A DNA stretch of 64,000 nucleotides, from NCBI GenBank assembly GCA_963807605.1, contig CAWECG010000003.1, positions 448,377 to 512,376 of the forward strand, written 5' to 3'. The number at the start of each line of letters is the position of its first letter. The first letter of the stretch is position 1. The notes beneath the pieces are model-generated. The model searched no databases. It was not told the origin of the DNA and saw only the letters and a program-made list of their open reading frames with translations. Shown here one piece after another: positions 1 through 64,000 of this stretch. The position numbers and the translations under genes are program-made. This DNA is from Candidatus Bathyarchaeota archaeon. Its GTDB lineage: Archaea > Thermoproteota > Bathyarchaeia > 40CM-2-53-6 > RBG-13-38-9.

Positions 1-210
1 TACAACAGAGATCCCTAGGCGCGACATATTGGAGAGTATCTTAGCCACCGTCAGATGATGGTAAGTCAAAGTAATTGGCATCAAAGAGCAATAGGTTACT
101 ATGTCCTCGCCTGAACGTATTGTGTTGGATATTTGCTCTGAAAGATCCTTTTTATTGACGTTCAGGGAAAGATTATCGAATAGCTTCTCTATTTCACTAG
201 CGCTGGTCAT
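1..210 (-). CDS. partial hypothetical protein (5' part; runs off window start)
   Basis: Minus-strand ATG at 210..208 opens a frame that stays open to position 1 (70 codons; MTSASEIEKLFDNLS...). No recognisable motif. Confidence 0.3.
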   Translation of the reverse strand, partial: MTSASEIEKLFDNLSLNVNKKDLSEQISNTIRSGEDIVTYCSLMPITLTYHHLTVAKILSNMSRLGISVV

Positions 211-444
211 ATTGTCTTTCCACTCTTACTATTGACGATAAGCTGGGAGTTATTGAAGTTCTCGCCTGGAATACCAAATCTGTGGAATCGAGATTCGCGA
301 TTTCGCGAAGTCAGTTTTTGACATGTATCTTGGGGCCATTATATAGCTGGACACCATCCTGCGTCCAAGGAGTAAGACACTAAGGAGGGCGTGATGAAAA
401 ACCGCTCCTGTGTGTCTTCATAATAAACCTAGGCTGGGACGCAA

Positions 445-1080
445 TTGAGAAAAATGGAACGTATACTATCAATTGTGGGGATTTCCATAATTCTGATAGG
501 AACACTTGTTCTTGCAAGTTTCCTTGGATTTGAGAGTACAGTGGAGCAGGTATTCGACGATGTTCTATTTGATGAGGTTCACAGAGAACTGGCTCAGTTT
601 GCATTTACGTTAACGTCAAAAGGAGCGTTCACAACTAATTATCCGATCCATGTCAGAGTTCGAGTTCTCATAATCGAGAAACAGGTTATGGAAATGCTAC
701 CTATCCAGGTGGTGTTTCCTAATGCCTGTGAGTACCCTCGTAGAGTCGTGACCCCCTTAGAAATACCAGCCGTAGCTCGAGTATCTATTAGCAACATCTC
801 TCCATATTGTGGAGAGGCATATATGGAGTTTACCTACTCGGGAACCTTTGGCTACATGATCTTCTTAAAAGATAACCCACTATGCGAGACTGTTCGCCAG
901 AAGATAATCACGGTGTCCCCTTATGAAGTGCGACTGCAAATTGACAATGTTAGAAGACAGCTAGGGATAGGTATAGTTGCTCTCGGCATAGCGATCACGA
1001 AAACGAAGATCATAGTACATTACCACAGTCATAAGGTAGTCTATATCACGCGCCAAGAGGAATTTTGTACGAGGCTCTGA
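445..1080 (+). CDS. hypothetical membrane-anchored protein
   Basis: 211-aa ORF with a hydrophobic N-terminal helix (ILSIVGISIILIGTLVLASFLG) and a second hydrophobic stretch near the C-terminus. No family motif recognised. Confidence 0.4.
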   Translation: MRKMERILSIVGISIILIGTLVLASFLGFESTVEQVFDDVLFDEVHRELAQFAFTLTSKGAFTTNYPIHVRVRVLIIEKQVMEMLPIQVVFPNACEYPRRVVTPLEIPAVARVSISNISPYCGEAYMEFTYSGTFGYMIFLKDNPLCETVRQKIITVSPYEVRLQIDNVRRQLGIGIVALGIAITKTKIIVHYHSHKVVYITRQEEFCTRL

Positions 1081-2183
1081 GAACCAAGAATCTTAACCTA
1101 AAGGCATACTCAACACGATTTCCAACAGACAATACTCATTTGAAGCAGAGGCAATAGCTTACACAATATCCAAACACTTTGGCATAAATTTAAATTCGGA
1201 TACCTACCTGGCCATATGGCAAAAAGAACCAAAGAAAATCATTGAGAGTTTTGAGCGGATGCATGGTGTGGTAAACAAGATCATAACAGAAGTGGAGCAG
1301 ACAGAAACACGGCAGATACTCACCGTCACCCGCTAAGAGATCAAAAAGATATGACTATAACGGCATATGGAACAGAAGAAGACGCAACAAAAGAGACAGA
1401 AAAGATAAAGAAACTATACCCCAAAGCCAAACTCCTCGCCCCATCCCAATACGTGTGGATACGCATGATTGCCAAGCATTTGGAATAAGATCCTTTGAAG
1501 GTGAGGAGTTGGAGCAGGGCGAGATCCGCTACATACTAGCAGCCTCAACAGAAGAAGCAACAAACTGGAATCTCAAGAGTAAATTATTATAAGGAATGAA
1601 ACGCATTTTTTTTATGCTGATTTTTTTCAAATTTCTATATATCTACCTATTTATCTAACATATCATCTTACAATTTCCTGCAGTAGTAGGACATTCAAAC
1701 ACCCTATACACACCCCACATATGTAGTACCTTACATTCACAGAAACGGTGGGGGTGGGTATGGCGGTTCTGGTAGCTAGGTGCTGTCCTAATTGGTGACT
1801 TGCATCGTCAGTTGTGTATCATGGTGTCTCTCAAATCTCCCGTTCTTGCCCAGTTCCTTCGCTATTCATTTAATCTCTTCAACGATTTCTTTCTTAGTTG
1901 TCGTTCCCTCGCCTCCTAAACAAGGACTAGCACAAGAGCTCAGTAAATGATTCTCGGACGATTCCACTAATCTTGCTTCATTATGAACGCACACTTTGCC
2001 TTAGCCGTTGAGCATAGCAGAGACTCTCGAATTCTTCGTCGGTCAGTTGATCCCATTCTAGCACACTTGATCCGACCTATCGTGACCGTCGTGGTACCTT
2101 GAATGTACTTCCTAGTACGCGCACTATGGAATAAATAGCTATATTACCAAAATGAGTAAGGAGTCCTTACATAAGGGATAGTC

Positions 2184-2696
2184 GTGTCGTCACTTCGTGT
2201 TATGATATTCATAGACGGTTCAAATCTATTCAAAGCATCAGAACGATATAGAACGGGGTATCGCCCTGACCTGGCGAAACTCCAAGATAAGTTGGTCAAG
2301 GGTCGAACGTTGATGAGAACCTATTACTACTGCTCAATAGCTAATCCACCAAGAATTGAGCAGATCAAGTTTCAAGATAAATTGAAAAATCTACACATCC
2401 AAGTGGTTTCTAAGTCTCTCAAAAATCGTCCTACTGGTGAAAAGGTTGAAAAGGGGGTCGATGTTGCACTTGTGACTGACATGCTTAGCCTTGCGTTTCG
2501 TAATGCGTATGATGTAGCCATTTTGGTCAGCGGCGATAGCGACTTCCTTCAAACGGTGAATGAAGTCAAACGAGCTGGCAAAAGAGTTGAAATAGCTTCA
2601 TTCAGGTTCACTATAGGCAAGGAGTTACAAACGGAAGCTGACGATTTCATTCCAATTGAACCAATAGCCGATGAGATAGCACTTGAGCGAGGCTAA
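2184..2696 (+). CDS. NYN/LabA-like (PIN-fold) domain protein
   Basis: Translation has the NYN/LabA signature: IFIDGSNL near the N-terminus, GVDVALVTDM, and ILVSGDSDF (the acidic catalytic-site motifs of the DUF88/NYN fold). Confidence 0.7.
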   Translation: MSSLRVMIFIDGSNLFKASERYRTGYRPDLAKLQDKLVKGRTLMRTYYYCSIANPPRIEQIKFQDKLKNLHIQVVSKSLKNRPTGEKVEKGVDVALVTDMLSLAFRNAYDVAILVSGDSDFLQTVNEVKRAGKRVEIASFRFTIGKELQTEADDFIPIEPIADEIALERG

Positions 2697-3434
2697 GTTT
2701 GATGGTGGCTACACACGCGTAAAACGCAAATTATAATAATACGTAAGATAAGGTAATGTGTACATCACAACCTAGCAGTAGGTGGGGATTACCCCTAGTG
2801 ACGGGAAACCGTCAACCAACTGCTTAATTTGACTTATGTGGTGGGGTATTAGTACTCTCCCCAAGGATTGAAAGCGGTTCTTGGGGGAGGGGTGTACGGG
2901 CAACCTGCACCTTACACCCACCGCACTTGTTCTAAGACCTAAACATGAGCACTTCACAGGCTTTCAATTTTGAAAATGTAGTCTTCTTTGTTGCATGTAT
3001 AGGTCTTGCCGCATCGGGGACACTTTTCTTGAATGTTTTGTAACGTTGCGGTTTTGAAGGAAGCGTAGTCCATCTGCATTATTGAAGGATGCATAAATCG
3101 GCATTCTGATACCTTGCATATTGCCAGTAAAGGCATAACGAGCATCGCTAGTACTGCTTTGTACTACTTCTACCTGCAGTATCGTCATGATGTTTTGCAT
3201 AACCTCTATTTCATGTTAAAGTTACTTTAGTCTTCAATGTATTGTGACACTCTCCTAAGCGTAACACAGCCAATGAACGTCTAGCAAGCGAGATCTACAA
3301 GGGATCCTGACCGTTATAATTTCCAGTATATCGAGCTCCAGTTATCCCAACCTTTCAGTTTCAATAATCCTATTATTAATCTTGCATATCTCAATGCAAG
3401 CAATGTTTCCAAAAAAGGAGCTTTTCTGTCTTTC

Positions 3435-3623
3435 TTATCCTAGAGTCACGACCTTACCGCAGTTACTACATTTCAATAAGAGGATCTCATACTGGACTCC
3501 ACTAGCGGGGATTCTGGTTTGGTCAGCGGTATATAGTGGTAGCATCATGGCGTCTTTTGTCTCTTCTTTCTTAGCACAATCAGGGCAGGGAGGATAATGC
3601 TCGAAACTCAGACTGATTGACAT
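3435..3623 (-). CDS. putative small zinc-ribbon protein
   Basis: 62-aa ORF with CPDC ... CSNCG, i.e. a four-Cys ribbon spacing. Very short and in an ORF-poor region, so speculative. Confidence 0.25.
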   Translation of the reverse strand: MSISLSFEHYPPCPDCAKKEETKDAMMLPLYTADQTRIPASGVQYEILLLKCSNCGKVVTLG

Positions 3624-3951
3624 AGCAACTCACTAGTCTATTTTCCATTATCCCTAGAAAACTATGGGTCAACGTTATTTGGTGGTGGATAATGGGTGAG
3701 CGCATCTTAATTTGGACACATTCATAACCTTAGACCCTAGATATCCTAGCATTCAAAACCTTAGAACCTAACCAAATTGGCTGTCTGAGTGTAAATTGGT
3801 GCGCGAATCCCACTCCCCGCACCAATACGCGCCTGCGTGTTGACGCAAGCCCGCGCGTATGTCGGCAAGATTGGCTCGGGATTTCACGGCAGTCATACAA
3901 AGAAATCGTGGCGACGCCGCTGAAGCTGCACGACAATTATACAATTAAGAT

Positions 3952-4224
3952 TCAAGTACGTGTCAAAGAGGAAGTTCCGTGAGCGATTCTTGGAGAAGGC
4001 TCATGCAATCTATCTTTTACTTTACTATCGAGTTCTAAAGTGGCCTTCTCGTGATGGGTCGTGACAGGAATTTTGATTGTGTTGTCGGGTTCGGTCTGGA
4101 TATGTCTGATACTTCGAAGGGCACTTGTGAAATGTGCTTTTCTACAGACATCGCAGTATCTTAAGCCTCTGCTCGTCTTTCTTCCGCAATCAACACATTT
4201 CTCAGATACGTCCAGCATCAACAA
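3952..4224 (-). CDS. putative small zinc-ribbon protein
   Basis: 90-aa ORF with CVDCG ... YCDVC (C-x2-C ... C-x2-C). Speculative. Confidence 0.25.
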   Translation of the reverse strand: MLMLDVSEKCVDCGRKTSRGLRYCDVCRKAHFTSALRSIRHIQTEPDNTIKIPVTTHHEKATLELDSKVKDRLHEPSPRIAHGTSSLTRT

Positions 4225-5571
4225 CTCACCAACGATTTACGATACGGGAAGCAGAATAACCGCTGAGAGCAAAACTATCCCACAAAACCGTTATCCCTTC
4301 AAAACATTATGTCATGAAGTTAGTTAAGAGCCATCATATAAAACCATTGTCACCTAGGCGTCTCGAACTCGGTTACACTAGACTCCTCCGGTCGTCCTCT
4401 TGACCGCAAAATTAACTAACCGTCTGGTTTTCATGCTCGCATTTCGATTTGCAGATTTACAGACTAATGAAAATCGATCTCTCTTGGTAAGACCTTGATC
4501 TAAACCTTCTTGACTATGGATATCATAGTAAGTCAGCAGAAAGATGGAGCAACGGTAACAGTCGATTCAAAGCCCAAAGTCTGGTATAATCTTTCTGGAT
4601 CGGAACGGGCTAAAAGAAACGCAGAGGCTCTACTTGACGAATTAGATAAACAAGTATGATGAAGGCCCATCCCACAATCCCCCTCTACAGAATGCTATCG
4701 TCGGTTCTGTCAAGTCTACGTCGGTTGACAGATGCTGTAAAAATACGTCGGGTGGCGATGGGTGTTGCACCCGAAAGGGCTCTGTTAAGTTGGCGGTTGC
4801 CTGTTCAGGCTGTTAAGTTTCGGTTGATGGCAAAGGGTTAATTTCTTCGATTGGACAAATATTTTGTCTCTTCTTGCACCAAGCTTTTCCCTCTTCCGCT
4901 AGTTTTTTCTGCACTTCAAATGATAAACCAGCCAATACGGGTATCTCTAAACTTGGGCATGACACTTCAGGTATTAATGAACCTCTGACCTCCTTTCTCG
5001 GTTTCTCGACCCGCCTGTATTTTCCATCTGACCCTTTCCTTTGTGTTATGACAAGCTCATCTGGGTCAAAGAATTTTGTTGTTATTTCATCTACCCCAGT
5101 TATTGGGCAAATTTTCCTGATAATTTTAGCAAATTTTTCTGTTGATTTAAGCCCATAGCGAATTTTACCCATTACTCATTCCCCCCATATTCTTTGGTTC
5201 TGTTAAGTCTTCATAATGGAAGCTTTAATCCTTGAAGCTTCATCCTCTTATCTAAGTATTCTAGGTTAGGTTTGAATTTTGCATCCGTCGCAAGAGTACA
5301 AAACTTCGAATGGTTGGCTAGTTATGATAAGGCTAGAAATAGGCAAACTTGTGCGTCTAAAAACATATACCGACACTGACGAGCCAATCTATTGGGCCAA
5401 CAATCAAAGAGTTTTCCGATTGAAGAAAGCCTAGTTTGGCTCTATGTAGTCTGCGTCGGATCGATTGGGCTGTAAAAAATCGTCGGATAGAGTCACATTT
5501 CTTATGGTAGATAGTTTATGGCAGATTCGTGAACAAAGTCGGTTGAGATGTAGACCCTTAGTTATTGGCTT

Positions 5572-5997
5572 TCAAACCTTGAGTTCGTCAGAAGTTAGCT
5601 GAGTTTTCTTTCCCCAGAGGGCTTTCCTCATTTCGGTTAATGTCTTCCAATAACTGGCAGGTGAGGGATTTGCCATAAAGGATTTCACCGCTTGAAGAAC
5701 CTCATCGGGAGCGAAAAGAACCATACGAGAGTATTCGGCGAAGAGCGTGTTTTGAATATCCTTCTTGGTCTTGATATTATAGGTTTGAAGCACATCGACT
5801 GGTAAATGGTCAATTTGGTTGGGGTACAACAAGACCTGCATATAGATAGGCACAGATCGGAAGCGACTTACCCTCTCTTCGAACTCAGCAAGTTGGGTCT
5901 GGGTTCGACGTCTGAAAAACTCCGAGAAATATGCGCCGACTATTCCCCCTACGCCGAGTCCTGTTAGTAGTGTAAGTACCAACCCATTATCTACCAA
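5572..5997 (-). CDS. hypothetical protein with N-terminal TM anchor
   Basis: 141 aa with an N-terminal hydrophobic helix (LVLTLLTGLGVGGIVGAYF) followed by a charged soluble region. No motif recognised. Confidence 0.4.
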   Translation of the reverse strand: MVDNGLVLTLLTGLGVGGIVGAYFSEFFRRRTQTQLAEFEERVSRFRSVPIYMQVLLYPNQIDHLPVDVLQTYNIKTKKDIQNTLFAEYSRMVLFAPDEVLQAVKSFMANPSPASYWKTLTEMRKALWGKKTQLTSDELKV

Positions 5998-6060
5998 GAG
6001 ACTCCAAATTCAATTCTTACTGACGATATTTATGGTTAATGGCGAGAAGAAACTTAAGAT

Positions 6061-6214
6061 GCACTCACCAGCTATGTCACACACAGACAAAAAAATCAAT
6101 ACCTAACGGTTAAAATTCAGATGCTCTCACCAAGGGACACAGAAAAATAGCTCGCTCTAACGGTTCAAATCCATGTGATCTCACCAGCTAAGGCGCACAT
6201 ACTTTTTTTTAAGG
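6061..6214 (+). repeat. tandem array of three ~53-nt units of a dispersed repeat family
   Basis: Units start near 6061, 6111 and 6165 and share the core (g)atgc(a/t)ctcaccag.. ..cacaca plus acggtt(a/c)aaat(t/c)ca. The third unit is followed by a T8 run. Confidence 0.7.
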
Positions 6215-6217
6215 AAG

Positions 6218-6406
6218 TTGCTTGTCCCTATTCTAGGGAAGTCTGCAATGGAACTTGATTTGGATTCATGGGAACAACGAGTCGCGAATCCAAAGGCGTT
6301 GGGTGATGCAGGGAAGACTCTGTGGAAGAAAATACAACCTGTTCTCAACGACGTTTTGGATGAGATAAAAAAGAACGGGAGAATTAACAATTTACGTAAA
6401 AGCTGA
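6218..6406 (+). CDS. small hypothetical protein (62 aa) abutting the downstream ORF
   Basis: Its stop TGA is immediately followed by the ATG of 6408..6926 in the +1 frame. It may be a partner protein or the N-terminal part of a frameshifted gene. Confidence 0.3.
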   Translation: MLVPILGKSAMELDLDSWEQRVANPKALGDAGKTLWKKIQPVLNDVLDEIKKNGRINNLRKS

Positions 6407-6407
6407 G

Positions 6408-6926
6408 ATGGACAGACTCAGTGGCCCAATCAAAATGCTTGAAGAAATAACCGCAACTTACAACACGGTAATCCATATCTTTGAGAGACCGCAGGAAGAG
6501 CGGTTGCGATTCTTCCAGGCAATCCAACCATTCGGTTTCGAAGAAGCTAGTGTGACCCGCATGCATCTAACGTTGGCGGTAGCGATCACTGTTCTTTCAA
6601 CAGAACTCTTCAAGCTAGTTCTGCTATTTCATATGAAAGATGTAAGCCCTGATGTCTCAAAATTCAATATCACAATGCAAAGTTCTGCTCCCAAAACTTG
6701 GCCGCTGCTCAAGCTTTTCGTTGACAATGATTTTCGCAACGCCTTAGCGCACGGTACGTACGCTATTGTCAACAAGAAGATTGTCCTCTACAGGGATACA
6801 ACGCTGATTCCATTTGAGGAAATGGAGCTTCACGAGTTCATGATGAGGAGCAAAGATCAGAATGTGCTGTTTCACTGCCTCTTCAATGTCTTAGCGGCTA
6901 AGAAAAGATTGGGCTTCTTCACTTGA
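6408..6926 (+). CDS. hypothetical protein with HEPN-like Rx4HG motif
   Basis: 172 aa, predicted mostly helical. Contains DNDFRNALAHGTY (R-x4-H-G..Y), which resembles the HEPN/HepT ribonuclease active-site motif R(N)xxxH.Y. Confidence 0.45.
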   Translation: MDRLSGPIKMLEEITATYNTVIHIFERPQEERLRFFQAIQPFGFEEASVTRMHLTLAVAITVLSTELFKLVLLFHMKDVSPDVSKFNITMQSSAPKTWPLLKLFVDNDFRNALAHGTYAIVNKKIVLYRDTTLIPFEEMELHEFMMRSKDQNVLFHCLFNVLAAKKRLGFFT

Positions 6927-6997
6927 TCAGTTCGATTAACTAGACTTAGATCCGAAGTATGTGACTTCTGCGAGCGTAGCGAGCCATTAGATTATGA

Positions 6998-7088
6998 TTT
7001 GTGTGTGTGCCATAGCTGGTGAGCACACACAATTAACCTGCTCCAACGGTTCAAATTACGATGCTCTCACCAGCTAAGTTGACAAAAG
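6998..7088. repeat. two copies of the dispersed repeat in inverted orientation (palindromic unit plus tRNA-T-loop-like unit)
   Basis: 6998-7033 'ttgtgtgtgtgccatagctggtgagcacacacaat' is a near-perfect hairpin version. 7045-7088 'aacggttcaaattacgatgctctcaccagctaagttgac' is the direct-orientation unit. Confidence 0.7.
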
Positions 7089-7143
7089 TTAAAAGACTCG
7101 AGCAGTAGATCATTAGTCTTAGATGAGTTTGTGAGGTGATAAG

Positions 7144-7515
7144 ATGCCAAAAATGGAAGTAAAGAGTCTGAATTCTCCGGATGAAGTGAGAACTTTCGAG
7201 AAGGGGAAGCTGGAACTTGTAAGTATTGGAGGAGCAACGGTTGTGCGTTATACACTGGAACCTGGGTGGCGATGGTCTAAACACGTCAAGCCAGTAGCGA
7301 AGACCGAGAGTTGTGAGGCTCCACATTTTGAATATCACGTCTCAGGAATTATGCATGTTGTGATGGATGATGGTACAGAAAGAGACGTGAAAGCTGGTGA
7401 AGTCTCCTCAATTCCGCCAGGACACGATGGTTGGGTTGTTGGAAACGAACCTGCGGTCGTAGTTGATTTCCAAGGATTGGTCGATTACGCCAAGCAGCCA
7501 CCAAGAAATAAGTAG
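7144..7515 (+). CDS. cupin-domain protein
   Basis: 123 aa; the beta-strand-rich core with HxH-like residues (EYHVSGIMHVVMDDGTE ... PPGHDGWVV) fits the small cupin_2 barrel. Confidence 0.6.
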   Translation: MPKMEVKSLNSPDEVRTFEKGKLELVSIGGATVVRYTLEPGWRWSKHVKPVAKTESCEAPHFEYHVSGIMHVVMDDGTERDVKAGEVSSIPPGHDGWVVGNEPAVVVDFQGLVDYAKQPPRNK

Positions 7516-7543
7516 CATTCCAAAACCATTTTTTTGTGTCCCT

Positions 7544-7578
7544 TTGTGTGTGTGCCCTAGCTGGTGAGCACACAATGG
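7544..7578 (-). repeat. palindromic copy of the dispersed repeat
   Basis: 'ttgtgtgtgtgccctagctggtgagcacacaatgg' is the reverse complement of the core ctcaccagcta.ggcacacaca and can fold as an 8-9-bp stem hairpin. Confidence 0.7.
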
Positions 7579-7582
7579 ATTC

Positions 7583-8152
7583 CTAGACGTTATCGCGGTA
7601 ATTCCATACCTTCCGAAGAGTTTCCATATATTCTCGGTCTGCGTTTGGATAGAACTCTTCAAGCCTTTTCCATTTCTCGCGCATTTGGGTGACGTCAAGC
7701 ATCCAGTAGGCGTCCTTCATGCTGATTTCTGATGTACTTACGATGAGTCTCACGAGATACTCCTTGAACGATCCCTTCGCGCTCAAATAGCGTTCACTTG
7801 TGCCGAATATCAGATCAGCTATTTCATTTATGGAATTACTTGCTTCAAATGCGAACCATAACAGGGTTAATCCTTTGGGGTCAAATTGCGAGTAGTTCAA
7901 CTGTCCCCATTCCTGATAGTATCTGCTGACAATTTCAGGATGAATCTTCTCCTGAATCACGACATCAATTAGTGACTTGCCACTCTTGAAGAGTCTAAAC
8001 AGCCTTGATGCTAGCTCGCCGTTTAACTCAGAGCTGACTGTCCTTACTTCATCCTCGCTATTGGTGCTGAGGGATTGCGGCTTGAGTGTCCTGTGTATTG
8101 TTGTGATGGAAGAATTTGTTACCTTTGCTATGACTCTATAGCTCATCTTCAA
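7583..8152 (-). CDS. hypothetical protein with N-terminal HTH-like segment
   Basis: 189 aa; the N-terminus YRVIAKVTNSSITTIHRTL looks like a helix-turn-helix. The rest is unassigned. Confidence 0.4.
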   Translation of the reverse strand: MKMSYRVIAKVTNSSITTIHRTLKPQSLSTNSEDEVRTVSSELNGELASRLFRLFKSGKSLIDVVIQEKIHPEIVSRYYQEWGQLNYSQFDPKGLTLLWFAFEASNSINEIADLIFGTSERYLSAKGSFKEYLVRLIVSTSEISMKDAYWMLDVTQMREKWKRLEEFYPNADREYMETLRKVWNYRDNV

Positions 8153-8172
8153 TGCTCTAAGCCGTTTGATCC

Positions 8173-9033
8173 ATGCTGCCAGATCCTCGTTTTCCTGCTG
8201 TTTCCGGGGGTATCGTGTACGTAGGCTCAGGGGATGGTAAGGTGTATGCGTTGAATGCTGCTACAGGAGCCAAGGTATGGAATTACGCAACAGGCGTCCC
8301 TGTCGCGTCTTCTCCTGCTGTTTCAGGTGGTATCGTGTACGTAGGCTCATTTGATGGTAATGTGTATGCGTTGAATGCTACCACAGGCGCCAAGGTATGG
8401 AATTACACAGTGCGCTACGGTGTCACAACTTCTTCTCCTGCTGTTTCAGGAACCGTTGTGTACGTAGGCTCATTGGATGGTAAGGTGTATGCGTTTGCAC
8501 CTACTTCAGCTCAGGTGGCTTGTGCCACGGGCACTGGGACGGGGACGTTCACTATGAGTCCGAGTACTGCTGGAGGATTCACAAGTCTAACCGCTTCAGC
8601 ATCATCGAGTGTCTCACCCGCTCCGCCAGCAGGGTTAACGTTTCCTGACGGCTTATTCTCCTTCACAATCTCAGGTCTCGCACCGAGGGCAACTGTTACA
8701 GTAACCCTCAAGTTGCCTGCTCCGTTGCCGGCGGGTTCCTTCTCGTATTGGAAGTTTCAGTCTGGTGTGTGGAGTCAGTATTCGTCGGCTTCGCTTGATT
8801 CCACTCGAACCATTATCACGTTAACCTTCACCGCATCAGCCAGTGGCACAATTACTGACCCTGGGGGCCCAGCAATCGTGCCGCCTCCTCCGTCCGCAAG
8901 ACCGGTCGGAGGCGTCGTGGAACCCGTCAACAAACTCACACTTCTCACACCATATTTGGCCTTCTTCGGAGTGGTCGCGGCTGTTGCAGTCGTCATTGTG
9001 ACGGATAGGAAACGCAGAGAACCCACAGACTAG
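8173..9033 (+). CDS. PQQ-like beta-propeller repeat protein, N-terminally truncated, with C-terminal TM anchor
   Basis: Three or more tandem ~40-aa repeats SPAVSGGIVYVGSxDGxVYALNAxTGAKVWNY (PQQ/WD-like blades), then a Ser/Thr-rich linker and a C-terminal hydrophobic helix plus a basic tail. The ORF starts inside a repeat with no signal peptide, so it is probably a fragment. Confidence 0.6.
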   Translation: MLPDPRFPAVSGGIVYVGSGDGKVYALNAATGAKVWNYATGVPVASSPAVSGGIVYVGSFDGNVYALNATTGAKVWNYTVRYGVTTSSPAVSGTVVYVGSLDGKVYAFAPTSAQVACATGTGTGTFTMSPSTAGGFTSLTASASSSVSPAPPAGLTFPDGLFSFTISGLAPRATVTVTLKLPAPLPAGSFSYWKFQSGVWSQYSSASLDSTRTIITLTFTASASGTITDPGGPAIVPPPPSARPVGGVVEPVNKLTLLTPYLAFFGVVAAVAVVIVTDRKRREPTD

Positions 9034-9070
9034 TCAGTGAGCTGATTTCGCAATCCCTGATTTTGTGTGT

Positions 9071-9120
9071 GTACCTTAGCTGGCGAGAGCATCTAGAATT
9101 GAACCGCTTGGTATTGATTG
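9071..9120 (-). repeat. dispersed repeat copy (reverse orientation)
   Basis: Reverse complement reads 'caagcggttcaattctagatgctctcgccagctaaggtacacacacaaaa', matching the family consensus. Confidence 0.7.
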
Positions 9121-9953
9121 ATGGTGTGTGCTCGCTCCGTGCAAACGTGGAGCGTCTTGACGTCAAAAGTTCTGCAGCGCTAGGCAGACGGGGATACCTT
9201 CTCTTTCTCTACAGGGGCGAGACGGTCTCTTCCCTTTCAAAGGAGGCGGTATCTCTCTCTAATAGTTCCAAGACACACACTAGCGCCCCAATATAAGATT
9301 GATACGGGTTCGTAAGGATAGTACCTTACTAAGCTACGGGCCCGCGCAGTAGCACCTACTCTCCTTTGCATTAAAAAAACCTTTCAGCAAAGCTGCTTAG
9401 AGGAAACAGAGCCTCGCCGTTGTGTACCCAATAATCGGCTATTTCATCTAGTCGGGCTATCCGCAAAAGCGACGAACGAGAAAGGCTTTAAAGTTACTCT
9501 GAAACCTATAGACAAGCTTGGCTGGACTAATAGGCCGTGCCCAACCGTCATGGGTGCATAGAGGTAGTATAGTCTGGCCTAGTAAGCCTAGAAAGGCCTA
9601 GAGTGTACGGCTGTCACCCGTACGACTTCCGATAGGAGGACGTGACGCGGGTCCAAATCCCGCCCTAAGGGGAGCGCTCAAAGCTCTCTCCTGGCGATGG
9701 GCGCCAACCTCATTGCCCGCGTTCACCACTCCAGAGGCAGTCGCTGAGCAGACTATTCTTTTGTGACCGCATGTGGCGGAAAGAATTGGCATCAACAAGC
9801 CAGCAGGTCAGTCATAGAGCTAATTGGTGTTCAGGTCATTCAACCCGTTCTGTAATAAATATCTTCATGCAACAAGGTTGTATCCAAGTGGACAACTATT
9901 CTCTTCGGGAGAAGGAATGTTGGAGCCTTATTCCAGAATTGAGTATATACAGA

Positions 9954-11070
9954 GCGCGCGGGGTTGTCCCGTTATTAGCGTTTTCATGTTAGGTTTGTCC
10001 AGTAGGTTATGCTTCTGGTTTTGGTGGGTTGTTTGGTGTTGTGTGAGGCTTCTATGGTGTAGAGGAGGCATAGTATGCAGTAGCTGATGTGGATGGTGAT
10101 GTTTTCTAGTCCTCGTGTCTTGTGGTTGTTGAGGTTGAGGTGTTCTTTGAGTGATGCGAAGACCAACTCGATGATGGAGCGTTTATTGTAGATGTGTTTG
10201 AGGTTTTCTGGGCCGTGTGTTTTGAAGTCGCTGGTTACTCTGAGGATGTTTTGTCTTTCAGGTTTCTGGTTGGCTGGGTAGGGTATCGCGGTCTTGATTC
10301 TGTGTTTTTTAGCGGTCTCTCTGAGTCTGTTGCTGGAGTATTGACTGTCAGCGGTTAGCTGTCGGATTCTGGTTGCTGTGGTTTTAACTGTCATTTTGAG
10401 GAGTGGTATGCTCGGTTTCTTCTCGTTAGTGTTTGCTGGTGTCACTAGGAATGTTAGGGGTGTGGCTGTGTCTGTATCGACTGTTAGGTGTAGTTTGTAG
10501 CCTAACCCGTATGTGCGGTAGGCTCTTCCTACACGTGCTTGAGGGTCACTGAAGCCTGTTCTATTGTTTATGTTTCGTCTGCTGTAGGCTTTGATGAAGG
10601 TGGCGTCCATAGCAACTATTCTTGGTGTTACATAGCGCTTCTTCAGTAATTTCTTGACCTGTTTGTTTACTATGCGTCTTAGTCTTCTTGTTCCTAGTCG
10701 CTGGTTGAATCTTGAGAGTACCGTCCTACCGTAGGCTGGCTCCTCATATCTTATGTCGCATATGTCACGTAGCCGCTCATCGATCCATAAGCGACGTTCA
10801 AGCTCACGCAGACTGTTTATTCTGAGGTAGCGTCTGGCAAGGTGTGCCTTGAAGAGTCCTAGAGGGTTACGTGGAGGTTTACCTGGACCTTCTTGATGAT
10901 AGCAACTAACAACTAGACGTTCAACAAATGATAAATCCAGATTACTCAGCAGTGACTCCAGAGTCTCGTACCCTTCTATCTGGAATCTCCTCCAAGTAGA
11001 AGGGTGCGGGGCTCAACCCTTATGGATCTTTCCGTGTCAACTCAAAGAATATCGGGACAACCCTGCGCGC
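9954..11070 (-). mobile_element. insertion sequence (~1.1 kb) with 23-bp terminal inverted repeats; IS4/IS5-superfamily DDE transposase
   Basis: Left end 9954-9976 'gcgcgcggggttgtcccgttatt'. The reverse complement of 11048-11070 is 'gcgcgcagggttgtcccgatatt' (21/23 identical). The single internal ORF is a DDE transposase. Flanks are ..caga| and |taga.., suggesting a short AGA-type target duplication. Confidence 0.65.
9984..10988 (-). CDS. IS4/IS5-family DDE transposase (no canonical start codon upstream of Met-126; possibly inactive)
   Basis: The ATG-initiated part (9984..10610) begins MDATFIKAYSRR.., typical of DDE_Tnp_1. The same frame stays open upstream to a TGA at ~10989 and encodes the usual N-terminal region (..GKPPRNPLGLFKAHLARRYL..), but with no ATG/GTG/TTG. 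Confidence 0.6.
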   Translation of the reverse strand, partial: RFQIEGYETLESLLSNLDLSFVERLVVSCYHQEGPGKPPRNPLGLFKAHLARRYLRINSLRELERRLWIDERLRDICDIRYEEPAYGRTVLSRFNQRLGTRRLRRIVNKQVKKLLKKRYVTPRIVAMDATFIKAYSRRNINNRTGFSDPQARVGRAYRTYGLGYKLHLTVDTDTATPLTFLVTPANTNEKKPSIPLLKMTVKTTATRIRQLTADSQYSSNRLRETAKKHRIKTAIPYPANQKPERQNILRVTSDFKTHGPENLKHIYNKRSIIELVFASLKEHLNLNNHKTRGLENITIHISYCILCLLYTIEASHNTKQPTKTRSITYWTNLT

Positions 11071-11326
11071 TAGAAGCCGAGACGATATCTGCATTAATCA
11101 TGGATGAGATGCCGATAGGAGTAGTGAACGATAAACCCGCTGGCGTAAGATTGATACCTGTCCCTAATAGAGAGTTGGCGACACTGTCAAGTTTGGGGGG
11201 TTGTTAGGAGAAACGATCATAATGCCTATCAGCACTTTCAGTTCAGCTAGATTCGTAAGGCGAGGAGGGCAGATTCCAGCCCCTATACTCAGCCTGACAG
11301 GATAACGAGATTGGAGTGAGTTTAAG

Positions 11327-12652
11327 ATGAGAGAATTTGATCTCTTGATTGTTGGCGCGGGAACCGGCGGATGTATAGCCGCCTCCACAGCAGTAAAGAA
11401 AGGTTTGGCTGTGTGTTTGATTGATTGCAAGTCTCAAGACAAGATCGGGGAGAAAGTCTGCGGCGATGCCATAGCGGGACACCATTTTGAAAGACTGGAA
11501 ATCAACCCACCAACGGGCGAAGACTATGACTCCACGATAGAAGGTGTAAGGCTCTACTCCCCTGACCTGTCGAGTACCTTTACCATAGGAGGCCCCGGAG
11601 TCAAAGGTTTCATAGTCAACAGACTCAGCTTCGGTCAAAGACTTCTCAAAGAGACACTTGACGGCGGGGTGGCATTTTATGATTCGATGCTGGTCACTGA
11701 GCCCTCCGTCGAGGGCGGATATGTAAACGGCGTAGTAGCTCGGAATACTAAAGACGGGAATAAACAGAGTCTCAGAGCTAAAGTCACCATCGACGCCAGC
11801 GGCGTTGGAGCAGCAATAAGACGTGGACTTTCCGAAGATTTCGGCATCGAGAAAGAGATTTCGAAGAGAGATATCATGGCGTGCTACAGAGAGATCAGAG
11901 GTGACGTTCGAATGGAGGAAGGATATTGCGACATATACTTCAATCAAGCCGCCGCGCCAGGGGGATACTTCTGGATCTTTCCAAGAAGTGGAGGAAAGGT
12001 GAATGTTGGCGTCGGCCTCCAAGGGATGCAGACGAGTTTACACCCGAAGACTCAACTCTACGACCATGTCTTGACCAAGGGGATGTTCAAAGGATCAACG
12101 GTTCTCGAAGCGGGAGGAGGATATGTGCCGACCCGCCGACCCCTAGACCTCCTCGTCGGAAATGGTGTGATGTTTGTTGGCGATGCCGCCTGCCTTGTCA
12201 ATCCAATACACGGTGGCGGAATTGGCCCCTCGATGATCAGTGGAAGAATTGCTGCAGAGGTAGCAACAGAGGCAATAGAGGATGGTGATACAAGCAGCAA
12301 GGGCCTGTGGAGATATAACACAGATTACATGAAGACATACGGAGCAAAGCAAGCCGGTCTAAATGTTTTCAGAGTATTCCTCCAGGAGATAAGTGATGAA
12401 GAATTGAACTACGGTATGAAGCAGCAACTGGTCAAGCCAAACGATATTCTCAGAGCAAGTCTGGACGGTGATCTGAAACTGAGCATAACTGATAAGGCAG
12501 AGAGAGCCTTTAGAAGTATAAGGAGACCGGACTTCCTAATCAGGATCAGAGATGTCGCAAGAAGGATGCGTATAGTGAAGGATCATTTTCTTAACTATCC
12601 AACTCCTGAAGATTTCTCCGCGTGGAGAGCGAAGGCCAAGACTCTTCATTAA
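11327..12652 (+). CDS. geranylgeranyl reductase family flavoprotein (digeranylgeranylglycerophospholipid reductase-like)
   Basis: 441 aa. It has an N-terminal FAD-binding fingerprint FDLLIVGAGTGGCIAAS, the conserved CGD (KVCGDAI), and a later GDAA motif (FVGDAACLVNPIHGGGI), the GGR-family layout. Confidence 0.8.
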   Translation: MREFDLLIVGAGTGGCIAASTAVKKGLAVCLIDCKSQDKIGEKVCGDAIAGHHFERLEINPPTGEDYDSTIEGVRLYSPDLSSTFTIGGPGVKGFIVNRLSFGQRLLKETLDGGVAFYDSMLVTEPSVEGGYVNGVVARNTKDGNKQSLRAKVTIDASGVGAAIRRGLSEDFGIEKEISKRDIMACYREIRGDVRMEEGYCDIYFNQAAAPGGYFWIFPRSGGKVNVGVGLQGMQTSLHPKTQLYDHVLTKGMFKGSTVLEAGGGYVPTRRPLDLLVGNGVMFVGDAACLVNPIHGGGIGPSMISGRIAAEVATEAIEDGDTSSKGLWRYNTDYMKTYGAKQAGLNVFRVFLQEISDEELNYGMKQQLVKPNDILRASLDGDLKLSITDKAERAFRSIRRPDFLIRIRDVARRMRIVKDHFLNYPTPEDFSAWRAKAKTLH

Positions 12653-12722
12653 ACTGAAGCGACTAGAAGAAGAACTAAATACTCAATGCAATCGAATAAC
12701 ACAGCGTTTTATCTGTGGGACT

Positions 12723-14003
12723 TTGATGAATTCACAACCCAAGACTCAGAGAGATCCTCCGGAAGAGAACGGTTCCAAGATATCGAGCGTCGATGGAGTA
12801 TTGACCGTTCCAGACAAGCCTACCGTCCCGTATATTGAAGGAGATGGAATAGGCCCTGACGTTATCGGAGCTGCCAGAAGAGTCTTGGATGCGGCTGTAG
12901 AAAAGGCGTACGGTTCTCGAAGAAAAATAGCTTGGCTTGAAGTACTAGCCGGCGAAAAGGCCAGACAGAAACATCGAGAGTCGCTACCCGAGGAGACTCT
13001 GAAAACGATTGAGGAATACGTGGTTGCTCTAAAGGGGCCTCTTGAGACCCCTATCGCCGGAGGTCACAGAAGCCTAAACGTTGCTCTAAGGCAGAGGCTG
13101 GACCTTTACTCATGTGTCAGACCTGTAAAGTACATTCTAACAGCACCAAGCAGAATGAAACGTCCCGAAGAGCTCGACATTGTAATCTTCAGGGAGAATA
13201 CAGAAGACGTCTACTCGGGTATTGAGTTCAAAGAAGGTTCTGAAGAGGCTAAGAGACTCATAATTTTTCTGAAAGAAGAATTGAAAAGTGAAATCAGGCC
13301 GGACTCTGCAGTGGGTATAAAGCCGATAAGCGAGTACGCGACCAAGAGGATAGTCAGAGCGGCCATAAATTATGCTATAAAGAATAACCGAAAGAGCGTC
13401 ACGATAGTCCACAAAGGAAACATAATGAAGTACACAGAAGGGGGCTTCATGCGCTGGGCCTACGAGGTTGCCAACAAGGAGTTTAAGGACAAGACCGTTA
13501 CCGAGGCGGAACTGACAAAAGCGGATGGCCCACACAAGGGTGTGATGCCTCCCGGAAAGATACTGGTGAAGGACAGACTCGCCGACAACATGTTCCAGCA
13601 GCTGATACTGAGAACAAGCGAATACGATGTTCTTGTTCTTCCAAACCTAAACGGCGACTATATCTCGGACATGGCTGCTGCTATGGCTGGAGGCCTTGGG
13701 CTTGCCCCAGGCGCAAACATAAACTACGAGACTGGTGTTGGCCTTTTTGAGCCTACGCACGGCACAGCCCCTACTTACGCAAATCAAGATAAGGTAAACC
13801 CGACCTCAGCGATTTTTTCTGGGGTGTTGTTGCTCAGACACTTGGGTTGGAAGGAAGCAGCAGACACAATAGAGAAGGCCGTAGCACGAACGGTAAGCCA
13901 GAGAAGAGTAACATATGATCTCGCGAGACAACTTGAAGGAGTCCAGCCGATAGGAACCTCGAAGTTTGCAGATGCGGTAATCGAGAATATGCAAGTGATC
14001 TAG
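12723..14003 (+). CDS. icd: NADP-dependent isocitrate dehydrogenase
   Basis: 426 aa with near-collinear prokaryotic IDH motifs: PYIEGDGIGPDV, GGHRSLNVALRQRLDLYSCVRPVKY, and NLNGDYISD. Confidence 0.9.
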   Translation: MMNSQPKTQRDPPEENGSKISSVDGVLTVPDKPTVPYIEGDGIGPDVIGAARRVLDAAVEKAYGSRRKIAWLEVLAGEKARQKHRESLPEETLKTIEEYVVALKGPLETPIAGGHRSLNVALRQRLDLYSCVRPVKYILTAPSRMKRPEELDIVIFRENTEDVYSGIEFKEGSEEAKRLIIFLKEELKSEIRPDSAVGIKPISEYATKRIVRAAINYAIKNNRKSVTIVHKGNIMKYTEGGFMRWAYEVANKEFKDKTVTEAELTKADGPHKGVMPPGKILVKDRLADNMFQQLILRTSEYDVLVLPNLNGDYISDMAAAMAGGLGLAPGANINYETGVGLFEPTHGTAPTYANQDKVNPTSAIFSGVLLLRHLGWKEAADTIEKAVARTVSQRRVTYDLARQLEGVQPIGTSKFADAVIENMQVI

Positions 14004-14136
14004 TGACTCATAGTCACCAAGTTATGTTCTGCCAGTAAACTCGAATGAAAGCAGTATCGTGAGGTTTCGTGAGGCTCCTTTCATATTCGTGTCAGACGTT
14101 GACATCGTATCTGCTCTATCTTGGTAGGATTCAACT

Positions 14137-14556
14137 ATGGCAGTAGTAACAGGGCATATCCCTGTCAAGAGCAGAGGAGAGACTGACATTATAGACTTAA
14201 CCGACGATGTGGAAAAGGCTGTAAAAGAATCCGGATTAACAAGTGGTATAGCAACGATATTTGTTCCAGGCGCTACAGGTGCACTCACAACTATAGAGTA
14301 TGAGCCAGGATTGCTGCATGACCTGCCGGCGGCCCTCGAGAGAATCGTCCCGAGAAGCATAAGTTATGAACATGAGAGGAGGTGGCACGACGGAAATGGC
14401 CACTCCCATGTGAGGGCCTCCCTCCTAGGTCCGAGTCTTACGGTACCTTTCCATGATGGACAGCTCATTCTAGGAACATGGCAACAAATAATCTTCATAG
14501 AACTCGACACTCATGCGAGAACAAGGGATCTTGTAGTCCAAATACTCGGTGAGTAA
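14137..14556 (+). CDS. YjbQ/UPF0047 family protein (secondary thiamine-phosphate synthase-like)
   Basis: 139 aa. Family-typical segments ITDDVEKAV, FVPGATGALT..EYEPGL, GNGHSHVRASLLGPSL and LILGTWQQIIFIELD. Confidence 0.75.
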   Translation: MAVVTGHIPVKSRGETDIIDLTDDVEKAVKESGLTSGIATIFVPGATGALTTIEYEPGLLHDLPAALERIVPRSISYEHERRWHDGNGHSHVRASLLGPSLTVPFHDGQLILGTWQQIIFIELDTHARTRDLVVQILGE

Positions 14557-14682
14557 TGGGCTGCTCTATCAAGCAATTCTGTTATAATCTCGTTCGGCCC
14601 CACGAGTTCTGGAAATACTGGACAATGCTCTGCAAATTTTGAAACTAATTTTATGTTTCTGGAAGAAAATGGGGGAGGCAAA

Positions 14683-15501
14683 CTACTGAGGTTTGCCGCA
14701 GACAGGACAGTAAGTCGCTCCAGCAGGAATTTGCGCTCCGCATGCCATGCAGAATTTCTTTTCCGAAGGTTGTATTATTGCTGGGCTCGCGGTTTCTGCA
14801 TCCGTGTACATCAGTGCACCTGATCTTGAGGCGAAGACGCCGAATATGGGCCATATGATGATTGATATGAGCCAGCCGATGGCTGGTATAGATCCAACTG
14901 CACTCACGATGATTGCAAAGACGAAGACCACGATCAGCCATGCGATGTATCTGCCCCATCCTATTCTTCCTATGATGCGGACGATCTCGCCTACAGCGAA
15001 GGCTTTGCCGAAGCTCCCCGTCTTGACCATGTGAACGATGGCCATTGCCATTATGATGGCTATCACGAAAGCAAGGATGATGCCTGCTGCAAACAGTATG
15101 ACGCCAAAACCAAGCGGGATCAACCAGAAGCTCGGTCCGTAGGGGACGACCATGTATGGCGCAAAGAGCGTCAATGCCCCGAATGCAATTAGTATCAACG
15201 GAATTATCATGTATATTACAGCTACCACGGCTATCTTCAGTCCATCAATCCAGAGTTCTACGTATTTCTCAAGTCTTGGCGGCGAGTCTGAGCTGGGTGT
15301 TTCTCTGATCGTCTTTGCATAATACCCCGTAACGATTAGGTTTACTATCGGTATTATGTTTAGGATGATGAGAATAACGAGTCTGCCAAGGTCAGTGAAG
15401 AGCTTCCTTGCATAGTCTACAGAGAGGTTAATGTTCTGTCCTAAATCCAAGAAAGCCACCAATCTAGGTATTCGTCTAGGAAGCGTTATAACGCTTCCCA
15501 T
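14683..15501 (-). CDS. polytopic membrane protein with C-terminal zinc ribbon (DUF4013-like)
   Basis: 272 aa with about 6 hydrophobic helices and a C-terminal CMACGAQIPAGATYCPVCGKPQ (C-x2-C-x10-C-x2-C). Last gene of a four-gene minus-strand cluster. Confidence 0.5.
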   Translation of the reverse strand: MGSVITLPRRIPRLVAFLDLGQNINLSVDYARKLFTDLGRLVILIILNIIPIVNLIVTGYYAKTIRETPSSDSPPRLEKYVELWIDGLKIAVVAVIYMIIPLILIAFGALTLFAPYMVVPYGPSFWLIPLGFGVILFAAGIILAFVIAIIMAMAIVHMVKTGSFGKAFAVGEIVRIIGRIGWGRYIAWLIVVFVFAIIVSAVGSIPAIGWLISIIIWPIFGVFASRSGALMYTDAETASPAIIQPSEKKFCMACGAQIPAGATYCPVCGKPQ

Positions 15502-15528
15502 GAGAATCGTTAACAGTCGAACGATCTT

Positions 15529-15852
15529 TTAGACCTTGACGCTGGGTCGCCTACGGCCCAACGCGTAGGTTATCAGCCCAACAATAAAAATAATGATCCC
15601 TGCTATTCCCCAGCCCATCCATGAAGAGTGCAAGTATTCATTCAGGTATAATGCCGCGGTTGCAAAGAGGAATATTATGCCTATGACGACGATGAAGATG
15701 CCCACGGCCATGAGCATGATTCGCTTGGCGATGTTCTGGATGAAGCCTATCAAGTAGTCTTTCAGTCTCTTGTCAACGTTTGATAAGATTTTACTCGCAA
15801 CAGCCGAGGAGAATATCTCGATTATATTCTCGAGGAGCCCTTCTTTGGGCAT
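15529..15852 (-). CDS. small membrane protein (2 TM)
   Basis: 107 aa with two long hydrophobic segments; separated by 3 nt from the next gene. Confidence 0.4.
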   Translation of the reverse strand: MPKEGLLENIIEIFSSAVASKILSNVDKRLKDYLIGFIQNIAKRIMLMAVGIFIVVIGIIFLFATAALYLNEYLHSSWMGWGIAGIIIFIVGLITYALGRRRPSVKV

Positions 15853-15854
15853 AT

Positions 15855-16049
15855 TCAGCTGCGCCTAGCTATTGAGCTGCCGATCAGGATGCCGACAACT
15901 ATTCCAGCGATGAATACGACACCGGCCGACTCCACGGGTCTCTTCTTAATCATCCCTTCAAGTTCTACCCTACTTCTCTCCGCGTACTCTTTAAGATCAC
16001 CAAGTCTCTTCTGGAGTTCCTCAAGGGTCAATTTTGACTTTTCAGCCAT
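15855..16049 (-). CDS. small tail-anchored protein (coiled-coil N-terminus plus C-terminal TM; YqjD/ElaB-like architecture)
   Basis: 64 aa: a charged helical N-half (LEELQKRLGDLKEYAERSRVELE) then VVFIAGIVVGILIGSSIARR. Confidence 0.4.
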   Translation of the reverse strand: MAEKSKLTLEELQKRLGDLKEYAERSRVELEGMIKKRPVESAGVVFIAGIVVGILIGSSIARRS

Positions 16050-16128
16050 CTTCTTTGACCTCCAATAATAGGTTTGATGTTGCCTATTGTATAAATGTGT
16101 TGCATGAAGGGTTAGGGCTGTGTTCTTT

Positions 16129-16332
16129 TTATTTGTCTGATCGGGGGTTCAACGCAATTCCAAGGGCAAACCCCAAGACGAAAGCCAAGGACAACGAGAG
16201 GAAGGGGTAGGTTTCGAATTTTCTTTCAACGTAGTCTATCTTTTCACGAATAATATCGCGTTGAAGTTCAAGAAGGTCCTCAATCTGTTCCTCAGAAAAG
16301 CTCTTGGAGGTTGTTCTTCGGGCTTTAGACAT
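16129..16332 (-). CDS. small tail-anchored protein, paralog of 15855..16049
   Basis: 67 aa with the same layout: charged helical N-half (EEQIEDLLELQRDIIREKIDYVERK) then FLSLSLAFVLGFALGIAL. Confidence 0.4.
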   Translation of the reverse strand: MSKARRTTSKSFSEEQIEDLLELQRDIIREKIDYVERKFETYPFLSLSLAFVLGFALGIALNPRSDK

Positions 16333-16403
16333 CTTCGACCACCTTGAAAGTTACTATATGAACTTTAGTCGTCCACTTAAAGGCTTTCAGCCGTTTGGCC
16401 TTC

Positions 16404-17175
16404 CTACGTCTTAGATCTTGCCTTCGGAATGTAAGAATAAAGCTTGGTTGCCGCAAGATGCGGCCCGATCTCAGAGATCACACCCGGCGCTTGTGTTCCC
16501 AGTTTGCATATGAGAATGGTGGATGCGAGGCTGAGTCGCTCAACTCTTACAATATCTTTTGCCAAGCCTGTTCTCTCAATAGCTCTATGAACCGAGTTGA
16601 TGGTTGAACCCAGAACTACTACCCTATCAAATGGGTATCGCTCCCAATCCTTGAAGTATGATTCCTGCCTATCTGTAAGTGCCAATGTCACTTTTCCAGC
16701 ATTCTCAAACCCTTCGATTCCTCACTTTGAGAGGTAAGCCGTCATGGAGGCAGAATCTTCTTGCTATCTGCCTAAGTGATTGAACCCAACCATCTGCAAG
16801 TTGGGCTCTCATCCGATAAAGCGGGTAGAGGCCATCAACTCTCTGTGGGGAAAGGATGCCCAGATCCAAGTACAGGCCATAGCCGACTTCTCCTGAATTC
16901 ACAATGAAGCCGCGATACGTATCGCCGAGTTCCAATTTTGAGAACTGAACGGGTGCTAATCCATAGTGATTTTTTAGAATCTCAGTGAAGACTTCGCTGT
17001 CTTCACCATTATAATCTATTGAAATCCAGCCTCCGGCTCCGGCCTCCATCTTTCCTATCCGGATCTGTAAGCCTGAGGAGATCTCTTCTAGATCTGACTC
17101 TAACTCTTGAAGTCCCTCGCGACTAGGGGTAGGGTCTAACTTCTCAGAAAGAACTGTCTTCATCAACTCAGCCAT
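16404..17175 (-). CDS. hypothetical protein, possibly one gene split by a frameshift (ORFs 16705..17175 and 16404..16691)
   Basis: Two same-strand ORFs are separated by 13 nt in different frames. Neither half matches a known family. The split is inferred by analogy with the confirmed frameshifts elsewhere in this window. Confidence 0.3.
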
Positions 17176-17728
17176 TAATCGTATGTCTTATCTCTTCGTC
17201 GAGTCTTTTGAGCCTCTCTATGGAGGGGTGATCTCGACCGAGTTTATCTGCAAAATGTTTAATCACAAAGTCAATATCGGTGACTTTGCTTCCGCTAACA
17301 AGCTTGTCAGCGTAGCAGACGATTTTCTCCTCAAGCGTCTCAGGCAGGTAATCCTTTGGAGGCAGACCCAAGGCCATCGCCTCTTCCTTAGGGATGCCTG
17401 CTCCGACATGCCTCTCGGCTATCCTCGCCAAGTCTTCGCCGAAGCCAGCTTCCCTGAGAATACCTGCCCCCTCCATCCCATGCTTCACGTCCGTCGTAAC
17501 TGAGCGACCTACGTCATGGAGGAGTGCTCCTGACCTAACTAGAGCCATGTCAACGCGAGTTCCTTTTCTTATGCAGGATTCGGCGAGCTCGACAGCCGTC
17601 GTTGCTACAGCGATGGAATGCTTGATGATCTTTGGATTGCAGGCTTTCTTCTTGAGAAAGCTTAGAGCCTCCTCAGTCGTCGGGCGCTTCAGCTTAGGGG
17701 GTGAGGACAACCTTAATCGGATCATCAC
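17168..17728 (-). CDS. HD-domain (HDIG) metal-dependent phosphohydrolase
   Basis: 186 aa with the H..HD motif (ALLHDVGR) plus downstream conserved His/Asp residues (ERHVGAGIP ... CYADKLV). Confidence 0.7.
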   Translation of the reverse strand: MMIRLRLSSPPKLKRPTTEEALSFLKKKACNPKIIKHSIAVATTAVELAESCIRKGTRVDMALVRSGALLHDVGRSVTTDVKHGMEGAGILREAGFGEDLARIAERHVGAGIPKEEAMALGLPPKDYLPETLEEKIVCYADKLVSGSKVTDIDFVIKHFADKLGRDHPSIERLKRLDEEIRHTING

Positions 17729-18788
17729 CTTCGACCTCGTTTGCAGCCAACTTCAAACCTTTCTCCGCTTCTTCCAGTGGGAGAACGTGGGTGGCCATCT
17801 TCTTTATTGGGTATTTCTGTTCCTCCAGTAGTCTTACAGCCGCCTCGACATTCCAAGCTTGGCCGAGTCCGCCAACTATCTTGAGCTCTTTCATGACTAT
17901 CTCATCGGTTGGTATTGGAACTGTCTTTCCACCTGTCAAGCCGGGGATAACAATGGTCCCTAATGCTTTGACGAGTCTCGGTGCTTCTGAGATGGCCTTG
18001 ACTGAGCCTGTGTTAAAAATTGTCACATCGCTCATCTCTCCGGACGTTATCTCTGCTACACGCTCTACCAGGTTGACCTCATCGACATTTACTGTGTAGT
18101 CAGCTCCAAACTCCCTTCCCAGCTGAAGTCTCTTCTTGTCAATAGATGTTCCCGCAAGAATGATCGTACCGGCACCAACATGGTCCGCAACCATGACTGT
18201 CGCCAAGCCTTGAGAGCCGGGTCCGACAACGACGACAGTGTCACCGGGCTGAACATTTCCTTTAGTGCAGATCCACCGCAAGCCATTGCCAACCACGGAA
18301 GCAAGGCATGCTTCCTCTTTTGGAACATTGGAAGATACCTTATGAACTCGGGAGTTCGGGGCGACGTACATGTATTGTCCATACGCCCCCCACAGGTGAG
18401 GAGGCTCTCTGCATGAGATGTTCACACCATAGCATCTATTATTGATGCAGATCGGGTAATTCCCAGTTAAGCAATATCTACATCTTCCGCAGGGGATGTA
18501 TGGCTCTACGATCAGTCGGTCGCCAACTTTCACCTTATAGTATTCTGAGGCTTTACGTCCAACTTGATGTGCTCTTCCGACCAATTCATGGCCCATGATT
18601 ATTGGGAAGGGAGTTGCTAGTATTCCCCCGAATTTCGTCCCGACGTATCTCTCAGCATCGGAGCCGCAGACGCTGACAGCCTCAATTTGCAGAAGCATAT
18701 CTTCTGGACCGATTGAAGGGATGTCGAAATTCTGAAGCTGAACTTTTCTTGGCGCCTCGAGTACTACAGACAATTCTCGGTTTGACAC
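17694..18788 (-). CDS. zinc-dependent alcohol/threonine dehydrogenase family (MDR) oxidoreductase
   Basis: 364 aa. Catalytic Zn ligands (CGSDAERY, GHELVG), a structural Zn Cys cluster (CGRCRYCLTGNYPIC) and a Rossmann GxGxxG (VVVGPGSQG). Confidence 0.8.
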   Translation of the reverse strand: MSNRELSVVLEAPRKVQLQNFDIPSIGPEDMLLQIEAVSVCGSDAERYVGTKFGGILATPFPIIMGHELVGRAHQVGRKASEYYKVKVGDRLIVEPYIPCGRCRYCLTGNYPICINNRCYGVNISCREPPHLWGAYGQYMYVAPNSRVHKVSSNVPKEEACLASVVGNGLRWICTKGNVQPGDTVVVVGPGSQGLATVMVADHVGAGTIILAGTSIDKKRLQLGREFGADYTVNVDEVNLVERVAEITSGEMSDVTIFNTGSVKAISEAPRLVKALGTIVIPGLTGGKTVPIPTDEIVMKELKIVGGLGQAWNVEAAVRLLEEQKYPIKKMATHVLPLEEAEKGLKLAANEVEGDDPIKVVLTP

Positions 18789-18838
18789 TAAAGATTCCCC
18801 TATTGTTTTGAGAGGTTAGAATGCCAAAACTGAGGATT

Positions 18839-19483
18839 TCATTTTGACATTAGTTGCTTGGCTTTGATCACGCCGTCCCATGCGTCGCGGCCGAAAGCAT
18901 CCGCGCCGACTTCGTGTGCAATCTTCTCGTTTAGACAACTCCCTCCGACAAGGACCTTTACTTTCTTTCTGAGCGAGGACTCGTTGAGAGTGTTGATGGT
19001 TTCTTTGACCTTGCTGATAGTTACGCTGAGCAATGCTGAAAGTGCCACTATGTCTGGATTGAGTTCCTTTGTCTTCTCTACTATAGTCCTGGGAGGGACA
19101 TCCGCTCCGAGGTCATGAACCTCAAACTCTGCTGACTTTAACATTGTCGCAACTATGTTCTTTCCTATGTCGTGGAGGTCTCCTTCAACCGTTCCAATCA
19201 ACACCCTGCCTTTGGTTTCGGTCGTTTGGCCCTTCAAATGAGGTTCTATAAGTGCCATGCCTTCTTTCATGGTGACGCCTGCCATTATGAGTTCTGAAAG
19301 GAAGTAATCCCCCTTTTCATATCTTTCACCAACAATTTCCATTCCTCGACCCATTCCTTCTCTAATGATCTCTTGGGGTGAGATCTTGTTCCGCAGGGCT
19401 ACTTCTATTGAACTCTTGAGATTGTCGGAATCGAGTTCTGCAAGGCTCTTTGCGACTTTCCCAAGAAGCTCTTTCTTACTCAA
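18839..19483 (-). CDS. cobalamin-binding corrinoid protein (methyltransferase-cognate type, MtaC/MttC-like)
   Basis: 214 aa with an N-terminal helical B12-binding_2 region and a C-terminal Rossmann B12-binding domain carrying the DxHxxG signature (GDLHDIGKNIV). Confidence 0.75.
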   Translation of the reverse strand: MSKKELLGKVAKSLAELDSDNLKSSIEVALRNKISPQEIIREGMGRGMEIVGERYEKGDYFLSELIMAGVTMKEGMALIEPHLKGQTTETKGRVLIGTVEGDLHDIGKNIVATMLKSAEFEVHDLGADVPPRTIVEKTKELNPDIVALSALLSVTISKVKETINTLNESSLRKKVKVLVGGSCLNEKIAHEVGADAFGRDAWDGVIKAKQLMSK

Positions 19484-19934
19484 AGTCTATACCTCATCCT
19501 ATGCGTCTTAATTCCATTTTTCGTATCTCTTTCCTTCATCGATCATCGTTAATATGTTCTCTGTCTCGACGTGCTGTGCGTTGAGTTCCTGTCTAAGAGG
19601 ATGAAGCTGGCATTTTCAGCAGCTGAGTCGATGCAGCCTCCGGTGTCTCTCCTGACATCACGCTCTGCACCTTATGGGATTGCCTGTACACAGTCAACGT
19701 TTCCTCTTGCGCGTGCACAGCCGCCTCCCCCCCCACCCGACAGTCCCTTTCCCGTATCCTCTCTACGTAAACTTTCCATGAAGTCGTGTTGAACGGGAAT
19801 GTATGAGGTTGCTCCAAGTTGAGCCCCCCGAGGAAACGTTTCTTGTTAGTCATTATTCTCTGGTACGGGTGCAATCCTGAAAACGGTCGGAGTGCAACAG
19901 TTTAAGAAAAATTATCCGATGAAGATCTTATCAT

Positions 19935-20492
19935 TCACGTTAGCATTTCAGTCTCAAGCTTCTGAATCATATTCGAGAGTTCATCGACTATCTTGCTGTT
20001 TTCGCTTTCCACGAATTGGCCGCCGCATTTCGGACATCTGAAAGCAGATTCTATAGCTTCTTCAAAGGGAAGACGGACGTTGCCACACTTACTGCAGACG
20101 AAGAAACTATGGGACTTTTCATATTCCAGTCTGGGCCTCAGTTTATCGAGTGTCCTTTTCTTACGACTTCGAATGAACGCGTCAAGTTGGTCCGGTTGAA
20201 GTTTCCAGTAGAAGATGTACCAACCCGTCTTCTCGTCTCTCACTCTGGTACAAGAAACCAGGGTCTTGTCGTATAATTTGTAGAGGACTTTCCTCACAAC
20301 ATTCAAGCGAACGCCTGAATCATTTGCGATAACATCATCTGTGGCTTCCCTCAATTTTGCGAGGGACCTTACTATCTTGACCGCGTCCTCCTCTCCAAGG
20401 AGGCTCGCCACCTTCATTAGTTCATCGTCTAAGAGCGACAATGGTCGAATCCTCATTAACCGCACAAGTGAAGTCATAGGCAGTTTTCTCAA
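19935..20492 (-). CDS. tfe: transcription factor E (TFIIE alpha homolog)
   Basis: 185 aa with an N-terminal winged helix (IVRSLAKLREATDDVIANDSGVRLNVVRKVLYKLYD) and a C-terminal zinc ribbon (CSKCGNVRLPFEEAIESAFRCPKCG). Confidence 0.85.
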   Translation of the reverse strand: MRKLPMTSLVRLMRIRPLSLLDDELMKVASLLGEEDAVKIVRSLAKLREATDDVIANDSGVRLNVVRKVLYKLYDKTLVSCTRVRDEKTGWYIFYWKLQPDQLDAFIRSRKKRTLDKLRPRLEYEKSHSFFVCSKCGNVRLPFEEAIESAFRCPKCGGQFVESENSKIVDELSNMIQKLETEMLT

Positions 20493-20654
20493 CAGATTTC
20501 CAAGGTTTCGTTTCTGAATTTTGCGGGGTTCATCACATCCTGATATACTCTTGGAAGTTCATGCTCTTATGTAATTCTATTTTTTTCTGTTTTAAGGATC
20601 CGATCTGTATGATTACCGGTCACTGCTATGTCGAGTATCGCCTTAGGCCATGTC

Positions 20655-21233
20655 TTACGCTGAAATGATTTGCTTTCTACGTGGGGATGGAATAATCCTC
20701 AACTTTGCATCTTGAAACTGTTGTGAGAGTTCCTTGCCTTCAAACAGTCGATCGAGGAAGACCGCTAAGGCAGCAACCTCTGAGTGGGGTTGATTGCCGA
20801 TTGCGACATTGAAGTCGGATATCTCTTCGCTGTAGAACTTAGCTGGAACCTTCTGGCTTCCTATCAAGACAAGAATATCTTTCCCAGCACTTCTGATCCT
20901 CTCCATCACATCGCTTGATTCAATGTTCTCACCGTATACTGTCAGATGAACGGTTGCTCCCCCTTTCTGCCGCCAGGACTTGACAAATCGTTGCCATGCA
21001 ATGCCCATGTCTAGGTTGAAGGAGCCGCCCCACCTCTCAACAACTCTCCTTATGGTCGTCGCGACTGTTCTGTCTTCAGCGTCAGTTAGGACAAGACCTG
21101 AGGCGCCAAACGCCCGCGCGGTTAGGGCGACATGGCTTGTAACCCTCATGTCTCGAGGTCTATGCCCCCAGCGCAGTACAACAATCTTCAAATCAAATCC
21201 TTCTTCCGTAGCTGTAGAGCGATTGCATACCAC
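20655..21233 (-). CDS. tRNA (cytidine56-2'-O)-methyltransferase aTrm56 (SPOUT)
   Basis: 192 aa with VVLRWGHRPRDMRVTSHVALTARAFGA, matching the aTrm56 signature LRLGHR..RD.R.TTHV.L.ARAFGA. Conserved neighbourhood with tfe and mbf1. Confidence 0.7.
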   Translation of the reverse strand: MVCNRSTATEEGFDLKIVVLRWGHRPRDMRVTSHVALTARAFGASGLVLTDAEDRTVATTIRRVVERWGGSFNLDMGIAWQRFVKSWRQKGGATVHLTVYGENIESSDVMERIRSAGKDILVLIGSQKVPAKFYSEEISDFNVAIGNQPHSEVAALAVFLDRLFEGKELSQQFQDAKLRIIPSPRRKQIISA

Positions 21234-21256
21234 TGACTCCGGCTAGGTACTTATCG

Positions 21257-21775
21257 CTACTTCTTCTTGTATTGGATTACGTCCCCGAGCGTGGGCTCAG
21301 ATTGTTCCGGCTTCTCAACGGAGACATCGGTCTCCTTTCTAGGCAAAAGAAGCTTGATCTTTAATGTGTGTTCAAGTGAGTGGGTCGACCTGAGGTCTGG
21401 AGCCATTTTACCTAACTCGATCTTCTGCACTATGGAGAGGCGTTCTTTAATTGCCCTAGCCAGATCTTGTTGAGACATCTTGTTCTTCTCTCTAGCCTTT
21501 TTGATTATTCTTGGGAAATCATCTGTAATCTCAAGCTCTTCAACCTCCCTTGGCAGACGACTGGCGACCGGCTTGATGACTCTTGGAGTCCCCACGCGTT
21601 CTGTGGTCGTGTGAGGGGTTGTTTCTTCTCTTTTTAGATCAGGTTCGCCTAGGCTGGAGCATCTCATGCAAACGAGCAACCTCGAACCCTCAATGACTAT
21701 TCTGTTAGGTAGTCCGTAGATGTTGGAACCACAAATCTCGCAGTTCATTTGCGTTCGCAACTCTTGTAGAGGCAA
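21257..21775 (-). CDS. archaeal multiprotein bridging factor 1 (N-terminal Zn ribbon plus HTH_XRE)
   Basis: 172 aa with CEICGSNI..LLVCMRC at the N-terminus and a C-terminal XRE-type helix-turn-helix (KMSQQDLARAIKERLSIVQKIE). Confidence 0.8.
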   Translation of the reverse strand: MPLQELRTQMNCEICGSNIYGLPNRIVIEGSRLLVCMRCSSLGEPDLKREETTPHTTTERVGTPRVIKPVASRLPREVEELEITDDFPRIIKKAREKNKMSQQDLARAIKERLSIVQKIELGKMAPDLRSTHSLEHTLKIKLLLPRKETDVSVEKPEQSEPTLGDVIQYKKK

Positions 21776-21796
21776 AGGAAGCTTAAATCTGATGCG

Positions 21797-22315
21797 ATGT
21801 TATTAGCTTTACGAGTTGTTATGGATAGACCGGACTTCTGGCAGTTGAGGAAGCTTAGAGGTGTAGCCAATTACCAATTTGGAAATTCTGTCGGCGAGAT
21901 CCTATTTCCCAAAGGCGTAAGGATCACAAGATCCCCAAGAACTGGGAAGATCAAGCTGATCTATTTTCGAAGGCAACATCTTGCGACTTTGAGAAGCAAC
22001 GACGGACTCTTCAGTCTCGGTATATATGGCGCGAAGCGACTCCTGAACAAACTGGGAGATAAGGCTCCGCTTAGAGCCACGATGAAGGACGGCTTCGAAG
22101 ACTTCGTTCGGGCGGGAAGAAATCTATTCGCCAAACATGTCATCTCCGCTGATCCTGCAATTCGACCGCAGAATGAAGTCATCATTGTAGACGGGCGGGG
22201 AAGACTGGTCGCTGTCGGAAAGGCGATTCTGAGCGGTGAGGAAATGGTGTCCTTCAAGCTGGGCGTCGCTGTAAAGGTCAGAAGAGGTGTCGGCGAAGTA
22301 GCTCGTTTTAAATAG
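21797..22315 (+). CDS. PUA-domain RNA-binding protein (COG2016-like)
   Basis: 172 aa with a C-terminal PUA-like segment (VIIVDGRGRLVAVGKAILSGEEMVSFKLGVAVKVRRGV). The N-terminal domain is unassigned. Confidence 0.6.
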   Translation: MLLALRVVMDRPDFWQLRKLRGVANYQFGNSVGEILFPKGVRITRSPRTGKIKLIYFRRQHLATLRSNDGLFSLGIYGAKRLLNKLGDKAPLRATMKDGFEDFVRAGRNLFAKHVISADPAIRPQNEVIIVDGRGRLVAVGKAILSGEEMVSFKLGVAVKVRRGVGEVARFK

Positions 22316-22348
22316 CATCTGGTCTACATTACTGATATTGGGGTACCC

Positions 22349-24112
22349 ATGTTGAAAAGTCTCAGCAGAGTCTCCCTAGTTTTGGTGATGCTATCAATTT
22401 TATTTGCCTCAATAAACACCTCAATTGTGAGAGCACAACAGGTATCCGTTGGAACTGATAATACAACATACAGTGTTGGCGACCCAGTCAGGATAGGCAT
22501 TCTTCTCAGCGATATGGGTACGGCAAGCGTAGAAATGCATGTCAATACGCCTGGAGGGTCAGTTAGCTATGACCTCGGAACTATCGGCTCTGGAGCCTGG
22601 TACTACACTACATTGACTGGACTTACAGTAACCACCGGAACCTATAATGTGGAAGTTGACGCTATGTCCGGAGACGTGATATGGAAGGGTTACACGACCT
22701 TTTATGTTCAAGGCCCGGCCTTCGATTTTGCGATGACCGTTTCGCCGCCTACTCAGACGATAACTCAAGGAGGAACTGCCAATTTCCAAATTCTGATCAC
22801 TTACAGCAGTCAGGCCTACAGTGGAACCACCATCAACATTATATTGACCGGATTAGGCGCTGGAATGGACCATACTGTATCAAGCGGTGGCGCTCTTACT
22901 ATTCTTACGTCTGAAAACACTCCACCTGCAACCTATTCTATTATTATTACGGGATCAGCTGGTGGCATTACTCATCAGGCGAGCCTCACACTAACAGTAA
23001 CCCCAAGATTTGATTTTTCTGTCTCAATCTCGCCAACAACCCAGACAGTTACTATAGGTGATAAGACCTCTTACTCTGTTACGGTAAGTCTGGTGAGCGG
23101 CACTGCTGCCCCTGTCTCTCTGAGTGCCTCTGGCCTGCCTAGTGACGTAACCTTCAGTTTCTCACCCCCGACAGGCCTTCCAACCTTCACCTCAACCCTC
23201 ACAGTCGATGCCTCTGCAGCCACATCTGAAGGCGGTAACACCATCACGGTCATGGCGTCGAGTGGTACGAACTCCAGGACGGCTACTGCGACCCTTGTCG
23301 TAAAGAAAGAGGACTTTGCATTGTCGGCATCCCCTAACATGACCTCCGTCAGGAAAGGAGAGAAAGCAAACTTCAACCTGAATGTGAACCCTATAGGAGG
23401 CTTCAATCAACCCGTAACCTTCGCCATCTCAGGGCTCCCTAGCGGGGCATCTTCCACATTCGCCGTCCCATCGGGTAAACCTCCGTTGACTTCAGAGCTA
23501 GCGATAGACGTATCGTCATCGACCCCTGTGGGTAACTACTCACTAGCAATAGATGCATCTGGTGGAAACAAAACTCACTCCCTAACAGTTTCGCTAGTGG
23601 TAGAGAAGAAGATCAGCAGCCTGGAGATATCAGTCGACCACGGATTGCTCGGCGATGTAACTGTCTCAGGTAATCTAAAACCACCAGTTAAGAATGCGGA
23701 AGTCACTCTGTCTTACCATGGGCCCGAAGGAAAGGAGATGACTCGCAAGGCCACTGTTGACGCAGATGGCGCATTCAAAGATACGCTCTCGCCAGATCCG
23801 TCGGGCAACTGGACAGTCGCGGCAAAATGGCCCGGAAACGATGACTACGATAACTCGTCAAGTCAAACGGCATCATTCACTTCTCAGAAAGGAATCAACC
23901 TGGAAATGTTGTTATCTTTCCCTTACTTCATAATACCTCTAGTCGTGGCAGTGGTTATCGTCTCTGCAATCGCTGTGACAGTAGGTAGACGTCGTGCAAA
24001 GTCCAGAATCGTTCAACCCTCCGCGAAAGCAAACATATGTTCCAGATGCGGAACTCCAGTTACACCAGGAGACTTGTTCTGTCCAAACTGTGGATCAAGT
24101 ATCAGCGAGTAA
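22349..24112 (+). CDS. cell-surface protein with tandem Ser/Thr-rich Ig-like repeats, C-terminal TM and cytoplasmic zinc ribbon
   Basis: 587 aa. A signal peptide (VSLVLVMLSILFASINTSIVRAQQ) is followed by four or more ~100-aa repeats with the pattern S.SP.TQT.T.G..A.F....T.........TL.V..., then a TM helix (FPYFIIPLVVAVVIVSAIAVTV) and CSRCGTPVTPGDLFCPNCG. Confidence 0.6.
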   Translation: MLKSLSRVSLVLVMLSILFASINTSIVRAQQVSVGTDNTTYSVGDPVRIGILLSDMGTASVEMHVNTPGGSVSYDLGTIGSGAWYYTTLTGLTVTTGTYNVEVDAMSGDVIWKGYTTFYVQGPAFDFAMTVSPPTQTITQGGTANFQILITYSSQAYSGTTINIILTGLGAGMDHTVSSGGALTILTSENTPPATYSIIITGSAGGITHQASLTLTVTPRFDFSVSISPTTQTVTIGDKTSYSVTVSLVSGTAAPVSLSASGLPSDVTFSFSPPTGLPTFTSTLTVDASAATSEGGNTITVMASSGTNSRTATATLVVKKEDFALSASPNMTSVRKGEKANFNLNVNPIGGFNQPVTFAISGLPSGASSTFAVPSGKPPLTSELAIDVSSSTPVGNYSLAIDASGGNKTHSLTVSLVVEKKISSLEISVDHGLLGDVTVSGNLKPPVKNAEVTLSYHGPEGKEMTRKATVDADGAFKDTLSPDPSGNWTVAAKWPGNDDYDNSSSQTASFTSQKGINLEMLLSFPYFIIPLVVAVVIVSAIAVTVGRRRAKSRIVQPSAKANICSRCGTPVTPGDLFCPNCGSSISE

Positions 24113-24161
24113 AACTAAACGGAACATGCGCAGCAAAGAATGACTTCAAGACGCCTTAGGA

Positions 24162-24473
24162 TCATATCCTCTCAACATTGCTTTCCAGTTGATCGATGCT
24201 GAACTTCAGAATGATGGCATCGCCTATCTTATCGATTACAGATACAGGTATTCTAACTTTTGTTTTACCTATGTCAAATCTCTTGGAAAAGGCTCTCTTA
24301 GCCACATCGCTGTCTAATTCAACGACAAAATCCGTTAGAAGACATTTTTCAGGGTCAACAACAAGATCCTTAACCTTGCCTACGAATTGCATTCCAACCC
24401 CGTACACCTTCATCTCACCGAATTCGCTTGCCAGCACGAGACTCACCATCCTAGGATCTATGACGTTGAACAC
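24162..24473 (-). CDS. PRC-barrel domain protein
   Basis: 103-aa beta-rich protein (VKDLVVDPEKCLLTDFVVELD ... IPVSVIDKIGDAIILKF) resembling archaeal stand-alone PRC barrels. Confidence 0.5.
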   Translation of the reverse strand: MFNVIDPRMVSLVLASEFGEMKVYGVGMQFVGKVKDLVVDPEKCLLTDFVVELDSDVAKRAFSKRFDIGKTKVRIPVSVIDKIGDAIILKFSIDQLESNVERI

Positions 24474-24727
24474 TTTATGTCTTCCCTTAATTTGACATCA
24501 AATAAATCTCTCAGACTGGGAGTGTTTTGTAAGACGAATACCTTTATGGTCAGAATGCCCCCTTGATCTAGCTGTCGACTTGCCGGGCGTGCGGCACATG
24601 TCACTAAGCTATCTGGTTCATTCTAGAATATGTTGATCATCCGGCCACGTGAAAAACATTTTTCAGAGACCCTTAAGTTTTCTTAGGATTATTAACTAGC
24701 GTTGTCGCACGTTGGAGTGGAAGAGGT

Positions 24728-25111
24728 TTGGCTAATAAGGCTCTTCGATCTATGAGGGGTATGCCATCGGGTAGGGATGCCCTTCGCATGATGCAACGAA
24801 TGGGTATGGAGACAAATCCAATAGAGGGCGTCAAAGATGTTACTATCCGAACGACTGAAAGAAAGATCATTATAGACGAACCTGCTGTGGTGTCTATTCG
24901 AATGCAAGGGCAATCCATCTTTCAAGTGGCCGGCGGGACCTTGAGGGAAGAGCCGATAACTGCGGGGTCCAAACCCATTATCCCTGAGGATGATATTGCC
25001 CTTGTCGCTCAGCAGGCTAATGTTACTTTGGGAGAAGCTAGGAGAGCCTTAGAGAGTTCTGGCGGAGACCTAGCCCAAGCCATTATCTCTTTAAAAAAGG
25101 AGAAATCTTAG
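24728..25111 (+). CDS. nac: nascent polypeptide-associated complex protein (NAC alpha homolog)
   Basis: 127 aa with a NAC domain (IEGVKDVTIRTTERKIIIDEPAVVSI) and a C-terminal UBA-like helix bundle (EDDIALVAQQANVTLGEARRALESSGGDLAQAI). Confidence 0.85.
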   Translation: MANKALRSMRGMPSGRDALRMMQRMGMETNPIEGVKDVTIRTTERKIIIDEPAVVSIRMQGQSIFQVAGGTLREEPITAGSKPIIPEDDIALVAQQANVTLGEARRALESSGGDLAQAIISLKKEKS

Positions 25112-25752
25112 CTCTCTTCTTCCAATCGTCTTTTTATCCTTTTAAGACGGAAGAAGTCCTCCCTTTCCCTTTCTTCAAGATACATCCTGATGAAACGTAT
25201 CGTATTGCTCATCCTCGGGATTATCACGTATTCTAGGCTGTTGACCCTTCTCTTGACCGATGCTATCGCTTCCGCGAGTTTTGTGAGAGCCGTCTCGATT
25301 CCTGCAAGTTCAGCTAGGGTCTTGACCGCTTCAATCATCGCTAATGTGGCCTCATCCAGTCTTGCAGATGTGTCGATGACGCTATATGGATAGCTGCTCA
25401 AAGGTTTGACCTCGATTTGTAAGTTCGGTATGGATACGCCAATCACGCTGCGGGTCTTTGCGACGACATCAAACCTATCTTCGACACCGTAGGCCAACTC
25501 TTGAAGTTTGGAGTATCCCATTATCATCTGCGCCTCAGAGAAGGCTGCGTATGCTACCTCTAGAGACTCCTGGGCTTTCGCTCTGAGGGAGGATATCTCC
25601 CTGACGAACTCGAAGAATTCCATCATCAGAGCGTCAAGCTTCTCTCTAAGAAGCTCTCTCCCTCTCTCGGCAATGTCCATCCTCTTTCTTAGAGCTAGAA
25701 GTTCCATCCTTGTAGGATGGACATTCATCAACTGCTCTGACATCGAGAGCAC
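25108..25752 (-). CDS. atpD: A/V-type ATP synthase subunit D
   Basis: NVHPTRMELLALRKRMDIAERGRELLREKLDAL is the canonical subunit-D N-terminus. The ORF track uses a GTG at 25752; the ATG at 25743 is the more likely start. Confidence 0.85.
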   Translation of the reverse strand: MLSMSEQLMNVHPTRMELLALRKRMDIAERGRELLREKLDALMMEFFEFVREISSLRAKAQESLEVAYAAFSEAQMIMGYSKLQELAYGVEDRFDVVAKTRSVIGVSIPNLQIEVKPLSSYPYSVIDTSARLDEATLAMIEAVKTLAELAGIETALTKLAEAIASVKRRVNSLEYVIIPRMSNTIRFIRMYLEEREREDFFRLKRIKRRLEEES

Positions 25753-27149
25753 TCAGTTCTTTGTCCTGTACTTCGGGTGGTGAATCTTGATAGTCTCCGG
25801 ATCTATCCTCTTCAGTTCGCTCTCAGGAAGCATTGAGAGAAGCTCCCAACCGAGATCTAAGTATCCTCAATCTCCCGGTTCTCGTATACTCCTTGCGTCA
25901 CAAATCTCCTCTCAAAGATGTCTGCGAACTTAAGGTACATCTTATCCCTTGAAGAGAGCGCCTCCTCACCGACGACTGCAACTAAATCTCTGAATCCCCT
26001 ACCTTCTGCGTAGGCATAATACAATTGGTCCGAGACCTCTCTGTGGTCTTCACGTGTTCTGCCCTTACCTATCCCTTCCTTCATGAGTCTTGAGAGAGAT
26101 GGTGAAACGTCTATTGGAGGATATACACCCCTTCTATAGAGACCTCTATCAACTATTATCTGTCCCTCCGTTATGTAACCTGTCAAGTCGGGTATGGGAT
26201 GTGTCATGTCATCGTGCGGCATAGTAAGGATGGGCATCTGAGTAACTGAGCCTTTGCTGCCGTGCGTTCTGCCGGCCCGTTCATAAATCGTTGAAAGATC
26301 CGTGTACAGGTAGCCGGGGTATCCTCTTCGTCCCGGGACCTCCTCCCTTGCTGCAGATATCTCTCTCAGGGCTTCACAATAATTCGTCATGTCGGTAAGT
26401 ATTATCAGAACATGCATTCCAAGTCGATGGGCAAAGAATTCCGCAGCTGTCAAGGCGATCCTTGGTGTCAGGATCCTCTCTATTGCGGGGTCCTCTGCCA
26501 AGTTCACGAATAGAGTGACGTGTTCAAAAGCGCCCTGCCTCTCGAAATCTTCTTTGAAGAACTGGGCCTCATCAGCCGTTATGCCCATGGCCGCGAAGAC
26601 TGTTGTAAAAGGCTCCTCGGTGCCTCTTACCTTTGCTTGACGCGCGATCTGTGCAACTATGGTGTTGTGTGGCAATCCTGACCCTGAGAAGATTGGTAGC
26701 TTCTGCCCCCTGACAAGCGTATTCATTCCATCTATTGTGGAGATTCCTGTCTGGATAAAGTCTCTAGGATACTCTCTCGCGTAGGGGTTGATTGGCGCCC
26801 CATGGACATCTAGATAGTCTTCCGCGATTATCTTGGGTCCGCCATCAATAGGTTCTCCACTGCCGTTGAAGACTCGGCCAAGCATGTCAGAGGAGACTGG
26901 TAGCCGGATAGTTTCACCGCTGAAAGACACCTTTGTTGTTGGGATATCTAGGTCCGAGGTGCCTTCAAAAACTTGGACGACGGCTATGTCTTCGCCAACT
27001 TCAAGAACCTGCCCCCGCCTCTCCAAGCCAGTTGGCGTAATTATCTTGGCGACTTCACCATATCCAACGCCCCGTACTGCTTTTACGAAGAGTAACGGGC
27101 CTGCTATCTCGCTTACTGTGCTGTATTCTCTTCCAAGCATTGTGGACAT
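25753..27149 (-). CDS. atpB: A/V-type ATP synthase subunit B (C-terminus interrupted by a 1-nt frameshift near 25857)
   Basis: The N-terminus [14 protein letters not shown] and the rest of the body are collinear with subunit B. The track ORF stops at ..ENREIEDT*, but the adjacent frame continues [31 protein letters not shown].., the expected subunit-B tail. The shift sits at 'gatacttagatc' (a tt versus ttt homopolymer). Confidence 0.85.
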
Positions 27150-28946
27150 CTAACGCATCCCTGCTGTAGCAAGAAGTTGTGAAGACAGCTGGCTGAATTG
27201 AACATCTATCTTCTTCAGGAGTTCCTTTGCAAAGACCTCGAAATCCTCAGAAGGCTGTATCTTCATCCTTGCAATCTCATCCTTTACGGGTAGCTCGAGT
27301 ATCCGCTGCAGAGGTACACCGCTTTCAGTAGCTTTCATCATCCCTCGGTGGAAGTTCATTATCACTTTGATCATATAGAAGCTCTTCTTAATGGGACAGA
27401 AGCTGTCAATGGGATGGACAGCGCTTTGCATGAGAAAATCTTCCTTTAGCATTCTGGCAACCTCTAGGGTCACTCTCTGGCTCTCGGATAAAGCGTCTGG
27501 ACCAACGAGCATCACTATCTCCCTAAGCTCCTCATCTCTCTGAAGTATCTGCATAACCTCACGGCGAAGGTCGACCCATTCTTCTCCAATTCCTTTTCTG
27601 TACCACCCCTCAAGGGGATCCAGGTAGAGTGAGTAGCTCGTTAACCAGCTTATAGCCGGGAAGTGTCTTCTCTCAGCCAGGGCTTTATCAAGAGCCCAGA
27701 AGACCTTGACTATGCGTAGAGTATTTTGAGTGACAGGTTCGGAGAAGTCGGATCCCGGAGGTGAGACCGCGCCCACCACCGATACTGACCCCAGATTAGA
27801 TTCGCTGCCTAGGATCTCGACTCTTCCTGCCCTCTCGTAGAACTCTGCGAGTCTTGAGGCAAGATAGGCAGGATAGCCCTCTTCTCCAGGCATCTCCTCA
27901 AGTCTGCCTGAGATCTCTCTTAGGGCTTCAGCCCATCGAGATGTCGAGTCAGCCATCAACGCCACATCGTAGCCCATATCCCTGAAATACTCACTCACCG
28001 TAATGCCGGTGTAGATGCTAGCCTCCCTCGCCGCGATAGGCATATTTGATGTGTTAGCGAATAGTATTGTACGCGCCATCAACTCCTGTCCTGAACGTGG
28101 ATCCTTAAGCTGTGGAAAACGCTCTAGAACCTCAGCCATCTCATTGCCTCTCTCACCACAACCAACATAGACTATGATGTCAGCGTCGGCCCATTGAGCC
28201 AGTTGATGCTGCATCACAGTCTTGCCTGTTCCAAAGCCCCCTGGAATAGCCGCAGTTCCACCCTTAGCGATTGGAAAGAGAAAGTCTATAATCCTCTGAC
28301 CTGTCACGAGCGGTGTGTCTGCTGGCACCTTTCTCTTAAATGGTCGGGCTCTCCGGACAGGCCATGTGTGCATGAGTCTGGCTGTAACCTTTCCGGATGG
28401 ACCGTCGATTGAGCATATATCATCCTCGACAGTGTAGTCTCCCTCGGAGACTATGCTTTTTATGGCGCCGGACACCTTGGGAGGCACTAGGATCCTGTGA
28501 TTAACGAGGACAGACTCCTTCACTGTCCCGAGAACGTCCCCAGATTGAATACTCGCCCCTTTCTTCTGAGTTGGTTTGAAGGCCCATTTCTTCTTGCGGT
28601 CCAACGCTGTGACTACAATGCCTCTCTCGATGAAGTCACCAGAGAGCTCTTTGATAACTGGTAGCGGCCTCTGAATTCCATCATAAGTCTGTCCGACTAT
28701 CCCAGGGCCAAGCTCGACCGATAGAGGTTTACCTGTTCGTTCTATCTTCTCTCCTGGCTTGATCCCGGTTGTCTCTTCATAGACCTGTATGGTCGCTCTG
28801 TCACCTTCGAGCCGTATGACCTCTCCTATGAGTCCGACTTCACCGACTTTGACAAGCTCATACATCAGCGACCCCGTCATGTTTTTGCCGACTACCACCG
28901 GCCCAGCAATATTCTCGATCTTTCCTGATTTGAACAAACATTTCAC
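27150..28946 (-). CDS. atpA: A/V-type ATP synthase catalytic subunit A
   Basis: 598 aa with a Walker A (GGFGTGKTV), the N-terminal beta-barrel and a subunit-A-specific non-homologous region. Translationally coupled to atpB (27149/27150). Confidence 0.9.
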
Positions 28947-29435
28947 CGGAAGCGTTTCATCAGCAAACCTACAAGTTGTCGTTCTAGATTCAGATAAAAC
29001 GAATTAAAGCTTTCTAACCACATAACGTCTTGATCGTGTGCATTCTTCTCAGAAATCTAGGAAGATCCTACTCTCCATGAATAGGTTTGCCGTCACTAGA
29101 AAATTGAAGGTGCATATCCTTCTCAGGCAACCATGGGGAAGGCCTTTCCAAATCTACAGGAGGCTCTAGTAAATGCAATTGGCAGCCCCCGCTTTTCTCC
29201 AATGATGCGCATGTAATGAGTGGTTTAGTTTCTTGACGCGCGCGCTCTCTCACATGGGAGGCAGAGTAAAGGCAGATTACCATCAAGATTTCATTGTGTC
29301 GTCGCCGACGGTTGAAGTCGATGGCACAGTGCTTATGGAAAAGGGAAAGTTGGATGCTCGATATATCAATTCAGGCAGACATATCCTTTGATGAGGATGG
29401 CTGAATGATAATGCTCAAGTCCCTTTGGAGACTGT

Positions 29436-29813
29436 TCAACAATCAGTTTTGCAGATAGCACAGTCTTTGAGAGAACGATCCCTTCGTCTGCAAAGTGGGC
29501 AGACCAATCCCTTCTTTCTGACCAGGTTGCAAGCCTCACACAGAGCTTGAACGAGTTGAGACCTAGAGATTTCTTTGCTGACAAGTCTGTTCGCTATCTT
29601 CGCAGTTAGGATTTGGATCTCTGGTATGTTTTCAAGATCTAAGGCTCTCCCTCTGACTTTCCTAATGTATTTGCTTATGGCTGCCTGTGTGATTCCAAGG
29701 AGTTTGGCTGCCTCTTTCTGTCTAAGACCATGTTCCTCAAGAAGCTTCTTGGCCAGAACTGCTCTCAAGGCCGGTGCCACTGATTTGACAACAGCTTCAC
29801 AGGGGACTGACAA
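29436..29813 (-). CDS. HTH transcriptional regulator with C-terminal Cys-rich metal-binding tail
   Basis: 125 aa with an HTH (QKEAAKLLGITQAAISKYI) and a C-terminus CEACNLV..CPLC..CAICKTDC (multiple C-x2-C pairs). Confidence 0.5.
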   Translation of the reverse strand: MSVPCEAVVKSVAPALRAVLAKKLLEEHGLRQKEAAKLLGITQAAISKYIRKVRGRALDLENIPEIQILTAKIANRLVSKEISRSQLVQALCEACNLVRKKGLVCPLCRRRDRSLKDCAICKTDC

Positions 29814-29937
29814 ATGTCACCACGAGGGGCTTTTGATAACGTAGTATATATGACATGTGTTATCTAACAGGTAAATAACCACATTATTCTTCTATCGAGA
29901 TTCGGAACATAACCGAGCTGTAACGGTAGAGTTCAGT

Positions 29938-30666
29938 ATGCCAGAAACGGGAGAGTTCGGTGGGAGTAAGCCAGTGAAAAAGGAAGAGCCCGTTCAGCAA
30001 GCCCTCAGAATACTCGGGATTCCCAGTTCTATCAACGTGAAGCTTGTGAAGAGCAAGAGAGTGGCGCCCTACGCAACTTTAGTATCTTACAGACAAAGTC
30101 AAGATGGAGAATCAAACCTAGAATATGTGATAGAGTATAGGAAGAATATGAAACCAGAGTTATTGAGACACGAACTCTGTCATCTTAAGCTTCATCTAAT
30201 GGGTCTGCCTGTGGTTGAGGTTGACGTAGGCTCGCCACCCAGTCTGCGAAGCCAAGTGCTTAGCACCCTACATGAAGACTACTATGCGAGCCTAATAATG
30301 CACCAGAAGTTCACGAAAGATTTCTTGTCGTCAATAATGAGAGACACGGGCAGTGGCGATCACGGCATACACCTCCATGATGAGGTCAACGATGATCTCC
30401 TCTCATGGTTACTCCAGAGATACGTCCTAAAAATTGCCGTACTTGAAGCTCTAGGATACAAGAATGAGGCCGAAACCAATAGAGAAGAAATAGAGCACTT
30501 GAAAGAGGAATCACATTTACAGCTTTACCTCTATCTGAACGCTATCTGTGAATATCTGAGTAGACTGCCGCCTCTGGATCCAAGTCTAAGGAAATTCACG
30601 GCTGAGGAGAAGGATTGCATCGGAAAAATAGTTGGAGCAATAAACGATGTTGAGATTTCTCTATGA
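29938..30666 (+). CDS. hypothetical protein with HExxH motif (putative metallopeptidase-like)
   Basis: 242 aa with LLRHELCHLKLH (HExxH) and a downstream His/Glu-rich region (HQKF...GDHGIHLHDE). Divergent from the upstream HTH regulator. Confidence 0.35.
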   Translation: MPETGEFGGSKPVKKEEPVQQALRILGIPSSINVKLVKSKRVAPYATLVSYRQSQDGESNLEYVIEYRKNMKPELLRHELCHLKLHLMGLPVVEVDVGSPPSLRSQVLSTLHEDYYASLIMHQKFTKDFLSSIMRDTGSGDHGIHLHDEVNDDLLSWLLQRYVLKIAVLEALGYKNEAETNREEIEHLKEESHLQLYLYLNAICEYLSRLPPLDPSLRKFTAEEKDCIGKIVGAINDVEISL

Positions 30667-30675
30667 GTCGCGGCT

Positions 30676-30879
30676 CTACTCTTTTACTTCAATGGCCTGT
30701 GTTGGACATTGTGTTTCACAAGCGCGGCAGACAATGCAGGAATCATTGTTCACAGGAACAGCTTTCGTTTCACCGTTGAAGTCAGGTTTATTCTGTAGCT
30801 CAAAGACTGAAACTGGGCAGACGCTGACACAAGTTCCATCCCCATTACATTTGGAAAAGTCTACTGTGACCTTTGGCAT
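30676..30879 (-). CDS. 2x[4Fe-4S] ferredoxin
   Basis: 67 aa with two cluster motifs: C-x6-C-x3-CP (CNGDGTCVSVCP) and C-x2-C-x2-C-x3-CP (CIVCRACETQCP). Confidence 0.75.
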   Translation of the reverse strand: MPKVTVDFSKCNGDGTCVSVCPVSVFELQNKPDFNGETKAVPVNNDSCIVCRACETQCPTQAIEVKE

Positions 30880-31007
30880 TATTACACCTCACAATTTTTG
30901 GCTCCAACAGTTCAGCATTATCTCTTATATAGTTTCCTTAAATGAGAGAAGTTTAATACTGCTTGAACTCATCTTAGCCAGCTCTTCCGGGTTAGAGAGC
31001 TTAATCG

Positions 31008-32234
31008 ATGAATCATGCGCAAGACTACAGAGAGATACGCAGAGGAGAATATGAGATGACAAGAAATCTTTCCGATAGATCGCTAGAGCTCAAACAGTCG
31101 GCCTTCGCGGAGTTCTTCGCAGAAGCAGTCGAGATGCAGCGTTCAGGAGAGGATGTAATACATCTACATGTTGGAGAACCTGACTTCAAGACTCCAAGAC
31201 ATATTGTGGAGGCAGCTCGATTAGCAATGGAAGAAGGTTTCACACATTACACTCCTCCGGGAGGATTCTACGAACTAAGAGAGACGATCTCAGAGAAACT
31301 AAAGAACGATAATGGAATAGAAGCGGATCCCTCGAGTGAGATTTGTGTTCTCTCTGGCGGCTACAGTGCGCTCTACTGCGCTTTTCAAGCACTCATCAAT
31401 CGAGGCGATGAGGTTATACTTCCTCAGCCTTGCCTGCCCCAATACTGGGGCGACATAGTCTTAGCGGGTGGCAAAGCAGTTTCCCTCAGACTGTGCAAGG
31501 AAAACCAGTTCAAACCGGATCTTGATGAACTCAAGTCAAAGGTCAGCGAGAAGTCTAAGGTACTTCTGTTAAACTCCCCCCAAAACCCGACCGGTTCAGT
31601 ATTAACTGAAAAGGACATGACAGGCATTGCGGACATTGTTGAAAGTAATAAGCTCTTCGTCATCTCCGACGAAGTCTACGAGAAGTTCATATACAACGGC
31701 CAAGGGCACATCAGCTTCGCAACTATACCTGGAATGACGGAGAGAACCCTAACCGTAAATTCCTTCTCCAAGACTTATGCGATGACTGGCTGGAGAGTGG
31801 GATATGCCGCGGGAAACAGCGAACTGATCGCCAAAATCCGCGCAATAAGTGAACATACCTGTTGGTGTCCTAACTCGATAGCACAGAAAGCCGCTATCGC
31901 CGCGTTGAAGGGCCCTCAAGAGTGCGTCAAAGAGATGGTTGAGGAATTTAGGAGAAGACGCGATCTAATAACAACCGGTCTCAACCAGATTGACGGGTTT
32001 AAATGCAATTCACCAGGAGGAGCCTTCTACGCATTCCCTGACATTGAAGAGGTCGGACTATCATCAATGGATTTGGCGCAGTCTCTCCTGAGGAAAGCGA
32101 AGGTCGCGGTCGTCCCCGGCATCGCCTTTGGGTCGGAAGGTGAGGGGAGCATTAGATTCTCTTTCGCAAACTCAAGAGAGCACATAAGCGAGGCGTTAGA
32201 ACGAATAAAGAAGACAGTGAAAGTCCTAGGTTGA
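31008..32234 (+). CDS. class I/II pyridoxal-phosphate-dependent aminotransferase (aspartate aminotransferase family)
   Basis: Fold-type I motifs, including the PLP lysine context SFSKTYAMTGWRVGY and N-terminal LHVGEPDF. The likely true start is the internal Met at ~31056. Confidence 0.8.
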   Translation: MNHAQDYREIRRGEYEMTRNLSDRSLELKQSAFAEFFAEAVEMQRSGEDVIHLHVGEPDFKTPRHIVEAARLAMEEGFTHYTPPGGFYELRETISEKLKNDNGIEADPSSEICVLSGGYSALYCAFQALINRGDEVILPQPCLPQYWGDIVLAGGKAVSLRLCKENQFKPDLDELKSKVSEKSKVLLLNSPQNPTGSVLTEKDMTGIADIVESNKLFVISDEVYEKFIYNGQGHISFATIPGMTERTLTVNSFSKTYAMTGWRVGYAAGNSELIAKIRAISEHTCWCPNSIAQKAAIAALKGPQECVKEMVEEFRRRRDLITTGLNQIDGFKCNSPGGAFYAFPDIEEVGLSSMDLAQSLLRKAKVAVVPGIAFGSEGEGSIRFSFANSREHISEALERIKKTVKVLG

Positions 32235-32238
32235 GTCA

Positions 32239-33492
32239 TCAGGCCTTAATCAAAGCCCGATGCTCCATCTTCATCTGACCAAATAATTCTTTATTGGCAA
32301 AGAGATCAATACAGGTAAGCGCCATTGCTTTAGTTGCTAATATCAAAGCCTGATCTCCACTCTCAGAGACTGACGCGTCCGCAAACTCATGGGAGTGGAT
32401 CGCTATGCCTTTCTTTCCAAGAGAGATTAGCGGATGTATAGCCGGAACGACTTGGCTAACGTTTCCGATGTCTGAGGATCCTAGATGCTCATGCTCGTCA
32501 AGCTCTTGTACGACTCCGCCGAGTTCGATTAGATTTCTCTCGAAGACTTGGGAAAGAACTTCATTCGTTAACATGTTTGCCAGACTGTATGAGCTTGGCT
32601 CAAAGTTCAGGCTTGCGCCGGTCGCTAGTGAAGCTCCTTCAGCGCAATTTTTCACCTTTGTCAGGACCTCGCCAAGATAATTCTTATCTGATGCTCTCAA
32701 GTAAAAAAGGGCCGACGCTTTTTCGGGAACGATATTGGGGGCATCGCCACCTTCCGTTACGATGCCGTGGATCCTGACATCACTGCGAAGGTGCTGCCTC
32801 AGAGCATTTATGCCATTAAATGTCAGAATGATTGCGTCGAGAGCGTTGATGCCTTTCTCTGGAGAGGCTGCAGCATGGGCTGGCCTTCCGCGAAAGATCA
32901 TCTTGACCGGGGTGAGTGCAAGAAAACGCGGCTCCAAGGTTGTCTTGACATAAGGATGGATCATCAACACTGCATCAACATCTTTGAAGCAGCCGGCCTC
33001 AACCATCTTCACTTTTCCTCTAATCTGAGATTCCACATCAACCAATTCTTTTCCAGGCGCAGTTGCGCCCTCCTCGTTGGGTGTGCCAAACACGACAAGG
33101 CGACCCCCAATGTCGCTTATTAGGCCAGATAATGCCATCGCTGCCCCGATCGCGCTGGCGGCTATAATGTTGTGACCGCAGCCATGACCGAGTGTCGGCA
33201 GTGAGTCGTACTCGGCTATGAGACCAACAGTAGGTTCTCCGAGGTTGCCTTTGTAGGCTTTAAAGGCTGTTGCAAGACCTGCCACACACCTCTCAATTGA
33301 AAAGCCGTACTTCTTCAATTCGGTCGTCAGAAGTTCTGCGGCCTTGAATTCTGAGAGGCCAAGTTCTGGGTTCTTGAAGATCTCGTGGCTGATTTGCAAA
33401 ATCCTTGGTGTCAGAAGATCTATTCTTTGCTTAATGAGACTCTTCGTCGCGACGACATTCCAAGATGGCAAGTGTAATCCTCCTAAAGACAC
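32239..33492 (-). CDS. M20-family amidohydrolase (aminoacylase/hippurate hydrolase type)
   Basis: 417 aa with the metal-binding signature GHGCGHN plus downstream conserved Glu/His residues typical of M20D. Confidence 0.75.
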   Translation of the reverse strand: MSLGGLHLPSWNVVATKSLIKQRIDLLTPRILQISHEIFKNPELGLSEFKAAELLTTELKKYGFSIERCVAGLATAFKAYKGNLGEPTVGLIAEYDSLPTLGHGCGHNIIAASAIGAAMALSGLISDIGGRLVVFGTPNEEGATAPGKELVDVESQIRGKVKMVEAGCFKDVDAVLMIHPYVKTTLEPRFLALTPVKMIFRGRPAHAAASPEKGINALDAIILTFNGINALRQHLRSDVRIHGIVTEGGDAPNIVPEKASALFYLRASDKNYLGEVLTKVKNCAEGASLATGASLNFEPSSYSLANMLTNEVLSQVFERNLIELGGVVQELDEHEHLGSSDIGNVSQVVPAIHPLISLGKKGIAIHSHEFADASVSESGDQALILATKAMALTCIDLFANKELFGQMKMEHRALIKA

Positions 33493-33924
33493 GTTTACTG
33501 ATCTGGCCTGAGGGCTTGTGTTGCCTCAACCGCTCTTGTTTGGTTAGCAACGGCCCCCGAGTAGCCAACGTTACCTGCGTTAGCAGTCCTGATGAAGCCT
33601 TGTTGTGAGGGTCGGATTTCGTCTTTCTTTTCAGTGAACGTTTGAACCACCAGTTTATCATCCTGCAAAACTGTTCTGATATAAAGATAGCCTAAACAAA
33701 ATCATGACAGCGAATAGTCTGATGATTGGGCTATTTCTGCCAAATCATCGTGAACGTTGTAGAAGAATAAAGTTGTTTTTATGCTTATAACACGCCAGAA
33801 GATATCCTCAAATCAGGTCCTTATGAAGCCAAGCGGAAATATTCTATTGGAAAGCAGATTACGGCCAAGTGCGCTTTCTGTCAGAATTGCGAACTGAAAT
33901 ATCCATGGGATCGGTCGATAATAC

Positions 33925-34370
33925 TTGAACAGAATACAAAATATTTGTCGAAGAACCATGCACCAGACTAATGAGAATTTGAAGTCCGCATTAACTGGTG
34001 AGTCGCAAGCCAACATGCGGTACATTATGTTTTCTGAAGTCGCCAAGCGAGAGGGATACGGCGAGCTTGCAAGTCATTTCAGAAGGACAACTGAAGAGGA
34101 GACAAAACATGCAAGAGCGCTGTTCGAGATGCTGTATCCACAGATATCCGCCAAGGACGCGTTGAAGATGGCTCTTGAGATCGAAACGCTTGAGACTAGA
34201 AGGTATTCAGAATATGCGGTAACAGCTGAGGAGGGAAGGTTCCTGATGCATCTGAACTCAAGAGGTTACTTAATGAAGCCAAGAAACATCTCGAAGAGTG
34301 CGTTGCAGCCGAGAAAGAACATTCAGAAGCCGCCAAGAAAGGCCTTGAGTTACTGTTTCCAGGAGTATGA
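33925..34370 (+). CDS. rubrerythrin-like ferritin-fold diiron protein (frameshifted near 34230)
   Basis: The N-half has E..E..Y and E..H helices (GESQANMRY..; EEETKHA), and the third helix ends ..ETRRYSEYAVTAEEG. The fourth E..H helix (AAEKEHSEAAKKGLELL) lies in the adjacent frame. The shift is at a gg/ggg run in 'gaggagggaagg'. Confidence 0.6.
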
Positions 34371-34594
34371 GCAAACTCGTACGCTTAGAAAGCTACAGTC
34401 TCGCCTTGAATAAGCGCGCGCCTAAATGATGGCAACCACAAACGAGATCATTTTTCAAGCAATGCACTAGATCCTTAGAACAACGTTCAGTATTGTTTCA
34501 GAATGACGTATACAATAAGCAAACTTAAGTAGAACACTCCATCGTCATCAGGAATAACTCGTATGAATCCAGTCAAACCAGTGGTGATGGTCTG

Positions 34595-35149
34595 ATGTAT
34601 GAAGTCAGATGGCACGGTAGAGCAGGTCAAGGGGTAATTACGATTAGTCGCCTTCTAGGCTTGGCTGCCATGTTGGAAGGTAAGCACATCCAAGCCTTCC
34701 CCGAATTTGGACCAGAACGGATTGGTGCTCCAATGTCAGGTTTCACGAGAATGTCTGACAAGCCGATTGAAATTCATAACAAGATCTACAACCCGGATGC
34801 TGTCATAGTCTTGGATCCAACTTTGTTTGCTTTTGTCAATGTGAGTGACGGGCTGAAATCGAATGGGAGTCTCCTTGTCAATACCACTGAAGCTCCAAAG
34901 CAAGTTCTGACCAGACTGGGGCTTAAGGGTCCATCATGTTTTTGTGTCGATGCAACAGGAATCTCACTCAAGATCCTGAAGAGCACAAGGGGATTCAACA
35001 CAGTGATGCTGGGTGCATTTGCTAAAGCAACTGATGTAGTTTCAATGGACTCCGTTAGAGAAGCTGTTAGATCACGATTCTCGGGAGAACTGCTTGAGAA
35101 GAACTTGGAGTTATTGGCAAGCGGAAATCAAGAGGTAGTTACTTTATGA
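34595..35149 (+). CDS. porG: pyruvate/2-oxoacid:ferredoxin oxidoreductase gamma subunit
   Basis: 184 aa; the N-terminus MYEVRWHGRAGQGVITISRLLG is typical of the POR/VOR gamma subunit. First gene of a four-gene coupled operon. Confidence 0.8.
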   Translation: MYEVRWHGRAGQGVITISRLLGLAAMLEGKHIQAFPEFGPERIGAPMSGFTRMSDKPIEIHNKIYNPDAVIVLDPTLFAFVNVSDGLKSNGSLLVNTTEAPKQVLTRLGLKGPSCFCVDATGISLKILKSTRGFNTVMLGAFAKATDVVSMDSVREAVRSRFSGELLEKNLELLASGNQEVVTL

Positions 35150-35484
35150 GTCAGAAGGAAAGTCTGAGCGAACGAATGAAACTCAGCTGGAAAGATATGC
35201 CCATTGGGGGCGTTATGTTCGAACCCGGTTCCACTGTCGAATATAAGACAGGAGCATGGAGGGTACAAAAGAAACCACTCATAGATCAGGATAAGTGCAT
35301 TCGATGCTTAATATGTTGGATCGTATGTCCCGACGTTTCCATTGAACGCCTACCGAAATCCTACAAGAAGTACACAGAGAGCGTTAGAGTAGACTATGAA
35401 CACTGCAAAGGTTGCGGCATCTGTTCTGCTGAATGCCCCGTAGACGCTATTGAGATGGTGGAGGAATCAAAGGTTGTACCGTAA
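35146..35484 (+). CDS. porD: pyruvate/2-oxoacid:ferredoxin oxidoreductase delta subunit (2x[4Fe-4S])
   Basis: 112 aa with CIRCLICWIVCP and CKGCGICSAECP; overlaps porG by 4 nt. Confidence 0.8.
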   Translation: MSQKESLSERMKLSWKDMPIGGVMFEPGSTVEYKTGAWRVQKKPLIDQDKCIRCLICWIVCPDVSIERLPKSYKKYTESVRVDYEHCKGCGICSAECPVDAIEMVEESKVVP

Positions 35485-36745
35485 GAAAAGCGAATTCACA
35501 GCTGAAGGAATCATTCCCTACTCGGGGGAAGGAGACACTGTCACAATAACAGGAGGAGCAGTATGCACCCAAGTGGGCTGCGCTTACACAGGTGATGAAG
35601 CTGTCGCATACGCAGCCAAACAGTCTGATGTTGATGTCGTCGCTGCTTACCCAATCACGCCTCAAACCATCATTGTGGAGAGATTCAGTGAATATGTTGC
35701 AAACGGTGAAGTTGACACAAAATTTATGGCTGTAGAGTCTGAGCACTCTGCAATGTCTGCTTGTGTTGGATCGAGTCTGGCAGGTGCGCGAGTATTCACA
35801 TCGACCGCCAGCCAAGGACTGGCCTTGATGCATGAAGTCCTCTACCTAGCATCCGGCCTCCGATCCCCTATCGTTATGGCCGTTGTCAATCGAGCCCTCT
35901 CAGCGCCGATCAACATACATGGAGATCACAGTGATATGATGGGCTCACGAGATTGTGGGTGGATCCAAATATATGCTGAGAATGCCCAAGAAGCCTACGA
36001 CTGTACCATACAAGCATTCAAGATAGCCGAGGACACTCGTGTCCAACTTCCAGTAAGCGTTAATCTCGACGGCTTTTTCGTTTCGCATGCAACAGAGAGC
36101 ATGAAAGTCATAGCTGATGAGGCAGTTACCCGATTTCTCCCCCCCAGAAAGCCCCTCTTCAAGGTAGATCCAACAGTACCATTATCCGTAGGTGGAATGA
36201 TGTTGCCCGAATATTATTATGAAGTAAAACGTCAGCAAGAGGAGGCGCTCCGTCTTTCAAAACCGGTTGTAAGTAGTATCGGGAAAGAGTATGGAGAATT
36301 GACTGGAAGACGATACGGCCTTATGGAGACCTACGGGCTTGAGGATGCTGACGCAGCCATAATCGCCTTGGGAAGTACTTGTGGAACTGTCCGGTCAGTC
36401 GCAAAGCAGCTCAGGGCTAAGGGCAAGAAAGTTGGAGCAATCAAACTATGGGTGTACAGGCCTTTTCCCATTGAGGAGTTCCTCTCCAGTGTAGAGGATC
36501 TTAAGGCACTCACGGTATTGGATCGAGCTATTAGCTTTGGAGCTCCCTACGGTGCCTTATGCAGTGACATAGCGTCCGCCCTACAAAACACTGGAAGCGA
36601 CTTGAAGGTGCTTAACATGATTTACGGTCTTGGAGGACGTGACATACCCACCTCAACAATCGAGCAGGTCTTTGAGGATACGCTTGAAACTGCAAAGACG
36701 CGTAAAGTAAGTGGGCGCATCAAGTTCTTGGATGTGAGAGAGTAA
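35450..36745 (+). CDS. porA: pyruvate/2-oxoacid:ferredoxin oxidoreductase alpha subunit
   Basis: The alpha-subunit core (AYAAKQSDVDVVAAYPITPQT.. ; domains I-II) is present. The track start overlaps porD, so the real start is probably an internal start after ~35490. Confidence 0.85.
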   Translation: MRWWRNQRLYRKKSEFTAEGIIPYSGEGDTVTITGGAVCTQVGCAYTGDEAVAYAAKQSDVDVVAAYPITPQTIIVERFSEYVANGEVDTKFMAVESEHSAMSACVGSSLAGARVFTSTASQGLALMHEVLYLASGLRSPIVMAVVNRALSAPINIHGDHSDMMGSRDCGWIQIYAENAQEAYDCTIQAFKIAEDTRVQLPVSVNLDGFFVSHATESMKVIADEAVTRFLPPRKPLFKVDPTVPLSVGGMMLPEYYYEVKRQQEEALRLSKPVVSSIGKEYGELTGRRYGLMETYGLEDADAAIIALGSTCGTVRSVAKQLRAKGKKVGAIKLWVYRPFPIEEFLSSVEDLKALTVLDRAISFGAPYGALCSDIASALQNTGSDLKVLNMIYGLGGRDIPTSTIEQVFEDTLETAKTRKVSGRIKFLDVRE

Positions 36746-37680
36746 TGGTTGCACTAAAAGATCTGTCGAAAGAGGAACTCTACGCTCCAGGCCACAGACT
36801 CTGCGCGGGATGCGGGCCATCAATATCTGTCAGGATGGCGCTCAAGGCAACGAGGGGTCCAACCGCAGTTGTCAACGCAACGGGCTGTGTCGAAGTCTCC
36901 ACCACTATATTCCCCTACACTGCCTGGAGGATCCCATGGGTACATGCCCTCTTCGAGAACGCCGCCGCAGTTGCCAGCGGTCTAGAATACGGCTACGAAG
37001 CACTAGAGAAACGTGGCGAGAGAAAGGGCAAGGTCGATGTAATAGCTCTCGGAGGTGACGGGGGAACCTTTGACATAGGGATCCAAGCACTCTCAGGTAT
37101 GCTTGAGAGAGGTCATGACATTGTCTACATATGTTATGATAATGAGGCTTACATGAATACGGGGATCCAACGTTCGGGTGCTACTCCAAGAGGTGCCGCA
37201 ACTACGACAACCCCGGCTGGGAAGGTTATACCTGGCAAGAGGGAGAACAAGAAGGACCTAGCGGGCATCTGTGCAGCTCATGGGATAAGTTACGTAGCGA
37301 CAGCCTCGATAGGCTTTTTCAGTGACTATATCGAAAAGGTGAAGAAAGCAATTGAAGTGGATGGACCCGCTGTCATACACGTCCTAGCTCCCTGCCCGCT
37401 CGGCTGGCGCTCAAACCCCACAGATACGATAAAGCTGGCAAAGATGGTGGTGCAAACAGGATTGTTTCCGATCTATGAGATTATAAACGGGCAATACAAG
37501 ATGAGCCTTAAACCGGGCAAGCTTGTCCCGATTGAAGAATACTTTAAGCTTCAGGGAAGATTCTCTCACCTCTTGAAACCAGAATCCAAAGACGAACTCG
37601 AAGCGATAAAGCGAGAGGTTGAGAAGAACTACAATAGAGTTCTAAGATTAGCTGGCGAGCAGACCACCCCATCAAAATAG
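36745..37680 (+). CDS. porB: pyruvate/2-oxoacid:ferredoxin oxidoreductase beta subunit (TPP-binding)
   Basis: 311 aa with a Cys cluster (CAGCG) and a TPP motif (GGDGGTFDIG...YDNEAYMNTG). Confidence 0.85.
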   Translation: MVALKDLSKEELYAPGHRLCAGCGPSISVRMALKATRGPTAVVNATGCVEVSTTIFPYTAWRIPWVHALFENAAAVASGLEYGYEALEKRGERKGKVDVIALGGDGGTFDIGIQALSGMLERGHDIVYICYDNEAYMNTGIQRSGATPRGAATTTTPAGKVIPGKRENKKDLAGICAAHGISYVATASIGFFSDYIEKVKKAIEVDGPAVIHVLAPCPLGWRSNPTDTIKLAKMVVQTGLFPIYEIINGQYKMSLKPGKLVPIEEYFKLQGRFSHLLKPESKDELEAIKREVEKNYNRVLRLAGEQTTPSK

Positions 37681-37910
37681 TCCAATAGGCATATTACGTA
37701 GCGTTTTGTTAACTTAGTCTAGCTTGGCTCGCGCGCGCTGTGGTCCGGATATCAAGTCAACCAGAAGGGAATCTGTCAGGCGATCGCTTTGAATAAGTGA
37801 GATCGTGGATTACATGAGGCATAAGTTGATGTCCGCGCCTCAACTGCCCAAGTTTATTTTTATATTTTGGATGCTATACTGACCAGTTAAGCGAATCGAA
37901 GGCAAATAGT

Positions 37911-38258
37911 ATGGGGCATGACATAAGAGAGGTAGAGTCTGGAGACCTGGTGGCTAAGAAGGCACTGCTGGCTGACTTGGTAGTCTATCAAAAGGGGTCT
38001 GTGGTAAGCAGGACAATAATCGACAAGGATTCGGGAACAGTGACACTATTCGCTTTCGATCAAGACCAAGGATTAAGTGAACACACGGCGCCGTTTGATG
38101 CTCTGATCAACATTCTTGATGGTGAGGCTGAAGTCATCATTTCTAGTAAAGCCTATCGTTTAAAGGAAGGCGAAATGATCATCATGCCCGCCAATGAGCC
38201 ACATGCACTAAGAGCCGCAAAGAAATTCAAAATGATATTGACTATGATAAGGTCTTGA
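37911..38258 (+). CDS. cupin-domain protein
   Basis: 115-aa small cupin barrel (GTVTLFAFDQDQGLSEHTAPFDALINILDGEAEVII ... MPANEPHAL). Confidence 0.6.
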   Translation: MGHDIREVESGDLVAKKALLADLVVYQKGSVVSRTIIDKDSGTVTLFAFDQDQGLSEHTAPFDALINILDGEAEVIISSKAYRLKEGEMIIMPANEPHALRAAKKFKMILTMIRS

Positions 38259-38318
38259 GTCTATCACTGCCCAGTTGCTTGAGGATTCTATTAGGCCTTT
38301 GATTTTTGACGTTCTAAT

Positions 38319-38849
38319 ATGTCTCGGATCTCATTCAGAGCCGCTTCGATTGTAAGAGGCATAACACGCGCGCTAACACAATTATACATATTAAACATTT
38401 CTTGGCAGTACTATAATTTGGAGAAGATCAATTTGCCATCTGAAGGTGTCTGCAGGTTCAGCGTATCGGCTCCTAGAAGCCTTGTTGAAGAATTTGACTC
38501 TGTCATCAAGAAGATAGGTTACGATAGGTCAAAAGCGATCCAAGCTGCAATGCGTATATTCCTAAACGATTACAAATGGACACATGACGTTGGAGGCAAT
38601 ATAGCTGGAGGTCTCGTAATGATCTACGACCACGAGATTCAAGGTTTGGAAGAAGACCTGACGGATGTCCAACACCGCTACCAGAACATAATCAGTTCGA
38701 CCACACATGTACATCTCGATGAACGTCACTGCCTTGAGATAATCCCGCTTAAAGGAGAGGCAAAACTCGCCAAGAAGCTGTCTGAGGAGATCATGACGAA
38801 AAGGGGAGTCAAACAGAGCAGGTTAGTGGCGATTACACAATCAACCTGA
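38319..38849 (+). CDS. nikR: nickel-responsive regulator NikR (RHH plus ACT-like Ni-binding domain)
   Basis: Collinear with NikR: an RHH domain (RFSVSAPRSLVEEFDSVIKKIGYDRSKAIQAAMRIFL) and the Ni site HVHLDERHC (H-x-H-x5-C). The likely real start is the TTG at 38433, as the track N-terminal extension has no counterpart. A TATA-like 'ctataatt' lies at 38412-38419. Confidence 0.85.
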   Translation: MSRISFRAASIVRGITRALTQLYILNISWQYYNLEKINLPSEGVCRFSVSAPRSLVEEFDSVIKKIGYDRSKAIQAAMRIFLNDYKWTHDVGGNIAGGLVMIYDHEIQGLEEDLTDVQHRYQNIISSTTHVHLDERHCLEIIPLKGEAKLAKKLSEEIMTKRGVKQSRLVAITQST

Positions 38850-38901
38850 TCTTCTTTATGTCGTGCGCGTCAAAGCGTCGAATGGAGCGCATGTATTTCT
38901 G

Positions 38902-39723
38902 TTATTTGTGAGAGCTGATTCTTCTCAACTTGGCGGCTCTATTGGCGATAAGAATTGCCACGACGCCTGCCGCCACACCTCCATCAATATTGACGACAGC
39001 TAGCCCTAAGGAACAAGCCTGAAGCATCGCGGTCAAGGCGCCAACGCCCTTTTCTCCAAATCCATATCCAACTGAGGTTGGAACGCCGATTACTGGAATA
39101 TCCACCAAACCTGACACAACCGATGGTAGCGCCCCCTCTCGTCCAGCAACCACGATTATCGCATCAACGTCTTTCTCTATGATTTCTTTTAGTGGAGAGA
39201 ATAGTCTATGAAGTCCAGCGATGCCTACATCATAGGCCGTTAGGACTTCGCAGCCCATCTCCTCAGCAAGGATCCTTGCCTCTTCGGCGACGGGAATGTC
39301 TGCCGTTCCTGCGGCTAGGACTCCGATCTTGCCACCGGTTTTCTCAATTCGAAAGTTCTTCTTCTTTATAGCAACCATGCCGGCTTTCTGATTCACCGTT
39401 AGAATGAAGTCGTTTGGAACCGCGGCCTTGAGGTTTTCAATCTGCTTCTCATTGGCTCGGCTGATTATCACTCTTCCTTTGTCCATCATCTTTAACGCTA
39501 TTTCTAGAAGATCCTCGGGTGTCTTCCCTTCGGCTAGGATAATTTCGGGAATTCCCTTTCTAATCTCTCGATTAACATCCAACCTGGCAACATCACTAAC
39601 TGTATCAATAGCTTGCACTCGAAGGAGTTTTTCAGCATCGTCTAATGAGATCAACCCCTTCGAAAGTCTCTCCAAGATTTCTCTCAACGGTGACCCACCG
39701 ACTATGACTCTCAAATCAAACAT
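38902..39723 (-). CDS. larB: nickel-pincer cofactor biosynthesis protein LarB (PurE-like pyridinium-3,5-biscarboxylic acid mononucleotide synthase)
   Basis: 273 aa with a C-terminal PurE-fold region (IGVLAAGTADIPVAEEARILAEEMGCEV...AIIVVAGREGALPSVVSGL) and an N-terminal extension typical of LarB. Confidence 0.75.
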   Translation of the reverse strand: MFDLRVIVGGSPLREILERLSKGLISLDDAEKLLRVQAIDTVSDVARLDVNREIRKGIPEIILAEGKTPEDLLEIALKMMDKGRVIISRANEKQIENLKAAVPNDFILTVNQKAGMVAIKKKNFRIEKTGGKIGVLAAGTADIPVAEEARILAEEMGCEVLTAYDVGIAGLHRLFSPLKEIIEKDVDAIIVVAGREGALPSVVSGLVDIPVIGVPTSVGYGFGEKGVGALTAMLQACSLGLAVVNIDGGVAAGVVAILIANRAAKLRRISSHK

Positions 39724-39842
39724 GTAGCCATATTTTATCTTTGAGAATGAACCCCGCTCGACTGGTAAGCCCTTGACTTATTACAATTGAGGGTAAATCT
39801 TACAGTTATTTCCGATCTATGCGCCCAATGTGAGTATAGTAT

Positions 39843-40751
39843 TCAAGTGCGATCGGTAGGTAGCTTTTTGTCTCTATTCTTCAATGCGACTCTAGGCACT
39901 ATCTTTTTCTCTAGAGCCTCATCCATGCTCCCGCTTCGGTAGCCAAGAAGATCTATGGTCACATACAGAAATCCTAACCTTTTGAGTTTCATTGCCAAGG
40001 ACTCCATCAATTCCTCGTCGAAAAAGAGTCTGCGCTCATTTTTCCCAACCTCTATGCGCGCCAAATTCCCGTGGTCACGTATTCGAAGCTCCCTGACTCC
40101 AGTCATTTTTCTCAGGAGCTTCTCGGCTTCAGCTACCCTTCTTATCTTGTCCTCAGTTATCTCCTGGCCATAGGGAAACCTAGAGGATAGACATGCCATG
40201 GAGGGTTTGTCTGCGGTGACTAGGCCAAACATCTTGGCAAGGGCTCTGACTTCAGTCTTCTTAATGCCTGCGTCAGCGAGCGGGCTGAATACCCCGCCCT
40301 CAAAAAGCGCTAAGGCTCCTGGCCTGTGGACTTTCATGTCATCAGCGTTTGTCCCATCAACTATGCATGCGATCCCATGTTCCTCCGCTATCTGCTTTAG
40401 TCTCGCGATTAGTTCCTTTTTGCAGTAGTAGCATCTGTCTGGTGGATTCCTGACGAAGTTTGGATTAGTAGTTTCGTCAACTTTTATCGTTATGTGTCTT
40501 ATTCCAATTTCTTTGGCAATACCCTTCGCCTCTTCGAGTTCTCCGTAGGGTAGAGTCGTCGAATTGGCTGTCACCGCGATGGCTTTATTTCCGACAGCCA
40601 TCTTGGCGATTAATGCAACCAGAGAACTGTCAACTCCCCCAGACATGGCAACTAGTACGCTGCCTTCGTTTCTTAGCTTATCCAGTACCCTGTTCATCTT
40701 CTTTGTCAACATCTTTCGTTGATTCAATTGTGTTACGCCAGTTTTCCCCAT
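39843..40751 (-). CDS. larE: ATP-dependent sacrificial sulfur transferase LarE (PP-loop ATPase)
   Basis: PP-loop SGGVDSS. Catalytic-Cys region SMACLSSRFPYGQEIT matches LarE (ASCSVSSRFPYGTTLT in the Lactobacillus plantarum LarE), as does LRIRDHGNLARIEV. Confidence 0.85.
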   Translation of the reverse strand: MGKTGVTQLNQRKMLTKKMNRVLDKLRNEGSVLVAMSGGVDSSLVALIAKMAVGNKAIAVTANSTTLPYGELEEAKGIAKEIGIRHITIKVDETTNPNFVRNPPDRCYYCKKELIARLKQIAEEHGIACIVDGTNADDMKVHRPGALALFEGGVFSPLADAGIKKTEVRALAKMFGLVTADKPSMACLSSRFPYGQEITEDKIRRVAEAEKLLRKMTGVRELRIRDHGNLARIEVGKNERRLFFDEELMESLAMKLKRLGFLYVTIDLLGYRSGSMDEALEKKIVPRVALKNRDKKLPTDRT

Positions 40752-41177
40752 TGGTTCTCACTGCCTCAAGTTTGGAGTCATTACTGTTCCTGTGAATTCT
40801 TCTTTTCCAAGCATGGCGTACGAGTTGCGTACAAGCCATGCGAGGTCATTGATACTGAAGGGATTTGACGTTTGAAGGAATCTGGAGTATGCTCGTAACC
40901 AGACAAACCTGCCTAAATTTCTGTGTAAAAGACTGATACTCCGTGTATTATTTCTGTGTCCTAAGAAGGGGCGCTCGAACGTATTATCTTAGCTCGCGAC
41001 AAGAGCAGCAAATGCAAACTACTTCTAATTAACCTATCGTTTAACCACGTGATGCATAGAGATGGATCTTGCGGGGTTTCACACTGGTGGATTGAGTTCG
41101 CGCTTCTATTCGGGCAAATGCAAAGAATTCTTTATTATGAGCTGTGGAAAGAAATGATGATAGAAGCCAATGGATGA

Positions 41178-41663
41178 GTGTTCAGTATGGAGAGGCAGGT
41201 TAAGGTCGGAGATAAGGCTCCAGATTTTACGCTATTCGACACTGAATTAAAGCCCAGGAGTCTCAAGGATTTCAAAGGAAATGTCGTGCTAGCCTTTTAC
41301 CCTGGAGCATTCACCAACACCTGCACAAAGGAGATGTGCGCCTTCAGAGATTCTCTTACGAGGCTAAGCGGTCTTAAAGCTCAGGTTGTTGGAATAAGCG
41401 TCAACGATCCATTCTCTAACAAAGCATTTGCCGAGGCAAATGGGCTGACTTTCCCATTGTTAAGCGACTACAATCGAGAAGTTCTTCGGAGATACGGTGT
41501 TATGGTGAACGACTTTGCCGGTCTTAAAGGCTACAGTGCTGCCAAACGTTCCGTCTTCATCATAGACACGAAGGGAATAGTGTGTTACAGATGGGTGACT
41601 GAAAACCCAGGAATAGAACCTAATTATGGCGAGATAGAAAAGGCGTTAGAGGAAATAAAGTAG
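41178..41663 (+). CDS. peroxiredoxin, Bcp/PrxQ type
   Basis: 161 aa with [17 protein letters not shown], i.e. the peroxidatic Cys in PxxxTxxC and a resolving Cys five residues later, the Bcp arrangement. Confidence 0.8.
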
Positions 41664-41744
41664 AGGCTTATCGCGCCTCTTAACTATCTTATTGTGCCTC
41701 CGATTCTTCGCTTCTACCTTTGTCTAAACGTTCCTTGTCGAATA

Positions 41745-43685
41745 TTATGTGAAACTCTCTTTCCGAGTTTCTTTGACGTAGTTTATCAGTCCACCTGCGA
41801 GCAGGATACGCCTCTCCCTTTTCGAAAAAGTGTTAAGGCACTCCATTCGCCTTCCTTCTATCTCTATCAGTATTTTTTGAGATTCATGTGTGATCTGATC
41901 TTTGACATTCTGGATTTGGATAATGTCCCCATAGTTTATTCTACCGTAGTCTTCTGGCTCTGCAAAAATCAGAGGTACCACTCCAAAATTGATTAGGTTA
42001 GTTCTATGTATCCTAGCAAAACTCTTGGCTATTTTGCCCTTCACGCCCAAGTATCGGCATACTAGAGCTGCATGCTCTCGACTCGAACCCTGACCATAAT
42101 TTTCCCCGCCAACAACGAATCCTCCTGCCGACTCCTTAGCTCTCCTTGTGAAAGTAGGGTCTACCTTTTCGAAGGTAAACTCGCTTATAGCAGGGATGTT
42201 GCTTCTGAGCGGCAGGATCTTACTTCCGGCAGGAAGTATGTCGTCTGTGCTGACATTATCTGCAAGTTTGAGCAAGACTCTTCCAGAGAGCCTGTCTTCC
42301 AGAGCTACAAGAGTAGGGAATGGTTTGATGTTGGGTCCTCTGAAAACCTCAACGGCTCTCTTGTGCTGCACAGGTGGAATTACTGACTCTTCATTTACAA
42401 CATAGCGTGTAGGTTCAACTATCTCTGGATATTCTCCCAAAGTCCTTGGATCTGTTATCTTCCCGTTTATGGCAGCTGCCACCGCGACTTCAGGGCTGCA
42501 TAGATAGACCTTATCATCTTTTGTCCCACTTCTACCAGGAAAGTTTCTTGGGAAAGTCCTTAGCGAGACCGTTCCAGTAGCAGGGGCCTGCCCGATTCCT
42601 ATACACCCAAGACAGCCCAGTTGGTGGATACGTGCACCAGAACGAATCAGCTGGGTTAGACCGCTTGCATCACCTAAGTTCTCTATAATCTGTCGGCTTC
42701 CCGGGTTTACTTCGAAACTGATGTCTTCATGAATCTTCCTGCCTTCCATTGCCTTTGCGATGATCATCAAATCTCTGAAAGAGGAGTTTGTGCATGAGCC
42801 GACTATAACCTGTGCGACCTTGATTCCCTCGACCTCTTTTACCCTCCGGACATTGTCAGGAGAGGAGGGGCAAGATATGAGAGGTTCTAGCTCGCTCAAA
42901 TCCAATTCTGCATGTTCATCATATTCTGTGTCAGAGTCAGCCTGGATCCTCTGCCAAGCCTCACCTCTATCTTGAGCTTCAAGGAATCTCTTGGTGTTAT
43001 CATCTGAAGGGAATACGGTAGAGGTCGCGCCCAACTCTGCTCCCATATTGGCAATAGTTGCCCTCTCAGGCGTAGCCAGAGTCTCGACGCCTGGTCCATA
43101 ATACTCTATGATCTTTCCGAGGCCGCCTTTGACGGAGTATCTTCTGAGCATCTCAAGTATGACGTCTTTGGCTGAAACCCAAGGTCTGAGTCGGCCTGTT
43201 AACTTCACTCCAAAGATGCTCGGTACCTTAAGATAGAAAGGTTCACCAGCCATAGCCATCGCGACATCCAAGCCACCTGCGCCGATGGCGAGCATCCCGC
43301 ATCCTCCGGAGGTTGGAGTGTGGCTGTCAGAGCCCAGAAGCGTCTTGCCGGGAACTGCGAAGCGTTCAAGATGGATATGATGTGAAATTCCATTGCCGGG
43401 TTTGGAGAAGTAGACGCCGAACTTCTTGGCGGTGGTCTGAAGGAATAAGTGGTCATCCATATTTCGGAAATCTGTCTGCAAGAGGTTGTGGTCGACATAG
43501 CTTACTGAGAGTTCCGTCTTCACATGCGGAATGCCGAGAGCTTCAAATTCTATGAAGGCAAGGGTACCTGTTGCATCTTGGGTAAGTGTTTGATCGATTC
43601 TTACTGCTATCTCTTCCCCAGGTTCAAATCGGCCTTCGACCAAGTGGTTCTCAATTATCTTTTGAGCTACACTCTTGCCCATCAA
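41745..43685 (-). CDS. aconitase-family hydratase (fused large plus swivel domains)
   Basis: 646 aa with the aconitase signatures GSDSHTPTSGG and cluster-ligand Cys regions (IVGSCTNSS, CLGCIGIG), and a C-terminal swivel domain (..GENYGQGSSREHAAL). Confidence 0.8.
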   Translation of the reverse strand: MMGKSVAQKIIENHLVEGRFEPGEEIAVRIDQTLTQDATGTLAFIEFEALGIPHVKTELSVSYVDHNLLQTDFRNMDDHLFLQTTAKKFGVYFSKPGNGISHHIHLERFAVPGKTLLGSDSHTPTSGGCGMLAIGAGGLDVAMAMAGEPFYLKVPSIFGVKLTGRLRPWVSAKDVILEMLRRYSVKGGLGKIIEYYGPGVETLATPERATIANMGAELGATSTVFPSDDNTKRFLEAQDRGEAWQRIQADSDTEYDEHAELDLSELEPLISCPSSPDNVRRVKEVEGIKVAQVIVGSCTNSSFRDLMIIAKAMEGRKIHEDISFEVNPGSRQIIENLGDASGLTQLIRSGARIHQLGCLGCIGIGQAPATGTVSLRTFPRNFPGRSGTKDDKVYLCSPEVAVAAAINGKITDPRTLGEYPEIVEPTRYVVNEESVIPPVQHKRAVEVFRGPNIKPFPTLVALEDRLSGRVLLKLADNVSTDDILPAGSKILPLRSNIPAISEFTFEKVDPTFTRRAKESAGGFVVGGENYGQGSSREHAALVCRYLGVKGKIAKSFARIHRTNLINFGVVPLIFAEPEDYGRINYGDIIQIQNVKDQITHESQKILIEIEGRRMECLNTFSKRERRILLAGGLINYVKETRKESFT

Positions 43686-43980
43686 TAATCAAACCTTGCT
43701 TCTGTCTATGTGATATTGCGATCTTGAATTAGCTGGACGCTGAGACTTGGACCGGGCATCATGATAGGTTATTGCAGCAAGCCTTGAAGGGCCTATGTCT
43801 GCCCCAGCGGCGAAATAAAAGATTTGCTTCAAAGATGATATGCGTGGAACAGTTCATCATTATCATCATGATGATTTCCTGACCTTAAATAAGTGATATT
43901 AAGATACAGTCAAACAGCATTTCACTATCATCAATGGATTTGGAAAGACCGACAAAATTATGGTAGGTAAGATTCCGGCT

Positions 43981-44297
43981 TCACAAACGGACGATTGTTT
44001 TTGAGATGTAGCTCATGACAGAAGCGTGCGCGCTTGCGTCTCTATAGTGGTATTGAACGTCAGTGAGTGCTTCTTGGACTCCGTGGGATCGGTGGTCATA
44101 GGTTAACAGAACCGCGCATGCTTCAAGTTTGTTTTCTCTCCTTTCCATGTATAGTCTGTGATGAAGTTGCGCATGGCAACCTGCAACCCTTTCGATCGGT
44201 CTTTGTATCCTATTGCCCTGAGCGAATCATCAAATTGCTTCATCAACTTTGGAGGCGTAGAGAAGCTAAACTTGTCCACCTTCACCAAGAACGGCAC
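43981..44297 (-). pseudogene. nikR paralog disrupted by a frameshift (RHH intact; C-terminal domain out of frame)
   Basis: The track ORF 44103..44297 encodes only the RHH (FSFSTPPKLMKQFDDSLRAIGYKDRSKGLQVAMRNFI). The -1 frame continues VLLTYDHRSHGVQEALTDVQYHYRD, matching the NikR YDH..LTDVQ.RY block. The shift is at a gg/ggg run in 'gcgcggttctg'. The far C-terminus diverges further. Confidence 0.5.
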
Positions 44298-44459
44298 ACC
44301 TCCCCTCCAAGTGCAACTTTCAACATATCACAATTTCGTCTTTCAGCTTCTGATATGATAACCTATCCAGCGGATCAAGTGATTATCGGGCATCCGCACC
44401 ATCCTAAAAGTTTATTAGAGTAACACTAATCAGCGAAATCGTAATACTGGTGACTTACC

Positions 44460-45233
44460 GTGCATATTCCGGATGGATATCTAGGGCCTTCAACGTTCAT
44501 TTTCTTCTACATATTCATGATCCCGTTATGGTTCGTAGCGTCTAGGAAAGTGGAGAAAAATCTCAAGACCAAGGAAATACCTTGGCTTGCTTTTGGAGTG
44601 GCCTTCTCATTCGTGATAATGATGTTCAACTTTCCCGCGCCTGGAGGAACAACGGGGCACGCGGTTGGGGCGGCTATCCTTGCATTAACCTTGGGGCCTT
44701 GGTTCGGGTTTCTGGGTGTTACAGGTGCGCTGCTAATTCAATGCCTCTTGTTTGGAGACGGAGGAATAACCACTTTCGCTGCTAACTCGTTCAACATGGG
44801 GCTAGTCATGTCCTTTGTCAGCTACTATGTCTACAAGTTGCTGGCTACTCGTGCTTCCGTTTTGTCGCGTCGGCGTTGGTTGGCGGCTGCGACATCCGGA
44901 TATGTTGGACTAAACGCCGCGGCTCTGTGCTGTGCGATAGAATTAGGTCTTCAGCCTCTACTGTACTACACTGCGAACGGCAGCCCTCTCTACGCTCCTT
45001 TCCCGCTATCTGTAACGATTCCCGCCATGTTGATTTCTCACATGTTTATTTTCGGGTTTGTCGACGCGGCTGCAACTGGTTTCTTGGTTTCCTACATAAT
45101 TCGTTCCGACCCATCAATGTTAGCACCTTCAATGGCGCAAAGCATTCCGGGCAGCCCGGTGGTGAATGAGCAGTCTCCAGCGCCAAAGCGTCAATTTTCA
45201 GAAGACTGTGGATGCTCCTCGCCGTTTTGGTAG
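44460..45233 (+). CDS. cbiM: ECF-type Ni/Co transporter substrate-capture component CbiM/NikM
   Basis: The N-terminus MHIPDGYL (the metal-ligating N-terminal His) and 6-7 TM helices. The C-terminal ~30 aa of the ORF overlap cbiN and are probably not real. Confidence 0.8.
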   Translation: MHIPDGYLGPSTFIFFYIFMIPLWFVASRKVEKNLKTKEIPWLAFGVAFSFVIMMFNFPAPGGTTGHAVGAAILALTLGPWFGFLGVTGALLIQCLLFGDGGITTFAANSFNMGLVMSFVSYYVYKLLATRASVLSRRRWLAAATSGYVGLNAAALCCAIELGLQPLLYYTANGSPLYAPFPLSVTIPAMLISHMFIFGFVDAAATGFLVSYIIRSDPSMLAPSMAQSIPGSPVVNEQSPAPKRQFSEDCGCSSPFW

Positions 45234-45532
45234 TACTGGTTCCCGTGGGTCTGTTGGCTCCGGGATCGGCGTTTGCCGAATGGAGTGCTTCCGAGCTGGA
45301 AACACTATTTGGGATCACGCCTCCTGCAGGGCTCACCAGCTTGGAAGGATTATACAATGCTCCTTTGAGTGGCTACAGCGTGCCTGGAGCAACGACCTTC
45401 ACCCAACTTAGCCTGGCGTATATCCTCGCAGCCGCCATTGGGGTATCTATTTTCGGTTTGTGTCTTTTCGCGTTCTACCGAGTTAAATCAAGAGCTATCG
45501 TCTCAGATGCTGTACCTCCAGAAGAGGCGTGA
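45212..45532 (+). CDS. cbiN: CbiN/NikN small membrane component
   Basis: 106 aa with two terminal TM helices flanking an extracytoplasmic loop, as in CbiN. Position is between cbiM and cbiQ. Confidence 0.55.
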   Translation: MLLAVLVVLVPVGLLAPGSAFAEWSASELETLFGITPPAGLTSLEGLYNAPLSGYSVPGATTFTQLSLAYILAAAIGVSIFGLCLFAFYRVKSRAIVSDAVPPEEA

Positions 45533-45538
45533 TTTCAG

Positions 45539-46483
45539 ATGCTTCCTGAATGGCTCAGTCAGAGACCAACCGTCGGCGCTTGTCCCTGCTGCACCGTAGG
45601 AGGGCCTAGCAAGAAGAGCATTGTGGATAGAACCATAGGAGCCTTCTCAGGTTTCTTCGATGAATCCAGCTTCGCTGAAGGCTATGCATGCAAGGGAGGG
45701 CTACTGCAATTCGTTGACCCGCGTTTCAAGCTGGTCGGGATGCTTTGGCTTGTCGTTTGTGTTATCCTTGTGAGTCGCGTGGAATGGGTTCTTGTTATTC
45801 TTGGGGTTGCTATTCTTCTTGCTGTTGCCTCGAAAGTGAGGCTGGGTTACTACCTGAAGAGAGTTTGGCTCTTCATCCCGCTATTCACATTGGTCATTGC
45901 TGTGCCGGCTATGTTCAACTTCATCGTTCCCGGGCAACCTCTTTTCGTACTGCTAAGTAAGGGTCAGCCCCTTGGTCCTCTTGTTTTTCCGTGGACGATT
46001 TCAATCACGGTTCCTGGCCTTCAAGGGGCCGTCCTCTTTGTCTTGAGGACAGGAGCTGCCGTTTCCTTTGTGATCCTACTCGCTTTGACCACCCGCTGGA
46101 CTGACCTGCTAGCATCTCTTCAAAGTCTGAGGGTTCCAAAGGCCTTCGTGATGATACTCGGCATGACTTACAGGTATGTGTTCGTCCTAGTGGGCATTGC
46201 ACAAGACATGTCCTTTGCCCTAAAGAGCAGAACACTGAACCCCGAACGTAGTGCGAATGTGAGAGAGTGGTTGGGTGCAACGATTGGAGTGCTTTTCCGT
46301 CGGTCAATGAATATGAGTGAGCTTGTTAATTTGTCAATGATTTCACGTGGTTATGATGGGAGAGCCAGAAAGGTTACTGAATTCCGCGCTGAACCGTTTG
46401 ACTGGGCTTTCTTGGGATTTCTCCTTGGACTAGGCGTATTACTACTAATGCTTCGCAATATCGCCGTGTTGAATGGGATTTGA
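45539..46483 (+). CDS. cbiQ: ECF transporter transmembrane (T) component CbiQ
   Basis: Polytopic protein with the conserved cytoplasmic coupling region (ALKSRTLNPERSANVREW). It carries a ~50-aa N-terminal extension with CPCC. Confidence 0.7.
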   Translation: MLPEWLSQRPTVGACPCCTVGGPSKKSIVDRTIGAFSGFFDESSFAEGYACKGGLLQFVDPRFKLVGMLWLVVCVILVSRVEWVLVILGVAILLAVASKVRLGYYLKRVWLFIPLFTLVIAVPAMFNFIVPGQPLFVLLSKGQPLGPLVFPWTISITVPGLQGAVLFVLRTGAAVSFVILLALTTRWTDLLASLQSLRVPKAFVMILGMTYRYVFVLVGIAQDMSFALKSRTLNPERSANVREWLGATIGVLFRRSMNMSELVNLSMISRGYDGRARKVTEFRAEPFDWAFLGFLLGLGVLLLMLRNIAVLNGI

Positions 46484-46524
46484 AATGACTCAAAGATAGT
46501 GGGCTCGTCTTCGAGCTACAGAAT

Positions 46525-47301
46525 GTGGGCTATTCATACTCTGGCAATCATTCCGCCCTGAGTGACGTATCGATGAACGTTAAAGCTGGGGAGTCAATCG
46601 CCATTCTCGGAGCGAATGGCTCAGGGAAATCGACGCTCCTCAAAATATTATGCGGTCTAATCTTCCCCTCGTCAGGAACCGTCAAAGCGTTTGGGTCTAC
46701 ATTAAGTGAAGCGGGAATGGAGTTGAACAGAAGTGAATTCGCCCGCTACTTCAGACGAAGGGTGGGAATGGTGTTTCAAGATGCTGATTCTCAGCTATTC
46801 TCGCCCGTGGTCTGGGAAGAAGTGTCATTCGCTCCTCTGCAACTTGGCCTGTCTCAACAGAACGTGGAGAAACGGGTGAATGAAGCGCTTTCTCTCTTGA
46901 GAATTCAGCATCTCAGAAATCGTAGCCCACAGAGCTTGAGTGAGGGCGAAAAGCGGAAAGTGTCTTTAGCGTCCGTTCTTTCATTGGGTCCCGACATTCT
47001 CCTGCTCGATGAGCCCAGCTCAGATCTCGACCCCCGCACTAAAGTCTGGCTAGAAGGATTTCTCAATGAATTGCATGATAGCGGCAAGACAGTCATTATG
47101 GCTACTCACGATCTTGAACTTGCAGCCGACACGTCAAACCGCTGTATCATCCTTGACGAGCAACACAGCATTGCAGGCGAGGGACCAACAGAAGAAATGC
47201 TAGGGAACTGGGATCTTCTGTTGAATGCTAACCTAGTGCACGTTCATGCGCACAAACACGGACAAGTTCTTCACATCCATCCGCATGCCCACTCGGAATG
47301 A
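46525..47301 (+). CDS. cbiO: ECF transporter ATPase CbiO with His-rich C-terminal tail
   Basis: Walker A (GANGSGKST), ABC signature (LSEGEKRKVSLA), Walker B (LLLDEP). The C-terminus is HVHAHKHGQVLHIHPHAHSE. Confidence 0.85.
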   Translation: MGYSYSGNHSALSDVSMNVKAGESIAILGANGSGKSTLLKILCGLIFPSSGTVKAFGSTLSEAGMELNRSEFARYFRRRVGMVFQDADSQLFSPVVWEEVSFAPLQLGLSQQNVEKRVNEALSLLRIQHLRNRSPQSLSEGEKRKVSLASVLSLGPDILLLDEPSSDLDPRTKVWLEGFLNELHDSGKTVIMATHDLELAADTSNRCIILDEQHSIAGEGPTEEMLGNWDLLLNANLVHVHAHKHGQVLHIHPHAHSE

Positions 47302-47475
47302 AATTCAGGCCATTTCGATTCCCAAGCCGAATCTCGTTCGATCCCGTTTGCCATTCACTATTTCAAGAAAACTCAGTCCAAACCATGAAAGGTCTGCAAG
47401 TCGTAGACTAACGATTGCTTTGTCGGGTAATCAGCGAAATCATGCAGAAAGCCAACGGAGGGCTCTAGCCTGACA

Positions 47476-47513
47476 ATATTGATTGGTAGCGCGGACTAGC
47501 TGGCAGGCTACCG
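47476..47513 (+). terminator. hairpin plus T-run downstream of the cbi operon (candidate terminator)
   Basis: 'ggtagc gcggactagctggcag gctacc' (6-bp stem) is immediately followed by 'gatttttt'. Confidence 0.3.
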
Positions 47514-47816
47514 ATTTTTTAGTGCCGCAGCTCTAAGGATTCCCTTCTCAGTCAGCCTGTACAGGAATTTGTGGCCTACCCTCCTTCTTTCCAGAAGCCC
47601 CTGTCGATAATATCGGACAAACCTCATGGCGATAGTCTTCCTGCCAGGCACTTTGCCCTCCCTAAACATTAAAACGTGCTTAACATCAAATAACCTGTGA
47701 TCGAGTTCCCCAGTCCTATGGGAAAGATAGCCCTCAACTGAAAACCAACTATCAGGAGCCAAACCCAACGTATGAGCCTTGACAGCCGGTCTTACAAGAC
47801 GTTTAAGGGAATGCAA
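47508..47816 (-). CDS. hypothetical protein with C-terminal winged-helix-like segment
   Basis: 102 aa; LLERRRVGHKFLYRLTEKGILRAAAL resembles the recognition helix and wing of a wHTH. Confidence 0.35.
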   Translation of the reverse strand: MHSLKRLVRPAVKAHTLGLAPDSWFSVEGYLSHRTGELDHRLFDVKHVLMFREGKVPGRKTIAMRFVRYYRQGLLERRRVGHKFLYRLTEKGILRAAALKNR

Positions 47817-47842
47817 TACTAGAGACCACGTGAAGAACCCAA

Positions 47843-47864
47843 GGTAACATCTTGAGATGTTACC
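47843..47864. promoter_or_regulatory. perfect 9-bp inverted repeat with 4-nt spacer (candidate operator) just upstream of 47508..47816
   Basis: 'ggtaacatc ttga gatgttacc', located 27 nt upstream of the start codon of the wHTH gene. Confidence 0.3.
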
Positions 47865-48027
47865 TTTACCTTTCTAAACTTTACAATACGTTTCTTACTC
47901 AATTAAGTATGATAAAATACTCAAACCCATAGATCGTAGGGCGCGGCTGGGCACCCAGACAGAAGATTCTTACCCTTAGAAACCACGCGTAACCGCTCTC
48001 ATTCTGGCTAGTCTTAGCAAACGAGCT

Positions 48028-48062
48028 CTAGCTCATCAGCTAAGGCGCACACACAAAATCAC
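48028..48062 (+). repeat. partial copy of the dispersed repeat (3' half)
   Basis: 'ctagctcatcagctaaggcgcacacacaaaatcac' carries the core agctaaggcgcacacac. Confidence 0.65.
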
Positions 48063-48081
48063 ATTCAACTTTCGTTGTTTC

Positions 48082-48834
48082 TCATTTCTCTCCAGCGATA
48101 ATACCTATCGTTCCCACCATAAATGGCAATTTTAGCGCCAGAGGAATAAAGGCAGCTTCTCGTGTTTCTATAAATTGCGCGTTTCTTATCCCCCAACTTC
48201 GGATAGTCTCAATCAAATCAGCTGTATTGCCATATATCTGCCTCCGCAAGAACAAGTCCTGAAAGACAAATATTCCCCCCTTCTTAACCACACGCAATGC
48301 TTCCCGGATAACTTCTCGCTTATCTTTGGTGTCCCTCACTTCATGAAACACGAGATTGCTTACAACCGCATCAAAATACCCATCCTCAAATGGTAACGCC
48401 GAAGCGCTGGCTTTCTGGAAGGTTACACGCTCATCTACTCCTTCAATCTTCGCATTGCTTTCACATGTGTTTTTTGAGTATCCCCACCGTCTTCCCCAAG
48501 AGTCAATTCCCACAACCCGGCCTCTCGCATACTTTTGAGCAAGCTTGATCGTAAGGGCACCATTTCCACATCCTATATCCAATGCGCGCCCTTCTCCATT
48601 CCAATCCAAATGTGCCAAAACCAATTCAACGATATGGTCTTGGATATTCCCCCCTTGGGCAGAAAACTTGTATCGCGCATACGCACAATAGAGGGAAACT
48701 AGGAAGAACAAACCAGCAGGAATTACGAAGACTGGAAACAAAAGGGCAACCCCCAAAAACACGAGACCTGCAGCACCAGGAATATAGACTAGTCTCTTTG
48801 AGAGCCAGTTCCCGTATTCTGGCTTTCCTGCCAT
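48082..48834 (-). CDS. class I SAM-dependent methyltransferase with N-terminal membrane anchor
   Basis: Motif I (LDIGCGNGALTIKLAQ), motif II (VVGIDSW) and a later DAVVSNLVFHEV; two N-terminal hydrophobic helices. Flanked by repeat copies on both sides. Confidence 0.7.
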   Translation of the reverse strand: MAGKPEYGNWLSKRLVYIPGAAGLVFLGVALLFPVFVIPAGLFFLVSLYCAYARYKFSAQGGNIQDHIVELVLAHLDWNGEGRALDIGCGNGALTIKLAQKYARGRVVGIDSWGRRWGYSKNTCESNAKIEGVDERVTFQKASASALPFEDGYFDAVVSNLVFHEVRDTKDKREVIREALRVVKKGGIFVFQDLFLRRQIYGNTADLIETIRSWGIRNAQFIETREAAFIPLALKLPFMVGTIGIIAGEK

Positions 48835-48955
48835 TTGTACATCCCTTTCTTTTCCCTTCTCGACACTCTACTATGCGCCAACCTGTGCATATATGAAGTT
48901 AAACAATGCGAGCGGCGTAGCGAACAGCATAGATGCGTATGTTCACCAAAAGATA

Positions 48956-49010
48956 CACAAAAATCACGATTCAAATCATGATGCTCTCACCAGCTAAGGC
49001 ACACACACAG
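48956..49010 (+). repeat. full copy of the dispersed repeat
   Basis: 'acaaaaatcacgattcaaatcatgatgctctcaccagctaaggcacacacacag'. Confidence 0.7.
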
Positions 49011-49251
49011 TACTTAAACGACGATCAACGACCCAGTGAGGCTTAAGAGAGTCTTGAAATATCATTTCTACTGAGTTGAATTGAAGGCATAGCCTCTGAT
49101 AACGGAGGGTTAGTCCATTTATCCTCAGAGTTACCCATATGCGTCACAGTTTGGTCCCCCACCTGCATATCCACCCCTGCCGCTACCTTTCCAAAGAGGT
49201 CCAACAATCTCCGCTCCGACCGCTTCCAAAGTTGCAGGCATATTACTGATA

Positions 49252-49902
49252 TTGAGTGGTGCTCTCACACTCATTCTCGTGTCTTTTGACAAGATACTCT
49301 GGTTATCCTCGACTTTCAACGCTGTTGCGCTCTTAGTTTTCGCTATTATAGATCTGCTTCTGGGCGTTATCCTCTTCATTCGGCCTTACACGTACATCTT
49401 CATCCTTGTAACGGTCTGGAGTATTGTGCGAATCGCAATATGGTTCGGCGTCATTGTACAAGGTCCAAATTATGGGCTGACGTACGCTCAGTTCGCCGAC
49501 TACCTTTTCAACCCTATCGCCGTTAACCCGCCGAACCCTCCAGGCGTACCCGGTATTCTGACTGACCCAATCATAGTCTTAGAGATACTAGTTATCATCT
49601 TTGCACTGCTGGGTTACCATGCATATTCACACCTGACGCCTTTCCTCGGCTACATTCCGCTTCCCAGTTTTGCCGGTTATCCACCAGTTATAGGACCTGC
49701 ACCGTTCCCGAGGTTTCCACCAAGATTCGCGCCAAGCGCACCACTAGCTTTTGGACGGTCGCCTTATTATGGAGCACAACGATGGGGCGTTCCACATGCG
49801 TACGAGACTTGCAGGTATTGTGGGCAACAATTGATAGCCAGTGCTGACCGACACATGGATTATTGTCCCTACTGTAACAGGCATCAATGGCATCATGTCT
49901 AG
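49252..49902 (+). CDS. Pro-rich polytopic membrane protein with C-terminal zinc ribbon
   Basis: 216 aa with four or more TM helices, a Pro-rich segment (PPVIGPAPFPRFPPRFAPSAP) and a C-terminal CRYCG..x12..CPYC. Confidence 0.45.
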   Translation: MSGALTLILVSFDKILWLSSTFNAVALLVFAIIDLLLGVILFIRPYTYIFILVTVWSIVRIAIWFGVIVQGPNYGLTYAQFADYLFNPIAVNPPNPPGVPGILTDPIIVLEILVIIFALLGYHAYSHLTPFLGYIPLPSFAGYPPVIGPAPFPRFPPRFAPSAPLAFGRSPYYGAQRWGVPHAYETCRYCGQQLIASADRHMDYCPYCNRHQWHHV

Positions 49903-50060
49903 AACAATAAAGCGCGCGCTTAACCCAATTTCATCCTAGAAATGTCCATGTGGATGTTCACGTCGGAAAAGCAGCATCCACGTGACCACACCAAACAGCC
50001 AGATGTATGTATCCCCTGTCCCCTGCTGAGCGACGACGACGGTGTGCATATGATGATGCA

Positions 50061-51212
50061 CTATGGTTCGCCGACTATCTTGAAAGTTACGGGATATCTT
50101 GCCACATCGTTCCTTATGACCTTAGCCTTGTGTTTGAAAACAAGACCTTGAGTGTCACGCGAGAACATTTGACTTGTAATAACGACCGCTGATATTGTGG
50201 AGTTCTTGCTCAGTACCCGTTTGACCATAGTGTCAAGCCTCCTGAAGTCTTCATCCATCATTTGGCGATCTATGCTGTTCAGATCCACGTAGATCATACC
50301 GGGCTTATTTCCGCTCAACTGCTTCTTTGCCTTAGTTATGGACTCGATGACGCTCTTTATGCGATCGGGCATAATTGCACACTTGAAACCAAAAATCCTC
50401 GGATTTCTAATTACAGGTTGATCCTCTTTCTTTTCCATAGCGAAAACAAAAAAGTCCAGTTCTTCTGTCGACGCAAATTCCATCGAGTGAGATGTGATTG
50501 GGAGGTCATACTGCGAAAGTATCTTCACGGTTATTTCGATACCTTTCTCAGGAAACGCGAAGCGTCCTTGTTGTTTGCTCTTCATGAAACGTCTGAGCTC
50601 ATGAAGAATGAATTCAACATTCTCTTGCGTTGGATCACGTTGGGTCTTGACAACGAAGCCATAATTACACTTTAAATGATTCATGATAGCGGAGGCCTTC
50701 TGCATGATAAGCTTCCAGTACCCGTGGTTCCGCCTATCTCTTTGTGACAGTTTATCTTTTTGCTTGCATTCAACTTCTACCTGTTCGTCAATTTCCATTT
50801 CTGCCGTTTTGATCTTTTCGTCAGGTTTCTCCTTCAAGAATGCGACCTTATAATTCGCTCTTGCGTATGCCGATGCAACTTGCAGTTCATACACAGTCTT
50901 CTCAAATAGCTCTGATGAAACCGTGAGATTGCGTATTTTGCAGTCTAGTCGTTTTACGCTATTCTGACGAAGTATCGACAAACTCTCGCCGAGATGAGCC
51001 AATCGCATCATTTCTTCTGTCACATTCTCATTCGCGCCAGAGACTTCTAGCTGCTTATCCACTTGATGAATAAGGACTGCGAGTGGGTGATACCGATCTG
51101 TATAGTCGACGAAGGTCAGCCTTGTCTTGTCTTTTGGCGGAGCGTAAGACTTGATTTTCTGAAGCTCACTACTCAACCAATCACGGTCAATTACGCCTTT
51201 CACTTCGGACAC
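50061..51212 (-). CDS. hypothetical protein (383 aa), possible PD-(D/E)xK-like core
   Basis: No recognisable family. The segment ..YELQVASAYARANYKVAFLKE..EMEIDEQVEVECKQ has a D ... E-x-K pattern with strand-like hydrophobic context. Weak evidence. Confidence 0.35.
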   Translation of the reverse strand: MSEVKGVIDRDWLSSELQKIKSYAPPKDKTRLTFVDYTDRYHPLAVLIHQVDKQLEVSGANENVTEEMMRLAHLGESLSILRQNSVKRLDCKIRNLTVSSELFEKTVYELQVASAYARANYKVAFLKEKPDEKIKTAEMEIDEQVEVECKQKDKLSQRDRRNHGYWKLIMQKASAIMNHLKCNYGFVVKTQRDPTQENVEFILHELRRFMKSKQQGRFAFPEKGIEITVKILSQYDLPITSHSMEFASTEELDFFVFAMEKKEDQPVIRNPRIFGFKCAIMPDRIKSVIESITKAKKQLSGNKPGMIYVDLNSIDRQMMDEDFRRLDTMVKRVLSKNSTISAVVITSQMFSRDTQGLVFKHKAKVIRNDVARYPVTFKIVGEP

Positions 51213-51258
51213 ATGAGTGCATCTTCAAATGAAATGTCCCTCACATACCTGCAACTCC

Positions 51259-51492
51259 CTATGGTGAACGTTCGAGTCTGGCGAGGACTTTGGAGTACAT
51301 TCGGAAAGGTGTTCTGCCGGCCGCATTCTTGCGAAGGTGATGCAGTGTACTCTTAGCGATTCCTGGTTTAGAGGCTTGCTTTTGAGTCAACTCTAGGATT
51401 CGTTTACGAAGCTCCACACTATAGCTTTCTACCAGGTTGGGAGGCGCGCGCGCTTTTATATTTTCATTCTCTTCCGGCGAGAATATCTTCAA
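51259..51492 (-). CDS. small hypothetical protein (77 aa), possible HTH
   Basis: A basic C-terminus with LTQKQASKPGIAKSTLHHLRK. Overlaps the 3' end of the next gene by 29 nt. Uncertain. Confidence 0.25.
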   Translation of the reverse strand: MKIFSPEENENIKARAPPNLVESYSVELRKRILELTQKQASKPGIAKSTLHHLRKNAAGRTPFRMYSKVLARLERSP

Positions 51493-52084
51493 TTGGCGGG
51501 AAAGGAGGCTCAGCGCCTATTGAGGAGATCCTGCCGGTTGGGCATACAACATAGCAATGGTTGCATACTGTGCATATTGCTGCCTTTTCAGGGTAGAGCG
51601 CAATCCGTCTCCTTACGCCTCTTCCCACAGATCCAATCGCGCTATCCCAAGTCGCCTCAATGCACCGACGAAGACATAACCCACATAGGATGCATTTCGT
51701 GGGGTCGCTCTGCACCTTTGAGCGGAATCTAGAGAGATCAGCCTTGTATTCGCCGGCCAATTCGCGCATCCTGCCAGCGACATCTTCTCCCGCAGATGCG
51801 GCAGCCAACTCGAGTATGGTCTTTCTCATAGAATCGATTCTGGGAGACCTCGTTCTTACCTTCAAGCCTTCCTCAGCAGGGTAGCAGCACGCAGCGACTA
51901 TCCGTGATCTGCCTCTCTTCTCGATCTCCACGCTGCAGATGCGACAGACGCCATACGACTCCAGCTCCTCGTGATGGCACAGCGTCGGTATCTCCACGCC
52001 TGAACACTTTGCAGCCTCCAGAATCGTCATTCCCTCTTCGGCTTCAACATCTCTATCGTCTATTCTCAAGCTTAGAGCCTTCAT
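51464..52084 (-). CDS. stand-alone NuoG/HydA-N-terminal-like iron-sulfur protein ([2Fe-2S] plus [4Fe-4S] domains)
   Basis: 206 aa with a 2Fe-2S ferredoxin-type N-terminus (CHHEELESYGVCRIC), a His/Cys cluster region (ACCYPAEE), then CILCGLCLRRC and CTVCNHCYVVCP. No catalytic molybdopterin or H-cluster domain follows. Confidence 0.7.
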   Translation of the reverse strand: MKALSLRIDDRDVEAEEGMTILEAAKCSGVEIPTLCHHEELESYGVCRICSVEIEKRGRSRIVAACCYPAEEGLKVRTRSPRIDSMRKTILELAAASAGEDVAGRMRELAGEYKADLSRFRSKVQSDPTKCILCGLCLRRCIEATWDSAIGSVGRGVRRRIALYPEKAAICTVCNHCYVVCPTGRISSIGAEPPFPPIEDILAGRE

Positions 52085-52093
52085 GATCTAACC

Positions 52094-54013
52094 TCATCTT
52101 TTCCGGATTGGTTTCATTCCCTTTGGTGGTGGAGGTGGAATCGGTTCTCCTGATGATTTCCTGACCGCGTCGAACTTGCAGACCTCGTAGCACGCTCCAC
52201 ACTTCGAGCATTTCTCTTGTGTGATCCAGTGAACTTGCTCCTTTTCGCCGTTGATAGCATTAGTCGGGCATGCCTTTAGGCATAGTAGGCAGGCTTGGCA
52301 TCTCTTGGGCTCTATGTAGTAGTTAATCAGAGCTCTGCAGGCTTTGGCTGGACAACGCTTTTCCCTCAAGTGTTGTTCCCACTCGTCTCTGAAGTACTTC
52401 AGAGAAGTGAGCACTGGATTGGCTGCGGTCTTGCCTAACGCACATAGGGAAGCCTCCTCCATCGTCTTGGCTATTTCTTCAACTATCGACATGTCTTCAT
52501 TGTTGCCTTTTCCGGCGCAGATGTCTCCCAGAGTGCTGGAGAGAACTTTCAGTCCTTCTCGGCATGGAATACATTTGCCGCATGACTCCTCAAGCAAGAA
52601 ATCTACAAAGTACTTTGACGCATCAACCATGCAGGTGTTCTCATCCATGACCACCATGCCGCCAGATCCCATCATGGATCCGACCTTAGTGAGCTCGTCA
52701 AAGTCTACTGGAAGGTCGAGATACTTGTCAGGGATGAAGCCTCCTGATGGGCCGCCGGTTTGTACTGCTTTGAATCTCTTGTCACCCCTAATTCCTCCGC
52801 CGATCTCGAAGATTAGGTCTCGGAGGCTAATTCCCATAGGAACCTCTACAAGGCCTGTGCTGTTTACCTTGCCGACAAGTGAGAAGATCGCGGTTCCGCT
52901 GCTCCCTTGTGTCCCGATCTTCCTGAACCATTCTGAACCATTCAGGACTATCAACGGAACAGTGGCCCATGTCTTGACGTTGTTAAGGCAGGTGGGTTTG
53001 CCCCACAGCCCCTTTACCGCTGTGTGAATGTATTTTGGCTTGGGTTCGCCAATCTTACCTTCGATCGCTGACATGAGAGCGCTGGACTCTCCCGAGACGA
53101 ACGCTCCAGCACCTCTGTGTACCGTCACCCTAAAACTGAAACCTGACCCCATTATGTCTTCGCCAAGCAGTCCATAATCTTCGGCCTGCTTGATGGCGGT
53201 CGACACATTCTCCGCTGCTATGGGGTATTCTTCTCTCACATAGACGAAGCCTTTGTGGGCTCCGATCGCATAAGCTCCTATTGTGAAGCCCTCAAGTACG
53301 CTGTGAGGGTTATCCTCCATAAGCGATCTATCCATAAAGGCGCCAGGATCTCCCTCGTCGCAGTTGATGATGACGTACTTGGGTTCTTCAGGGGCGTTCC
53401 GTGTGGTCTCCCATTTCAGTGCGGTTGGAAAGCCTCCTCCACCACGGCCACGCAGGTTTGCCTTCTTGATTTCATCAACAACTTGTTGAGGTTTCATCTC
53501 GAAGAGGGCTTTTGCAAGGGCGTTGTACCCGTCGAATGCAATGTAATCTTCAATGCTCTTCGGGTCTAATTTTCCATTATTCTCCGTCAGTATCCTAAGC
53601 TGGTGCTTGTAGGAAGGTATCTCCTGGAGCTTATTTGATCTCTTGCCTGTTGCTGGATCTTTGTACAGCAGCCGCTCAACAATCTGCTTATTCTTAACAG
53701 TCTTTGAGACTATTTCCGGGGCATCTTCAGCCTTTACCCTGAAGTAACAGATCTCCTCTGGGTAGATCGTGACTGTGGGGCCTTGTTCACAGAAACCTGA
53801 ACATCCAGTCCCCTTGAGCCCCACCTCGTCCTTTAGTCCCTGCTTTTCAAGCTCGGCTTTGAAAGCTTCCATGACTTTGAAGGCGCCGAGTGCAACGGAG
53901 CATGTGCTGACGCTGACTAAGATTCTGCGCTGATTTTTAGTTTGATTCGCTGTGATTGTCTTACGGAGGCTTCCAAGGTCTTTGGGTGATTTTATTCGGG
54001 TTACAACTGCCAA
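52094..54013 (-). CDS. NuoF-like NAD(P)H-binding flavoprotein with N-terminal Trx-like [2Fe-2S] and C-terminal 2x[4Fe-4S] (HydB/NfnB-type architecture)
   Basis: 639 aa with a Trx-like 2Fe-2S (CSVALGAF..GCSGFCEQGP), a NuoF core (GRGGGGFPTALKWE; EESCGKCIPCREG) and a C-terminal CQACLLCLKACP and CSKCGACYEVCKFDA. Confidence 0.8.
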   Translation of the reverse strand: MAVVTRIKSPKDLGSLRKTITANQTKNQRRILVSVSTCSVALGAFKVMEAFKAELEKQGLKDEVGLKGTGCSGFCEQGPTVTIYPEEICYFRVKAEDAPEIVSKTVKNKQIVERLLYKDPATGKRSNKLQEIPSYKHQLRILTENNGKLDPKSIEDYIAFDGYNALAKALFEMKPQQVVDEIKKANLRGRGGGGFPTALKWETTRNAPEEPKYVIINCDEGDPGAFMDRSLMEDNPHSVLEGFTIGAYAIGAHKGFVYVREEYPIAAENVSTAIKQAEDYGLLGEDIMGSGFSFRVTVHRGAGAFVSGESSALMSAIEGKIGEPKPKYIHTAVKGLWGKPTCLNNVKTWATVPLIVLNGSEWFRKIGTQGSSGTAIFSLVGKVNSTGLVEVPMGISLRDLIFEIGGGIRGDKRFKAVQTGGPSGGFIPDKYLDLPVDFDELTKVGSMMGSGGMVVMDENTCMVDASKYFVDFLLEESCGKCIPCREGLKVLSSTLGDICAGKGNNEDMSIVEEIAKTMEEASLCALGKTAANPVLTSLKYFRDEWEQHLREKRCPAKACRALINYYIEPKRCQACLLCLKACPTNAINGEKEQVHWITQEKCSKCGACYEVCKFDAVRKSSGEPIPPPPPKGMKPIRKR

Positions 54014-54016
54014 AGT

Positions 54017-54670
54017 CTAGGCCTGCCTATACTTGGATAGGACCTTTTCCACATCAGGTAGTTTGAGGTTGCCGTGATATTCCTCGTTGACGGTCATGAC
54101 TGGGCCCAGGGCGCAACAGCCTACACAATTGACGGTCTCAAGACTGAATTTACCATCGGCGGTTGTTCCTTCCCTATCCACGTTGAGGGATTTCTCGGCC
54201 TGTTCAAGAATCGTTTGAGAGCCTCGAACTTTGCAGGATGTTCCCATACAGACCCGGACGAGGTGCTTCCCCCGAGGAGCAAGAGAAAACGCCTTGTAGA
54301 AAGTTGCGATCTGGTAGACTTGGCTGATGGGTACATTCAGCTGCTTGCTCACCTCTGACAGCATCTCTCTTGGAAGCCAGCCGAAGCTTCGTTGCAGTCT
54401 CAAGAGGATCTGGATGAGCATACTCTTGTCATGTCCATACTCTTCCACTGCTTTATTCACTATCGCTGCGACTCCACGCAGTTTCACGGCCTTTCGTTTG
54501 ATCGAGGCCCTTTTCTTCAATTCTAAGTCCAACTTCCTTCGACCCAAAACGGAGGCTATATCTTCAGGTACCTTTACCTTGTAACGACATTGCGGGCAAG
54601 TGGCATAGTATTGGTTCTGACCCTGGTAGTCCCATTTATAACCGCAATGCTGGCAAGCTAATTCAACCAT
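54017..54670 (-). CDS. NuoE/HoxE-like [2Fe-2S] thioredoxin-fold subunit with N-terminal zinc-ribbon extension
   Basis: A NuoE core (VCMGTSCKVRGS ... VNCVGCCALGPV) preceded by about 35 aa with CQHCG..x15..CPQC. Confidence 0.75.
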   Translation of the reverse strand: MVELACQHCGYKWDYQGQNQYYATCPQCRYKVKVPEDIASVLGRRKLDLELKKRASIKRKAVKLRGVAAIVNKAVEEYGHDKSMLIQILLRLQRSFGWLPREMLSEVSKQLNVPISQVYQIATFYKAFSLAPRGKHLVRVCMGTSCKVRGSQTILEQAEKSLNVDREGTTADGKFSLETVNCVGCCALGPVMTVNEEYHGNLKLPDVEKVLSKYRQA

Positions 54671-54843
54671 GGCTAAGATTACTACCTACCTACCCACAAA
54701 CTAGAAGGTCACATATTTGAGTCTTTTTCGAACCCCTGGACTGGCCCAAGTCAAATAGATCGGGCTGGCAGCCGCTGCAAAGGGATCTCAGGTTATGTCT
54801 CATGCTTTTATACACGATTTCCTCCGCTATGACTGGATGATCG

Positions 54844-55860
54844 TTGTCGAGGACTGAAGTTGGCATAGGAGTTGTAGGATTAGGGTTTGTCGGCGAGAAA
54901 GCCCATCTTCAAGCCTTTCGGTCGATCCAAGGAGCTAAGCTAATCGCGATAGCCGACGTGGATGTCGAACGCGCGAGGAAGGCAGGGGAAAAATTCAAGC
55001 TAAGATCAGTGTATTCCAACCATCAGGATCTGATCAAGGATCCCAACGTAGATGCAGTTGTAATCTCAGTCCCAACCTTTCTCCACCACCAAATTGTGAC
55101 GGATGCTTTGAGGGGGGGCAAACATGTCCTATGTGAGATGCCATTGGCCCCAACGTTGAAGGAAGCTTACGAAATTGTCGACGAGGCCAAGAAAGCAGGT
55201 GTCGTCTTTATGCCGAGTCTGAACTTCAGATTCACACCAAATTATGTTAAGATGAAAGAGTTGATCGATCAAGGCTCGATCGGAAATCCGGTAGCGGCAC
55301 TCTACAGAGAGTTCATTCCTGCCAAGGATTTGGCATTGCAATGGCCACCGGGATCGTGGGCGTGGGACGACAAAAAAAGTGGAGGGGGCCCGGCGTTTAC
55401 ACTATCTGTATGGTCGATTGATCTTTTACGTTGGCTCCTCAAAGCGGATGTTGAGGAAGTTCATTCTGTTTTGAGAAATGTTAGTCTGCGTGAGCTGGGC
55501 GGAACTATTGGATACACTTCCCTCGCAGTTCTTAAATTCTCAAATGGAGCGGTCGCAACTCTCCAGTTCAGTGGGCTCGTCAGGCCCTCGATGAGCGATA
55601 GTAAACTGGAAGTTCTAGGTGATAACATGAATGGGCTGGTCGCAACTGGTAATGATGGTCTAGGTCTCAACGCTTCCGATCCGGACAAACAGGAATGGGT
55701 CTTTCGAGAGAAAGGAGCAAAAGTTTGGGGTCATTACCAAGAAGATGAGCACTTTGTGAGATCAATTCTGCAGAACAAAGAACCTCTCATCACCGTAGAT
55801 GATGCCCTAAAGGCTCAAGAGGTAGCCACTAGGATACTGCAGCCAGCACACGCCTCTTAA
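54844..55860 (+). CDS. Gfo/Idh/MocA-family NAD(P)-dependent oxidoreductase
   Basis: 338 aa with an N-terminal Rossmann fold (IGVVGLGFVGEKAHLQAF), the family motif (EMPLAPTLKEA) and a C-terminal alpha/beta dimerisation domain. Confidence 0.8.
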   Translation: MSRTEVGIGVVGLGFVGEKAHLQAFRSIQGAKLIAIADVDVERARKAGEKFKLRSVYSNHQDLIKDPNVDAVVISVPTFLHHQIVTDALRGGKHVLCEMPLAPTLKEAYEIVDEAKKAGVVFMPSLNFRFTPNYVKMKELIDQGSIGNPVAALYREFIPAKDLALQWPPGSWAWDDKKSGGGPAFTLSVWSIDLLRWLLKADVEEVHSVLRNVSLRELGGTIGYTSLAVLKFSNGAVATLQFSGLVRPSMSDSKLEVLGDNMNGLVATGNDGLGLNASDPDKQEWVFREKGAKVWGHYQEDEHFVRSILQNKEPLITVDDALKAQEVATRILQPAHAS

Positions 55861-55926
55861 CCGCAAGAAAGTTCGGTAATTCTCTCGATTGAGCATATTC
55901 GAGATTCGCTACTTCATCCAGATTGA

Positions 55927-57144
55927 TTATTCGCTTTCTAGGAGTAGAAGGTCTGGATCCTCAAGATATTTGATAATCGTATTTACGAATCTCGCCGCCA
56001 TCGCGCCATCAATCACCCTATGATCGAAGGATAGGGATAGCGGGATGATCTTTCTTATGACGACCTTTCCGCCTCGAACAACGGGTTTCTCATAGATTCG
56101 TCCCGTGGCCAAAATTGATGTCTCGGGGTAGTTGATTATCGGCGTTGCGTGAAGACCCCCAATGAAGCCGATATTGGTAATGGTGAAAGTCCCGCCCTTC
56201 AGATCTGCTAGGTTGACTGTTCGGGATCGTGCCTTTTCAGCCAAGTCTTGAATCTCGTTGGCGATCTTGAGTATGCTCTTCTGATCAGCACCCTTGACCA
56301 CAGGAACAATTAGACCTTCGTCGGTGTCTACTGCTACCCCGATATTGTAGTACTTCTTGAGAATGATTTCTTCATGCTCATCGTCAATAGAGGAGTTCAG
56401 ATAAGGATATTGTTTGAGAGCTGCAATTACAGCTTTGATCACGAAGGGTACGTATGTTAGGTGGATGCCATTTTTTTCTGAAACCTCATTCTCCTTTTCC
56501 CTGATCTTGACAAGATGGGTTACATCCGCCTCATCCATATGCGTTACATGTACTGCTGTCCTGCTTGACTCAATCATCTTCTTGGCAGTGCTTTTTCTTA
56601 CGCCCTTCATTGGTAGAGCTTCAATGTATCCGTAAAGGTCGTATTTCCTCGCAATCTTGGTAACTTCCAGTTTCCTCCCTTTTTCTTCTGCAAATCTTCT
56701 CACATCATCTTCTGTTATTCGACCTTCCAAACCCGTTCCCTTAACCTGGGAGATCTCGATGCCCAATTCTCTTGCAGCTCTCCTTGTGGCCGGTGTCGCA
56801 AGTATTTCGGGAGGTCCTGCTGTGGCTTCAGGTGCCTCTTCGAGGACGCCGACGACTGAGGCTTTAGGCTGAACAGGAACTAATTCCGGCCTCTCAAACT
56901 TCTCTCCAGGCTCCACTATGGTTACTAGTGTCTCTCCGACTTTGACGGTATCTCCTTCTTTATGGTGGATCCTTAGTATTCTTCCACCTAGCGGAGAGGG
57001 TATCTCGACTACGGCCTTATCCGTCTCTATCTTGACGATGGGTTGATGTTCCTGAACCGTGTCTCCTTCTTTGACCTCCCACTCTACTATTTCTCCTTCA
57101 GTAATCCCCTCACCAACGTCTGGAAATTTGAAATTCGTTGGCAT
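55927..57144 (-). CDS. 2-oxoacid dehydrogenase E2 (dihydrolipoamide acyltransferase)
   Basis: Lipoyl domain with IETDKAVVEIPSP, an Ala/Pro linker, an E3-binding domain (PATRRAARELGIEISQVKGTG) and a catalytic domain with the DHRVIDG motif (SFDHRVIDGA). Confidence 0.85.
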   Translation of the reverse strand: MPTNFKFPDVGEGITEGEIVEWEVKEGDTVQEHQPIVKIETDKAVVEIPSPLGGRILRIHHKEGDTVKVGETLVTIVEPGEKFERPELVPVQPKASVVGVLEEAPEATAGPPEILATPATRRAARELGIEISQVKGTGLEGRITEDDVRRFAEEKGRKLEVTKIARKYDLYGYIEALPMKGVRKSTAKKMIESSRTAVHVTHMDEADVTHLVKIREKENEVSEKNGIHLTYVPFVIKAVIAALKQYPYLNSSIDDEHEEIILKKYYNIGVAVDTDEGLIVPVVKGADQKSILKIANEIQDLAEKARSRTVNLADLKGGTFTITNIGFIGGLHATPIINYPETSILATGRIYEKPVVRGGKVVIRKIIPLSLSFDHRVIDGAMAARFVNTIIKYLEDPDLLLLESE

Positions 57145-57154
57145 AACAAAGCCT

Positions 57155-58129
57155 CTAGAAGCTCGCTGTCTTTTCCAGTGCTGTCATAATCTTTTCCACG
57201 TCTGGAAGATAATAGTTCTCCAGCTTGAAGAGTGGAAAAGGAACATCTAGGCCTGTGACCCGCGCAATCGGGGCCTCTAAACTTAGAAAGACTTTCTCGT
57301 TGATGAGCGCGGTGATCTCAGCACCGAGCCCGCACGTCTTAGGCGCTTCATGGACGATTACGGCTCTTCCTGTCTTCTCAACGGATTTGACCACGGTTTC
57401 GCTATCTAAAGGTGAGAGAGTGCGAAGGTCAATGACCTCTACGCTGATCTTATTTCCTTCCTTCTCAGCAGCTTCCAGAGAAGGTCGCATCATTGCGCCC
57501 CAAGAGATCACTGTGACGTCGCTGCCCTCTCGAACTACCTTTGCCTTGCCGAGTGGTACGACGTAATCTTCCTCAGGTACATCGCCCCTGACTGCGCGGT
57601 AAATTCTCTTCGGTTCCATGAAGATTACGGGGTCAGGGTCTCTGATGGCTGAGATGAGTAGGCCTTTCGTATCGAATGGTGTCGACGGTGTTGTGACTTT
57701 GATACCTGGAGTATGGACGAGATACGCTTCAGGGCTGTCGGAATGGTGTTCGGGCGGGCGTATCCCTCCGCCGTACGGAACTCTAACTACAAGTGGTACG
57801 TGGAATCTCCCGCGAGAACGGTTTCTTATCTTTCCAGCATGGGATATGATCTGGTCCAGTGCGGGGTATAGGAAACCCTCGAACTGAATCTCTGCCACTG
57901 GCCTCAGGCCGTATAACGCCAAGCCTATTGCGACACCCACTATTCCAATTTCGGAGAGTGGTGTATCTATCACTCTGTTCTCTCCAAATTCGTCTACCAG
58001 GCCTTCAGTCGCTCTGAAGACTCCGCCGTTTCTCCCTACGTCCTCTCCCAAGATCAGGACATTTGGGTCTCTCGTCATCTCTTGCTGGAGGGCGGACTTT
58101 ACGGCTTGGACGATATTCAGCTCAGCCAT
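57155..58129 (-). CDS. 2-oxoacid dehydrogenase E1 component beta subunit
   Basis: The transketolase-like beta subunit begins at MAELNIVQAVKSALQQEM.. (about 58129), overlapping E1-alpha by 8 nt. The track ORF (to 58312) adds ~60 implausible residues read through the alpha gene. Confidence 0.85.
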   Translation of the reverse strand: MAELNIVQAVKSALQQEMTRDPNVLILGEDVGRNGGVFRATEGLVDEFGENRVIDTPLSEIGIVGVAIGLALYGLRPVAEIQFEGFLYPALDQIISHAGKIRNRSRGRFHVPLVVRVPYGGGIRPPEHHSDSPEAYLVHTPGIKVTTPSTPFDTKGLLISAIRDPDPVIFMEPKRIYRAVRGDVPEEDYVVPLGKAKVVREGSDVTVISWGAMMRPSLEAAEKEGNKISVEVIDLRTLSPLDSETVVKSVEKTGRAVIVHEAPKTCGLGAEITALINEKVFLSLEAPIARVTGLDVPFPLFKLENYYLPDVEKIMTALEKTASF

Positions 58130-59207
58130 TTCGCTCGACTCCTCTGGATCGCAAGAGTTCTTCGTACTGTGTCTTGAGGTGTGGTGGCAACTCGGCGTAC
58201 GTCCAGACGAAGAGGTCTTTGATCTCTTGAGGAGTAATGGATTCTGCCTTCTGGACGGCTTGTTGAACCTTTGCCATGGCTTCTGCTTGGACTCTCTTTT
58301 CGTACTCCTCATTCCAGAGTCCCTTGTGCTGCAGATACTTGCGTAACCTATCTACTGGATCTCGTTTGATCCATGCTTCCAACTCTTCCTTTGGCCTGTA
58401 TCTTGACGCGTCATCGGAGGTTGTATGGTCGGCTATTCTGTAGGTGACACACTCGATCATTGTGGGACCTTTGCCTGACCGGGCTTTCTCTAGAGCCTCT
58501 TTGGTAGCCTTGTACACGGCGAACACATCATTCCCATCAATTTGGATTCCTTCGAAGCCGTAAGCCAGCGCTTTCTGAGCTAACGTTTGCGAAGCAGTCT
58601 GTCGGCTTCTAGGGACCGATATTGCCCACTGATTATTCTCACATACGAAGACTATTGGTACCTTGAAGGTTCCGGCGAAATTAGAGCCTTCGTGAAAATC
58701 TCCTTTGGATGTTGCTCCGTCTCCAAGATAGACTAGGACCGCTTTTCGATCTCCTTTAAGTTTGGCGGCCCAGGCGAAACCGACTGCGTGAGGAATTTGG
58801 GTTCCCACGGGAACGGCGACGGTGAAGGCGTTAATGTTTTCTGGAATCTTATTCCCTCTTTCATCTCCGCCCCAATATTCATAGAGCATCTCCATCGGCA
58901 AACCCATGGCGATATATGCAGGATTTTCTCTAAACGATGGAAACATCCAGTCAGAACTCTCGAGAGCATACACGCTTGCCACCTGAGCAGCTTCCTGCCC
59001 CCTGGCTGAAGCATAGGTTCCGATCCTGCCTTCACGCTGCAACTTTACAGCAACATCATCGAAGGTTCTGGATAAGATCATCAATTCAAAAATTTCCTTG
59101 ATCTGGCTGTCAGATAGGTCAGGCTTCAGCGCTTCGTCACAATTTCCCTCCTCGTCAAGAATCTTCAAAATGGGAACATCGAATCTTGTGACAATCTCTC
59201 GTGGCAT
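58122..59207 (-). CDS. 2-oxoacid dehydrogenase E1 component alpha subunit (TPP-dependent)
   Basis: 361 aa with a TPP motif (GDGATSKGDFHEGSNFA ... ENNQWAIS) and a phosphorylation-loop-like region (YRIADHTTSDD). Confidence 0.85.
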   Translation of the reverse strand: MPREIVTRFDVPILKILDEEGNCDEALKPDLSDSQIKEIFELMILSRTFDDVAVKLQREGRIGTYASARGQEAAQVASVYALESSDWMFPSFRENPAYIAMGLPMEMLYEYWGGDERGNKIPENINAFTVAVPVGTQIPHAVGFAWAAKLKGDRKAVLVYLGDGATSKGDFHEGSNFAGTFKVPIVFVCENNQWAISVPRSRQTASQTLAQKALAYGFEGIQIDGNDVFAVYKATKEALEKARSGKGPTMIECVTYRIADHTTSDDASRYRPKEELEAWIKRDPVDRLRKYLQHKGLWNEEYEKRVQAEAMAKVQQAVQKAESITPQEIKDLFVWTYAELPPHLKTQYEELLRSRGVERNG

Positions 59208-59300
59208 GTTAACTCAGCCCAAAATCGCTTGCTCACCTAAGAATATGATCCGCCGTCTATAGATGGTTTTCCAGACTCTGTCACGCTTGGAAGTCGTGCT

Positions 59301-59579
59301 TCACTGACCTAGAGCCCATTGCTTTAGGGTCTCGTAGTCATGAGCTCCACAAAGCCATTTACCCGTCTTCTTGTTGAAGAAGAATGGGACTCCACCGCAG
59401 TATCCATTATCGATCTCTCTCAATAGACTGGCGTTTGCCTCGTTGTGCCATACCTCCAACCTTTTCACTTTCAAGTTCGTTTCTGTCTCTAAACGCTCTA
59501 TGAGGGCATCCATCTTTTTGCAATGGACGCATTCTGTCCCGTAAAACTCCAGCAGGTCCGAATCAACCACTTCGCTCAT
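59301..59579 (-). CDS. thioredoxin/glutaredoxin-like small redox protein
   Basis: 92 aa with CVHC (CxxC) after a beta strand and downstream GGVPFFF, the thioredoxin-fold cis-Pro region. Confidence 0.6.
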   Translation of the reverse strand: MSEVVDSDLLEFYGTECVHCKKMDALIERLETETNLKVKRLEVWHNEANASLLREIDNGYCGGVPFFFNKKTGKWLCGAHDYETLKQWALGQ

Positions 59580-60205
59580 TCATTCTACCATCCTGTAACA
59601 CTTACCGCCCTCTAACAAATAATTTAGAATCCGCAAACTGATAAATGTGAATTTCTAAAAAATATTCACGGCTTTCGGCTTGGTGCCAGAATGGCGGTAA
59701 CGTACTGATTTCGTGAGTCTGCTGTCTGAGATTTCTTGATCGACCTTAGAAAGAGGTAAACTGTAAAAAAAGGAGAGATCCTACGAGAGGGAACGAATAC
59801 ATTGACTAGAGTGAAGTCGGATCGCAAAGATTCTCTTTCTTCGCTGCTACACGACCACAAACCTTGCATATGAACTGAGCATTCTTGACGAGGTCTCTAA
59901 CTTCACCGACATCATACGTGTCTGACCAAATCTTGCATAGGTGGTTCTCATGTCCAACATGTGGCAACTTAACCATGGTTTTCTACATCCTGTGTTTATG
60001 CAGGTACGTATCGAGTTTTTGTCTACTTAAGTTTAGCTCCAAACTCGCCATTTTTTGGGCATCAGAAGTAGGCGGTAATACAAAACTTCCAAAGAAGAGG
60101 GGCGCGCGAGTAATCTCAAGAGCGCGCGCTTAGTCAGCGGAATGACTGCTGATTGGACACAGATGTAGACGCAGTGGTCAACCTTTTTTTGGATGATCTT
60201 CCTAA

Positions 60206-61108
60206 TTGATCTTGTTTAAGCAGTCTAACCTCTTCGTTAGATGCTCCTCAAGTGGATCTGAGGATTCTGTAATGCAAGAATTCGCTGGGCTTCATGAGAA
60301 GGTCTCAAAAAGTCCCTACACTCTTACGTTTGATGATGGACGCACTCTCATACTTCATGAAAATGCCGAGCCCGGTAGCGGAGATTCATCCCCCTTGCAG
60401 AAAGGCCTCATCATGCTTGTTAAGGGTCGACCTGTATGTGGTGAAGGCGTTGGATTTGGAGTTCCTGCACTGGAGTATCCGGGAAAGGTTTTCTTTTCCA
60501 CATCTGCCAAGGTCGAAGCCAGAGATGACGAGTTAATAAAGTACTTCTCGATTGACGCTTTCTCAAGAAAGGCTTGGAAGGAAAGATATCCCATAGAGAA
60601 CGGGATATACTCAGCTATACAAAGCAGACTGGCTAAGAGGTATCAGACTGACAAGAATAATCGTTCTCTGCTAACCAGTTTGATGAAACTCCAACATCTT
60701 CTAGGAGTTAAGTTATCTTTTCAGAGGGTCACGCCAAGAGGGATAGTCAAGATCACCTATCAACTGGCTGGAAATAAAGTGAAGGTTCGAGTTGATTGTT
60801 CGAAGATCGCAGACGAAATTCCTGAGAGACTTCTGATTTTCAACGAACAATCAAGCGATTTTAATCTCTACGAAGACTGTTTCGAGAAGTTGACAAACGA
60901 TCAGATAGGAGTGTGGGAGCTGGTGCACAGTGAAAGAGCGTGTCTAACCAATAGCTATGCAGAAACAACCTTGTGTGTTGAGGCTATTCCTGGAGCAGAG
61001 TTGTACAGGGGACGAGAACTTCTAAGGCCACGTTTGGACTGGTCCGGCTTTTGTTACGCAATTCCCTCCTTCGATCAAAGTTTCTGCTATACAATCAAGA
61101 TCACTTAG
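60206..61108 (+). CDS. hypothetical protein (300 aa)
   Basis: No recognisable motif. Its stop is 1 nt before the start of the radical-SAM gene, so the two are probably co-transcribed. Confidence 0.4.
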   Translation: MILFKQSNLFVRCSSSGSEDSVMQEFAGLHEKVSKSPYTLTFDDGRTLILHENAEPGSGDSSPLQKGLIMLVKGRPVCGEGVGFGVPALEYPGKVFFSTSAKVEARDDELIKYFSIDAFSRKAWKERYPIENGIYSAIQSRLAKRYQTDKNNRSLLTSLMKLQHLLGVKLSFQRVTPRGIVKITYQLAGNKVKVRVDCSKIADEIPERLLIFNEQSSDFNLYEDCFEKLTNDQIGVWELVHSERACLTNSYAETTLCVEAIPGAELYRGRELLRPRLDWSGFCYAIPSFDQSFCYTIKIT

Positions 61109-61109
61109 C

Positions 61110-62468
61110 GTGACCCTGTTGATCGATGTTCTCCTTATCTACCCTTTTCAGAGAACGAGATTCGATAGATCGCCGTTCAGGTTTCCACCATTAGGTATAG
61201 GTTACATAGCCTCTGTTCTTCAGCAACGAGGGTTCAAAGTAGATGTACTAGATTGTACATTTCAAGATGAAAACGATCTACTTGATCAAATTGAAGGATC
61301 AAAGCCCAAGATAATTGGTATCTATTCCATGTACTCGATGGAGAGAGAAAGCATCTCACTTGCAAGAAAGATCAAGCATACGGCCGATCTCTTGGTCGCG
61401 GGGGGGCCTCTCCCGACTATTAATCCCAAGATTTTCCTAGACGATTTCGACATCGCGGTTGTTGGTGAGGCGGAAGTGACTATGCTTGAGATCGTTGAAG
61501 ACTTTTTTGATCATAAAGAGCCAAAGAAAGTCAATGGAATCGTATTCAAGGACAATTTTGGAATTCAACATACACCGAAGAGGGAACATATAGTAGATCT
61601 TGATTTGATTCCCTTTCCTGCGAGAGAGCTTTTCGATAATGACGCCTACAGGGAATATTATCAGAAGAGCTTTGGATATACCATGACTTCGATGATATCC
61701 TCTAGAGGTTGCCCTTTCAAATGCGATTTCTGCAGTAGGCCTGTCTTTGGGGAGAGTTTCCGATCGAGGTCCGCGACTAATATCGTTGACGAAATGGAGT
61801 TGGTATCTAAGCTAGGGTACGATTCAGTCTGGTTTGCAGATGATTGCTTCACAGTGTCTAAAGATCGCGTTATTAAAATATGTGACGAGATTATTCGCCG
61901 AGATCTACGAATCAACTGGGAATGTCTCTCAAGGGTGGACACACGAGATCCTGAGATGTTTTTAGTAATGAAAAAGGCTGGATGCAGAAAAATATTTTTT
62001 GGGGTAGAGTCGGGCGATGAAAGAATCCTGAAGTTGATGAAAAAGAATGTGGATATCCGGGCTGCAAGAGAGGCAATTTACAACGCAAGTTCTGCGGGCA
62101 TTGGTACCGGCGCTTTCTTCATGATAGGTTACCCAGGAGAGAGCAATGACACCATTCTCAACACCATAAGATTTGGAACCACCCTTCCGTTAGACTATCT
62201 TTCATTCACACTCCCCTATCCGATACCTGGAACTGGTCTCTATGATAAGGTGAAAGATGTCTTAAGAGCGCCCTCGAAAAAGAAGATCCGACTAGTAGAT
62301 CACGAGCTTCACTTCAAATCCGAATTCTCAGAATTCAAATTAAAATTTGCAATAGTTAAAGCTACTGTGCAGTTTAGAATCCGAAAGTATCTTGGTGATA
62401 GAGGATATAGTATAGTGGGAAGGCCCTTTGAAAAAATCTCAGATATGATATTCAGATCATTAGAATAA
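61110..62468 (+). CDS. B12-binding-domain radical SAM protein (class B)
   Basis: N-terminal cobalamin-binding Rossmann domain (IGYIASVLQQRGFKVDVLD ... IIGIYSMYSMERESISLARKIK ... LLVAGGP) followed by a radical-SAM CxxxCxxC (CPFKCDFC) and TIM-barrel motifs. Confidence 0.75.
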   Translation: MTLLIDVLLIYPFQRTRFDRSPFRFPPLGIGYIASVLQQRGFKVDVLDCTFQDENDLLDQIEGSKPKIIGIYSMYSMERESISLARKIKHTADLLVAGGPLPTINPKIFLDDFDIAVVGEAEVTMLEIVEDFFDHKEPKKVNGIVFKDNFGIQHTPKREHIVDLDLIPFPARELFDNDAYREYYQKSFGYTMTSMISSRGCPFKCDFCSRPVFGESFRSRSATNIVDEMELVSKLGYDSVWFADDCFTVSKDRVIKICDEIIRRDLRINWECLSRVDTRDPEMFLVMKKAGCRKIFFGVESGDERILKLMKKNVDIRAAREAIYNASSAGIGTGAFFMIGYPGESNDTILNTIRFGTTLPLDYLSFTLPYPIPGTGLYDKVKDVLRAPSKKKIRLVDHELHFKSEFSEFKLKFAIVKATVQFRIRKYLGDRGYSIVGRPFEKISDMIFRSLE

Positions 62469-62594
62469 CGAACATTCTTCTACGCGTACGACAAAGGGTC
62501 ACCTAAGTGTGAGAGGCCACAATATCTTGGGGCATCATTTACCGGAATCAATGATGAGATAAAGTATGATAAAGTAGCAGGGAATCGCGACGAA

Positions 62595-63860
62595 ATGATA
62601 TTTCGGCAAAAAATTCGAAAAGAGCGGCTTGTGTTCTGCGCACTCAGTTTGGCTCTCCAATCTGCAATTGGGTTGTTTTTGGGCCATCAGTATGATATGC
62701 AAATATTCTACGCAACAGGCTACGAGGTATTTAACGGAACCACGCCTTACGGTATTCTTCCAACAAGTTCGATATTTAACCGCCCAGATTTTATAGGCTT
62801 AGTTCCAAGCATTGGGTATCCCCCTCCTTGGGCACTTTATCTTGGAGTTATTTATGGCGCAGTATATTTACCGACAAAAAACATATTTGCGTATAATCTT
62901 GCAATAAAACTGCCAAGCATCATTAGCAACATCGCTTTAGCCTTCTTGGCAGAGCAAATAGCAATTCAGGAAGGTCTTGACAGAAAGACCTCTAACAAGG
63001 TGTTCTATGTTCTTCTCTTTAATCCATTTATGATCTACATATCGGCGGCGTGGGGTCAATTTGATTCAATTGTAGTTCTAGCAACTGTTCTCGCTTTGAA
63101 TGAGCTATATCGTGGCAAAATCGGCATATCCTCAATTCTCATAGCTCTATCCATATCCTTGAAGATCATTCCGCTGATTCTGGTACCGATGTTTCTGCTT
63201 TTCATCATAAAGAATTACGGTTTGAAGTTCATATCAAAGTTCGTAGTGGGTTGCGTTGTTGCGTTTGCCACTTTTTCTTTTCTACCATTCAAGATCTTTG
63301 GTTGGGACCTTAGTTTCATTTTAAACAATTTGCAGGACCCATTTAGTAGAGCCGGGTGTTTTACTTTCTTTAACATTCTTGAATTGTTAAAAGATCGTGT
63401 TTCTCTTCCTCAAGAGTGGGCATTTTTGGGTTACCTGTGGATTCCAAGCCTAATTATCGGCTACTCTTGTCTTTCAAGGACTAGCCTGAATTCCAAGATG
63501 GATCTTTTCAGGTGGTCATCATCGATACTATTTGTTCTTATGCTCACAAGAAGCTGGGTTTCAGAGCAGAACGTTGTATTGTTGGTTCCAATGGTCATGC
63601 TTGTTTCAGTCATAGGTTTTGAGGGTTGGAAAATGTCACATCTCGTTTGGATAATTACTCTTATCTTCACTTTTCTCAATACAAGTCCGTTTCAGCTATT
63701 CTTCCTCGTATCGCCTAAACCGTATATCTGGATAAAAAGCCTAGACGAATCCTTTAGAACATCTAGACTCATCTTGAGATTTCTTGCGGTGATACCGTGG
63801 CAAATAGTAGGTTGGCATTATTTTAGGAGAACAATCAACGCGCGAAGGCTGTCTCTATGA
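62595..63860 (+). CDS. polytopic membrane protein, GT-C-like glycosyltransferase candidate
   Basis: 421 aa with 10 or more hydrophobic helices, large loops, and acidic residues in the first loop (YEVFNGTTPYG...RPDF). Resembles the DUF2029/GT-C mannosyltransferase-like topology but is unconfirmed. Confidence 0.4.
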   Translation: MIFRQKIRKERLVFCALSLALQSAIGLFLGHQYDMQIFYATGYEVFNGTTPYGILPTSSIFNRPDFIGLVPSIGYPPPWALYLGVIYGAVYLPTKNIFAYNLAIKLPSIISNIALAFLAEQIAIQEGLDRKTSNKVFYVLLFNPFMIYISAAWGQFDSIVVLATVLALNELYRGKIGISSILIALSISLKIIPLILVPMFLLFIIKNYGLKFISKFVVGCVVAFATFSFLPFKIFGWDLSFILNNLQDPFSRAGCFTFFNILELLKDRVSLPQEWAFLGYLWIPSLIIGYSCLSRTSLNSKMDLFRWSSSILFVLMLTRSWVSEQNVVLLVPMVMLVSVIGFEGWKMSHLVWIITLIFTFLNTSPFQLFFLVSPKPYIWIKSLDESFRTSRLILRFLAVIPWQIVGWHYFRRTINARRLSL

Positions 63861-64000
63861 CTTCCGTAGGAGGAGTTCCTTAAACGAAGCAGGAGAAAAC
63901 GCATAATCGTAAGGATCGGTAGTATGAACTGAGGCGGTCAATCATTTTGGCTAGGATCACAACACATTGGCTAGATGAAAAAGATTAACATGCTCGAATA

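Follow-up and report, generated by a model that had tools for sequence, protein, structure and literature searches.

The window, as the whole stretch analysed here is called, comprises 64,000 nt of a Candidatus Bathyarchaeota archaeon (GCA_963807605.1 CAWECG010000003.1:448377-512376). It harbours a repeat of approximately 50 nt, and all copies listed in the first-pass annotation are present at their coordinates (9/9). A profile built from 29 non-identical copies, taken from other genomes and from the window, retrieves exactly nine matches in the window with E <= 5e-5 and no further match below E = 0.03. The 20-mer GATGCTCTCACCAGCTAAGG (up to three mismatches) occurs five times against 0.01 expected, and the 11-mer CTCACCAGCTA (up to one mismatch) 12 times against 0.9 expected. 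Occurrence on both strands was also borne out, with six profile matches on the plus strand (6054-6093, 6100-6141, 6148-6204, 7032-7079, 48032-48059 and 48956-49014) and three on the minus strand (6994-7029, 7543-7570 and 9060-9113). The repeat is modular. It consists of an invariant 14-nt core, CTCACCAGCTAWGG, a left flank termed L1 (..GGTTCAAWTTnGGATGCT) that is found 5' of the core only, and interchangeable arms of three types, (CA)n/(TG)n, (GAC)n/(GTC)n and GGGGWTATAGGTA/TACCTATAWCCCC. The core measures exactly 14 bp between all arm types, and an A-run follows the (CA)n arm.

Three units at 6054-6204 are arranged in tandem, as had been described, and the middle one represents a distinct subtype. 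The first unit of this array, copy A (6054..6093, plus strand; E 3.5e-8), contains a partial L1 (..aagatgca), the core CTCACCAGCTATGT at 6064-6077, (CA)n and the A-run. Copy B (6100..6141, plus; E 1.6e-6) has L1, the subtype-2 core CTCACCAAGG at 6126-6135, which lacks GCTA, and GACACAG; subtype-2 units come after a standard unit in two related loci, L030 and L064, as well (L-numbers label the related loci compared with the window). Copy C (6148..6204, plus; E 2.8e-10) carries a full L1, aacGGTTCAAATCCatgtgat, and a core at 6180-6193, followed by CGCACATAC and T8. Copy D (6994..7033, minus; core 7010-7023; E 2.6e-8) and copy F (7543..7578, minus; core 7555-7568; E 4.7e-7) are hairpin forms; these two perfect-hairpin copies (6998-7033 and 7543-7578) read (TG)n-core-(CA)n. 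A subterminal motif M, GCTCGCTACGCTCG (6971..6984, minus), is located some 25 nt away from the (TG)n arm of copy D; in related loci 35-40 nt separate it from the core, and it is on the (CA)n side. Copy E (7032..7088, plus; E 1.9e-11) has L1, a core at 7066-7079 and a decayed right arm, and the D/E compound (core<, CA-linker-L1, core>) is found again in L002, L017 and L028. Copies G (9058..9120, minus; core 9074-9087, CTCGCCAGCTAAGG; E 1.9e-14) and I (48956..49014, plus; core 48986-48999; E 6.3e-15) are full units with L1 and (CA)n, and copy H (48028..48062, plus; core 48032-48045, CTCATCAGCTAAGG; E 4.7e-5) has (CA)n and no L1.

All copies in the window lie between ORFs, in agreement with the initial description, and of 78 cores counted over the window plus 38 related loci, only 3 are located within an ORF of at least 90 aa. 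The bracketing of single small accessory genes was likewise confirmed, with one gene each between copies C and D, E and F, and H and I. The C-D gene (6408..6926, plus) encodes 172 aa with no family match and an Rx4H (RNALAH) HEPN-like motif. The E-F gene (7144..7515, plus) encodes a cupin whose homologues elsewhere, 78-82% identical, have no flanking repeat, and the H-I gene (48082..48834, minus) encodes a membrane-anchored class I SAM methyltransferase. The 1.5-kb F-G segment is flanked by cores that are direct repeats (12/14 identical). It holds an HTH-like ORF (7583..8152, minus), with copy F directly 3' of its stop codon, together with a 5'-truncated gene for a PQQ/beta-propeller surface protein (8173..9033, plus) with a choice-of-anchor-U domain and a C-terminal sorting signal. 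Copies are confined to variable stretches of the window, and none occurs in about 50 kb of core metabolic genes. A stretch of 5.1 kb in the window corresponds to 1.5 kb in the relatives L071 and L072, and homology of the related contig L091 to the window is restricted to the part right of 49055, beyond copy I. The island adjoins a probable multi-intron tRNA-Asp gene at approximately 9545-9707.

Repeat sites are found mostly at gene 3' ends and in convergent gaps, and the (CA)n side is directed towards gene 3' ends 18 times and towards 5' ends eight times. This bias, the strong sequence constraint on the unit, the A-run, which on the other strand reads as an oligo-T terminator, and hairpin forms that could stabilise mRNA 3' ends would all suit a host regulatory or structural element at accessory-gene boundaries, be it a protein-binding site, a terminator or promoter module, or an RNA stability hairpin. 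Such a role is improbable, since the repeat is absent from some 30 other intergenic gaps of the window, which belong to core genes, it has no consistent orientation with respect to genes, the L1 form shows neither fold nor covariation, and the in-frame ATG of the core opens ORFs of only 5-30 codons.

The arrangement of the modules was compared over 76 sites in the forward orientation of the core. L1 lies on the left in 38 of them, and its reverse complement on the right in none. The remaining arms occur on both sides of the core and are mutual reverse complements, with (TG)n at 19 and (CA)n at 57 sites, (GTC)n at 5 and (GAC)n at 3, and a casposon-type TIR at 5 and 2. Casposons are transposons that use a Cas1 integrase, and a one-sided L1 with other arms that are mutually inverted is what a target-site duplication (TSD) with a fixed leader and inverted insert ends predicts. 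Upstream of the core, conservation stays at 80% or more for 17 nt and continues at a weaker level up to 27 nt.

Within this flank, the elements are spaced as in a tRNA 3' end (GG-TTCAAAT, then 5 nt, 7 nt, A and CCA). The reported mimicry of a T-loop without a tRNA fold is thus real in sequence and spacing, and a casposon target that arose from a tRNA 3' end would be expected to look like this. A tRNA gene or a tRNA-derived structured RNA was ruled out, as ARAGORN predicts no tRNA with or without introns, the Rfam search gave no match, and the consensus fold (RNAalifold) has -0.95 kcal/mol, three pairs and no covariation. The same spacing, together with the neighbouring tRNA-Asp gene, would be accounted for if the copies were partial tRNA genes, that is, attL/attR scars of proviruses or plasmids that integrate into a tRNA gene by means of a tyrosine integrase. 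This is very improbable: neither an integrase nor viral genes were found, the motif occurs in no viral contig, the tRNA-Asp 3' end is different from L1, copy number and hairpin forms do not fit, and the arms correspond to casposon ends.

Arms of the casposon type occur in related loci. The arm ..TTACCTATAWCCCC touches the core directly in L005, L006, L017, L041 and L064, and its reverse complement lies on the opposite side of the core in L031, L028 and L034. The casposon-type terminus thus appears at single ends in eight loci, in both junction polarities, and at both ends in no locus; no casposon TIR motif was found in the window. The published end of the Methanosarcina mazei casposon is 5'-GAGTTACCTATATCCC-3' (PMC6977970), and the arm (..TACCTATAWCCCC) shares a 13-nt identity with it. 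Casposons of M. mazei produce 14-bp TSDs that open with CGCA, the final 4 bp of tRNA-Leu, and their integration requires the TSD together with about 30 bp of the tRNA sequence that precedes it (PMC6977970; PMC4779613). The repeat core likewise has 14 bp and starts with CTCA, which corresponds to the acceptor end and discriminator of the tRNA-like L1, and a stretch comparable to the required upstream sequence is conserved next to it. As in M. mazei family 2 casposons (e.g. MetMaz1FA1A3-C2; tRNA-Leu/IR1 sites), the terminus ..TTACCTATATCCC-3' abuts the putative duplication; tandem elements with one common TSD and solo terminal repeats beside the target motif are further points of resemblance to that system (PMC4779613, PMC6977970).

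Solo, full-length Cas1 proteins of 408-418 aa are encoded next to repeats in L034 and L048 (Pfam PF01867, 2e-51). Their best PDB match is the M. mazei casposase of about 410 aa (6OPM; E 2.3e-74, residues 4-403), including its C-terminal HTH; the best CRISPR Cas1 structure gives 1.7e-26. No CRISPR arrays, Cas2 or Cas4 were found near the repeat-bearing Cas1 loci. Cas1 genes or remnants are present in L010, L017, L034, L048, L092 and the window; the 24 repeat-free loci examined (L068-L091) have none. The window itself contains two remnants only. The first (47394..47483, minus; E 2e-10 to 6.5e-10) is 87-90% identical to residues 225-255 of the L034/L048 Cas1 and lies 540 nt from copy H. The second (51274..51498, minus; E 4e-11), inside an ORF at 51259-51492, corresponds to the C-terminal HTH part (residues ~328-404, 40-52% identical). 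The repeat family, which had been presented as novel, is not beyond classification; in related loci its core directly abuts casposon terminal repeats beside solo Cas1 genes.

The repeat unit is not private to the genome of the window and occurs in at least nine Bathyarchaeia MAGs. Dozens of copies per genome in both orientations, tandem arrays with a period of 49-62 nt, forms of about 160 nt in some MAGs, a mosaic with further motifs (motif M and GCGCGCGC), the position of about one third of the matches within 300 nt of a contig end, the preference for gene 3' ends and convergent gaps, and inverted unit pairs that flank segments like terminal repeats are all features of a selfish or neutral intergenic repeat, a REP/BIME-like mosaic or a MITE, spread independently by some transposase. 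Casposons would then merely prefer the repeat as a landing site, as some IS elements target REPs, and the genes termed cassettes would be accessory genes of the ordinary kind, with copies on either side by chance. We regard this as unlikely. MITE copies normally decay evenly over their length. The invariant block here is 14 bp plus an upstream flank in MAGs that are otherwise 75-80% identical where compared, which is the footprint expected of a casposase target. Furthermore, L1 is never inverted next to the core, and among the ORFs of 39 loci neither RAYT, IS200 nor any other transposase recurs near the copies, Cas1 being the only recurrent enzyme. The repeat shares with enterobacterial REP/BIME elements their short length, intergenic location at preferred gene 3' ends, both orientations and mosaics with other motifs. 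By contrast, REPs have conserved palindromic stems with a 5' GTAG and are mobilised by RAYT, an IS200-like Y1 transposase whose gene has REPs on both sides; here the stems vary around an invariant 14-nt centre and the enzyme is Cas1. Of the two earlier proposals, a cassette array fits as a description and a plain MITE island is the less likely reading. The candidate enzyme for such an array is a Cas1-type integrase, not an integron integrase.

Several segment ends and homology breaks lie at cores. The Cas1-bearing segments of L048 and L092 both begin right after a core; the latter has (GAC)n at one end and (TG)n at the other, and these do not form an inverted pair. Homology to the end of the L092 segment covers 650 nt of the F-G segment on the copy F side, hairpin included (window 8204-7547 to L092 10033-10680). 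The HTH gene, whose counterpart in L092 is the final gene on the (TG)n side of that segment (54-55% identical), is conserved there as one unit with the copy F hairpin. L017 and L040 share a 960-nt stretch of 97.9% identity that stops at a (TG)n-core, in MAGs that are otherwise 75-80% identical, and a similar homology break at the core was found for L057 and L064. Direct core pairs are present in the window (F/G and H/I), L015, L034, L040 and L063, and direct cores around a segment often differ by one or two bases. Inverted cores flank at least nine segments (among them window C/D and E/F, L031, L017, L064, L048 and L092 a/c), the L092 a/c pair with 22/22 identity.

Breakpoints at cores, arms that recombine freely around a constant core, cassettes flanked by inverted cores, and an HTH gene that travels with its 3' hairpin like an ORF with attC could also point to a conservative site-specific recombinase of the integron, shufflon or Xer type, with the core as crossover region, the inverted arms as binding sites, and cassettes that are excised, inserted and inverted. 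We consider this quite improbable. A tyrosine or serine recombinase is absent from the window island and not recurrent in about 290 kb of repeat-bearing DNA, and variable arms around a conserved centre reverse the architecture of lox/FRT/dif/attC. In addition, the overlap region of a tyrosine recombinase would be shorter than 14 bp, and arm types on both core sides would need palindromic starting sites under conservative recombination. Like integron arrays (attI/attC), the locus shows single, often promoterless accessory genes between recombination-related repeats, some of them hairpin-capable, and a cassette-like unit of HTH ORF and hairpin conserved in two genomes. Unlike integrons, it has no IntI and no R''/L''/L'/R' boxes, and the centre is conserved rather than the ends. 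The view of the first-pass annotation that this is not a classical integron attC series was upheld: the copies have no GTTRRRY/RYYYAAC boxes, a tyrosine recombinase is missing from the window island, and both orientations occur.

The repeat is probably a multi-copy casposon landing site in a clade of Bathyarchaeia, with the core as TSD, L1 as leader-like flank, and the cassettes as inserted or decayed casposon-type segments. With its many copies between small accessory genes, the arrangement recalls an integron as well as an early CRISPR array. A casposase would make a staggered cut at the 14-bp core, and gap repair would duplicate the core at each insertion. L1 (~17-27 bp, 5' of the core) would serve as the recognition flank, the counterpart of a CRISPR leader; it would be a decayed tRNA 3' end comprising T-loop, 3' T-stem and acceptor strand, with the discriminator A within the CTCA of the core. 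Sequences touching the core would be the ends of inserted DNA, either canonical casposon terminal repeats (GGGGWTATAGGTA..) or the (GAC)n and (TG)n of the Cas1-bearing Bathyarchaeia element; (CA)n...(TG)n would be the ends of small one-gene segments, and (CA)n would also be what naturally follows a site that holds no insert. If inserts repeatedly entered at the core next to L1 and then decayed, small accessory genes separated by core copies would be left, and (TG)n-core-(CA)n hairpins would be junctions of two neighbouring inserts. We infer that a casposase put the window cassettes in place and that the (CA)n/(TG)n segments derive from casposons as non-autonomous elements.

Some features argue against the landing-site explanation. 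A simple TSD does not predict the inverted cores around many one-gene segments, L1 lies outside any functional tRNA, and known casposons use one or few sites, not dozens of highly conserved, dispersed or tandem targets per genome. The TIR-less window with its Cas1 remnants, the cupin homologues that lack the repeat, the unlike ends of the L092 segment, and direct cores that differ from each other by one or two bases also weigh on this side. The family B DNA polymerase (PolB) by which casposons synthesise themselves was not found among ORFs within 6-8 kb of Cas1 in L034, L048 and L092, where elements may extend further, and none of the loci, which span at most 8-11 kb on contigs that break at repeats, shows a complete casposon with its two terminal repeats and a direct pair of cores. 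Further differences from the M. mazei system are inserts that mostly consist of one small gene with microsatellite-like (CA)n/(TG)n or (GAC)n ends, and a host from Bathyarchaeia (Thermoproteota). The Cas1-bearing elements may represent a PolB-less casposon type with microsatellite-like ends.

A Cas1-family integrase, a one-sided recognition flank and a short repeat that would be duplicated at each insertion are shared with the CRISPR leader-repeat junction (Cas1-Cas2), and arrays would in both cases grow at the flank-proximal repeat. Unlike CRISPR repeats of 24-48 bp, the repeat has 14 bp, the "spacers" range from 40 nt to several kb and carry genes, and Cas2, effector genes and regular spacing are missing. 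A CRISPR array proper was rejected given the 14-bp repeat, tandem units that are whole-unit duplications, and other spacings of 0.04 to 5.7 kb. We tentatively entertain the further possibility that the casposon target, made up of a pseudo-tRNA leader and a duplicated core of 14 bp, has become a portable, multi-copy landing pad at which casposases acting in trans stack single-gene segments as insert-TSD-insert arrays; the stacked segments would hold defence-type, surface-protein and methyltransferase genes. If so, this clade of Bathyarchaeia would capture genes in the manner of an integron but by means of Cas1, and the arrays would be a living analogue of the proposed intermediate between casposons and CRISPR arrays.

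All nine copies of the repeat that the first-pass annotation had reported, here termed A to I from left to right, were recovered at their places by pattern matching and by a profile HMM trained on 29 copies. In the window, the 20-mer GATGCTCTCACCAGCTAAGG with at most 3 mismatches occurs five times against 0.01 expected, and the 11-mer CTCACCAGCTA has 12 matches with at most 1 mismatch, where 0.9 would be expected. The profile HMM gives exactly nine window matches at E ≤ 5e-5 and nothing else below E = 0.03. Seven lie in a first cluster (6054–6093, 6100–6141, 6148–6204, 6994–7029, 7032–7079, 7543–7570 and 9060–9113) and two in a second (48032–48059 and 48956–49014). The tandem arrangement is seen at 6054–6204, two copies take the hairpin form (TG)n-core-(CA)n, and all nine are intergenic, in agreement with the earlier description. 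The copies are confined to two variable stretches, one at 4.3–9.3 kb that is low in GC, gene-sparse and holds 7 copies, and one around the methyltransferase gene at 48–49 kb; the approximately 30 remaining intergenic gaps of the window contain none. The motif is thus not a REP-like element spread evenly through core regions, the alternative that the first-pass annotation had set against its own proposal. At the first variable stretch the related loci L071 and L072 have 1.5 kb with a different gene, versus 5.1 kb in the window. A weak match to the part of the profile that covers the left flank, L1 (3695–3720, minus strand, E 0.04), lies towards the left of the island and may represent a tenth, degenerate copy.

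Several other features lie nearby. An NYN-domain nuclease (2184–2696, plus strand; Pfam 1e-30; PADLOC NYN / HEC-09) sits among small unannotated ORFs at the left of the window (1–5 kb), where GC is low and genes are sparse. The variable island is bordered by a non-coding region (9322–9730, plus strand) with 83–86% nucleotide conservation in relatives, the neighbouring GGR gene being only about 72% identical. Within it are tRNA-Asp-like parts with additional segments between them, namely a D-arm (GGTAGTATAGTCTGGCCTAGTA), an anticodon arm with the anticodon GTC (GTACGG-CTGTCAC-CCGTAC), a T-arm (GCGGG-TCCAAAT-CCCGC) and a 3' end (..GGGCGCCA). ARAGORN and Rfam miss what is probably a tRNA-Asp gene with multiple introns. 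An IS element follows at 9953–11071, with a DDE_Tnp_1 transposase ORF (9984–10610, minus strand, 208 aa, possibly truncated) and 24-nt terminal inverted repeats, AGCGCGCGGGGTTGTCCCGTTATT, at 9953–9976 and 11048–11071; it is missing from the 93%-identical relative L068. Motifs containing GCGCGCGC are also found near repeat copies in L019, L031, L054, L063 and L065.

The repeat consists of an essentially invariant 14-nt core, CTCACCAGCTAWGG, and of flanks that behave in two distinct ways. The tRNA-3'-end-like flank L1 (..GTTCAatTTTgGATGCT), which shows at least 80% conservation at positions −27 to −11, counted from the A of CTA, and has an A/T-rich stretch upstream of these positions, is found exclusively 5' of the core (left at 38 sites, its reverse complement right at 0). 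Arms other than L1 occur on either side of the core as reverse complements: (TG)n left at 19 sites and (CA)n right at 57, (GTC)n left at 5 and (GAC)n right at 3, TACCTATAWCCCC left at 5 and GGGGWTATAGGTA right at 2. Flanks are also mixed around the core, as L1 with GAC, L1 with a casposon terminus, TG with GAC, GTC with CA, GTC with a casposon terminus, and TG with unique DNA. Some copies carry a subterminal motif, GCTCGCTTCGCTCG, on the (CA)n side of the core at a distance of 35–40 nt (6971–6984 in the window). A second core subtype, CTCACCAAGG, comes after the standard unit in window copy B, L030 and L064, and in some MAGs the unit has a leftward extension of about 125 nt.

The previously proposed T-loop mimicry is real in sequence and spacing (GG-TTCAAAT, 5 nt, 7 nt, A, CCA), and the accompanying statement that the repeat does not fold as a tRNA holds: ARAGORN, run with and without introns, finds no tRNA at the copies, and the consensus fold of the 29 copies has an energy of −0.95 kcal/mol with no covariation. 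A tRNA, split tRNA or tRNA-like RNA, neither detected nor folding, was therefore rejected, as was a known RNA family, Rfam giving no match at gathering or E-value thresholds. The core ATG (CTCACCAGCTATGG) does not serve as a gene start, since the resulting ORFs have only 5–30 codons. L1 was rejected as a promoter of the downstream gene because that gene shares its orientation in only 8 of 26 cases; a host regulatory element is among the less likely readings. So are scars of integrase att sites. A viral or proviral att site was rejected, IMG/VR giving one match, a chance one within an ORF, and the window island having no PHROG or integrase matches.

A core-pattern scan covering one genome per species returned 66 loci, 39 of them from nine Bathyarchaeia MAGs, with MFD12973 bin19 supplying 23 and RBG_13_38_9 seven. 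The bacterial matches represent a conserved coding motif. For approximately one third of the archaeal matches a contig end is no more than 300 nt away, which is what repeats that break assemblies would give, and only 3 of 78 core sites fall inside ORFs of at least 90 aa. One contig (L037; JBAUBP010000012.1, 1.8–2.0 kb) ends in a long perfect palindrome that spans two head-to-head repeat units and beyond; this is probably an artefact of the assembly folding back at the repeat, and the locus was excluded from the orientation counts for that reason. Literature searches with the core sequence gave 13 chance matches, in unrelated papers only, and those for a Bathyarchaeota MITE or integron nothing relevant.

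The anatomy of the repeat resembles the integration target of casposons, transposons with a Cas1 integrase. The Methanosarcina mazei casposon makes a 14-bp target-site duplication that begins with CGCA, the final 4 bp of tRNA-Leu; its integration requires this duplication and about 30 bp of upstream tRNA sequence, is abolished by mutation of bp 12–17 upstream, and its end, as used in read filtering, is 5'-GAGTTACCTATATCCC (PMC6977970). A 'leader' stretch upstream of the site is also required by the A. boonei casposase (PMC6614799). In the repeat, directly next to the 14-nt core lies the arm ..(T)TACCTATAWCCCC, which has a 13-nt identity to the M. mazei terminus. The core starts with CTCA, corresponding to the acceptor-strand end and discriminator of the tRNA-like L1, where M. 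mazei has CGCA, and the length of the one-sided conserved flank is that predicted by the biochemistry. Both expected junction types are present among the related loci: L1, core and GGGGGGATATAGG.. in L031, and ..CCTATAWCCCC, core and (CA)n in L005, L017, L041 and L064. Because (CA)n lies on the far side of the right-end junctions, the order L1-core-(CA)n suggests an unoccupied site. If the target descends from a functional tRNA, the 3' end of that tRNA would be ..GGTTCAAATCCnnnnTGCTCTCA. The casposon terminal motif is absent from the window. Casposon-type ends contain 3–4 iterons, about 20 nt apart and 20–40 nt from the terminus, of two subfamilies, ACGTGGAAGT (with the palindrome TTCCACGTGGAA) and ACGTTGAGGT (L006 1215–1320, L064 1–165, L005 1–273, L028 1–135; L031 2066–2160, L017 3962–4080 and L041 7412–7520), which may be subterminal binding sites.

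A solo Cas1 is found beside the repeats. The sole close homologue of the window HTH-like ORF (7583–8152) is in contig L092, where it is followed by the same hairpin (window 8204–7547 corresponds to L092 10033–10680 at the nucleotide level). This contig has two tandem L1 units, a TIR-domain gene between perfect 22-nt inverted core+(CA)n sequences, and a 5.7-kb segment that encodes a split solo Cas1 and whose (GAC)n start directly follows a core. Intact Cas1 with the same neighbour genes is encoded in L034 (418 aa) and L048 (408 aa), and remnants in L017, L010 and the window (47394–47483, 87–90% identity, and 51274–51498); the 24 repeat-free loci (L068–L091) have no Cas1 match. The protein belongs to PF01867 (2e-51), and its best solved relative is the M. 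mazei casposase (6OPM; E 2.3e-74 over residues 4–403, including the C-terminal HTH extension), versus 1.7e-26 for the best CRISPR Cas1. CRISPR arrays, Cas2 and Cas4 are absent from the Cas1-bearing loci, PolB was not found within the available 6–8 kb, and IMG/VR contains no casposase relatives. A conserved gene set accompanies Cas1 (L034 3057–6060, L092 6800–9818, L048 4793–6660), encoding 245-aa, 101-aa, 265-aa P-loop-like, 85-aa and 122-aa proteins; none received a family assignment in these three loci, and no PolB, HNH or other usual casposon gene was recognised in the set.

In reverse orientation, the G–F segment reads L1, core(G), 1.5 kb, core(F) and (CA)n, with direct cores identical at 12 of 14 positions. 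Its F-proximal 650 nt (the HTH gene and a (TG)n end) are homologous to the end of the L092 Cas1 segment and the remainder is a 5'-truncated surface-protein gene; the segment looks like a decayed and rearranged casposon-type insert. The C–D, E–F and H–I segments, carrying a HEPN-like ORF, a cupin and a methyltransferase, respectively, are bounded by cores, with a (CA)n-like start and a (TG)n or L1 end; a Cas1 remnant lies 540 nt from copy H. The same kind of cargo occurs beside copies elsewhere: L048 has AbiV/HEPN there, L092 a TIR domain, and L017, L031 and L040 surface proteins that bear a C-terminal sorting signal. This signal (VGG..P.NK..L.PYLAL, a TM helix and KRR) recurs on secreted proteins encoded beside repeats (window 8890–9033, L017 1147–2067 and 4268–5026, L031 2284–3060); the window protein additionally carries a choice-of-anchor-U domain, and the paralogous family, 13 members from 10 loci, clusters around repeat copies.

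Homology between genomes ends at the cores: L017 and L040 share 97.9% identity over 960 nt up to a (TG)n-core, the two MAGs being otherwise 75–80% identical. Among candidate empty sites, the syntenic loci anchored on GGR (L068–L085) have no copies, and at the island position their sequence ends or the genes differ; L091 shares with the window only the right flank of copy I. Joint movement of cassette genes and repeat was rejected, since cupin homologues in L086–L090 (78–82% identical) lack any copy and the window HEPN-like ORF is unrelated to the L048 AbiV cassette.

Taken together, we favour, with some reserve, the reading that the repeat is a multi-copy casposon integration target with a 14-bp duplication, flanked by casposon-type insert ends. 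The earlier proposal of a cassette array that is not an integron is right in part and stands as a description; the most likely identity of the repeat is instead this integration target. Tandem casposons with one shared duplication, and solo terminal repeats adjoining the target motif, are known (PMC4779613). Some observations do not fit, among them the lack of PolB in the available 6–8 kb and of a casposon terminal motif in the window. None of the loci contains an element complete with both termini and two direct cores, the two ends of the L092 Cas1 segment are unlike, and inverted cores flank at least nine one-gene segments. These inverted pairs may be opposed arrays that meet, products of inversion between the 22–26-nt inverted core+(CA)n repeats, or cases of a core flipped within symmetric hairpins. 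Conservative site-specific recombination is another of the less likely readings of the repeat. The target may have spread to dozens of copies by riding on inserts that end in L1, as the H–I segment and the 42–46-nt CA-linker-L1 mini-segments of the tandem arrays do. Its multiplication may also be that of a separate MITE-like repeat, and the main rival, an independent REP/MITE-like repeat merely exploited by casposons, appears unlikely next to the casposon-target reading.

The CRISPR adaptation module is proposed to descend from casposons, of which those so far known are rare, large elements at one or few sites per genome. In the literature searched, no paper on casposons in Bathyarchaeia was found, the two terms occurring together only in one general review. 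If the integration-target reading is correct, casposon-type Cas1 integration would occur in a major uncultured archaeal lineage, its target site would have been amplified into a conserved repeat family, and serial insertions would have made leader-repeat-insert arrays with accessory and defence-like genes. Such array-building is a step required by the casposon-origin scenario for CRISPR, and direct biochemical tests could now use a casposase sequence and a defined target of 45 bp. For annotation, the reading would account for variable islands in Bathyarchaeia MAGs and for a class of repeats that break assemblies.

Follow-up and report, generated by a model that had tools for sequence, protein, structure and literature searches.

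Reading frames of the locus

Two adjoining open reading frames on the forward strand of the window (by which we mean the whole 64-kb stretch of DNA analysed here) raise the question whether they encode a HEPN-like toxin together with a small partner, or are the two halves of one gene. The first frame (6218–6406) starts with TTG and encodes 62 aa, the second (6408–6926) starts with the ATG at 6408 and encodes 172 aa. The TGA stop codon of the former (6404–6406) is followed by the single base 6407 and then by the start codon of the latter, giving the junction TGAGATG. The 172-aa product contains the sequence DFRNALAHGTY (6729–6761), with the R codon at 6735–6737 and the H codon at 6750–6752, and the pair sits between two copies of a dispersed repeat, one upstream in forward orientation (6180–6201) and one downstream in reverse orientation (7002–7023). 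The original prediction, which had placed both frames, the motif and the repeats at these same positions, offered two readings, a toxin–antitoxin or abortive-infection-like module and a single gene split by a homopolymer frameshift. The explanation that we consider best overall, and likely, is a frameshifted single gene of a solo HEPN-like family, situated in a repeat-bounded block within the debris of mobile elements.

A single gene broken by a two-base deletion

The sequence from 6248 to 6926 is one gene of about 226 codons broken by a deletion of two bases, not two genes. With the 172-aa protein as query, 47 relatives were obtained, all of them labelled 'hypothetical' and none carrying a Pfam annotation; nearly all are 221–247 aa long and span both frames. 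Their N-termini (MELDSDSWEQRVANP...NGKIETIYVKAEMDRLSGP) correspond to the small frame read from the ATG at 6248 and then to the upstream continuation of the 172-aa frame, which together account for the first 54 residues of the homologues. The true start of the gene is this ATG (MELDLDSW...), as in all homologues, and not the TTG at 6218, which falls inside a leader conserved with contig L001, the closest relative. Read mechanically, the 62-aa frame (6218–6406, forward strand) is thus composed of leader (6218–6247), codons 1–46 of the gene, an out-of-frame tail of six codons (NNLRKS) and a stop. The N-terminal coding segment, i.e. codons 1–46 of the ancestral gene of about 226 codons (6248–6385, forward strand), aligns to the N-termini of the ∼226-aa homologues (MELDSDSWEQRVANP...NGKI) and has 88% DNA identity to L001, while the C-terminal segment (6387–6926, forward strand), with codons 48–226 and the stop, includes the 172-aa frame and carries on the homologue sequence in that frame (TIYVKAEMDRLSGP...). 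Upstream of the ATG, a T-rich, TATA-like box and a short leader (6203–6247, forward strand) are conserved with L001, the two sequences being nearly identical from TTTTTTTTAAGGAAGTTGCTTGTC, at the T-run at 6203, to the start codon; judged from this conservation, the region is probably the promoter and leader of the gene.

The site of the lesion can be given precisely. At 6383–6389 (forward strand) the window reads ATT|AACA where intact orthologues have ATT GAA ACA, the bases GA being missing after position 6385; the window thus has ATTAACA in place of the undeleted form ATTGAAACA. L001, which encodes the protein P0002 and is 88% identical at the nucleotide level, has AAAATTGAAACAATT against AGAATT--AACAATT in the window. 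In a four-way DNA alignment with L001, L006 and L002 this 2-nt gap is the sole indel in the gene whose length is not a multiple of three. The two apparent frames of 62 and 172 aa arise because the deletion shifts the frame after codon 46. The single split gene of the second reading was therefore borne out, by homologues of ∼226 aa that cover both frames and by a 2-nt gap relative to three orthologues; of the proposed homopolymer frameshift, the frameshift holds and the homopolymer cause does not, since GA is lost from TTGAAAC, which is not a plain homopolymer slip. Programmed frameshifting was ruled out, as the intact orthologues are simply two bases longer.

Among the orthologues dN/dS amounts to 0.16–0.22, indicating purifying selection and therefore a real gene. 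No clear relaxation is seen in the lineage of the window, so that the lesion is either very recent or an artefact. We slightly favour a real mutation, given how often genes of the family are disrupted at other loci. Somewhat less probable, and still to be taken seriously, is an error of sequencing or assembly, in which case the organism would carry an intact, expressed 226-aa gene and no pseudogene. For such an error speaks that, the 2-nt gap aside, the frame is open over all 224 other codons, that dN/dS of the window lineage is not raised relative to L006 or L002, and that the gap sits in an A-rich stretch; the source contig, with a length of 1.16 Mb, may moreover come from a long-read assembly. 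However, the loss of GA from TTGAAAC differs from a simple error in homopolymer length, the dense long open reading frames across the rest of the window show that indel errors are not rampant, and three other family loci, short-read assemblies included, are independently disrupted, so real inactivation appears to be common. Scanning metagenomes for the exact frameshift region, which would reveal whether another assembly shares the deletion, gave no match, and a look-up of contigs encoding the 172-aa protein found no entry on record. If the deletion is real, one may speculate that the TGAGATG junction could permit re-initiation, resulting in a self-contained 172-aa core.

This junction, with stop and start codons one nucleotide apart and translational coupling therefore possible, is also the first of three observations that would suit a true two-gene toxin–antitoxin or abortive-infection module, in which a protein of 52 or 62 aa would neutralise a HEPN-like toxin of 172 aa. 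The others are that the 172-aa part folds confidently on its own in an AF2 model, and that a second family locus (L116) is likewise split near residues 52–56, by an indel inside an A-run in a short-read assembly. Nevertheless such a module is very improbable: both parts form one polypeptide in about 90% of the homologues, the tail of the small frame is out-of-frame junk, other disrupted copies break elsewhere (L008 by a frameshift near residue 150, with R→S and H→Y changes in the motif; L012, where the gene is split), and no MNT or other antitoxin gene lies nearby. Two separately conserved, co-oriented genes, as expected of a type II toxin–antitoxin system, were not found here, the small frame being the N-terminus of the same protein in the homologues. 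What had been taken for a 62-aa partner is thus part of the protein itself and no neighbour is conserved across seven genomic contexts, so that the toxin–antitoxin or Abi-like pair of the original prediction has to be given up in favour of the frameshifted single gene. In annotation, the two frames, one of which has been entered in the databases as a protein of 172 aa, should be joined into one gene and marked as frameshifted or as a pseudogene.

A compact protein family almost confined to Bathyarchaeia

An exhaustive HMM search of 1.84 billion proteins (cut-off E ≤ 0.001) yielded 198 cluster representatives at 50% identity, essentially all of them single-domain proteins of 210–240 aa and none with a Pfam annotation. 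A second profile search in a set of 5.8 billion proteins, intended as a bridge to annotated families, gave 88 matches, again with no Pfam annotation on any of them (0/88). Scans of both frames and of the neighbouring genes with Pfam, NCBIfam and PADLOC returned nothing for the gene, and none of the three libraries has a model for the family. Relatives in species-representative genomes are found in Bathyarchaeia MAGs, with the addition of one partial match in a myxobacterium. The gene thus belongs to a family of stand-alone proteins of about 226 aa, unannotated and almost confined to Bathyarchaeia, which is hereby defined as a compact set of about 200 clusters.

Motif and predicted fold of the family

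HEPN domains have been defined (Anantharaman et al. 2013, PMC3710099) as four-helix up-down bundles with a conserved Rx4-6H motif, in which a polar residue (N, D or H) directly follows the R; helix 2 bears an acidic residue, usually as Ex3[KR], and the motif closes helix 3 or opens the loop that leads to helix 4, while an insert separates helices 2 and 3. The motif of the family, R-N-A-L-A-H (6735–6752, forward strand), is an Rx4H with N after the R, i.e. with the polar residue of the HEPN definition, and across 98 diverse members the R, N and H of RNxxxH do not vary. Upstream of it, the segment E-L-F-K (6603–6614, forward strand) combines a conserved acidic residue with K/R in the long helix (residues 100–128) that precedes the catalytic-type motif, as in the published layout; this E is conserved in at least 90% of the 98 sequences, mostly as E-x2-[KR] and in a subset as E-x3-[KR]. 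AF2 models were confident both for the 226-aa P0002 (pLDDT 90.3) and for the 172-aa product of the window (pLDDT 97.1, pTM 0.89). In these models the Glu lies in the long helix, followed by three short inserted helices, the last of which ends in RNALAH, a three-stranded beta-meander and a long C-terminal helix, so that the order of the secondary-structure elements reproduces both the position of the motif and the insert. The sequence grammar and the order of elements fit HEPN, because RNxxxH, the upstream E and the sequence of helices and strands in the AF2 models match the definition in PMC3710099.

Among the checks suggested at the outset were a Pfam search of both frames and structure prediction with AlphaFold or Foldseek. 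The former gave no match for the gene; the latter led to confident models, as described, and to matches with HepT that are not significant. When the 172-aa model was compared with the PDB, the best E-value was 1, with 9 of the 50 top chains being HepT/HEPN toxins (8xeh, 8xdj, 8yuf, 6m6u, 6m6w, 7bxo), which had the highest TM-scores among the chains listed (TMt 0.41–0.51). Across models the best Foldseek E-values ranged from 0.26 to 1, and the full-length model gave no meaningful match, neither HepT nor another HEPN protein, in the PDB and BFVD. A similar picture emerged from the profile libraries, where no Pfam, NCBIfam or PADLOC model of an established HEPN family matched at threshold and the matches below threshold were enriched for HEPN models. 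In a PADLOC scan of 84 members the models that matched most members were Csx1/Csm6 (CARF+HEPN; 3 members) and RTasHEPN (3), with Csx1 (E = 3.7e-4) and CARF_HEPN also appearing; NCBIfam gave Cas13e and Csm6, and Pfam gave Cas_Csm6_HEPN and DUF4209 (two plus two members), all of them sub-threshold. PDB sequence-profile searches with two family alignments found designed helical repeats only, and an hhalign comparison with a DUF4145 profile constructed for this purpose gave a negative result, whether run globally, locally or with a trimmed alignment (0.2% probability). A pattern search of all retrieved loci for DUF86-type genes, as the basis of a second HEPN profile, was negative.

The HEPN-like call made at first thus stands as far as the R and H are concerned, which are invariant in 98 members, and goes without significant backing from profile and fold searches, which gave recurrent signals below threshold. 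The protein could instead have another helical fold, with RNxxxH as a convergent active site or as a non-catalytic structural or ligand-binding motif, in which case an RNase function could not be assumed. Every database match is sub-threshold, the comparison with DUF4145 was negative, the Foldseek TM-scores do not exceed 0.51 at an rmsd of at least 6 Å, and the motif helix, just 8 residues long, leads into a three-stranded sheet, an arrangement not usual in canonical HEPN. We nonetheless judge this alternative rather unlikely, as the sub-threshold matches from four independent libraries converge on HEPN-bearing models, the motif grammar (N after R, E...K/R in the upstream helix, an insert between them) and its position agree with the published definition, and a beta-hairpin directly after the Rx4-6H motif is also present in Csx1 HEPN domains (PMC3710099). 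That the family belongs to the HEPN superfamily appears quite likely, and by analogy the protein is most likely a divergent enzyme of this superfamily, i.e. a metal-independent RNase. The conflict systems of Bathyarchaeia, of which the picture is sparse, would then gain a candidate solo RNase effector with this family.

Comparison with known HEPN systems

Like the family protein, the HepT (DUF86) toxins of HepT–MntA systems (PDB 6M6U, 7BXO, 8XEH) are small and helical and have R-x4-H followed by an aromatic residue, and no other protein class comes up repeatedly among the best structural matches to the 172-aa model. It is from HepT–MntA that metal-independent RNase activity may be carried over to the family by analogy. 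In contrast to HepT–MntA, where an MNT antitoxin gene is adjacent, there is none in the window or in six other contexts of the family; the family protein also has no DUF86 match in Pfam, its aromatic residue (Tyr/Phe) is at +3 (RNALAHGTY) whereas the HepT motif RX4HXY has it at +2, and it contains about 90 extra residues, which make up an N-terminal helical extension and the three-stranded beta-meander after the motif.

Csx1 and Csm6, which combine CARF and HEPN, provide the best sub-threshold HMM matches of the family (those to Csx1 and Csx1/Csm6 in PADLOC, Csm6 in NCBIfam and Cas_Csm6_HEPN in Pfam), and the beta-hairpin of Csx1 can be likened to the meander that follows the motif here. However, the family has neither a CARF nor another sensor domain and no CRISPR-Cas neighbourhood, and the matches are far under the curated thresholds. 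A third group of systems comprises HEPN proteins that occur alone or loosely linked in islands of restriction-modification or defence genes, namely the DUF4209/C6orf70-type (DUF4209 being the C6orf70 HEPN family; PMC3710099), the Abi-type AbiD/F, AbiJ and AbiU2, and DUF4145. These solo families have the RNxxxH grammar in common with the present one, but none of them gave a significant match, the comparison of profiles with DUF4145 was negative and the present family is essentially restricted to Bathyarchaeia.

Neighbourhoods and decay of the gene

Seven distinct neighbourhoods of the family gene were compared, and they have no gene in common. In the window the gene is accompanied by a NYN RNase, small unknown ORFs, a cupin and an IS element; in L001 by a 2TM gene, SWIM and a UPF0175/DUF3368 pair; in L002 by an integrase fragment, DUF4145, an SbcCD-like gene and a Cas4-helicase; in L006 by Multi-ubiq/E2/E1-JAB with TIR, and HsdR; in L014 by a terminase with an intein; in L016 by purine biosynthesis genes; and in L018 by housekeeping genes. 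Several of these contexts (L006, L002, L014) are of a defence or mobile type. Neither MNT nor any other candidate antitoxin is encoded in the seven neighbourhoods; members of the family work solo, and neither an antitoxin nor a partner is conserved alongside them.

Disrupted copies are frequent: 4 of the 13 loci read at the DNA level (the window, L116, L008 and L012) are broken, as are 2 of 5 informative loci in the species-representative genomes, a sample that can be called unbiased. A costly defence or toxin gene would be expected to show just such a patchy distribution, in variable islands and with frequent decay, and the rate of inactivation (4/13) together with the mobile-element setting fits a gene of this toxin-like kind. 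By analogy with other HEPN proteins, the intact protein may act as a dimer, which would cut RNA and thereby cause growth arrest during conflict with viruses or mobile elements; the 2-nt deletion after codon 46 would inactivate the copy in the window.

Two side observations concern this putative role. Some members (L016, L018) are found among housekeeping genes, a setting that does not point to defence, and a solo RNase with constitutive activity would have to be kept in check by some mechanism, of which there is no sign.

A repeat-bounded block of 830 bp

Copies of a repeat centred on a 14-mer delimit an 830-bp block that contains the gene. This dispersed repeat (core CTCACCAGCTAAGGCACACACA) occurs in seven copies within 3 mismatches in the window, compared with none expected from 100 shuffles. 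The left boundary copy (6180–6202, forward strand) consists of the 14-mer CTCACCAGCTAAGG and CGCACATAC; the homology to L001 begins here and the upstream flank is unrelated. The right boundary copy (7002–7023, reverse strand) contains the 14-mer at 7010–7023 in inverted orientation, which can form a hairpin with the flanking TG/CA runs (–10.7 kcal/mol as DNA, z = –3.7). A right-end sequence (GCGAGCGTAGCGAGCC, an AT-rich part and (TG)5; 6970–7009, forward strand) also occurs downstream in L001 and is like the right end of Cas1-carrying elements, and an array of three repeat units with a period of about 55–60 nt (6051–6201, forward strand) is found upstream of the gene. In fact, the only DNA that the 15.9-kb L001 and the whole window have in common is 6180–7028, from repeat to repeat, with the homology ending at 7028; the genes flanking the shared block are unrelated between the two, even as proteins.

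Searching JGI metagenomes for the 22-mer identified 95 contigs, in which the repeat takes two forms: GTTCAATTTTGGATGCT-CTCACCAGCTAAGG-CACACACA, and a hairpin form (TG)n-CTCACCAGCTAAGG-(CA)n. The association of repeat and gene is local to this lineage, because none of 80 repeat-bearing loci from the 95-contig scan carries the HEPN-like gene (0/80) and, among the loci of the family, only the window and L001 carry the repeat. An Rfam scan of the window found no family. Known repeat systems were considered as well. Integron attC sites were ruled out, as sequence conservation is high and not limited to structure, R''/R' consensus ends are lacking and no IntI lies nearby. CRISPR arrays were ruled out for the repeat arrays of 55–62 nt, in which whole units are conserved and variable spacers are absent, and a tRNA 3'-end as the target of the repeat is unsupported, as the window and 60 repeat loci are free of tRNA genes.

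Relation to Cas1-associated elements

Five of the repeat-bearing metagenome contigs encode Cas1 (PF01867 at 2.9e-51; TIGR00287) with no CRISPR array. In one of them, L042, direct repeats of the 14-mer bracket a segment of 8.9 kb, in which Cas1 is accompanied by a TIR-domain protein and several unknown ORFs; the right end of this segment, GCGAGCGTAGCAAGCC-AT-rich-(TG)n (GCGAGCGTAGCAAGCCATCATATTTT(TG)n), resembles 6970–7009 of the window, and an array of repeat units with a 62-nt period adjoins the element, as at 6051–6201 of the window. L085 has the same gene set as the L042 element. The repeat that bounds the HEPN-like block is thus a junction marker of a mobile-element family associated with Cas1. 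The 14-mers are in direct orientation in L042 and inverted in the window and in L085. Traces of such elements are also present in the window, where Cas1 remnants at 47394–47486 and 51271–51501 lie near repeat copies at 48032 and 48986, and where a 189-aa ORF (7583–8152, reverse strand) adjoins the repeat copy at 7547–7568. This ORF is homologous to the terminal ORF of the Cas1 element (55% identity over 203 aa to L085 609–1250, reverse strand), and it has the same position and orientation relative to the junction of (TG)n and 14-mer.

These elements recall casposons, which produce a 15-bp target-site duplication and form tandem arrays separated by the duplication segments (PMC5137440). In L042, too, Cas1 occurs without a CRISPR array inside a segment bracketed by direct repeats, of 14 nt compared with the 15-bp duplication of casposons (PMC5137440); arrays of target-like units adjoin the element, and the cargo includes a gene of defence type (TIR domain). 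They differ from casposons in that a family-B polymerase is absent among the ORFs of at least 100 aa of the L042 element, that there is no tRNA gene at the site, and that their ends are asymmetric, with the 14-mer inverted in some cases. No Cas1 is encoded in the HEPN-like block (6194–7009); Cas1 is found in related repeat contigs and, elsewhere in the window, as remnants only.

The repeat-bounded block might be an active non-autonomous cassette that carries the HEPN-like gene as cargo and is mobilised in trans by a casposase-like Cas1 integrase. The same block (88% identity) with the same repeats between unrelated flanks in L001, the 22-mer in 95 metagenome contigs of which five have Cas1 without a CRISPR array, the bracketed Cas1 and TIR segment of L042 with its similar right end, the Cas1 remnants in the window and the homologue of the terminal ORF of L085 beside the repeat copy at 7547 all agree with mobilisation of this kind. 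It is doubtful even so, since the gene was absent from all 80 repeat-bearing metagenome loci and the repeat, among family loci, from all except the window and L001; the left end of the block lacks the left-end sequence of the elements (CGACGACGA) and has only a CA-rich stub of 9 nt; the flanking 14-mers are inverted and not direct, and hence do not form a clean target-site duplication; a PolB was not found in the Cas1 elements, nor is there a tRNA target; and recombination at dispersed repeats would yield the same boundaries. A still more tentative proposal is that the gene is the cargo of a small non-autonomous unit belonging to undescribed, polymerase-less, Cas1-dependent elements of Bathyarchaeia, which would insert or shuffle single-gene units at a conserved, near-palindromic 14-bp site. 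If true, such elements would build cassette-like arrays of accessory or defence genes, and the island at 6.0–9.1 kb of the window would be an array of this type in decay.

More safely, the gene can be said to lie in a low-GC island (42–44% compared with 47–50%) made of debris of a Cas1-associated mobile-element family. The flanking repeat ties this island to Cas1 elements that do not lie beside CRISPR arrays, which is the more interesting by-product of the analysis.

Repeat junctions and Cas1-carrying elements

The repeat copies look like sites that a Bathyarchaeia family of casposon-like elements uses as junctions or targets. At the centre of the repeat is a near-palindromic 14-mer (CTCACCAGCTA[A/T]GG), and its flanks are of two kinds: either (TG)n/(CA)n tracts, which give a hairpin form, or GTTCAAnTTnGGATGCT. 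Copies occur in the window at 6051-6201, 7002-7087, 7547-7568, 9066-9087, 48032-48053 and 48986-49007, as well as in 95 JGI metagenome contigs. In one repeat-bearing contig, L042, copies at 87-305 and 9174-9239 lie at the two sides of an 8.9-kb segment with Cas1 and a TIR-domain gene; neither a CRISPR array nor PolB was seen in this segment. A second such contig with a Cas1-carrying element, L085, has copies at 566-592, 6327-6348 and 7031-7052.

The window itself contains two short Cas1-like remnants, both on the minus strand (47394-47486 and 51271-51501). One of them matches residues 227-256 of the L042 Cas1 with 87% identity across 30 aa, and the other shows 45-54% identity across the C-terminal ~57-77 aa. 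Both are found near the repeat copies that flank a methyltransferase gene (48082-48834). The 189-aa ORF at 7583-8152 (minus strand; weak HTH matches) encodes a product that shares 55% identity over 203 aa with that of the terminal ORF of the L085 element. Both ORFs are adjoined by a (TG)n+14-mer junction, in identical position and orientation.

Other genes of the low-GC island

A repeat-bounded unit also contains a plus-strand gene (8173-9033) for a PQQ/beta-propeller repeat protein with a hydrophobic anchor at its C-terminal end; at 8188-8495 the gene carries three 120-nt tandem DNA repeats. In the metagenome contigs with the repeat, too, beta-propeller proteins (PD40-like) are the commonest ORF family, present at 20 of 80 loci. 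The edge of the island is marked by an IS element (9953-11071), in which 24-nt inverted repeats (9953-9976 and 11048-11071; 92% complementary) enclose a minus-strand DDE_Tnp_1 transposase ORF (9984-10610), with core genes (geranylgeranyl reductase, isocitrate/isopropylmalate dehydrogenase) beyond it. The first 9 kb of the window are gene-poor and low in G/C (42-44%), and include a plus-strand gene (2184-2696) for a 170-aa NYN-domain (PIN-like RNase) protein (Pfam E = 1.2e-30).

Disrupted family copies and overlapping ORFs

Three more disrupted copies of the HEPN-like family were found at other loci: L008 (7980-8686) has a frameshift near residue 150 and R→S and H→Y changes in the R-N-x3-H motif, L012 (7739-8282) is present as two fragments, and L116 (803-1469) has an A-run indel at residues ~52-56, near the break point of the HEPN-like gene in the window. 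Same-strand ORF pairs overlapping by 46-190 nt within the window (16705-18788, 30647-32234 and 57155-59207) could be more frameshifted genes or else ordinary overlapping operon genes, and bear on the assessment of assembly quality.

Follow-up and report, generated by a model that had tools for sequence, protein, structure and literature searches.

The atp genes and the break in atpB

We analyzed a 64-kb stretch of DNA (the window) from a 1,157,264-bp contig of an uncultured Bathyarchaeia MAG. The minus strand of the window carries atpA, atpB, and atpD in the same order as in L085 (JGI Ga0172362_10000047), a syntenic relative which we used as the reference for tblastn comparisons. atpA and atpD are intact (Table 1), and the atpD product is 85% identical to its L085 ortholog. 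The atpB gene, encoding subunit B of an A/V-type ATP synthase, matches the N-terminal beta-barrel and nucleotide-binding domains (PF02874 and PF00006), and its 430 residues show 92% identity to both P0002 and the L085 ortholog. The ORF ends with ...ENREIEDT at a premature TAG stop codon. The C-terminal domain (PF22919) does not lie in the same frame throughout, since the last 35 residues, with the conserved tail LDLGWELLS...RTKN, are readable in the -1 frame.

The closest full-length relatives, P0002, P0004, and P0005 (91 to 92% identity), are all 465 aa long and have the C terminus ...ENR[DN]I[DE][EQ]TLDLGW[DE]LL...HP[KR][HY]R... in a single frame. With the L085 AtpB as the tblastn query, residues 1 to 430 were found in frame -3 of the window and residues 414 to 465 in frame -2. 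A DNA alignment with three relatives placed the missing base at position 3 of a Thr codon or position 1 of a Leu codon, the window having GAT A-C TTA GAT versus ACC CTC GAC, ACG TTA GAC, and ACG CTG GAC in the relatives. The site consists of a T2 run (25860-25859) and a C at 25861, and one added base (AC[N]TTA, 25859-25861) gives an AtpB of 465 aa, equal in length to those of the relatives. Using the repaired protein as the query, we matched hundreds of Bathyarchaeia AtpB sequences, and a contig scan with the restored AtpB gave relatives with at most 75% identity among the matches listed. The frameshift was shared by none of the relatives. Compared with L085, the displaced tail has 16 synonymous and 8 nonsynonymous codon differences, which indicates that purifying selection has acted on the tail in its correct frame.

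The ORF itself, the lengths of the relatives, the tblastn frame switch, and the DNA alignment thus confirm the initial annotation, which had read the atpB C terminus as out of frame. The repair proposed there, an extra T turning tt into ttt, is valid, but it is one among several equivalent 1-base repairs. The accompanying argument that an essential ATPase subunit is unlikely to be truly truncated is supported by the intact relatives, the conservation of the displaced tail, and the intact atpA and atpD. It is almost certain that the organism has a normal B subunit of 465 aa and that the truncation is not biological.

The top AtpB match by score, P0001, comes from a 2497-bp contig in ENA and is 704 aa long, a stretch of about 240 residues being duplicated internally. 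This protein probably results from misassembly in a different public data set.

Other frame-breaking indels in the window

Candidate frame switches on the same strand were located with a codon-usage model run across the window, and we compared each one with intact relatives. Alignment to these relatives revealed at least seven frame-breaking indels in 64 kb, comprising five deletions (four of 1 nt and one of 2 nt) and two insertions. On average there is one lesion in about 9 kb, and the lesions hit at least 10% of the genes. At all seven sites the 1- to 2-nt indel is independent of the others and absent from close relatives, and the displaced frames are still conserved without secondary decay, the pattern expected of assembly indels. 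Identity to the relatives did not change across the lesions; the values before and after were 90% and 89% for cbiM, 88% and 88% for the nikR paralog, and 66% and 66% for the DUF2110 gene.

In the DUF2110 gene, Pfam placed the N-terminal and central domains in the ORF at 16705..17175 and the C-terminal domain in the ORF at 16404..16691. Its counterpart in L085 is a single 253-aa gene, which tblastn matched to frames -2 and -3 of the window. The ORF pair 6218/6408 is likewise one gene. P0200 (226 aa) aligned end to end with the fused reading at 97% identity, and the junction is KKNGRI followed by NNL.. in the window versus KKNGRIETIYVKAEM in the homolog. We had also considered a change from A5 to A6 at 6369 and rejected it, since P0200 shows the 2-nt deletion further downstream.

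The lesion in the rubrerythrin-family gene lies in a G3/A2 stretch. Five homologs (P0158 to P0162, 119 to 162 aa) follow the shifted frame to ...KKGLELLFPGV. Four of them are full length, three having 138 to 139 aa and P0162 (162 aa) a longer N terminus. Pfam matched the N-terminal half only, in the original and in the repaired protein, and the repair was settled by the homolog search.

Three lesions are grouped in a 3.3-kb nikR-cbiM-cbiO stretch. The nikR paralog reads GAGAAAA-CAAAC in the window versus GAGAAAA[A/G]CAAAC in six relatives. The split cbiM-PDGLE gene corresponds to single in-frame proteins of 358 to 364 aa in the relatives, and the insertion in cbiO removes the true start, leaving an ORF of 258 aa versus 271 to 275 aa. 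NikR, CbiM-PDGLE, and CbiO are all intact in L092, L094, L098, L102, and L121. The fusion of CbiM with a PDGLE (CbiN-like) domain in one protein of about 360 aa was seen in this Bathyarchaeia clade (relatives L092 to L121).

Three further candidates were dropped. A second or third frameshift in the C-terminal domain of the nikR paralog, suggested by a HELHLKNN motif in another frame, was rejected since the relatives show a loss of homology at 44034. The ORFs at 15529..15864 and 15855..16148 are two separate small genes in L085. For the ORF trio at 1097-1592, Pfam gave no support to a frameshift.

The initial annotation had claimed at least three homopolymer frameshifts in conserved genes. The contig-wide pattern stands and extends to at least seven sites, but the homopolymer cause is only partly supported (see below). 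The break in the rubrerythrin gene, given there as gg/ggg near 34232, is real. So is the one in the nikR paralog, but the gg near 44099 to which it was assigned is the wrong site; being downstream of the in-frame stop codon at 44105..44103, it is unable to restore the frame. Two suspected cases, the split ORFs at 16404-17175 and the pair 6218/6408, proved to be frameshifted genes. A third suspect, a transposase ORF that lacks a start codon, gave no sign of a frameshift. Its 342-codon frame (11012..9984, minus strand) has a full DDE_Tnp_1 and DUF772 match. No ATG, GTG, or TTG occurs among the first 134 codons, and upstream we found no ORF in a different frame. The transposase frame lies in an IS4/IS5-type element (9953-11071) whose 24-nt inverted repeats at 9953-9976 and 11048-11071 are 92% complementary.

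Table 1. Features of the atp locus, frame-breaking lesions, a control site, and Logan contigs in the window
Feature	Position in window	Strand	Observation
atpA	27150..28937	minus	intact, 595 aa from a TTG start; 87% identity to the L085 ortholog, full length
atpB, residues 1-430	25857..27149	minus	ends at premature TAG 25859..25857
atpB frameshift site	25859..25861	minus	1 base absent in GAT AC[N] TTA GAT
Out-of-frame atpB tail	25753..25860	minus	35 residues and TGA in the -1 frame
atpD	25108..25743	minus	intact, 211 aa; PF01813; identical in Logan contig L083
Split gene, ORFs 6218..6406 and 6408..6926	6385..6386	plus	2 nt absent; P0200
DUF2110 gene (16404..17163), split	16718..16719	minus	1 extra base; AGG AA TCG vs AGG ATT GAG in a relative
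Rubrerythrin-family gene (33958..34370 when restored)	34233..34237	plus	1 base absent in GGGAA; homologs
nikR paralog	44132..44135	minus	1 base absent in an A4 run (T4 on the plus strand); A5 or AAAAG in relatives
cbiM-PDGLE fusion gene (44460..45532), split	45190..45191	plus	1 base absent; GCG-TCA vs GCG[C/T]TCA in 5/5 relatives
cbiO	46492..46494	plus	extra A at codon 4; ATG ACT CAA AGA TAG vs ATG GCT CAA GAT ...
Control site, E1-alpha A4 run	58297..58300	minus	A4 in the window gives the conserved 361-aa protein
Logan L081	11045-14652		5671 nt, so expected end 16715; no differences
Logan L090	18509..16719		no differences
Logan L083	25833..19386		no differences
Logan L089	29634..26461		one synonymous SNP
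Logan L084	29637-36067		one SNP
Logan L171	44082..39335		100% identical; no differences
Logan L082	59143..53927		one indel

Comparison with an independent k-mer assembly

Proteins of the window were found by exact sequence in two places, the source contig in NCBI/ENA, for which the truncated 430-aa AtpB is also recorded, and the Logan k-mer assembly of run ERR10755942. Exact-sequence look-ups with the 598-aa AtpA, the 257-aa CbiM, and the ORF at 48082..48834 gave no match. We infer that ERR10755942 is the read set used for the MAG contig. Seven Logan contigs were retrieved for an independent comparison, and they were 99.97 to 100% identical to the window across about 31 kb. Logan is built with k=31, drops singleton k-mers, and omits contigs of up to 150 bp from its output (PMC12424806), so that unresolved bubbles show up as gaps.

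Four lesion sites, those of DUF2110, atpB, the rubrerythrin gene, and the nikR paralog, lie in or beside the retrieved contigs. Logan breaks at or near three of them and agrees with the window at the fourth, the rubrerythrin site. The DUF2110 site is flanked by contig ends at 16719 (L090) and at the expected 16715 (L081), the nearest being 1 nt away, while a contig end lies 26 nt from the atpB site (25833) and another lies 52 nt from the nikR site (44082). With 13 known Logan contig ends in 53 kb, we calculated a chance of about 4e-4 that three of six sites would lie within 54 nt of one. At or beside the DUF2110, atpB, and nikR sites, but not at the rubrerythrin site, more than one sequence therefore appears to be present among the reads. 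We take the graph breaks to reflect ambiguous reads or mixed strains, and k-mers common to related strains can likewise cause breaks in conserved genes such as atpB.

We looked for Logan fragments of atpB spanning 25834-26460, in the intact and in the shifted version, and found none. Such a contig probably does not exist, because Logan leaves out the pieces of a bubble if they do not exceed 150 bp. Look-ups of public and Logan contigs also recovered none that spans the atpB site with an intact allele. Neither CbiQ nor CbiO, in the exact form encoded by the window, was present in Logan, a hint that the Logan sequence is different or interrupted there as well.

At the rubrerythrin site, L084 passes unbranched with an identical frameshift. 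This frameshift, reproduced by an independent assembly, may be either genuine or a systematic error at the level of the reads.

An A run in an E1-alpha gene served as a control site. The window has A4, giving the conserved protein, whereas L082 has A5 (position 846-850) and a junk C terminus. At this site the error lies in Logan and not in the window, and Logan is thus no gold standard. The discrepancy also indicates that noise or variants in run length exist among the reads. The 363-aa Logan product with the junk C terminus (P0128) is now recorded as a protein.

Other differences were few. The SNP in L089 is a synonymous A/G in atpB at 26694, the SNP in L084 is a C/T at 31081 (Ser/Leu in an aminotransferase ORF), and a 2-nt gap at 29635-29636 separates two abutting Logan contigs. 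Together they point to a second closely related strain in the sample.

Genuine gene loss and remnants

Not every odd structure in the window is an artefact, since real remnants are also present. The nikR paralog (43981-44297), which is located upstream of cbiM, loses homology to the six relatives at 44034 (minus strand), and its 3' third, the last 49 codons or so, is gone. The junction is contained in Logan L171, and the truncation at 44034 is therefore real. In the six relatives the nikR-cbiMQO cluster sits in another genomic context, which makes 44034 a rearrangement breakpoint. An intact nikR copy (176 aa with a full NikR_C domain) is found at 38319..38849.

Two more remnants were found at positions where L085 has complete genes. 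One is the last 65 codons or so of a URO-D (MtaA-like) methyltransferase gene (19514-19707, minus strand), which lie in two frames and are identical in Logan L083. The other is a NicX/Peptidase_M29-like remnant of 37 codons (29248-29358, plus strand). Between atpA and the ORF at 29938, the window also lacks the GTPase and Flg_new_2 genes of L085. The URO-D and NicX losses and the missing L085 genes are real deletions. The nikR paralog and the URO-D and NicX remnants thus have the features of genuine pseudogenes, and atpB does not.

Origin of the frameshifts

The seven indels are most likely for the most part artefacts, consensus errors rather than biology. For atpB in particular, we consider it likely that the break is a 1-base deletion from consensus building in a long-read metagenome assembly; a contig of 1,157,264 bp from a complex community points to long reads. 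Consensus indels would have formed in short runs of 1 to 5 nt where the reads disagree, and not at long homopolymers. This is supported by the number of lesions, as seven single-lesion frameshifts in 64 kb are far above the level of a functional genome. All seven are single and "fresh," with no further stops or substitutions downstream, which argues against decay, as decay gives lesions of mixed age. The E1-alpha disagreement between the two assemblies indicates that indel noise exists in the read set. Confidence differs among the sites. We are highly confident that the atpB and DUF2110 lesions are artefactual. Those at 6385, in cbiM, and in cbiO probably are, too. For the A-run lesion of the nikR paralog the balance tips slightly to the same side, and for the rubrerythrin lesion it is even.

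A mixed outcome, with artefacts at atpB, DUF2110, and probably 6385 and true, very recent pseudogenes in the rubrerythrin gene and the nikR-cbiM-cbiO locus, is possible, although we favor it less. The k-mer assembly crosses the rubrerythrin site unbranched with the same sequence, and the real 3' truncation of the nikR paralog adjoins its frameshift. With an intact nikR elsewhere, the paralog and the transporter could be dispensable. The clustering of three lesions within 3.3 kb likewise means that some nonessential genes in this locus could be true fresh pseudogenes. However, if ERR10755942 consists of the same noisy reads, both assemblers would repeat a systematic strand or context error. In the cbi genes, divergence is not elevated beyond the lesions, and the absence of the CbiQ and CbiO products of the window from Logan hints at a difference or break there.

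The initial annotation had attributed the breaks to systematic homopolymer under-calling, as with Ion Torrent or older nanopore chemistry. We regard it as unlikely that this explains all of them. Four of the seven lesions are 1-base deletions, each of which could be described as a run losing one base: T3 to T2 or C2 to C1 in atpB, G4 to G3 or A3 to A2 in the rubrerythrin gene, A5 to A4 in the nikR paralog, and T2 to T1 or a lone C in cbiM. By our own estimate, however, about 44% of deletions in runs of 1 to 3 nt are compatible with a homopolymer change by chance. One lesion is a 2-nt deletion, and two are insertions (A1 to A2 in DUF2110 and A2 to A3 in cbiO). All seven lie in runs of 1 to 5 bases and could be expressed as a change in run length, which for such short runs is near what chance would give. 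The longest run involved is A4/A5, and the errors are not mostly deletions in long homopolymers. A platform that shortens homopolymers systematically would break long runs first. We checked the 42 runs of at least 6 nt in the window, and none was tied to a frameshift; many of them sit within long intact ORFs. The run-length spectrum of the window matches a shuffled control and looks random, and the window is correct at the E1-alpha A4 run. The explanation is therefore only partly right, given the insertions and the clean long runs. An artefact remains likely, but neither uniform under-calling nor a tie to long homopolymers holds. Errors in short runs and in both directions are less suggestive of classic homopolymer compression than of low coverage, strand-specific ambiguity in basecalling, or a consensus drawn from mixed strains.

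That the frameshifts are all genuine recent mutations, in a lineage that is decaying or has segregating alleles, with atpB truly truncated in the sequenced strain, seems improbable to us. Genuine loss does occur in the window, with the nikR truncation found in both assemblies and the URO-D and NicX remnants, and the rubrerythrin frameshift is also the same in both. Three lesions are grouped in the nikR-cbiMQO locus, and the Logan graph breaks could be two real alleles. Yet atpB is essential and its partners are intact, a null allele of it at high frequency in a natural population is implausible, and real decay would have given lesions of mixed ages in place of seven fresh single ones. More improbable still is a natural population of Bathyarchaeia in which the frameshifted alleles segregate at an appreciable frequency and whose lineage is undergoing rapid gene inactivation. 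The inactivation would then cover the rubrerythrin gene, the nikR-cbiMQO nickel/cobalt uptake locus, DUF2110, and even atpB, and the k-mer graph breaks would mark coexisting intact and null alleles.

Programmed frameshifting is known from bacterial prfB (+1) and Sulfolobus fucA (-1). Programmed recoding of atpB, by -1 ribosomal frameshifting or transcriptional slippage yielding a full-length AtpB, is hardly credible: the only resemblance is that two overlapping frames encode one conserved protein and meet at a stop codon (ACU UAG), superficially as at shift-at-stop sites, but GAU ACU UAG AUC has neither an X XXY YYZ slippery heptamer nor an A/T slippage run, the shift needed is -1/+2 and not +1 as at stop-codon sites, AtpB is encoded in a single frame in all relatives, and breaks of various kinds, in both directions, affect six further unrelated genes.

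Comparison with known assembly errors and implications

Indel errors in long-read (nanopore) assemblies reportedly truncate predicted proteins, as Watson and Warr are said to have described in Nat Biotechnol in 2019. Such indel errors were reportedly also a subject of Sereika et al. in Nat Methods in 2022. MAG workflows based on nanopore reads only, with Flye and Medaka, have been described (PMC12313526). The window resembles assemblies of this kind in having many single-lesion frameshifts per contig, with the displaced frames conserved and ORFs shorter than their homologs, and in belonging to a megabase-sized contig from a complex community. It differs from the classic nanopore signature of deletions in long homopolymers, since its long runs are clean and its lesions, insertions included, lie in runs of 1 to 5 nt. 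The indel pattern is a familiar long-read assembly problem and not a new biological feature. In the nikR truncation and the URO-D and NicX remnants, the window also holds structures like genuine archaeal pseudogenes. Those show loss of homology and large deletions, whereas the atpB-type lesions are isolated 1- to 2-nt indels in genes under purifying selection.

If the indel density holds, at least 10% of the genes in this public MAG contig are truncated or split in protein databases. A 430-aa AtpB, a split DUF2110 protein, fragments of 52 aa and 172 aa, and a 258-aa CbiO are already recorded as proteins. Metabolic reconstructions or pseudogene counts from this genome would mislead. "Homopolymer error" is too narrow as a filter, as the errors here fall in short runs, at places where strains or read strands are probably in conflict, and artefacts and true decay need to be separated site by site given the real remnants nearby. 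The value of the analysis lies in flagging a public Bathyarchaeia genome as indel-rich.

Two minor observations concern other parts of the window. ARAGORN found no tRNA genes in the whole 64 kb. In L085, a TnpB-like gene (Cas12f1-like_TNB; 12634-13695) is located between the NAC gene and a PUA gene, and the corresponding position of the window (22349-24112) encodes a repeat-rich protein of 587 aa that carries a zinc ribbon at its C terminus.

Follow-up and report, generated by a model that had tools for sequence, protein, structure and literature searches.

A rearranged nickel gene cluster in a Bathyarchaeota genome: one NikR sensor, larB and larE, and a putative nickel importer

Nickel-pincer loci and the archaeal cluster

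The genes larABCDE and larR of L. plantarum lie beside nickel ABC/ECF transporter genes, in adjacent clusters (PMC10250755). The canonical cluster of Bathyarchaeia and Thermofilaceae is arranged as larE-larC, larB, with larC between larE and larB (L006, L009, L015, L026, L028, and L077, for example), and often includes nikR and cbiMNQO; one or both are present in the lar cluster of eight loci. We compared these systems with a 64-kb stretch of the genome of a Candidatus Bathyarchaeota archaeon, which is called the window throughout, and with 80 LarB loci; loci of relatives are designated L001, L082, L083, and so on.

The cluster in the window is a reshuffled version of a common Bathyarchaeia gene cluster, not a new system. 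It holds one intact nickel sensor (NikR1), two of the three nickel-pincer cofactor genes, and a putative nickel importer together with the remnant of its own dead sensor. Profile models above their curated cut-offs identify NikR1, LarB, LarE, a broken second nikR, and a Cbi/Nik M-N-Q-O ECF transporter, so that the genes listed in a preliminary description of this DNA are all present and their identities hold. Our preferred reading, which we consider likely, is that of a Bathyarchaeia nickel-economy cluster made of known parts and reshaped by rearrangements, with one regulator and one transporter left after reciprocal loss.

As in the lar locus of L. plantarum, the cofactor genes of the window lie close to a regulator gene and to genes for an ECF-type importer, probably dedicated to nickel; LarB is homologous and retains the active-site cysteine, and LarE has the same PP-loop fold. 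Unlike it, the window lacks larA, larC, and larD, its regulator is the nickel sensor NikR and not the lactate-responsive LarR, its LarE is of the CxxC...C [4Fe-4S] type instead of the sacrificial single-Cys type, and the host is an archaeon. With the canonical cluster of Bathyarchaeia and Thermofilaceae it shares the same families (LarB 61-70% identical, LarE up to 68%) and the same operator before the transporter. It differs in that larC is missing, larE and larB are co-directional, the adjacent transporter has been deleted, and a second transporter module with a truncated nikR has been gained 4 kb off. The cofactor genes and their surroundings are as follows:

37911-38258, + strand: small cupin of 115 aa (Cupin_2, 36.4 bits), context; conserved neighbour of nikR1 in the window and L082, dN/dS 0.12
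38433-38849, + strand: nikR1, intact nickel-responsive ribbon-helix-helix repressor, 138 aa from a TTG, in an ORF open from 38319
38902-39723, - strand: larB, NaAD carboxylase/hydrolase, first step of nickel-pincer nucleotide synthesis (NF033503, 243 bits against a cut-off of 175)
39843-40751, - strand: larE, PP-loop sulfur insertase (TIGR00268, 297.5 bits against 150)
41178-41663, + strand: peroxiredoxin (AhpC-TSA, 129 bits), context; the slot holds a Dps-like gene in L003 and L047
41745-43685, - strand: aconitate hydratase, Acn (NF005558, 957 bits), context

Synteny in L003, L047, and L082 makes Acn-X-larE-larB a conserved block of the window's clade, with larE 119 bp upstream of larB in the same direction. 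In L. plantarum LarB, Cys221 is the active-site cysteine, which attacks C4 of the pyridinium ring. The L. plantarum structures 8soq and 7mj0 are the best solved relatives of the window's LarB (E=4e-44), and their MLNSCA aligns with its MLQACS, Cys on Cys, the active-site residue being conserved. LarE matches the LarE structures 5udq and 6b2o (E ~1e-46), to which its SGGVDS, CYYC, and MAC motifs align; CYYC sits where L. plantarum has W..A, and MAC-L is shifted by one residue relative to AS-C-S. LarE enzymes that depend on [4Fe-4S] are recognised by a CxxC and a distant Cys one residue past the position of L. plantarum Cys176 (PMC9283937), and the window's LarE is, by motif, of this non-sacrificial CxxC...C type. 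It had been proposed that the two proteins might turn out to be a PurE/PurK-type and a QueC or tRNA-thiolation enzyme; their LarB and LarE equivalog scores are far above those for PurE, QueC, and MnmA, the assignments to PurE (TIGR01162, 40 bits against 149.6) and QueC (28 bits against 150) being rejected. In the pathway, LarB converts NaAD to P2CMN and a LarE of the [4Fe-4S] type thiolates P2CMN to P2TMN; the genes for these first two steps are both present. Both genes appear to be in use, because they are under purifying selection (dN/dS 0.15 for larE and for larB; compare 0.20 for nikR1 against L082, 0.18 for acn, and 0.14 for porB).

The nickel sensor, its broken paralogue, and the rearrangements

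In E. coli NikR, the high-affinity nickel site is made of H76, H87, H89, and C95. The corresponding pattern H-x10-H-x-H-x5-C is present in NikR1 with exact spacing (VQH...THVHLDERHC) and is conserved in the aligned NikRs of six other loci. Read from 38319, the ORF scores 140.5 bits with NF002169 (cut-off 111) and 95.6 with NikR_C (PF08753; cut-off 22); with NF003381, NikR1 scores 115 (cut-off 105). NikR1 has an N-terminal ribbon-helix-helix and a C-terminal, ACT-like NikR_C domain, with scores above curated cut-offs. The family match opens at residue 44, and a start near 38433, at a TTG preceded by GGAG, gives a typical NikR of 138 aa (NF002169, 141.4 bits). The family score and the ligand spacing bear out the earlier call of a canonical NikR with an HxH..C nickel site; its supposed head-to-head arrangement with larB was mistaken, the two genes being convergent with stops at 38849 and 38902.

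Comparison with relatives reveals two deletions and a junction near the two nikR copies:

37727-37737, no strand: deletion scar with GC-alternating filler CTCGCGCGCGC, from blastn of the window against L082
38364-38373, no strand: deletion scar ACACGCGCGC, where L082 carries 1.3 kb
44024-44033, no strand: rearrangement junction with filler GCGTGCGCGC; L082-like DNA up to 44023, L083-like DNA from 44034
44034-44306, - strand: pseudo-nikR2, recognised by aligning its DNA and protein with those of L083, whose NikR is intact at 141 aa

The second nikR consists of ORFs in two frames on the - strand, 44103-44297 and 43981-44148, each matching NF002169. Aligned with the L083 gene, its start codon has changed from ATG to AGG, a 1-bp deletion lies near 44131, the nickel-ligand His equivalent to H76 has become Tyr, and the last ~50 codons, with the HxH...C nickel site, are gone at the junction, leaving the 5' two-thirds. 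By these features the second nikR is a dead pseudogene with neither start codon, reading frame, nor nickel site. A frameshifted copy had been placed at 43981-44297; the copy is real, its extent was not, since positions 43981-44033 of that ORF are read-through into unrelated DNA past the junction and the homologous remnant is 44034-44306 only. The junction is also found in an independent short-read contig, L001, which crosses it and is 100% identical to the window from 39335 to 44082.

Alignment with close relatives shows two ancestral nikR-transporter modules. Module 1 is nikR1 with divergent cbiM..O beside the lar genes. In L082, the 1.3 kb at the second scar hold decayed cbiM and cbiO fragments and the left half of the module-1 NikR operator (7852-7879 in L082); in the window the transporter has been cleanly deleted together with half of the operator, of which only the right half-site remains (CTAACAC, 38373-38379). 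At the first scar, L082 carries a 2.5-kb, four-gene group-4 [NiFe]-hydrogenase module, whose large subunit has the motifs RICGICNTAH and DPCMCCMDR. Module 2, a transporter with a divergent nikR, is intact in L083-85; in the window it now lies beside the aconitase gene, and the relocation cut off the nickel-binding half of nikR2. Reciprocal loss would have left one component of each kind, module 1 keeping the regulator and module 2 the transporter.

The importer and its predicted control

44420-44447, + strand: candidate NikR operator GTAACAC-N14-GTAATAC, zero mismatches, 13 nt before the start codon of nikM and immediately past a TATA-like TTTATTA
44460-45233, + strand: nikM (cbiM), S component (CbiM, 184 bits against 23; NF008873, 309 bits)
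45212-45532, + strand: nikN-like PDGLE domain as a separate ORF (30.6 bits with PDGLE; in NF005598, a model of the fusion, it corresponds to positions 235-318)
45539-46483, + strand: nikQ (cbiQ), ECF T component (TIGR02454, 154 bits against 111.8)
46525-47301, + strand: nikO (cbiO), ABC ATPase (ABC_tran, 113.8 bits against 25)

The metal site of TtNikM2 involves the free Met1 amine, His2, and His67, supported by Thr65, Gln94, Gly101/102, and Asn109 (PMC3945884), and the 257-aa NikM of the window, with its MHIPDG N-terminus, has all of these at identical positions, as in TtNikM2 and RcNik(MN)QO. The close relatives L083-85 encode a fused NikMN of 356 aa, a natural M-N fusion like that of R. capsulatus. 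In contrast to RcNik(MN)QO, the window has lost the fusion to a frameshift, with NikN now starting at a new ATG, and NikO bears a His-rich C-terminal tail (47230-47298), absent from 15 other ABC ATPases of the fetched loci. The split results from a 1-bp deletion near 45190, which turns the last ~14 codons of nikM into out-of-frame read-through; the ATG of the NikN ORF is GTA (Val) in the fused relative, a change that needs two substitutions. Of the cbiM-cbiN-cbiQ-cbiO originally described, M, Q, O, and the ECF importer stand, and the presumed cbiN is a NikN-type PDGLE domain separated from the ancestral nikMN fusion. In nikO, a 1-bp insertion near 46492 (an AA/AAA length difference) shifts the ancestral ATG (46486) out of frame, and the ORF restarts at the GTG at 46525, 13 residues shorter than in L083.

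The three 1-bp indels within 3.3 kb of the transporter block (near 44131, 45190, and 46492) lie in DNA covered by no independent assembly. The one in nikO costs the protein its first 13 residues, so the importer may be impaired or newly dead. Seven neighbouring genes shared with L082 contain no frameshift. There are two other readings of the indels. It is possible, if unlikely, that the nikR2-nikMNQO block is decaying as a whole into pseudogenes, in a strain shedding nickel functions; the [NiFe]-hydrogenase module and the transporter remnant of module 1, present whole or in part in L082, are absent from the window. Yet dN/dS is low in all four transporter genes (nikM 0.12, nikN 0.19, nikQ 0.13, nikO 0.13) with no internal stops, two of the three indels fall in tolerable spots (one in the M-N linker, one at the very 5' end of nikO), and the operator and NikM metal ligands are intact. 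Together, these dN/dS values and the two-substitution ATG that now begins the NikN part argue for retained transporter function. Somewhat more doubtful is that the indels are assembly errors, with nikMN fused and nikO full length as in L083 and only the truncation of nikR2 real. The window comes from one contig of 1.16 Mb that may have been built from long reads, and the nikO indel is of the homopolymer-length kind; but two of the three lie outside homopolymers, the neighbouring genes are free of frameshifts, and an error would hardly account for the GTA-to-ATG change next to the split.

The published metal sites of NikM and CbiM are alike and common to nickel and cobalt systems (PMC3945884), so component names cannot decide between them. 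Curated models call M and Q "cobalt transporter CbiM" and "CbiQ", and a B12-binding-domain protein and a B12-binding radical SAM protein are encoded elsewhere in the window, as would suit a B12-linked cobalt CbiMNQO importer whose association with NikR is incidental. Against this, intact relatives carry a divergent nikR, a NikR operator lies directly upstream of nikM, and the N component is of the PDGLE/NikN type, with no significant match to the CbiN model; the N component of L015, in contrast, does have CbiN matches, all sub-threshold. The operator, the adjacent nikR, and the NikN-type PDGLE favour nickel, and we find a cobalt importer improbable. No cobalamin riboswitch or other Rfam match was found in the window.

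The candidate operator agrees with the published NikR signal, GTGTTAC-N13/14-GTAACAC and the reversed GTAACAC-N13/14-GTGTTAC (PMC545781), and is the sole match in 64 kb with up to one mismatch allowed. Over 1.42 Mb of loci, 11 of the 14 matches of the motif lie directly upstream of cbiM or nikM. Its half-site, 14-nt spacing, position upstream of the nikM operon, and adjacent nikR resemble the predicted delta-proteobacterial NikR regulon of nik(MN)QO (PMC545781), from which it differs in its archaeal promoter, where a TATA-like box closely precedes it, and in a cognate nikR that is dead. A paralogue encoded 5.5 kb away would therefore have to act on the operator, and NikR1 probably represses nikMNQO in trans through this predicted site, since the regulator is what survives of module 1 and the transporter is what survives of module 2. 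NikR1 would be suited to the site: its DNA-reading strand is that of NikR2 (both carry RFSxS, the same R-x-S-x-S), and its module of origin had the same type of operator. Nickel-bound NikR1 would occupy 44420-44447, overlapping the nikM promoter and start region, and switch nickel uptake off.

A different arrangement had been suggested, in which two NikR paralogues exert layered control over both uptake and cofactor synthesis, with operators sought upstream of 44460 and of 39723/39843. An operator does precede nikM; none was found upstream of larE, larB, or nikR1 in the scan of the 64-kb window, where the three-mismatch look-alikes at 38352 and 40730 are no more than chance would supply (50 such sites against 40.6 expected). 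Layered control finds a basis in the two nikR-derived sequences, one of them adjoining larB, and is very improbable: nikR2 has lost its start codon, frame, and nickel site, the lar genes have no operator nearby, and half of the module-1 operator has been deleted. The lar genes are probably not nickel-regulated at this level.

Cofactor genes without larC

The earlier observation that larA and larC are absent from the window is confirmed by HMM, motif, and Pfam scans. An HMM built from 34 neighbouring-locus LarCs, which in the neighbouring lineages were verified by TIGR00299 and NF052512, found no LarC in the six-frame translation of the 64 kb (best E=2.9), and no LarA was found in the window by motif scan or Pfam scans of long ORFs. 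The LarA superfamily is defined by the DUF2088/LarA fold and the cofactor-binding motif HxxAGxSGGxK. A scan for this motif hit only L034, whose protein is LarA-like (NF052593, 360 bits, below the 500-bit cut-off). A LarA homologue lies within 10 kb in just 1 of the 80 LarB loci, so that its absence from 64 kb says little; larBCE without larA is already known in ~15% of genomes (PMC11796402).

The absence of larC is more notable and is clade-specific. LarC is adjacent in 46 of the 80 LarB loci and LarE in 30. A larE-larB pair lacking larC is confined to the window's clade (the window, L001, L082, L002, L003, and L047), in whose available contigs no LarC was found; in 27 of the other 30 larE-linked loci, larC lies between the two genes or next to them. 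The 120 best-ranking relatives of the nearest LarC, and 20 multi-member clusters, include no LarC homologue located on the 1,157,264-bp source contig; this indirect search covered that one contig of the assembly and, apart from ~20 small ones, the LarC clusters. A LarC of this clade is expected to be ~55-62% identical to that of L028 and would therefore fall within those 120.

A complete pathway would require both a LarC, for nickel insertion, and an enzyme using the cofactor to have their genes in other parts of the genome. Of the 34 LarB loci whose 10-kb flanks are complete, 14 lack both larC and larE in the vicinity, so that lar genes are commonly unlinked. The other reading, in our view unlikely, is a true LarB/LarE-only lineage that lost larC altogether and whose cofactor would be P2TMN itself or a derivative that acquires its metal spontaneously or through another insertase. 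The confinement of the larC-free arrangement to one clade, the lack of LarC signal in the 64 kb and in the relatives' contigs, the absence of all 120 LarC relatives from the source contig, and the purifying selection on larB and larE speak for it; the frequency of unlinked loci speaks against it, and a LarC-independent route to the cofactor is not described in the nickel-pincer literature examined. If such a lineage did exist, its cofactor chemistry would differ from the LarBCE paradigm.

The lar genes and their regulator

Every component of the locus falls in a described family. The genes and sites on which the analysis turns are:

38433-38849, plus strand: nikR1, the intact copy of the regulator gene
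44034-44306, minus strand: nikR2, the remnant of a second regulator gene
44420-44447: candidate NikR operator
44460-47301, plus strand: transporter genes nikM-N-Q-O

The assignments made in the preliminary description for NikR, LarB, LarE and the transporter hold, with equivalog scores above the cut-offs. LarB, with 243 bits, passes the cut-off of 175 of its own equivalog model and has 40 bits on PurE; LarE, with 297.5 bits, passes a cut-off of 150, and the QueC and MnmA models give it 24-31 bits. Since the lar scores are far higher, the PurE- and QueC-type identities set beforehand as the alternative are not borne out. Both proteins also match the solved Lactobacillus plantarum structures (LarB with E=4e-44 and the active-site cysteine retained, LarE with E about 1e-46). 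The motifs of LarE include SGGVDS, CYYC at the place of the Lactobacillus W..A, and a third cysteine one residue past the position of the sacrificial Cys176. The CxxC-C signature defines the [4Fe-4S]-dependent, non-sacrificial LarE class (PMC9283937), and by its motif pattern the predicted protein fits this class exactly. On NF002169, with a cut-off of 111, NikR1 scores 140-141 bits; the long ORF matches from its residue 44 onward, and the TTG at 38433, which follows GGAG, gives a protein of 138 aa. The genes larE and larB are co-directional, with 119 bp between them, and nikR1 and larB are convergent, not head-to-head as had been proposed. Judged by their dN/dS of 0.15-0.20, larB, larE and nikR1 are in use, because this constraint is the same as that of aconitase and porB.

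The surroundings are those of an archaeal genome, with A-type ATP synthase subunits, geranylgeranyl reductase, TFE-alpha and pyruvate:ferredoxin oxidoreductase encoded in the window, in which no Rfam families or tRNAs were found. In a contig search, the nearest public LarB loci all came from Candidatus Bathyarchaeia, the top LarB identity being 76%. NikR-controlled ECF nickel uptake beside nickel-pincer cofactor genes is common in Bathyarchaeia, and in L. plantarum the cofactor genes likewise lie beside a nickel ECF importer and a regulator (PMC10250755). The window is thus a rearranged, partly eroded member of a known Bathyarchaeia arrangement. Three features are its own: 1) a reciprocal loss between two regulator-transporter modules; 2) the splitting of nikMN, with a start codon that has newly evolved; and 3) the unlinking (or loss) of larC, which it has in common with its clade.

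Two regulator-transporter modules and an inferred reciprocal loss

In three metagenome contigs with at least 90% protein identity (L083, L084 and L085), an intact nikR of 141 aa diverges from a fused nikMN of 356 aa, a nikQ of 314 aa and a nikO of 271 aa. These contigs align with window 44034-47322 at 90.2% identity. Relative to them, nikR2 has an ATG to AGG change at the start codon, a 1-bp deletion near 44131 and a change of the first nickel-ligand histidine to tyrosine. Homology stops at 44034, and with it the last ~50 codons, which hold the HxH...C nickel site, are lost. To the left of 44023, the window shares 94.5% identity with L082, a close relative that has the acn-prx-larE-larB-nikR1 block. 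The junction is spanned by L001, an independent contig of short reads (run ERR10755942) that matches 39335-44082 at 100% identity. The changes relative to the three contigs, together with the junction crossed by L001, show that nikR2 is a true pseudogene. The second NikR had been described as frameshifted, which is borne out by the deletion; the start codon and the nickel site are lost besides.

The transporter genes differ from the same contigs by two further 1-bp indels, at about 45190 and about 46492. The one in the M-N linker breaks the nikMN fusion in two, and beside it a GTA codon of the relatives has become the ATG that now begins the NikN/PDGLE ORF at 45212. The other, at codon 4-5 of nikO, leaves an ORF that restarts at GTG 46525 and is 13 residues shorter. 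It is possible that the indels at 44131, 45190 and 46492 are assembly errors. A recent inactivation of the importer is possible as well. Yet dN/dS relative to L083 is 0.12-0.19 across nikM, nikN, nikQ and nikO, internal stops are absent, and NikM retains Met1-His2, Thr65, His67, Gln94, Gly101/102 and Asn109, positions that bind nickel in TtNikM2 (PMC3945884). We therefore regard the importer as probably still functional in a split form. The C-terminus of NikO is histidine-rich (NLVHVHAHKHGQVLHIHPHAHSE, window 47230-47298, eight histidines in the final 30 residues). This tail is kept in L083, has no counterpart in the 15 further ABC ATPases that the fetched loci encode, and could serve to bind nickel or hand it off in the cytoplasm. 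Two ORFs near the transporter, of 383 aa (50061-51212) and 216 aa (49252-49902), gave no family matches and have no nickel-related motifs.

Comparison of the cbiM/nikM upstream regions of the relatives yielded a 28-bp operator motif, GTRWYAC-N14-GTRWYAC, an element described, also in reversed form, as the NikR signal of delta-proteobacterial nik(MN)QO operons (PMC545781, 2004 Genome Biology). With at most one mismatch, the window has a single match, GTAACAC-N14-GTAATAC, the candidate operator at 44420-44447, directly past a TATA-like TTTATTA and 13 nt upstream of the nikM start. At the same threshold, 1.42 Mb of fetched loci contain 14 matches, 11 of them directly upstream of cbiM/nikM or a remnant of it. 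The same window scan found no operator upstream of larE, larB or nikR1; look-alikes with three mismatches near the lar genes and nikR1 are in no excess over chance, and a generic inverted-repeat search near the lar genes gave nothing above chance. Of the operator sites that the preliminary description suggested looking for, the one upstream of the nikM start at 44460 was thus found, whereas those upstream of larB (39723) and larE were not. Two Baldrarchaeota loci have the operator next to a gene for a ~480-aa KaiC/RecA-like ATPase (L008 5405-5432, L013 11687-11714), which is divergent from cbiM in L013 and has no cbiM nearby in L008; this hints that the ATPase may belong to the NikR regulon there.

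On the L082 contig, remains of a different cbiM..cbiO operon lie divergent to nikR1, and a full operator (L082 7852-7879) separates the two. This 1.3 kb is missing from the window, where a 10-base filler (38364-38373) and only the right half-site are left. Because remnants of this first module persist in L082 and the second module is intact in L083-L085, the lineage had two nikR-transporter modules. The first, beside the lar genes as in the locus L006, retained its regulator and lost its transporter; the second retained its transporter and lost its regulator. NikR1 and NikR2 have an identical R-F-S-x-S DNA-reading strand, and the operator type is common to both modules. The simplest working model from these shared features is that Ni-NikR1 would repress nikM-N-Q-O in trans. 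The locus offers a clean natural case of reciprocal loss after duplication, with the sensor left in one module and the transporter in the other, and such a loss predicts cross-regulation.

Losses, insertions and GC-rich filler in the flanks

Between porB and a cupin gene, L082 carries a four-gene group-4 [NiFe]-hydrogenase-like module (L082 9849-12286) encoding a small subunit, a 30-kDa subunit, a large subunit (RICGICNTAH, DPCMCCMDR) and a ferredoxin. Its flanks are 94-96% identical to the window, and the module is precisely missing at 37727-37737, which implies that the window strain lost a nickel enzyme besides one nickel importer. The block aconitase-X-larE-larB (aconitase and X at window 41178-43685) is conserved in the window, L003, L047 and L082. 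X is an oxidative-stress protein of varying identity: the window and L082 have a peroxiredoxin, encoded on the opposite strand, and L003 and L047 have a Dps-like ferritin. The larE-prx intergenic region has a window-specific 177-bp insertion relative to L082, within 40811-41013, of which there are no copies elsewhere in the window or the fetched loci. At its left edge the insertion supplies part of an interrupted palindrome of 7+5 bp, GCATGGCGTACG...CGTACAAGCCATGC (40811-40841; GCATGGC...GCCATGC), and so completes it.

An alternating-GC filler (GCGCGC/GCGCGCGC) occurs at every indel or rearrangement junction that separates the window from its close relatives (37727-37737, 38364-38373, 44024-44033), and in the reverse case GCGCGCGC lies in L082 (about 5390-5395) where the window has the 177 extra bp. 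The hexamer GCGCGC also borders, on either side, an IS that encodes a DDE_Tnp_1 transposase (9954-11070; inverted repeats GGGGTTGTCCCG / CGGGACAACCC). The 8-mer GCGCGCGC is found at six sites (29238, 34414, 37731, 49912, 51444, 60122) against about 0.6 expected, and all six are between ORFs treated as genes. The filler may stem from this IS family, as its target duplication or its footprint, in which case the family would be implicated in the deletions behind the present form of the nickel locus.

Whereabouts of larC and users of the cofactor

Among the window ORFs of at least 110 aa that were taken as genes, a Pfam scan detected neither hydrogenase, CODH or urease nor hyp, larA or larC, in keeping with the earlier statement that larA and larC are absent from the window. 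For larA this means little, because a LarA homologue lies near larB in only one of 80 LarB loci; LarA homologues are known from about 30% of archaeal species (PMC11770544), and larBCE without larA from about 15% of genomes (PMC11796402). Within the fetched flanks of the 80 loci, larC is present in 46 and larE in 30. Among these 30 larE-linked loci, larC accompanies 27, mostly between larE and larB, and the other three (L002, L003, L047) are the closest relatives of the window. These three, the window, L001 and L082 make up the only group in the set with larE-larB and no larC.

The gene may simply have become unlinked and be encoded elsewhere in the genome, as lar genes often lie apart: of the 34 LarB loci with complete flanks, 14 lack both larC and larE in the vicinity. 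However, a LarC of this clade is expected, by calibration, to be 55-62% identical to that of L028, the locus with the nearest LarC, and hence to fall among the best 120 relatives listed in a homologue search with it, which reach down to about 53% identity. No LarC from the source contig (1,157,264 bp) is among these 120 or the members of 20 multi-member clusters. The contig contexts of three listed relatives (P0156, P0006, P0090) and the cluster of a fourth (P0002) represent other lineages and have the canonical larB / larC-larE arrangement. For the source contig, the search is no more than suggestive of a loss of larC. That larC is wholly lost from the clade (the window, L082, L002, L003 and L047), with larB and an Fe-S LarE retained under purifying selection, seems to us unlikely.

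Other lineages place further genes near larB. Methanobacterium loci (L042, L045, L052, L055 and others) have larB without larC or larE, adjoining hypF, a [NiFe]-hydrogenase maturation gene; this is a nickel-themed setting of another kind, and a ~770-aa HypF-like cluster, annotated from N-terminal sequence only, is common to 12 loci. In one Bathyarchaeia lineage (L090-L093), a 414-aa DUF362 protein is encoded ~3 kb from larB / larC-larE (e.g., L090 13244-14488). DUF362 and the N-terminal domain of LarA belong to a common Pfam clan (PMC11770544), which makes this protein a possible non-LarA user of the cofactor.

Should the clade of the window have wholly lost larC, pyridinium-3,5-bisthiocarboxylate mononucleotide would be metallated by a non-LarC route or used without nickel, and the cofactor would be passed to a protein other than LarA. 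If larC is truly absent, these archaea would be suited to seeking an alternative nickel-insertion step, and also the long-sought non-LarA users of the cofactor.
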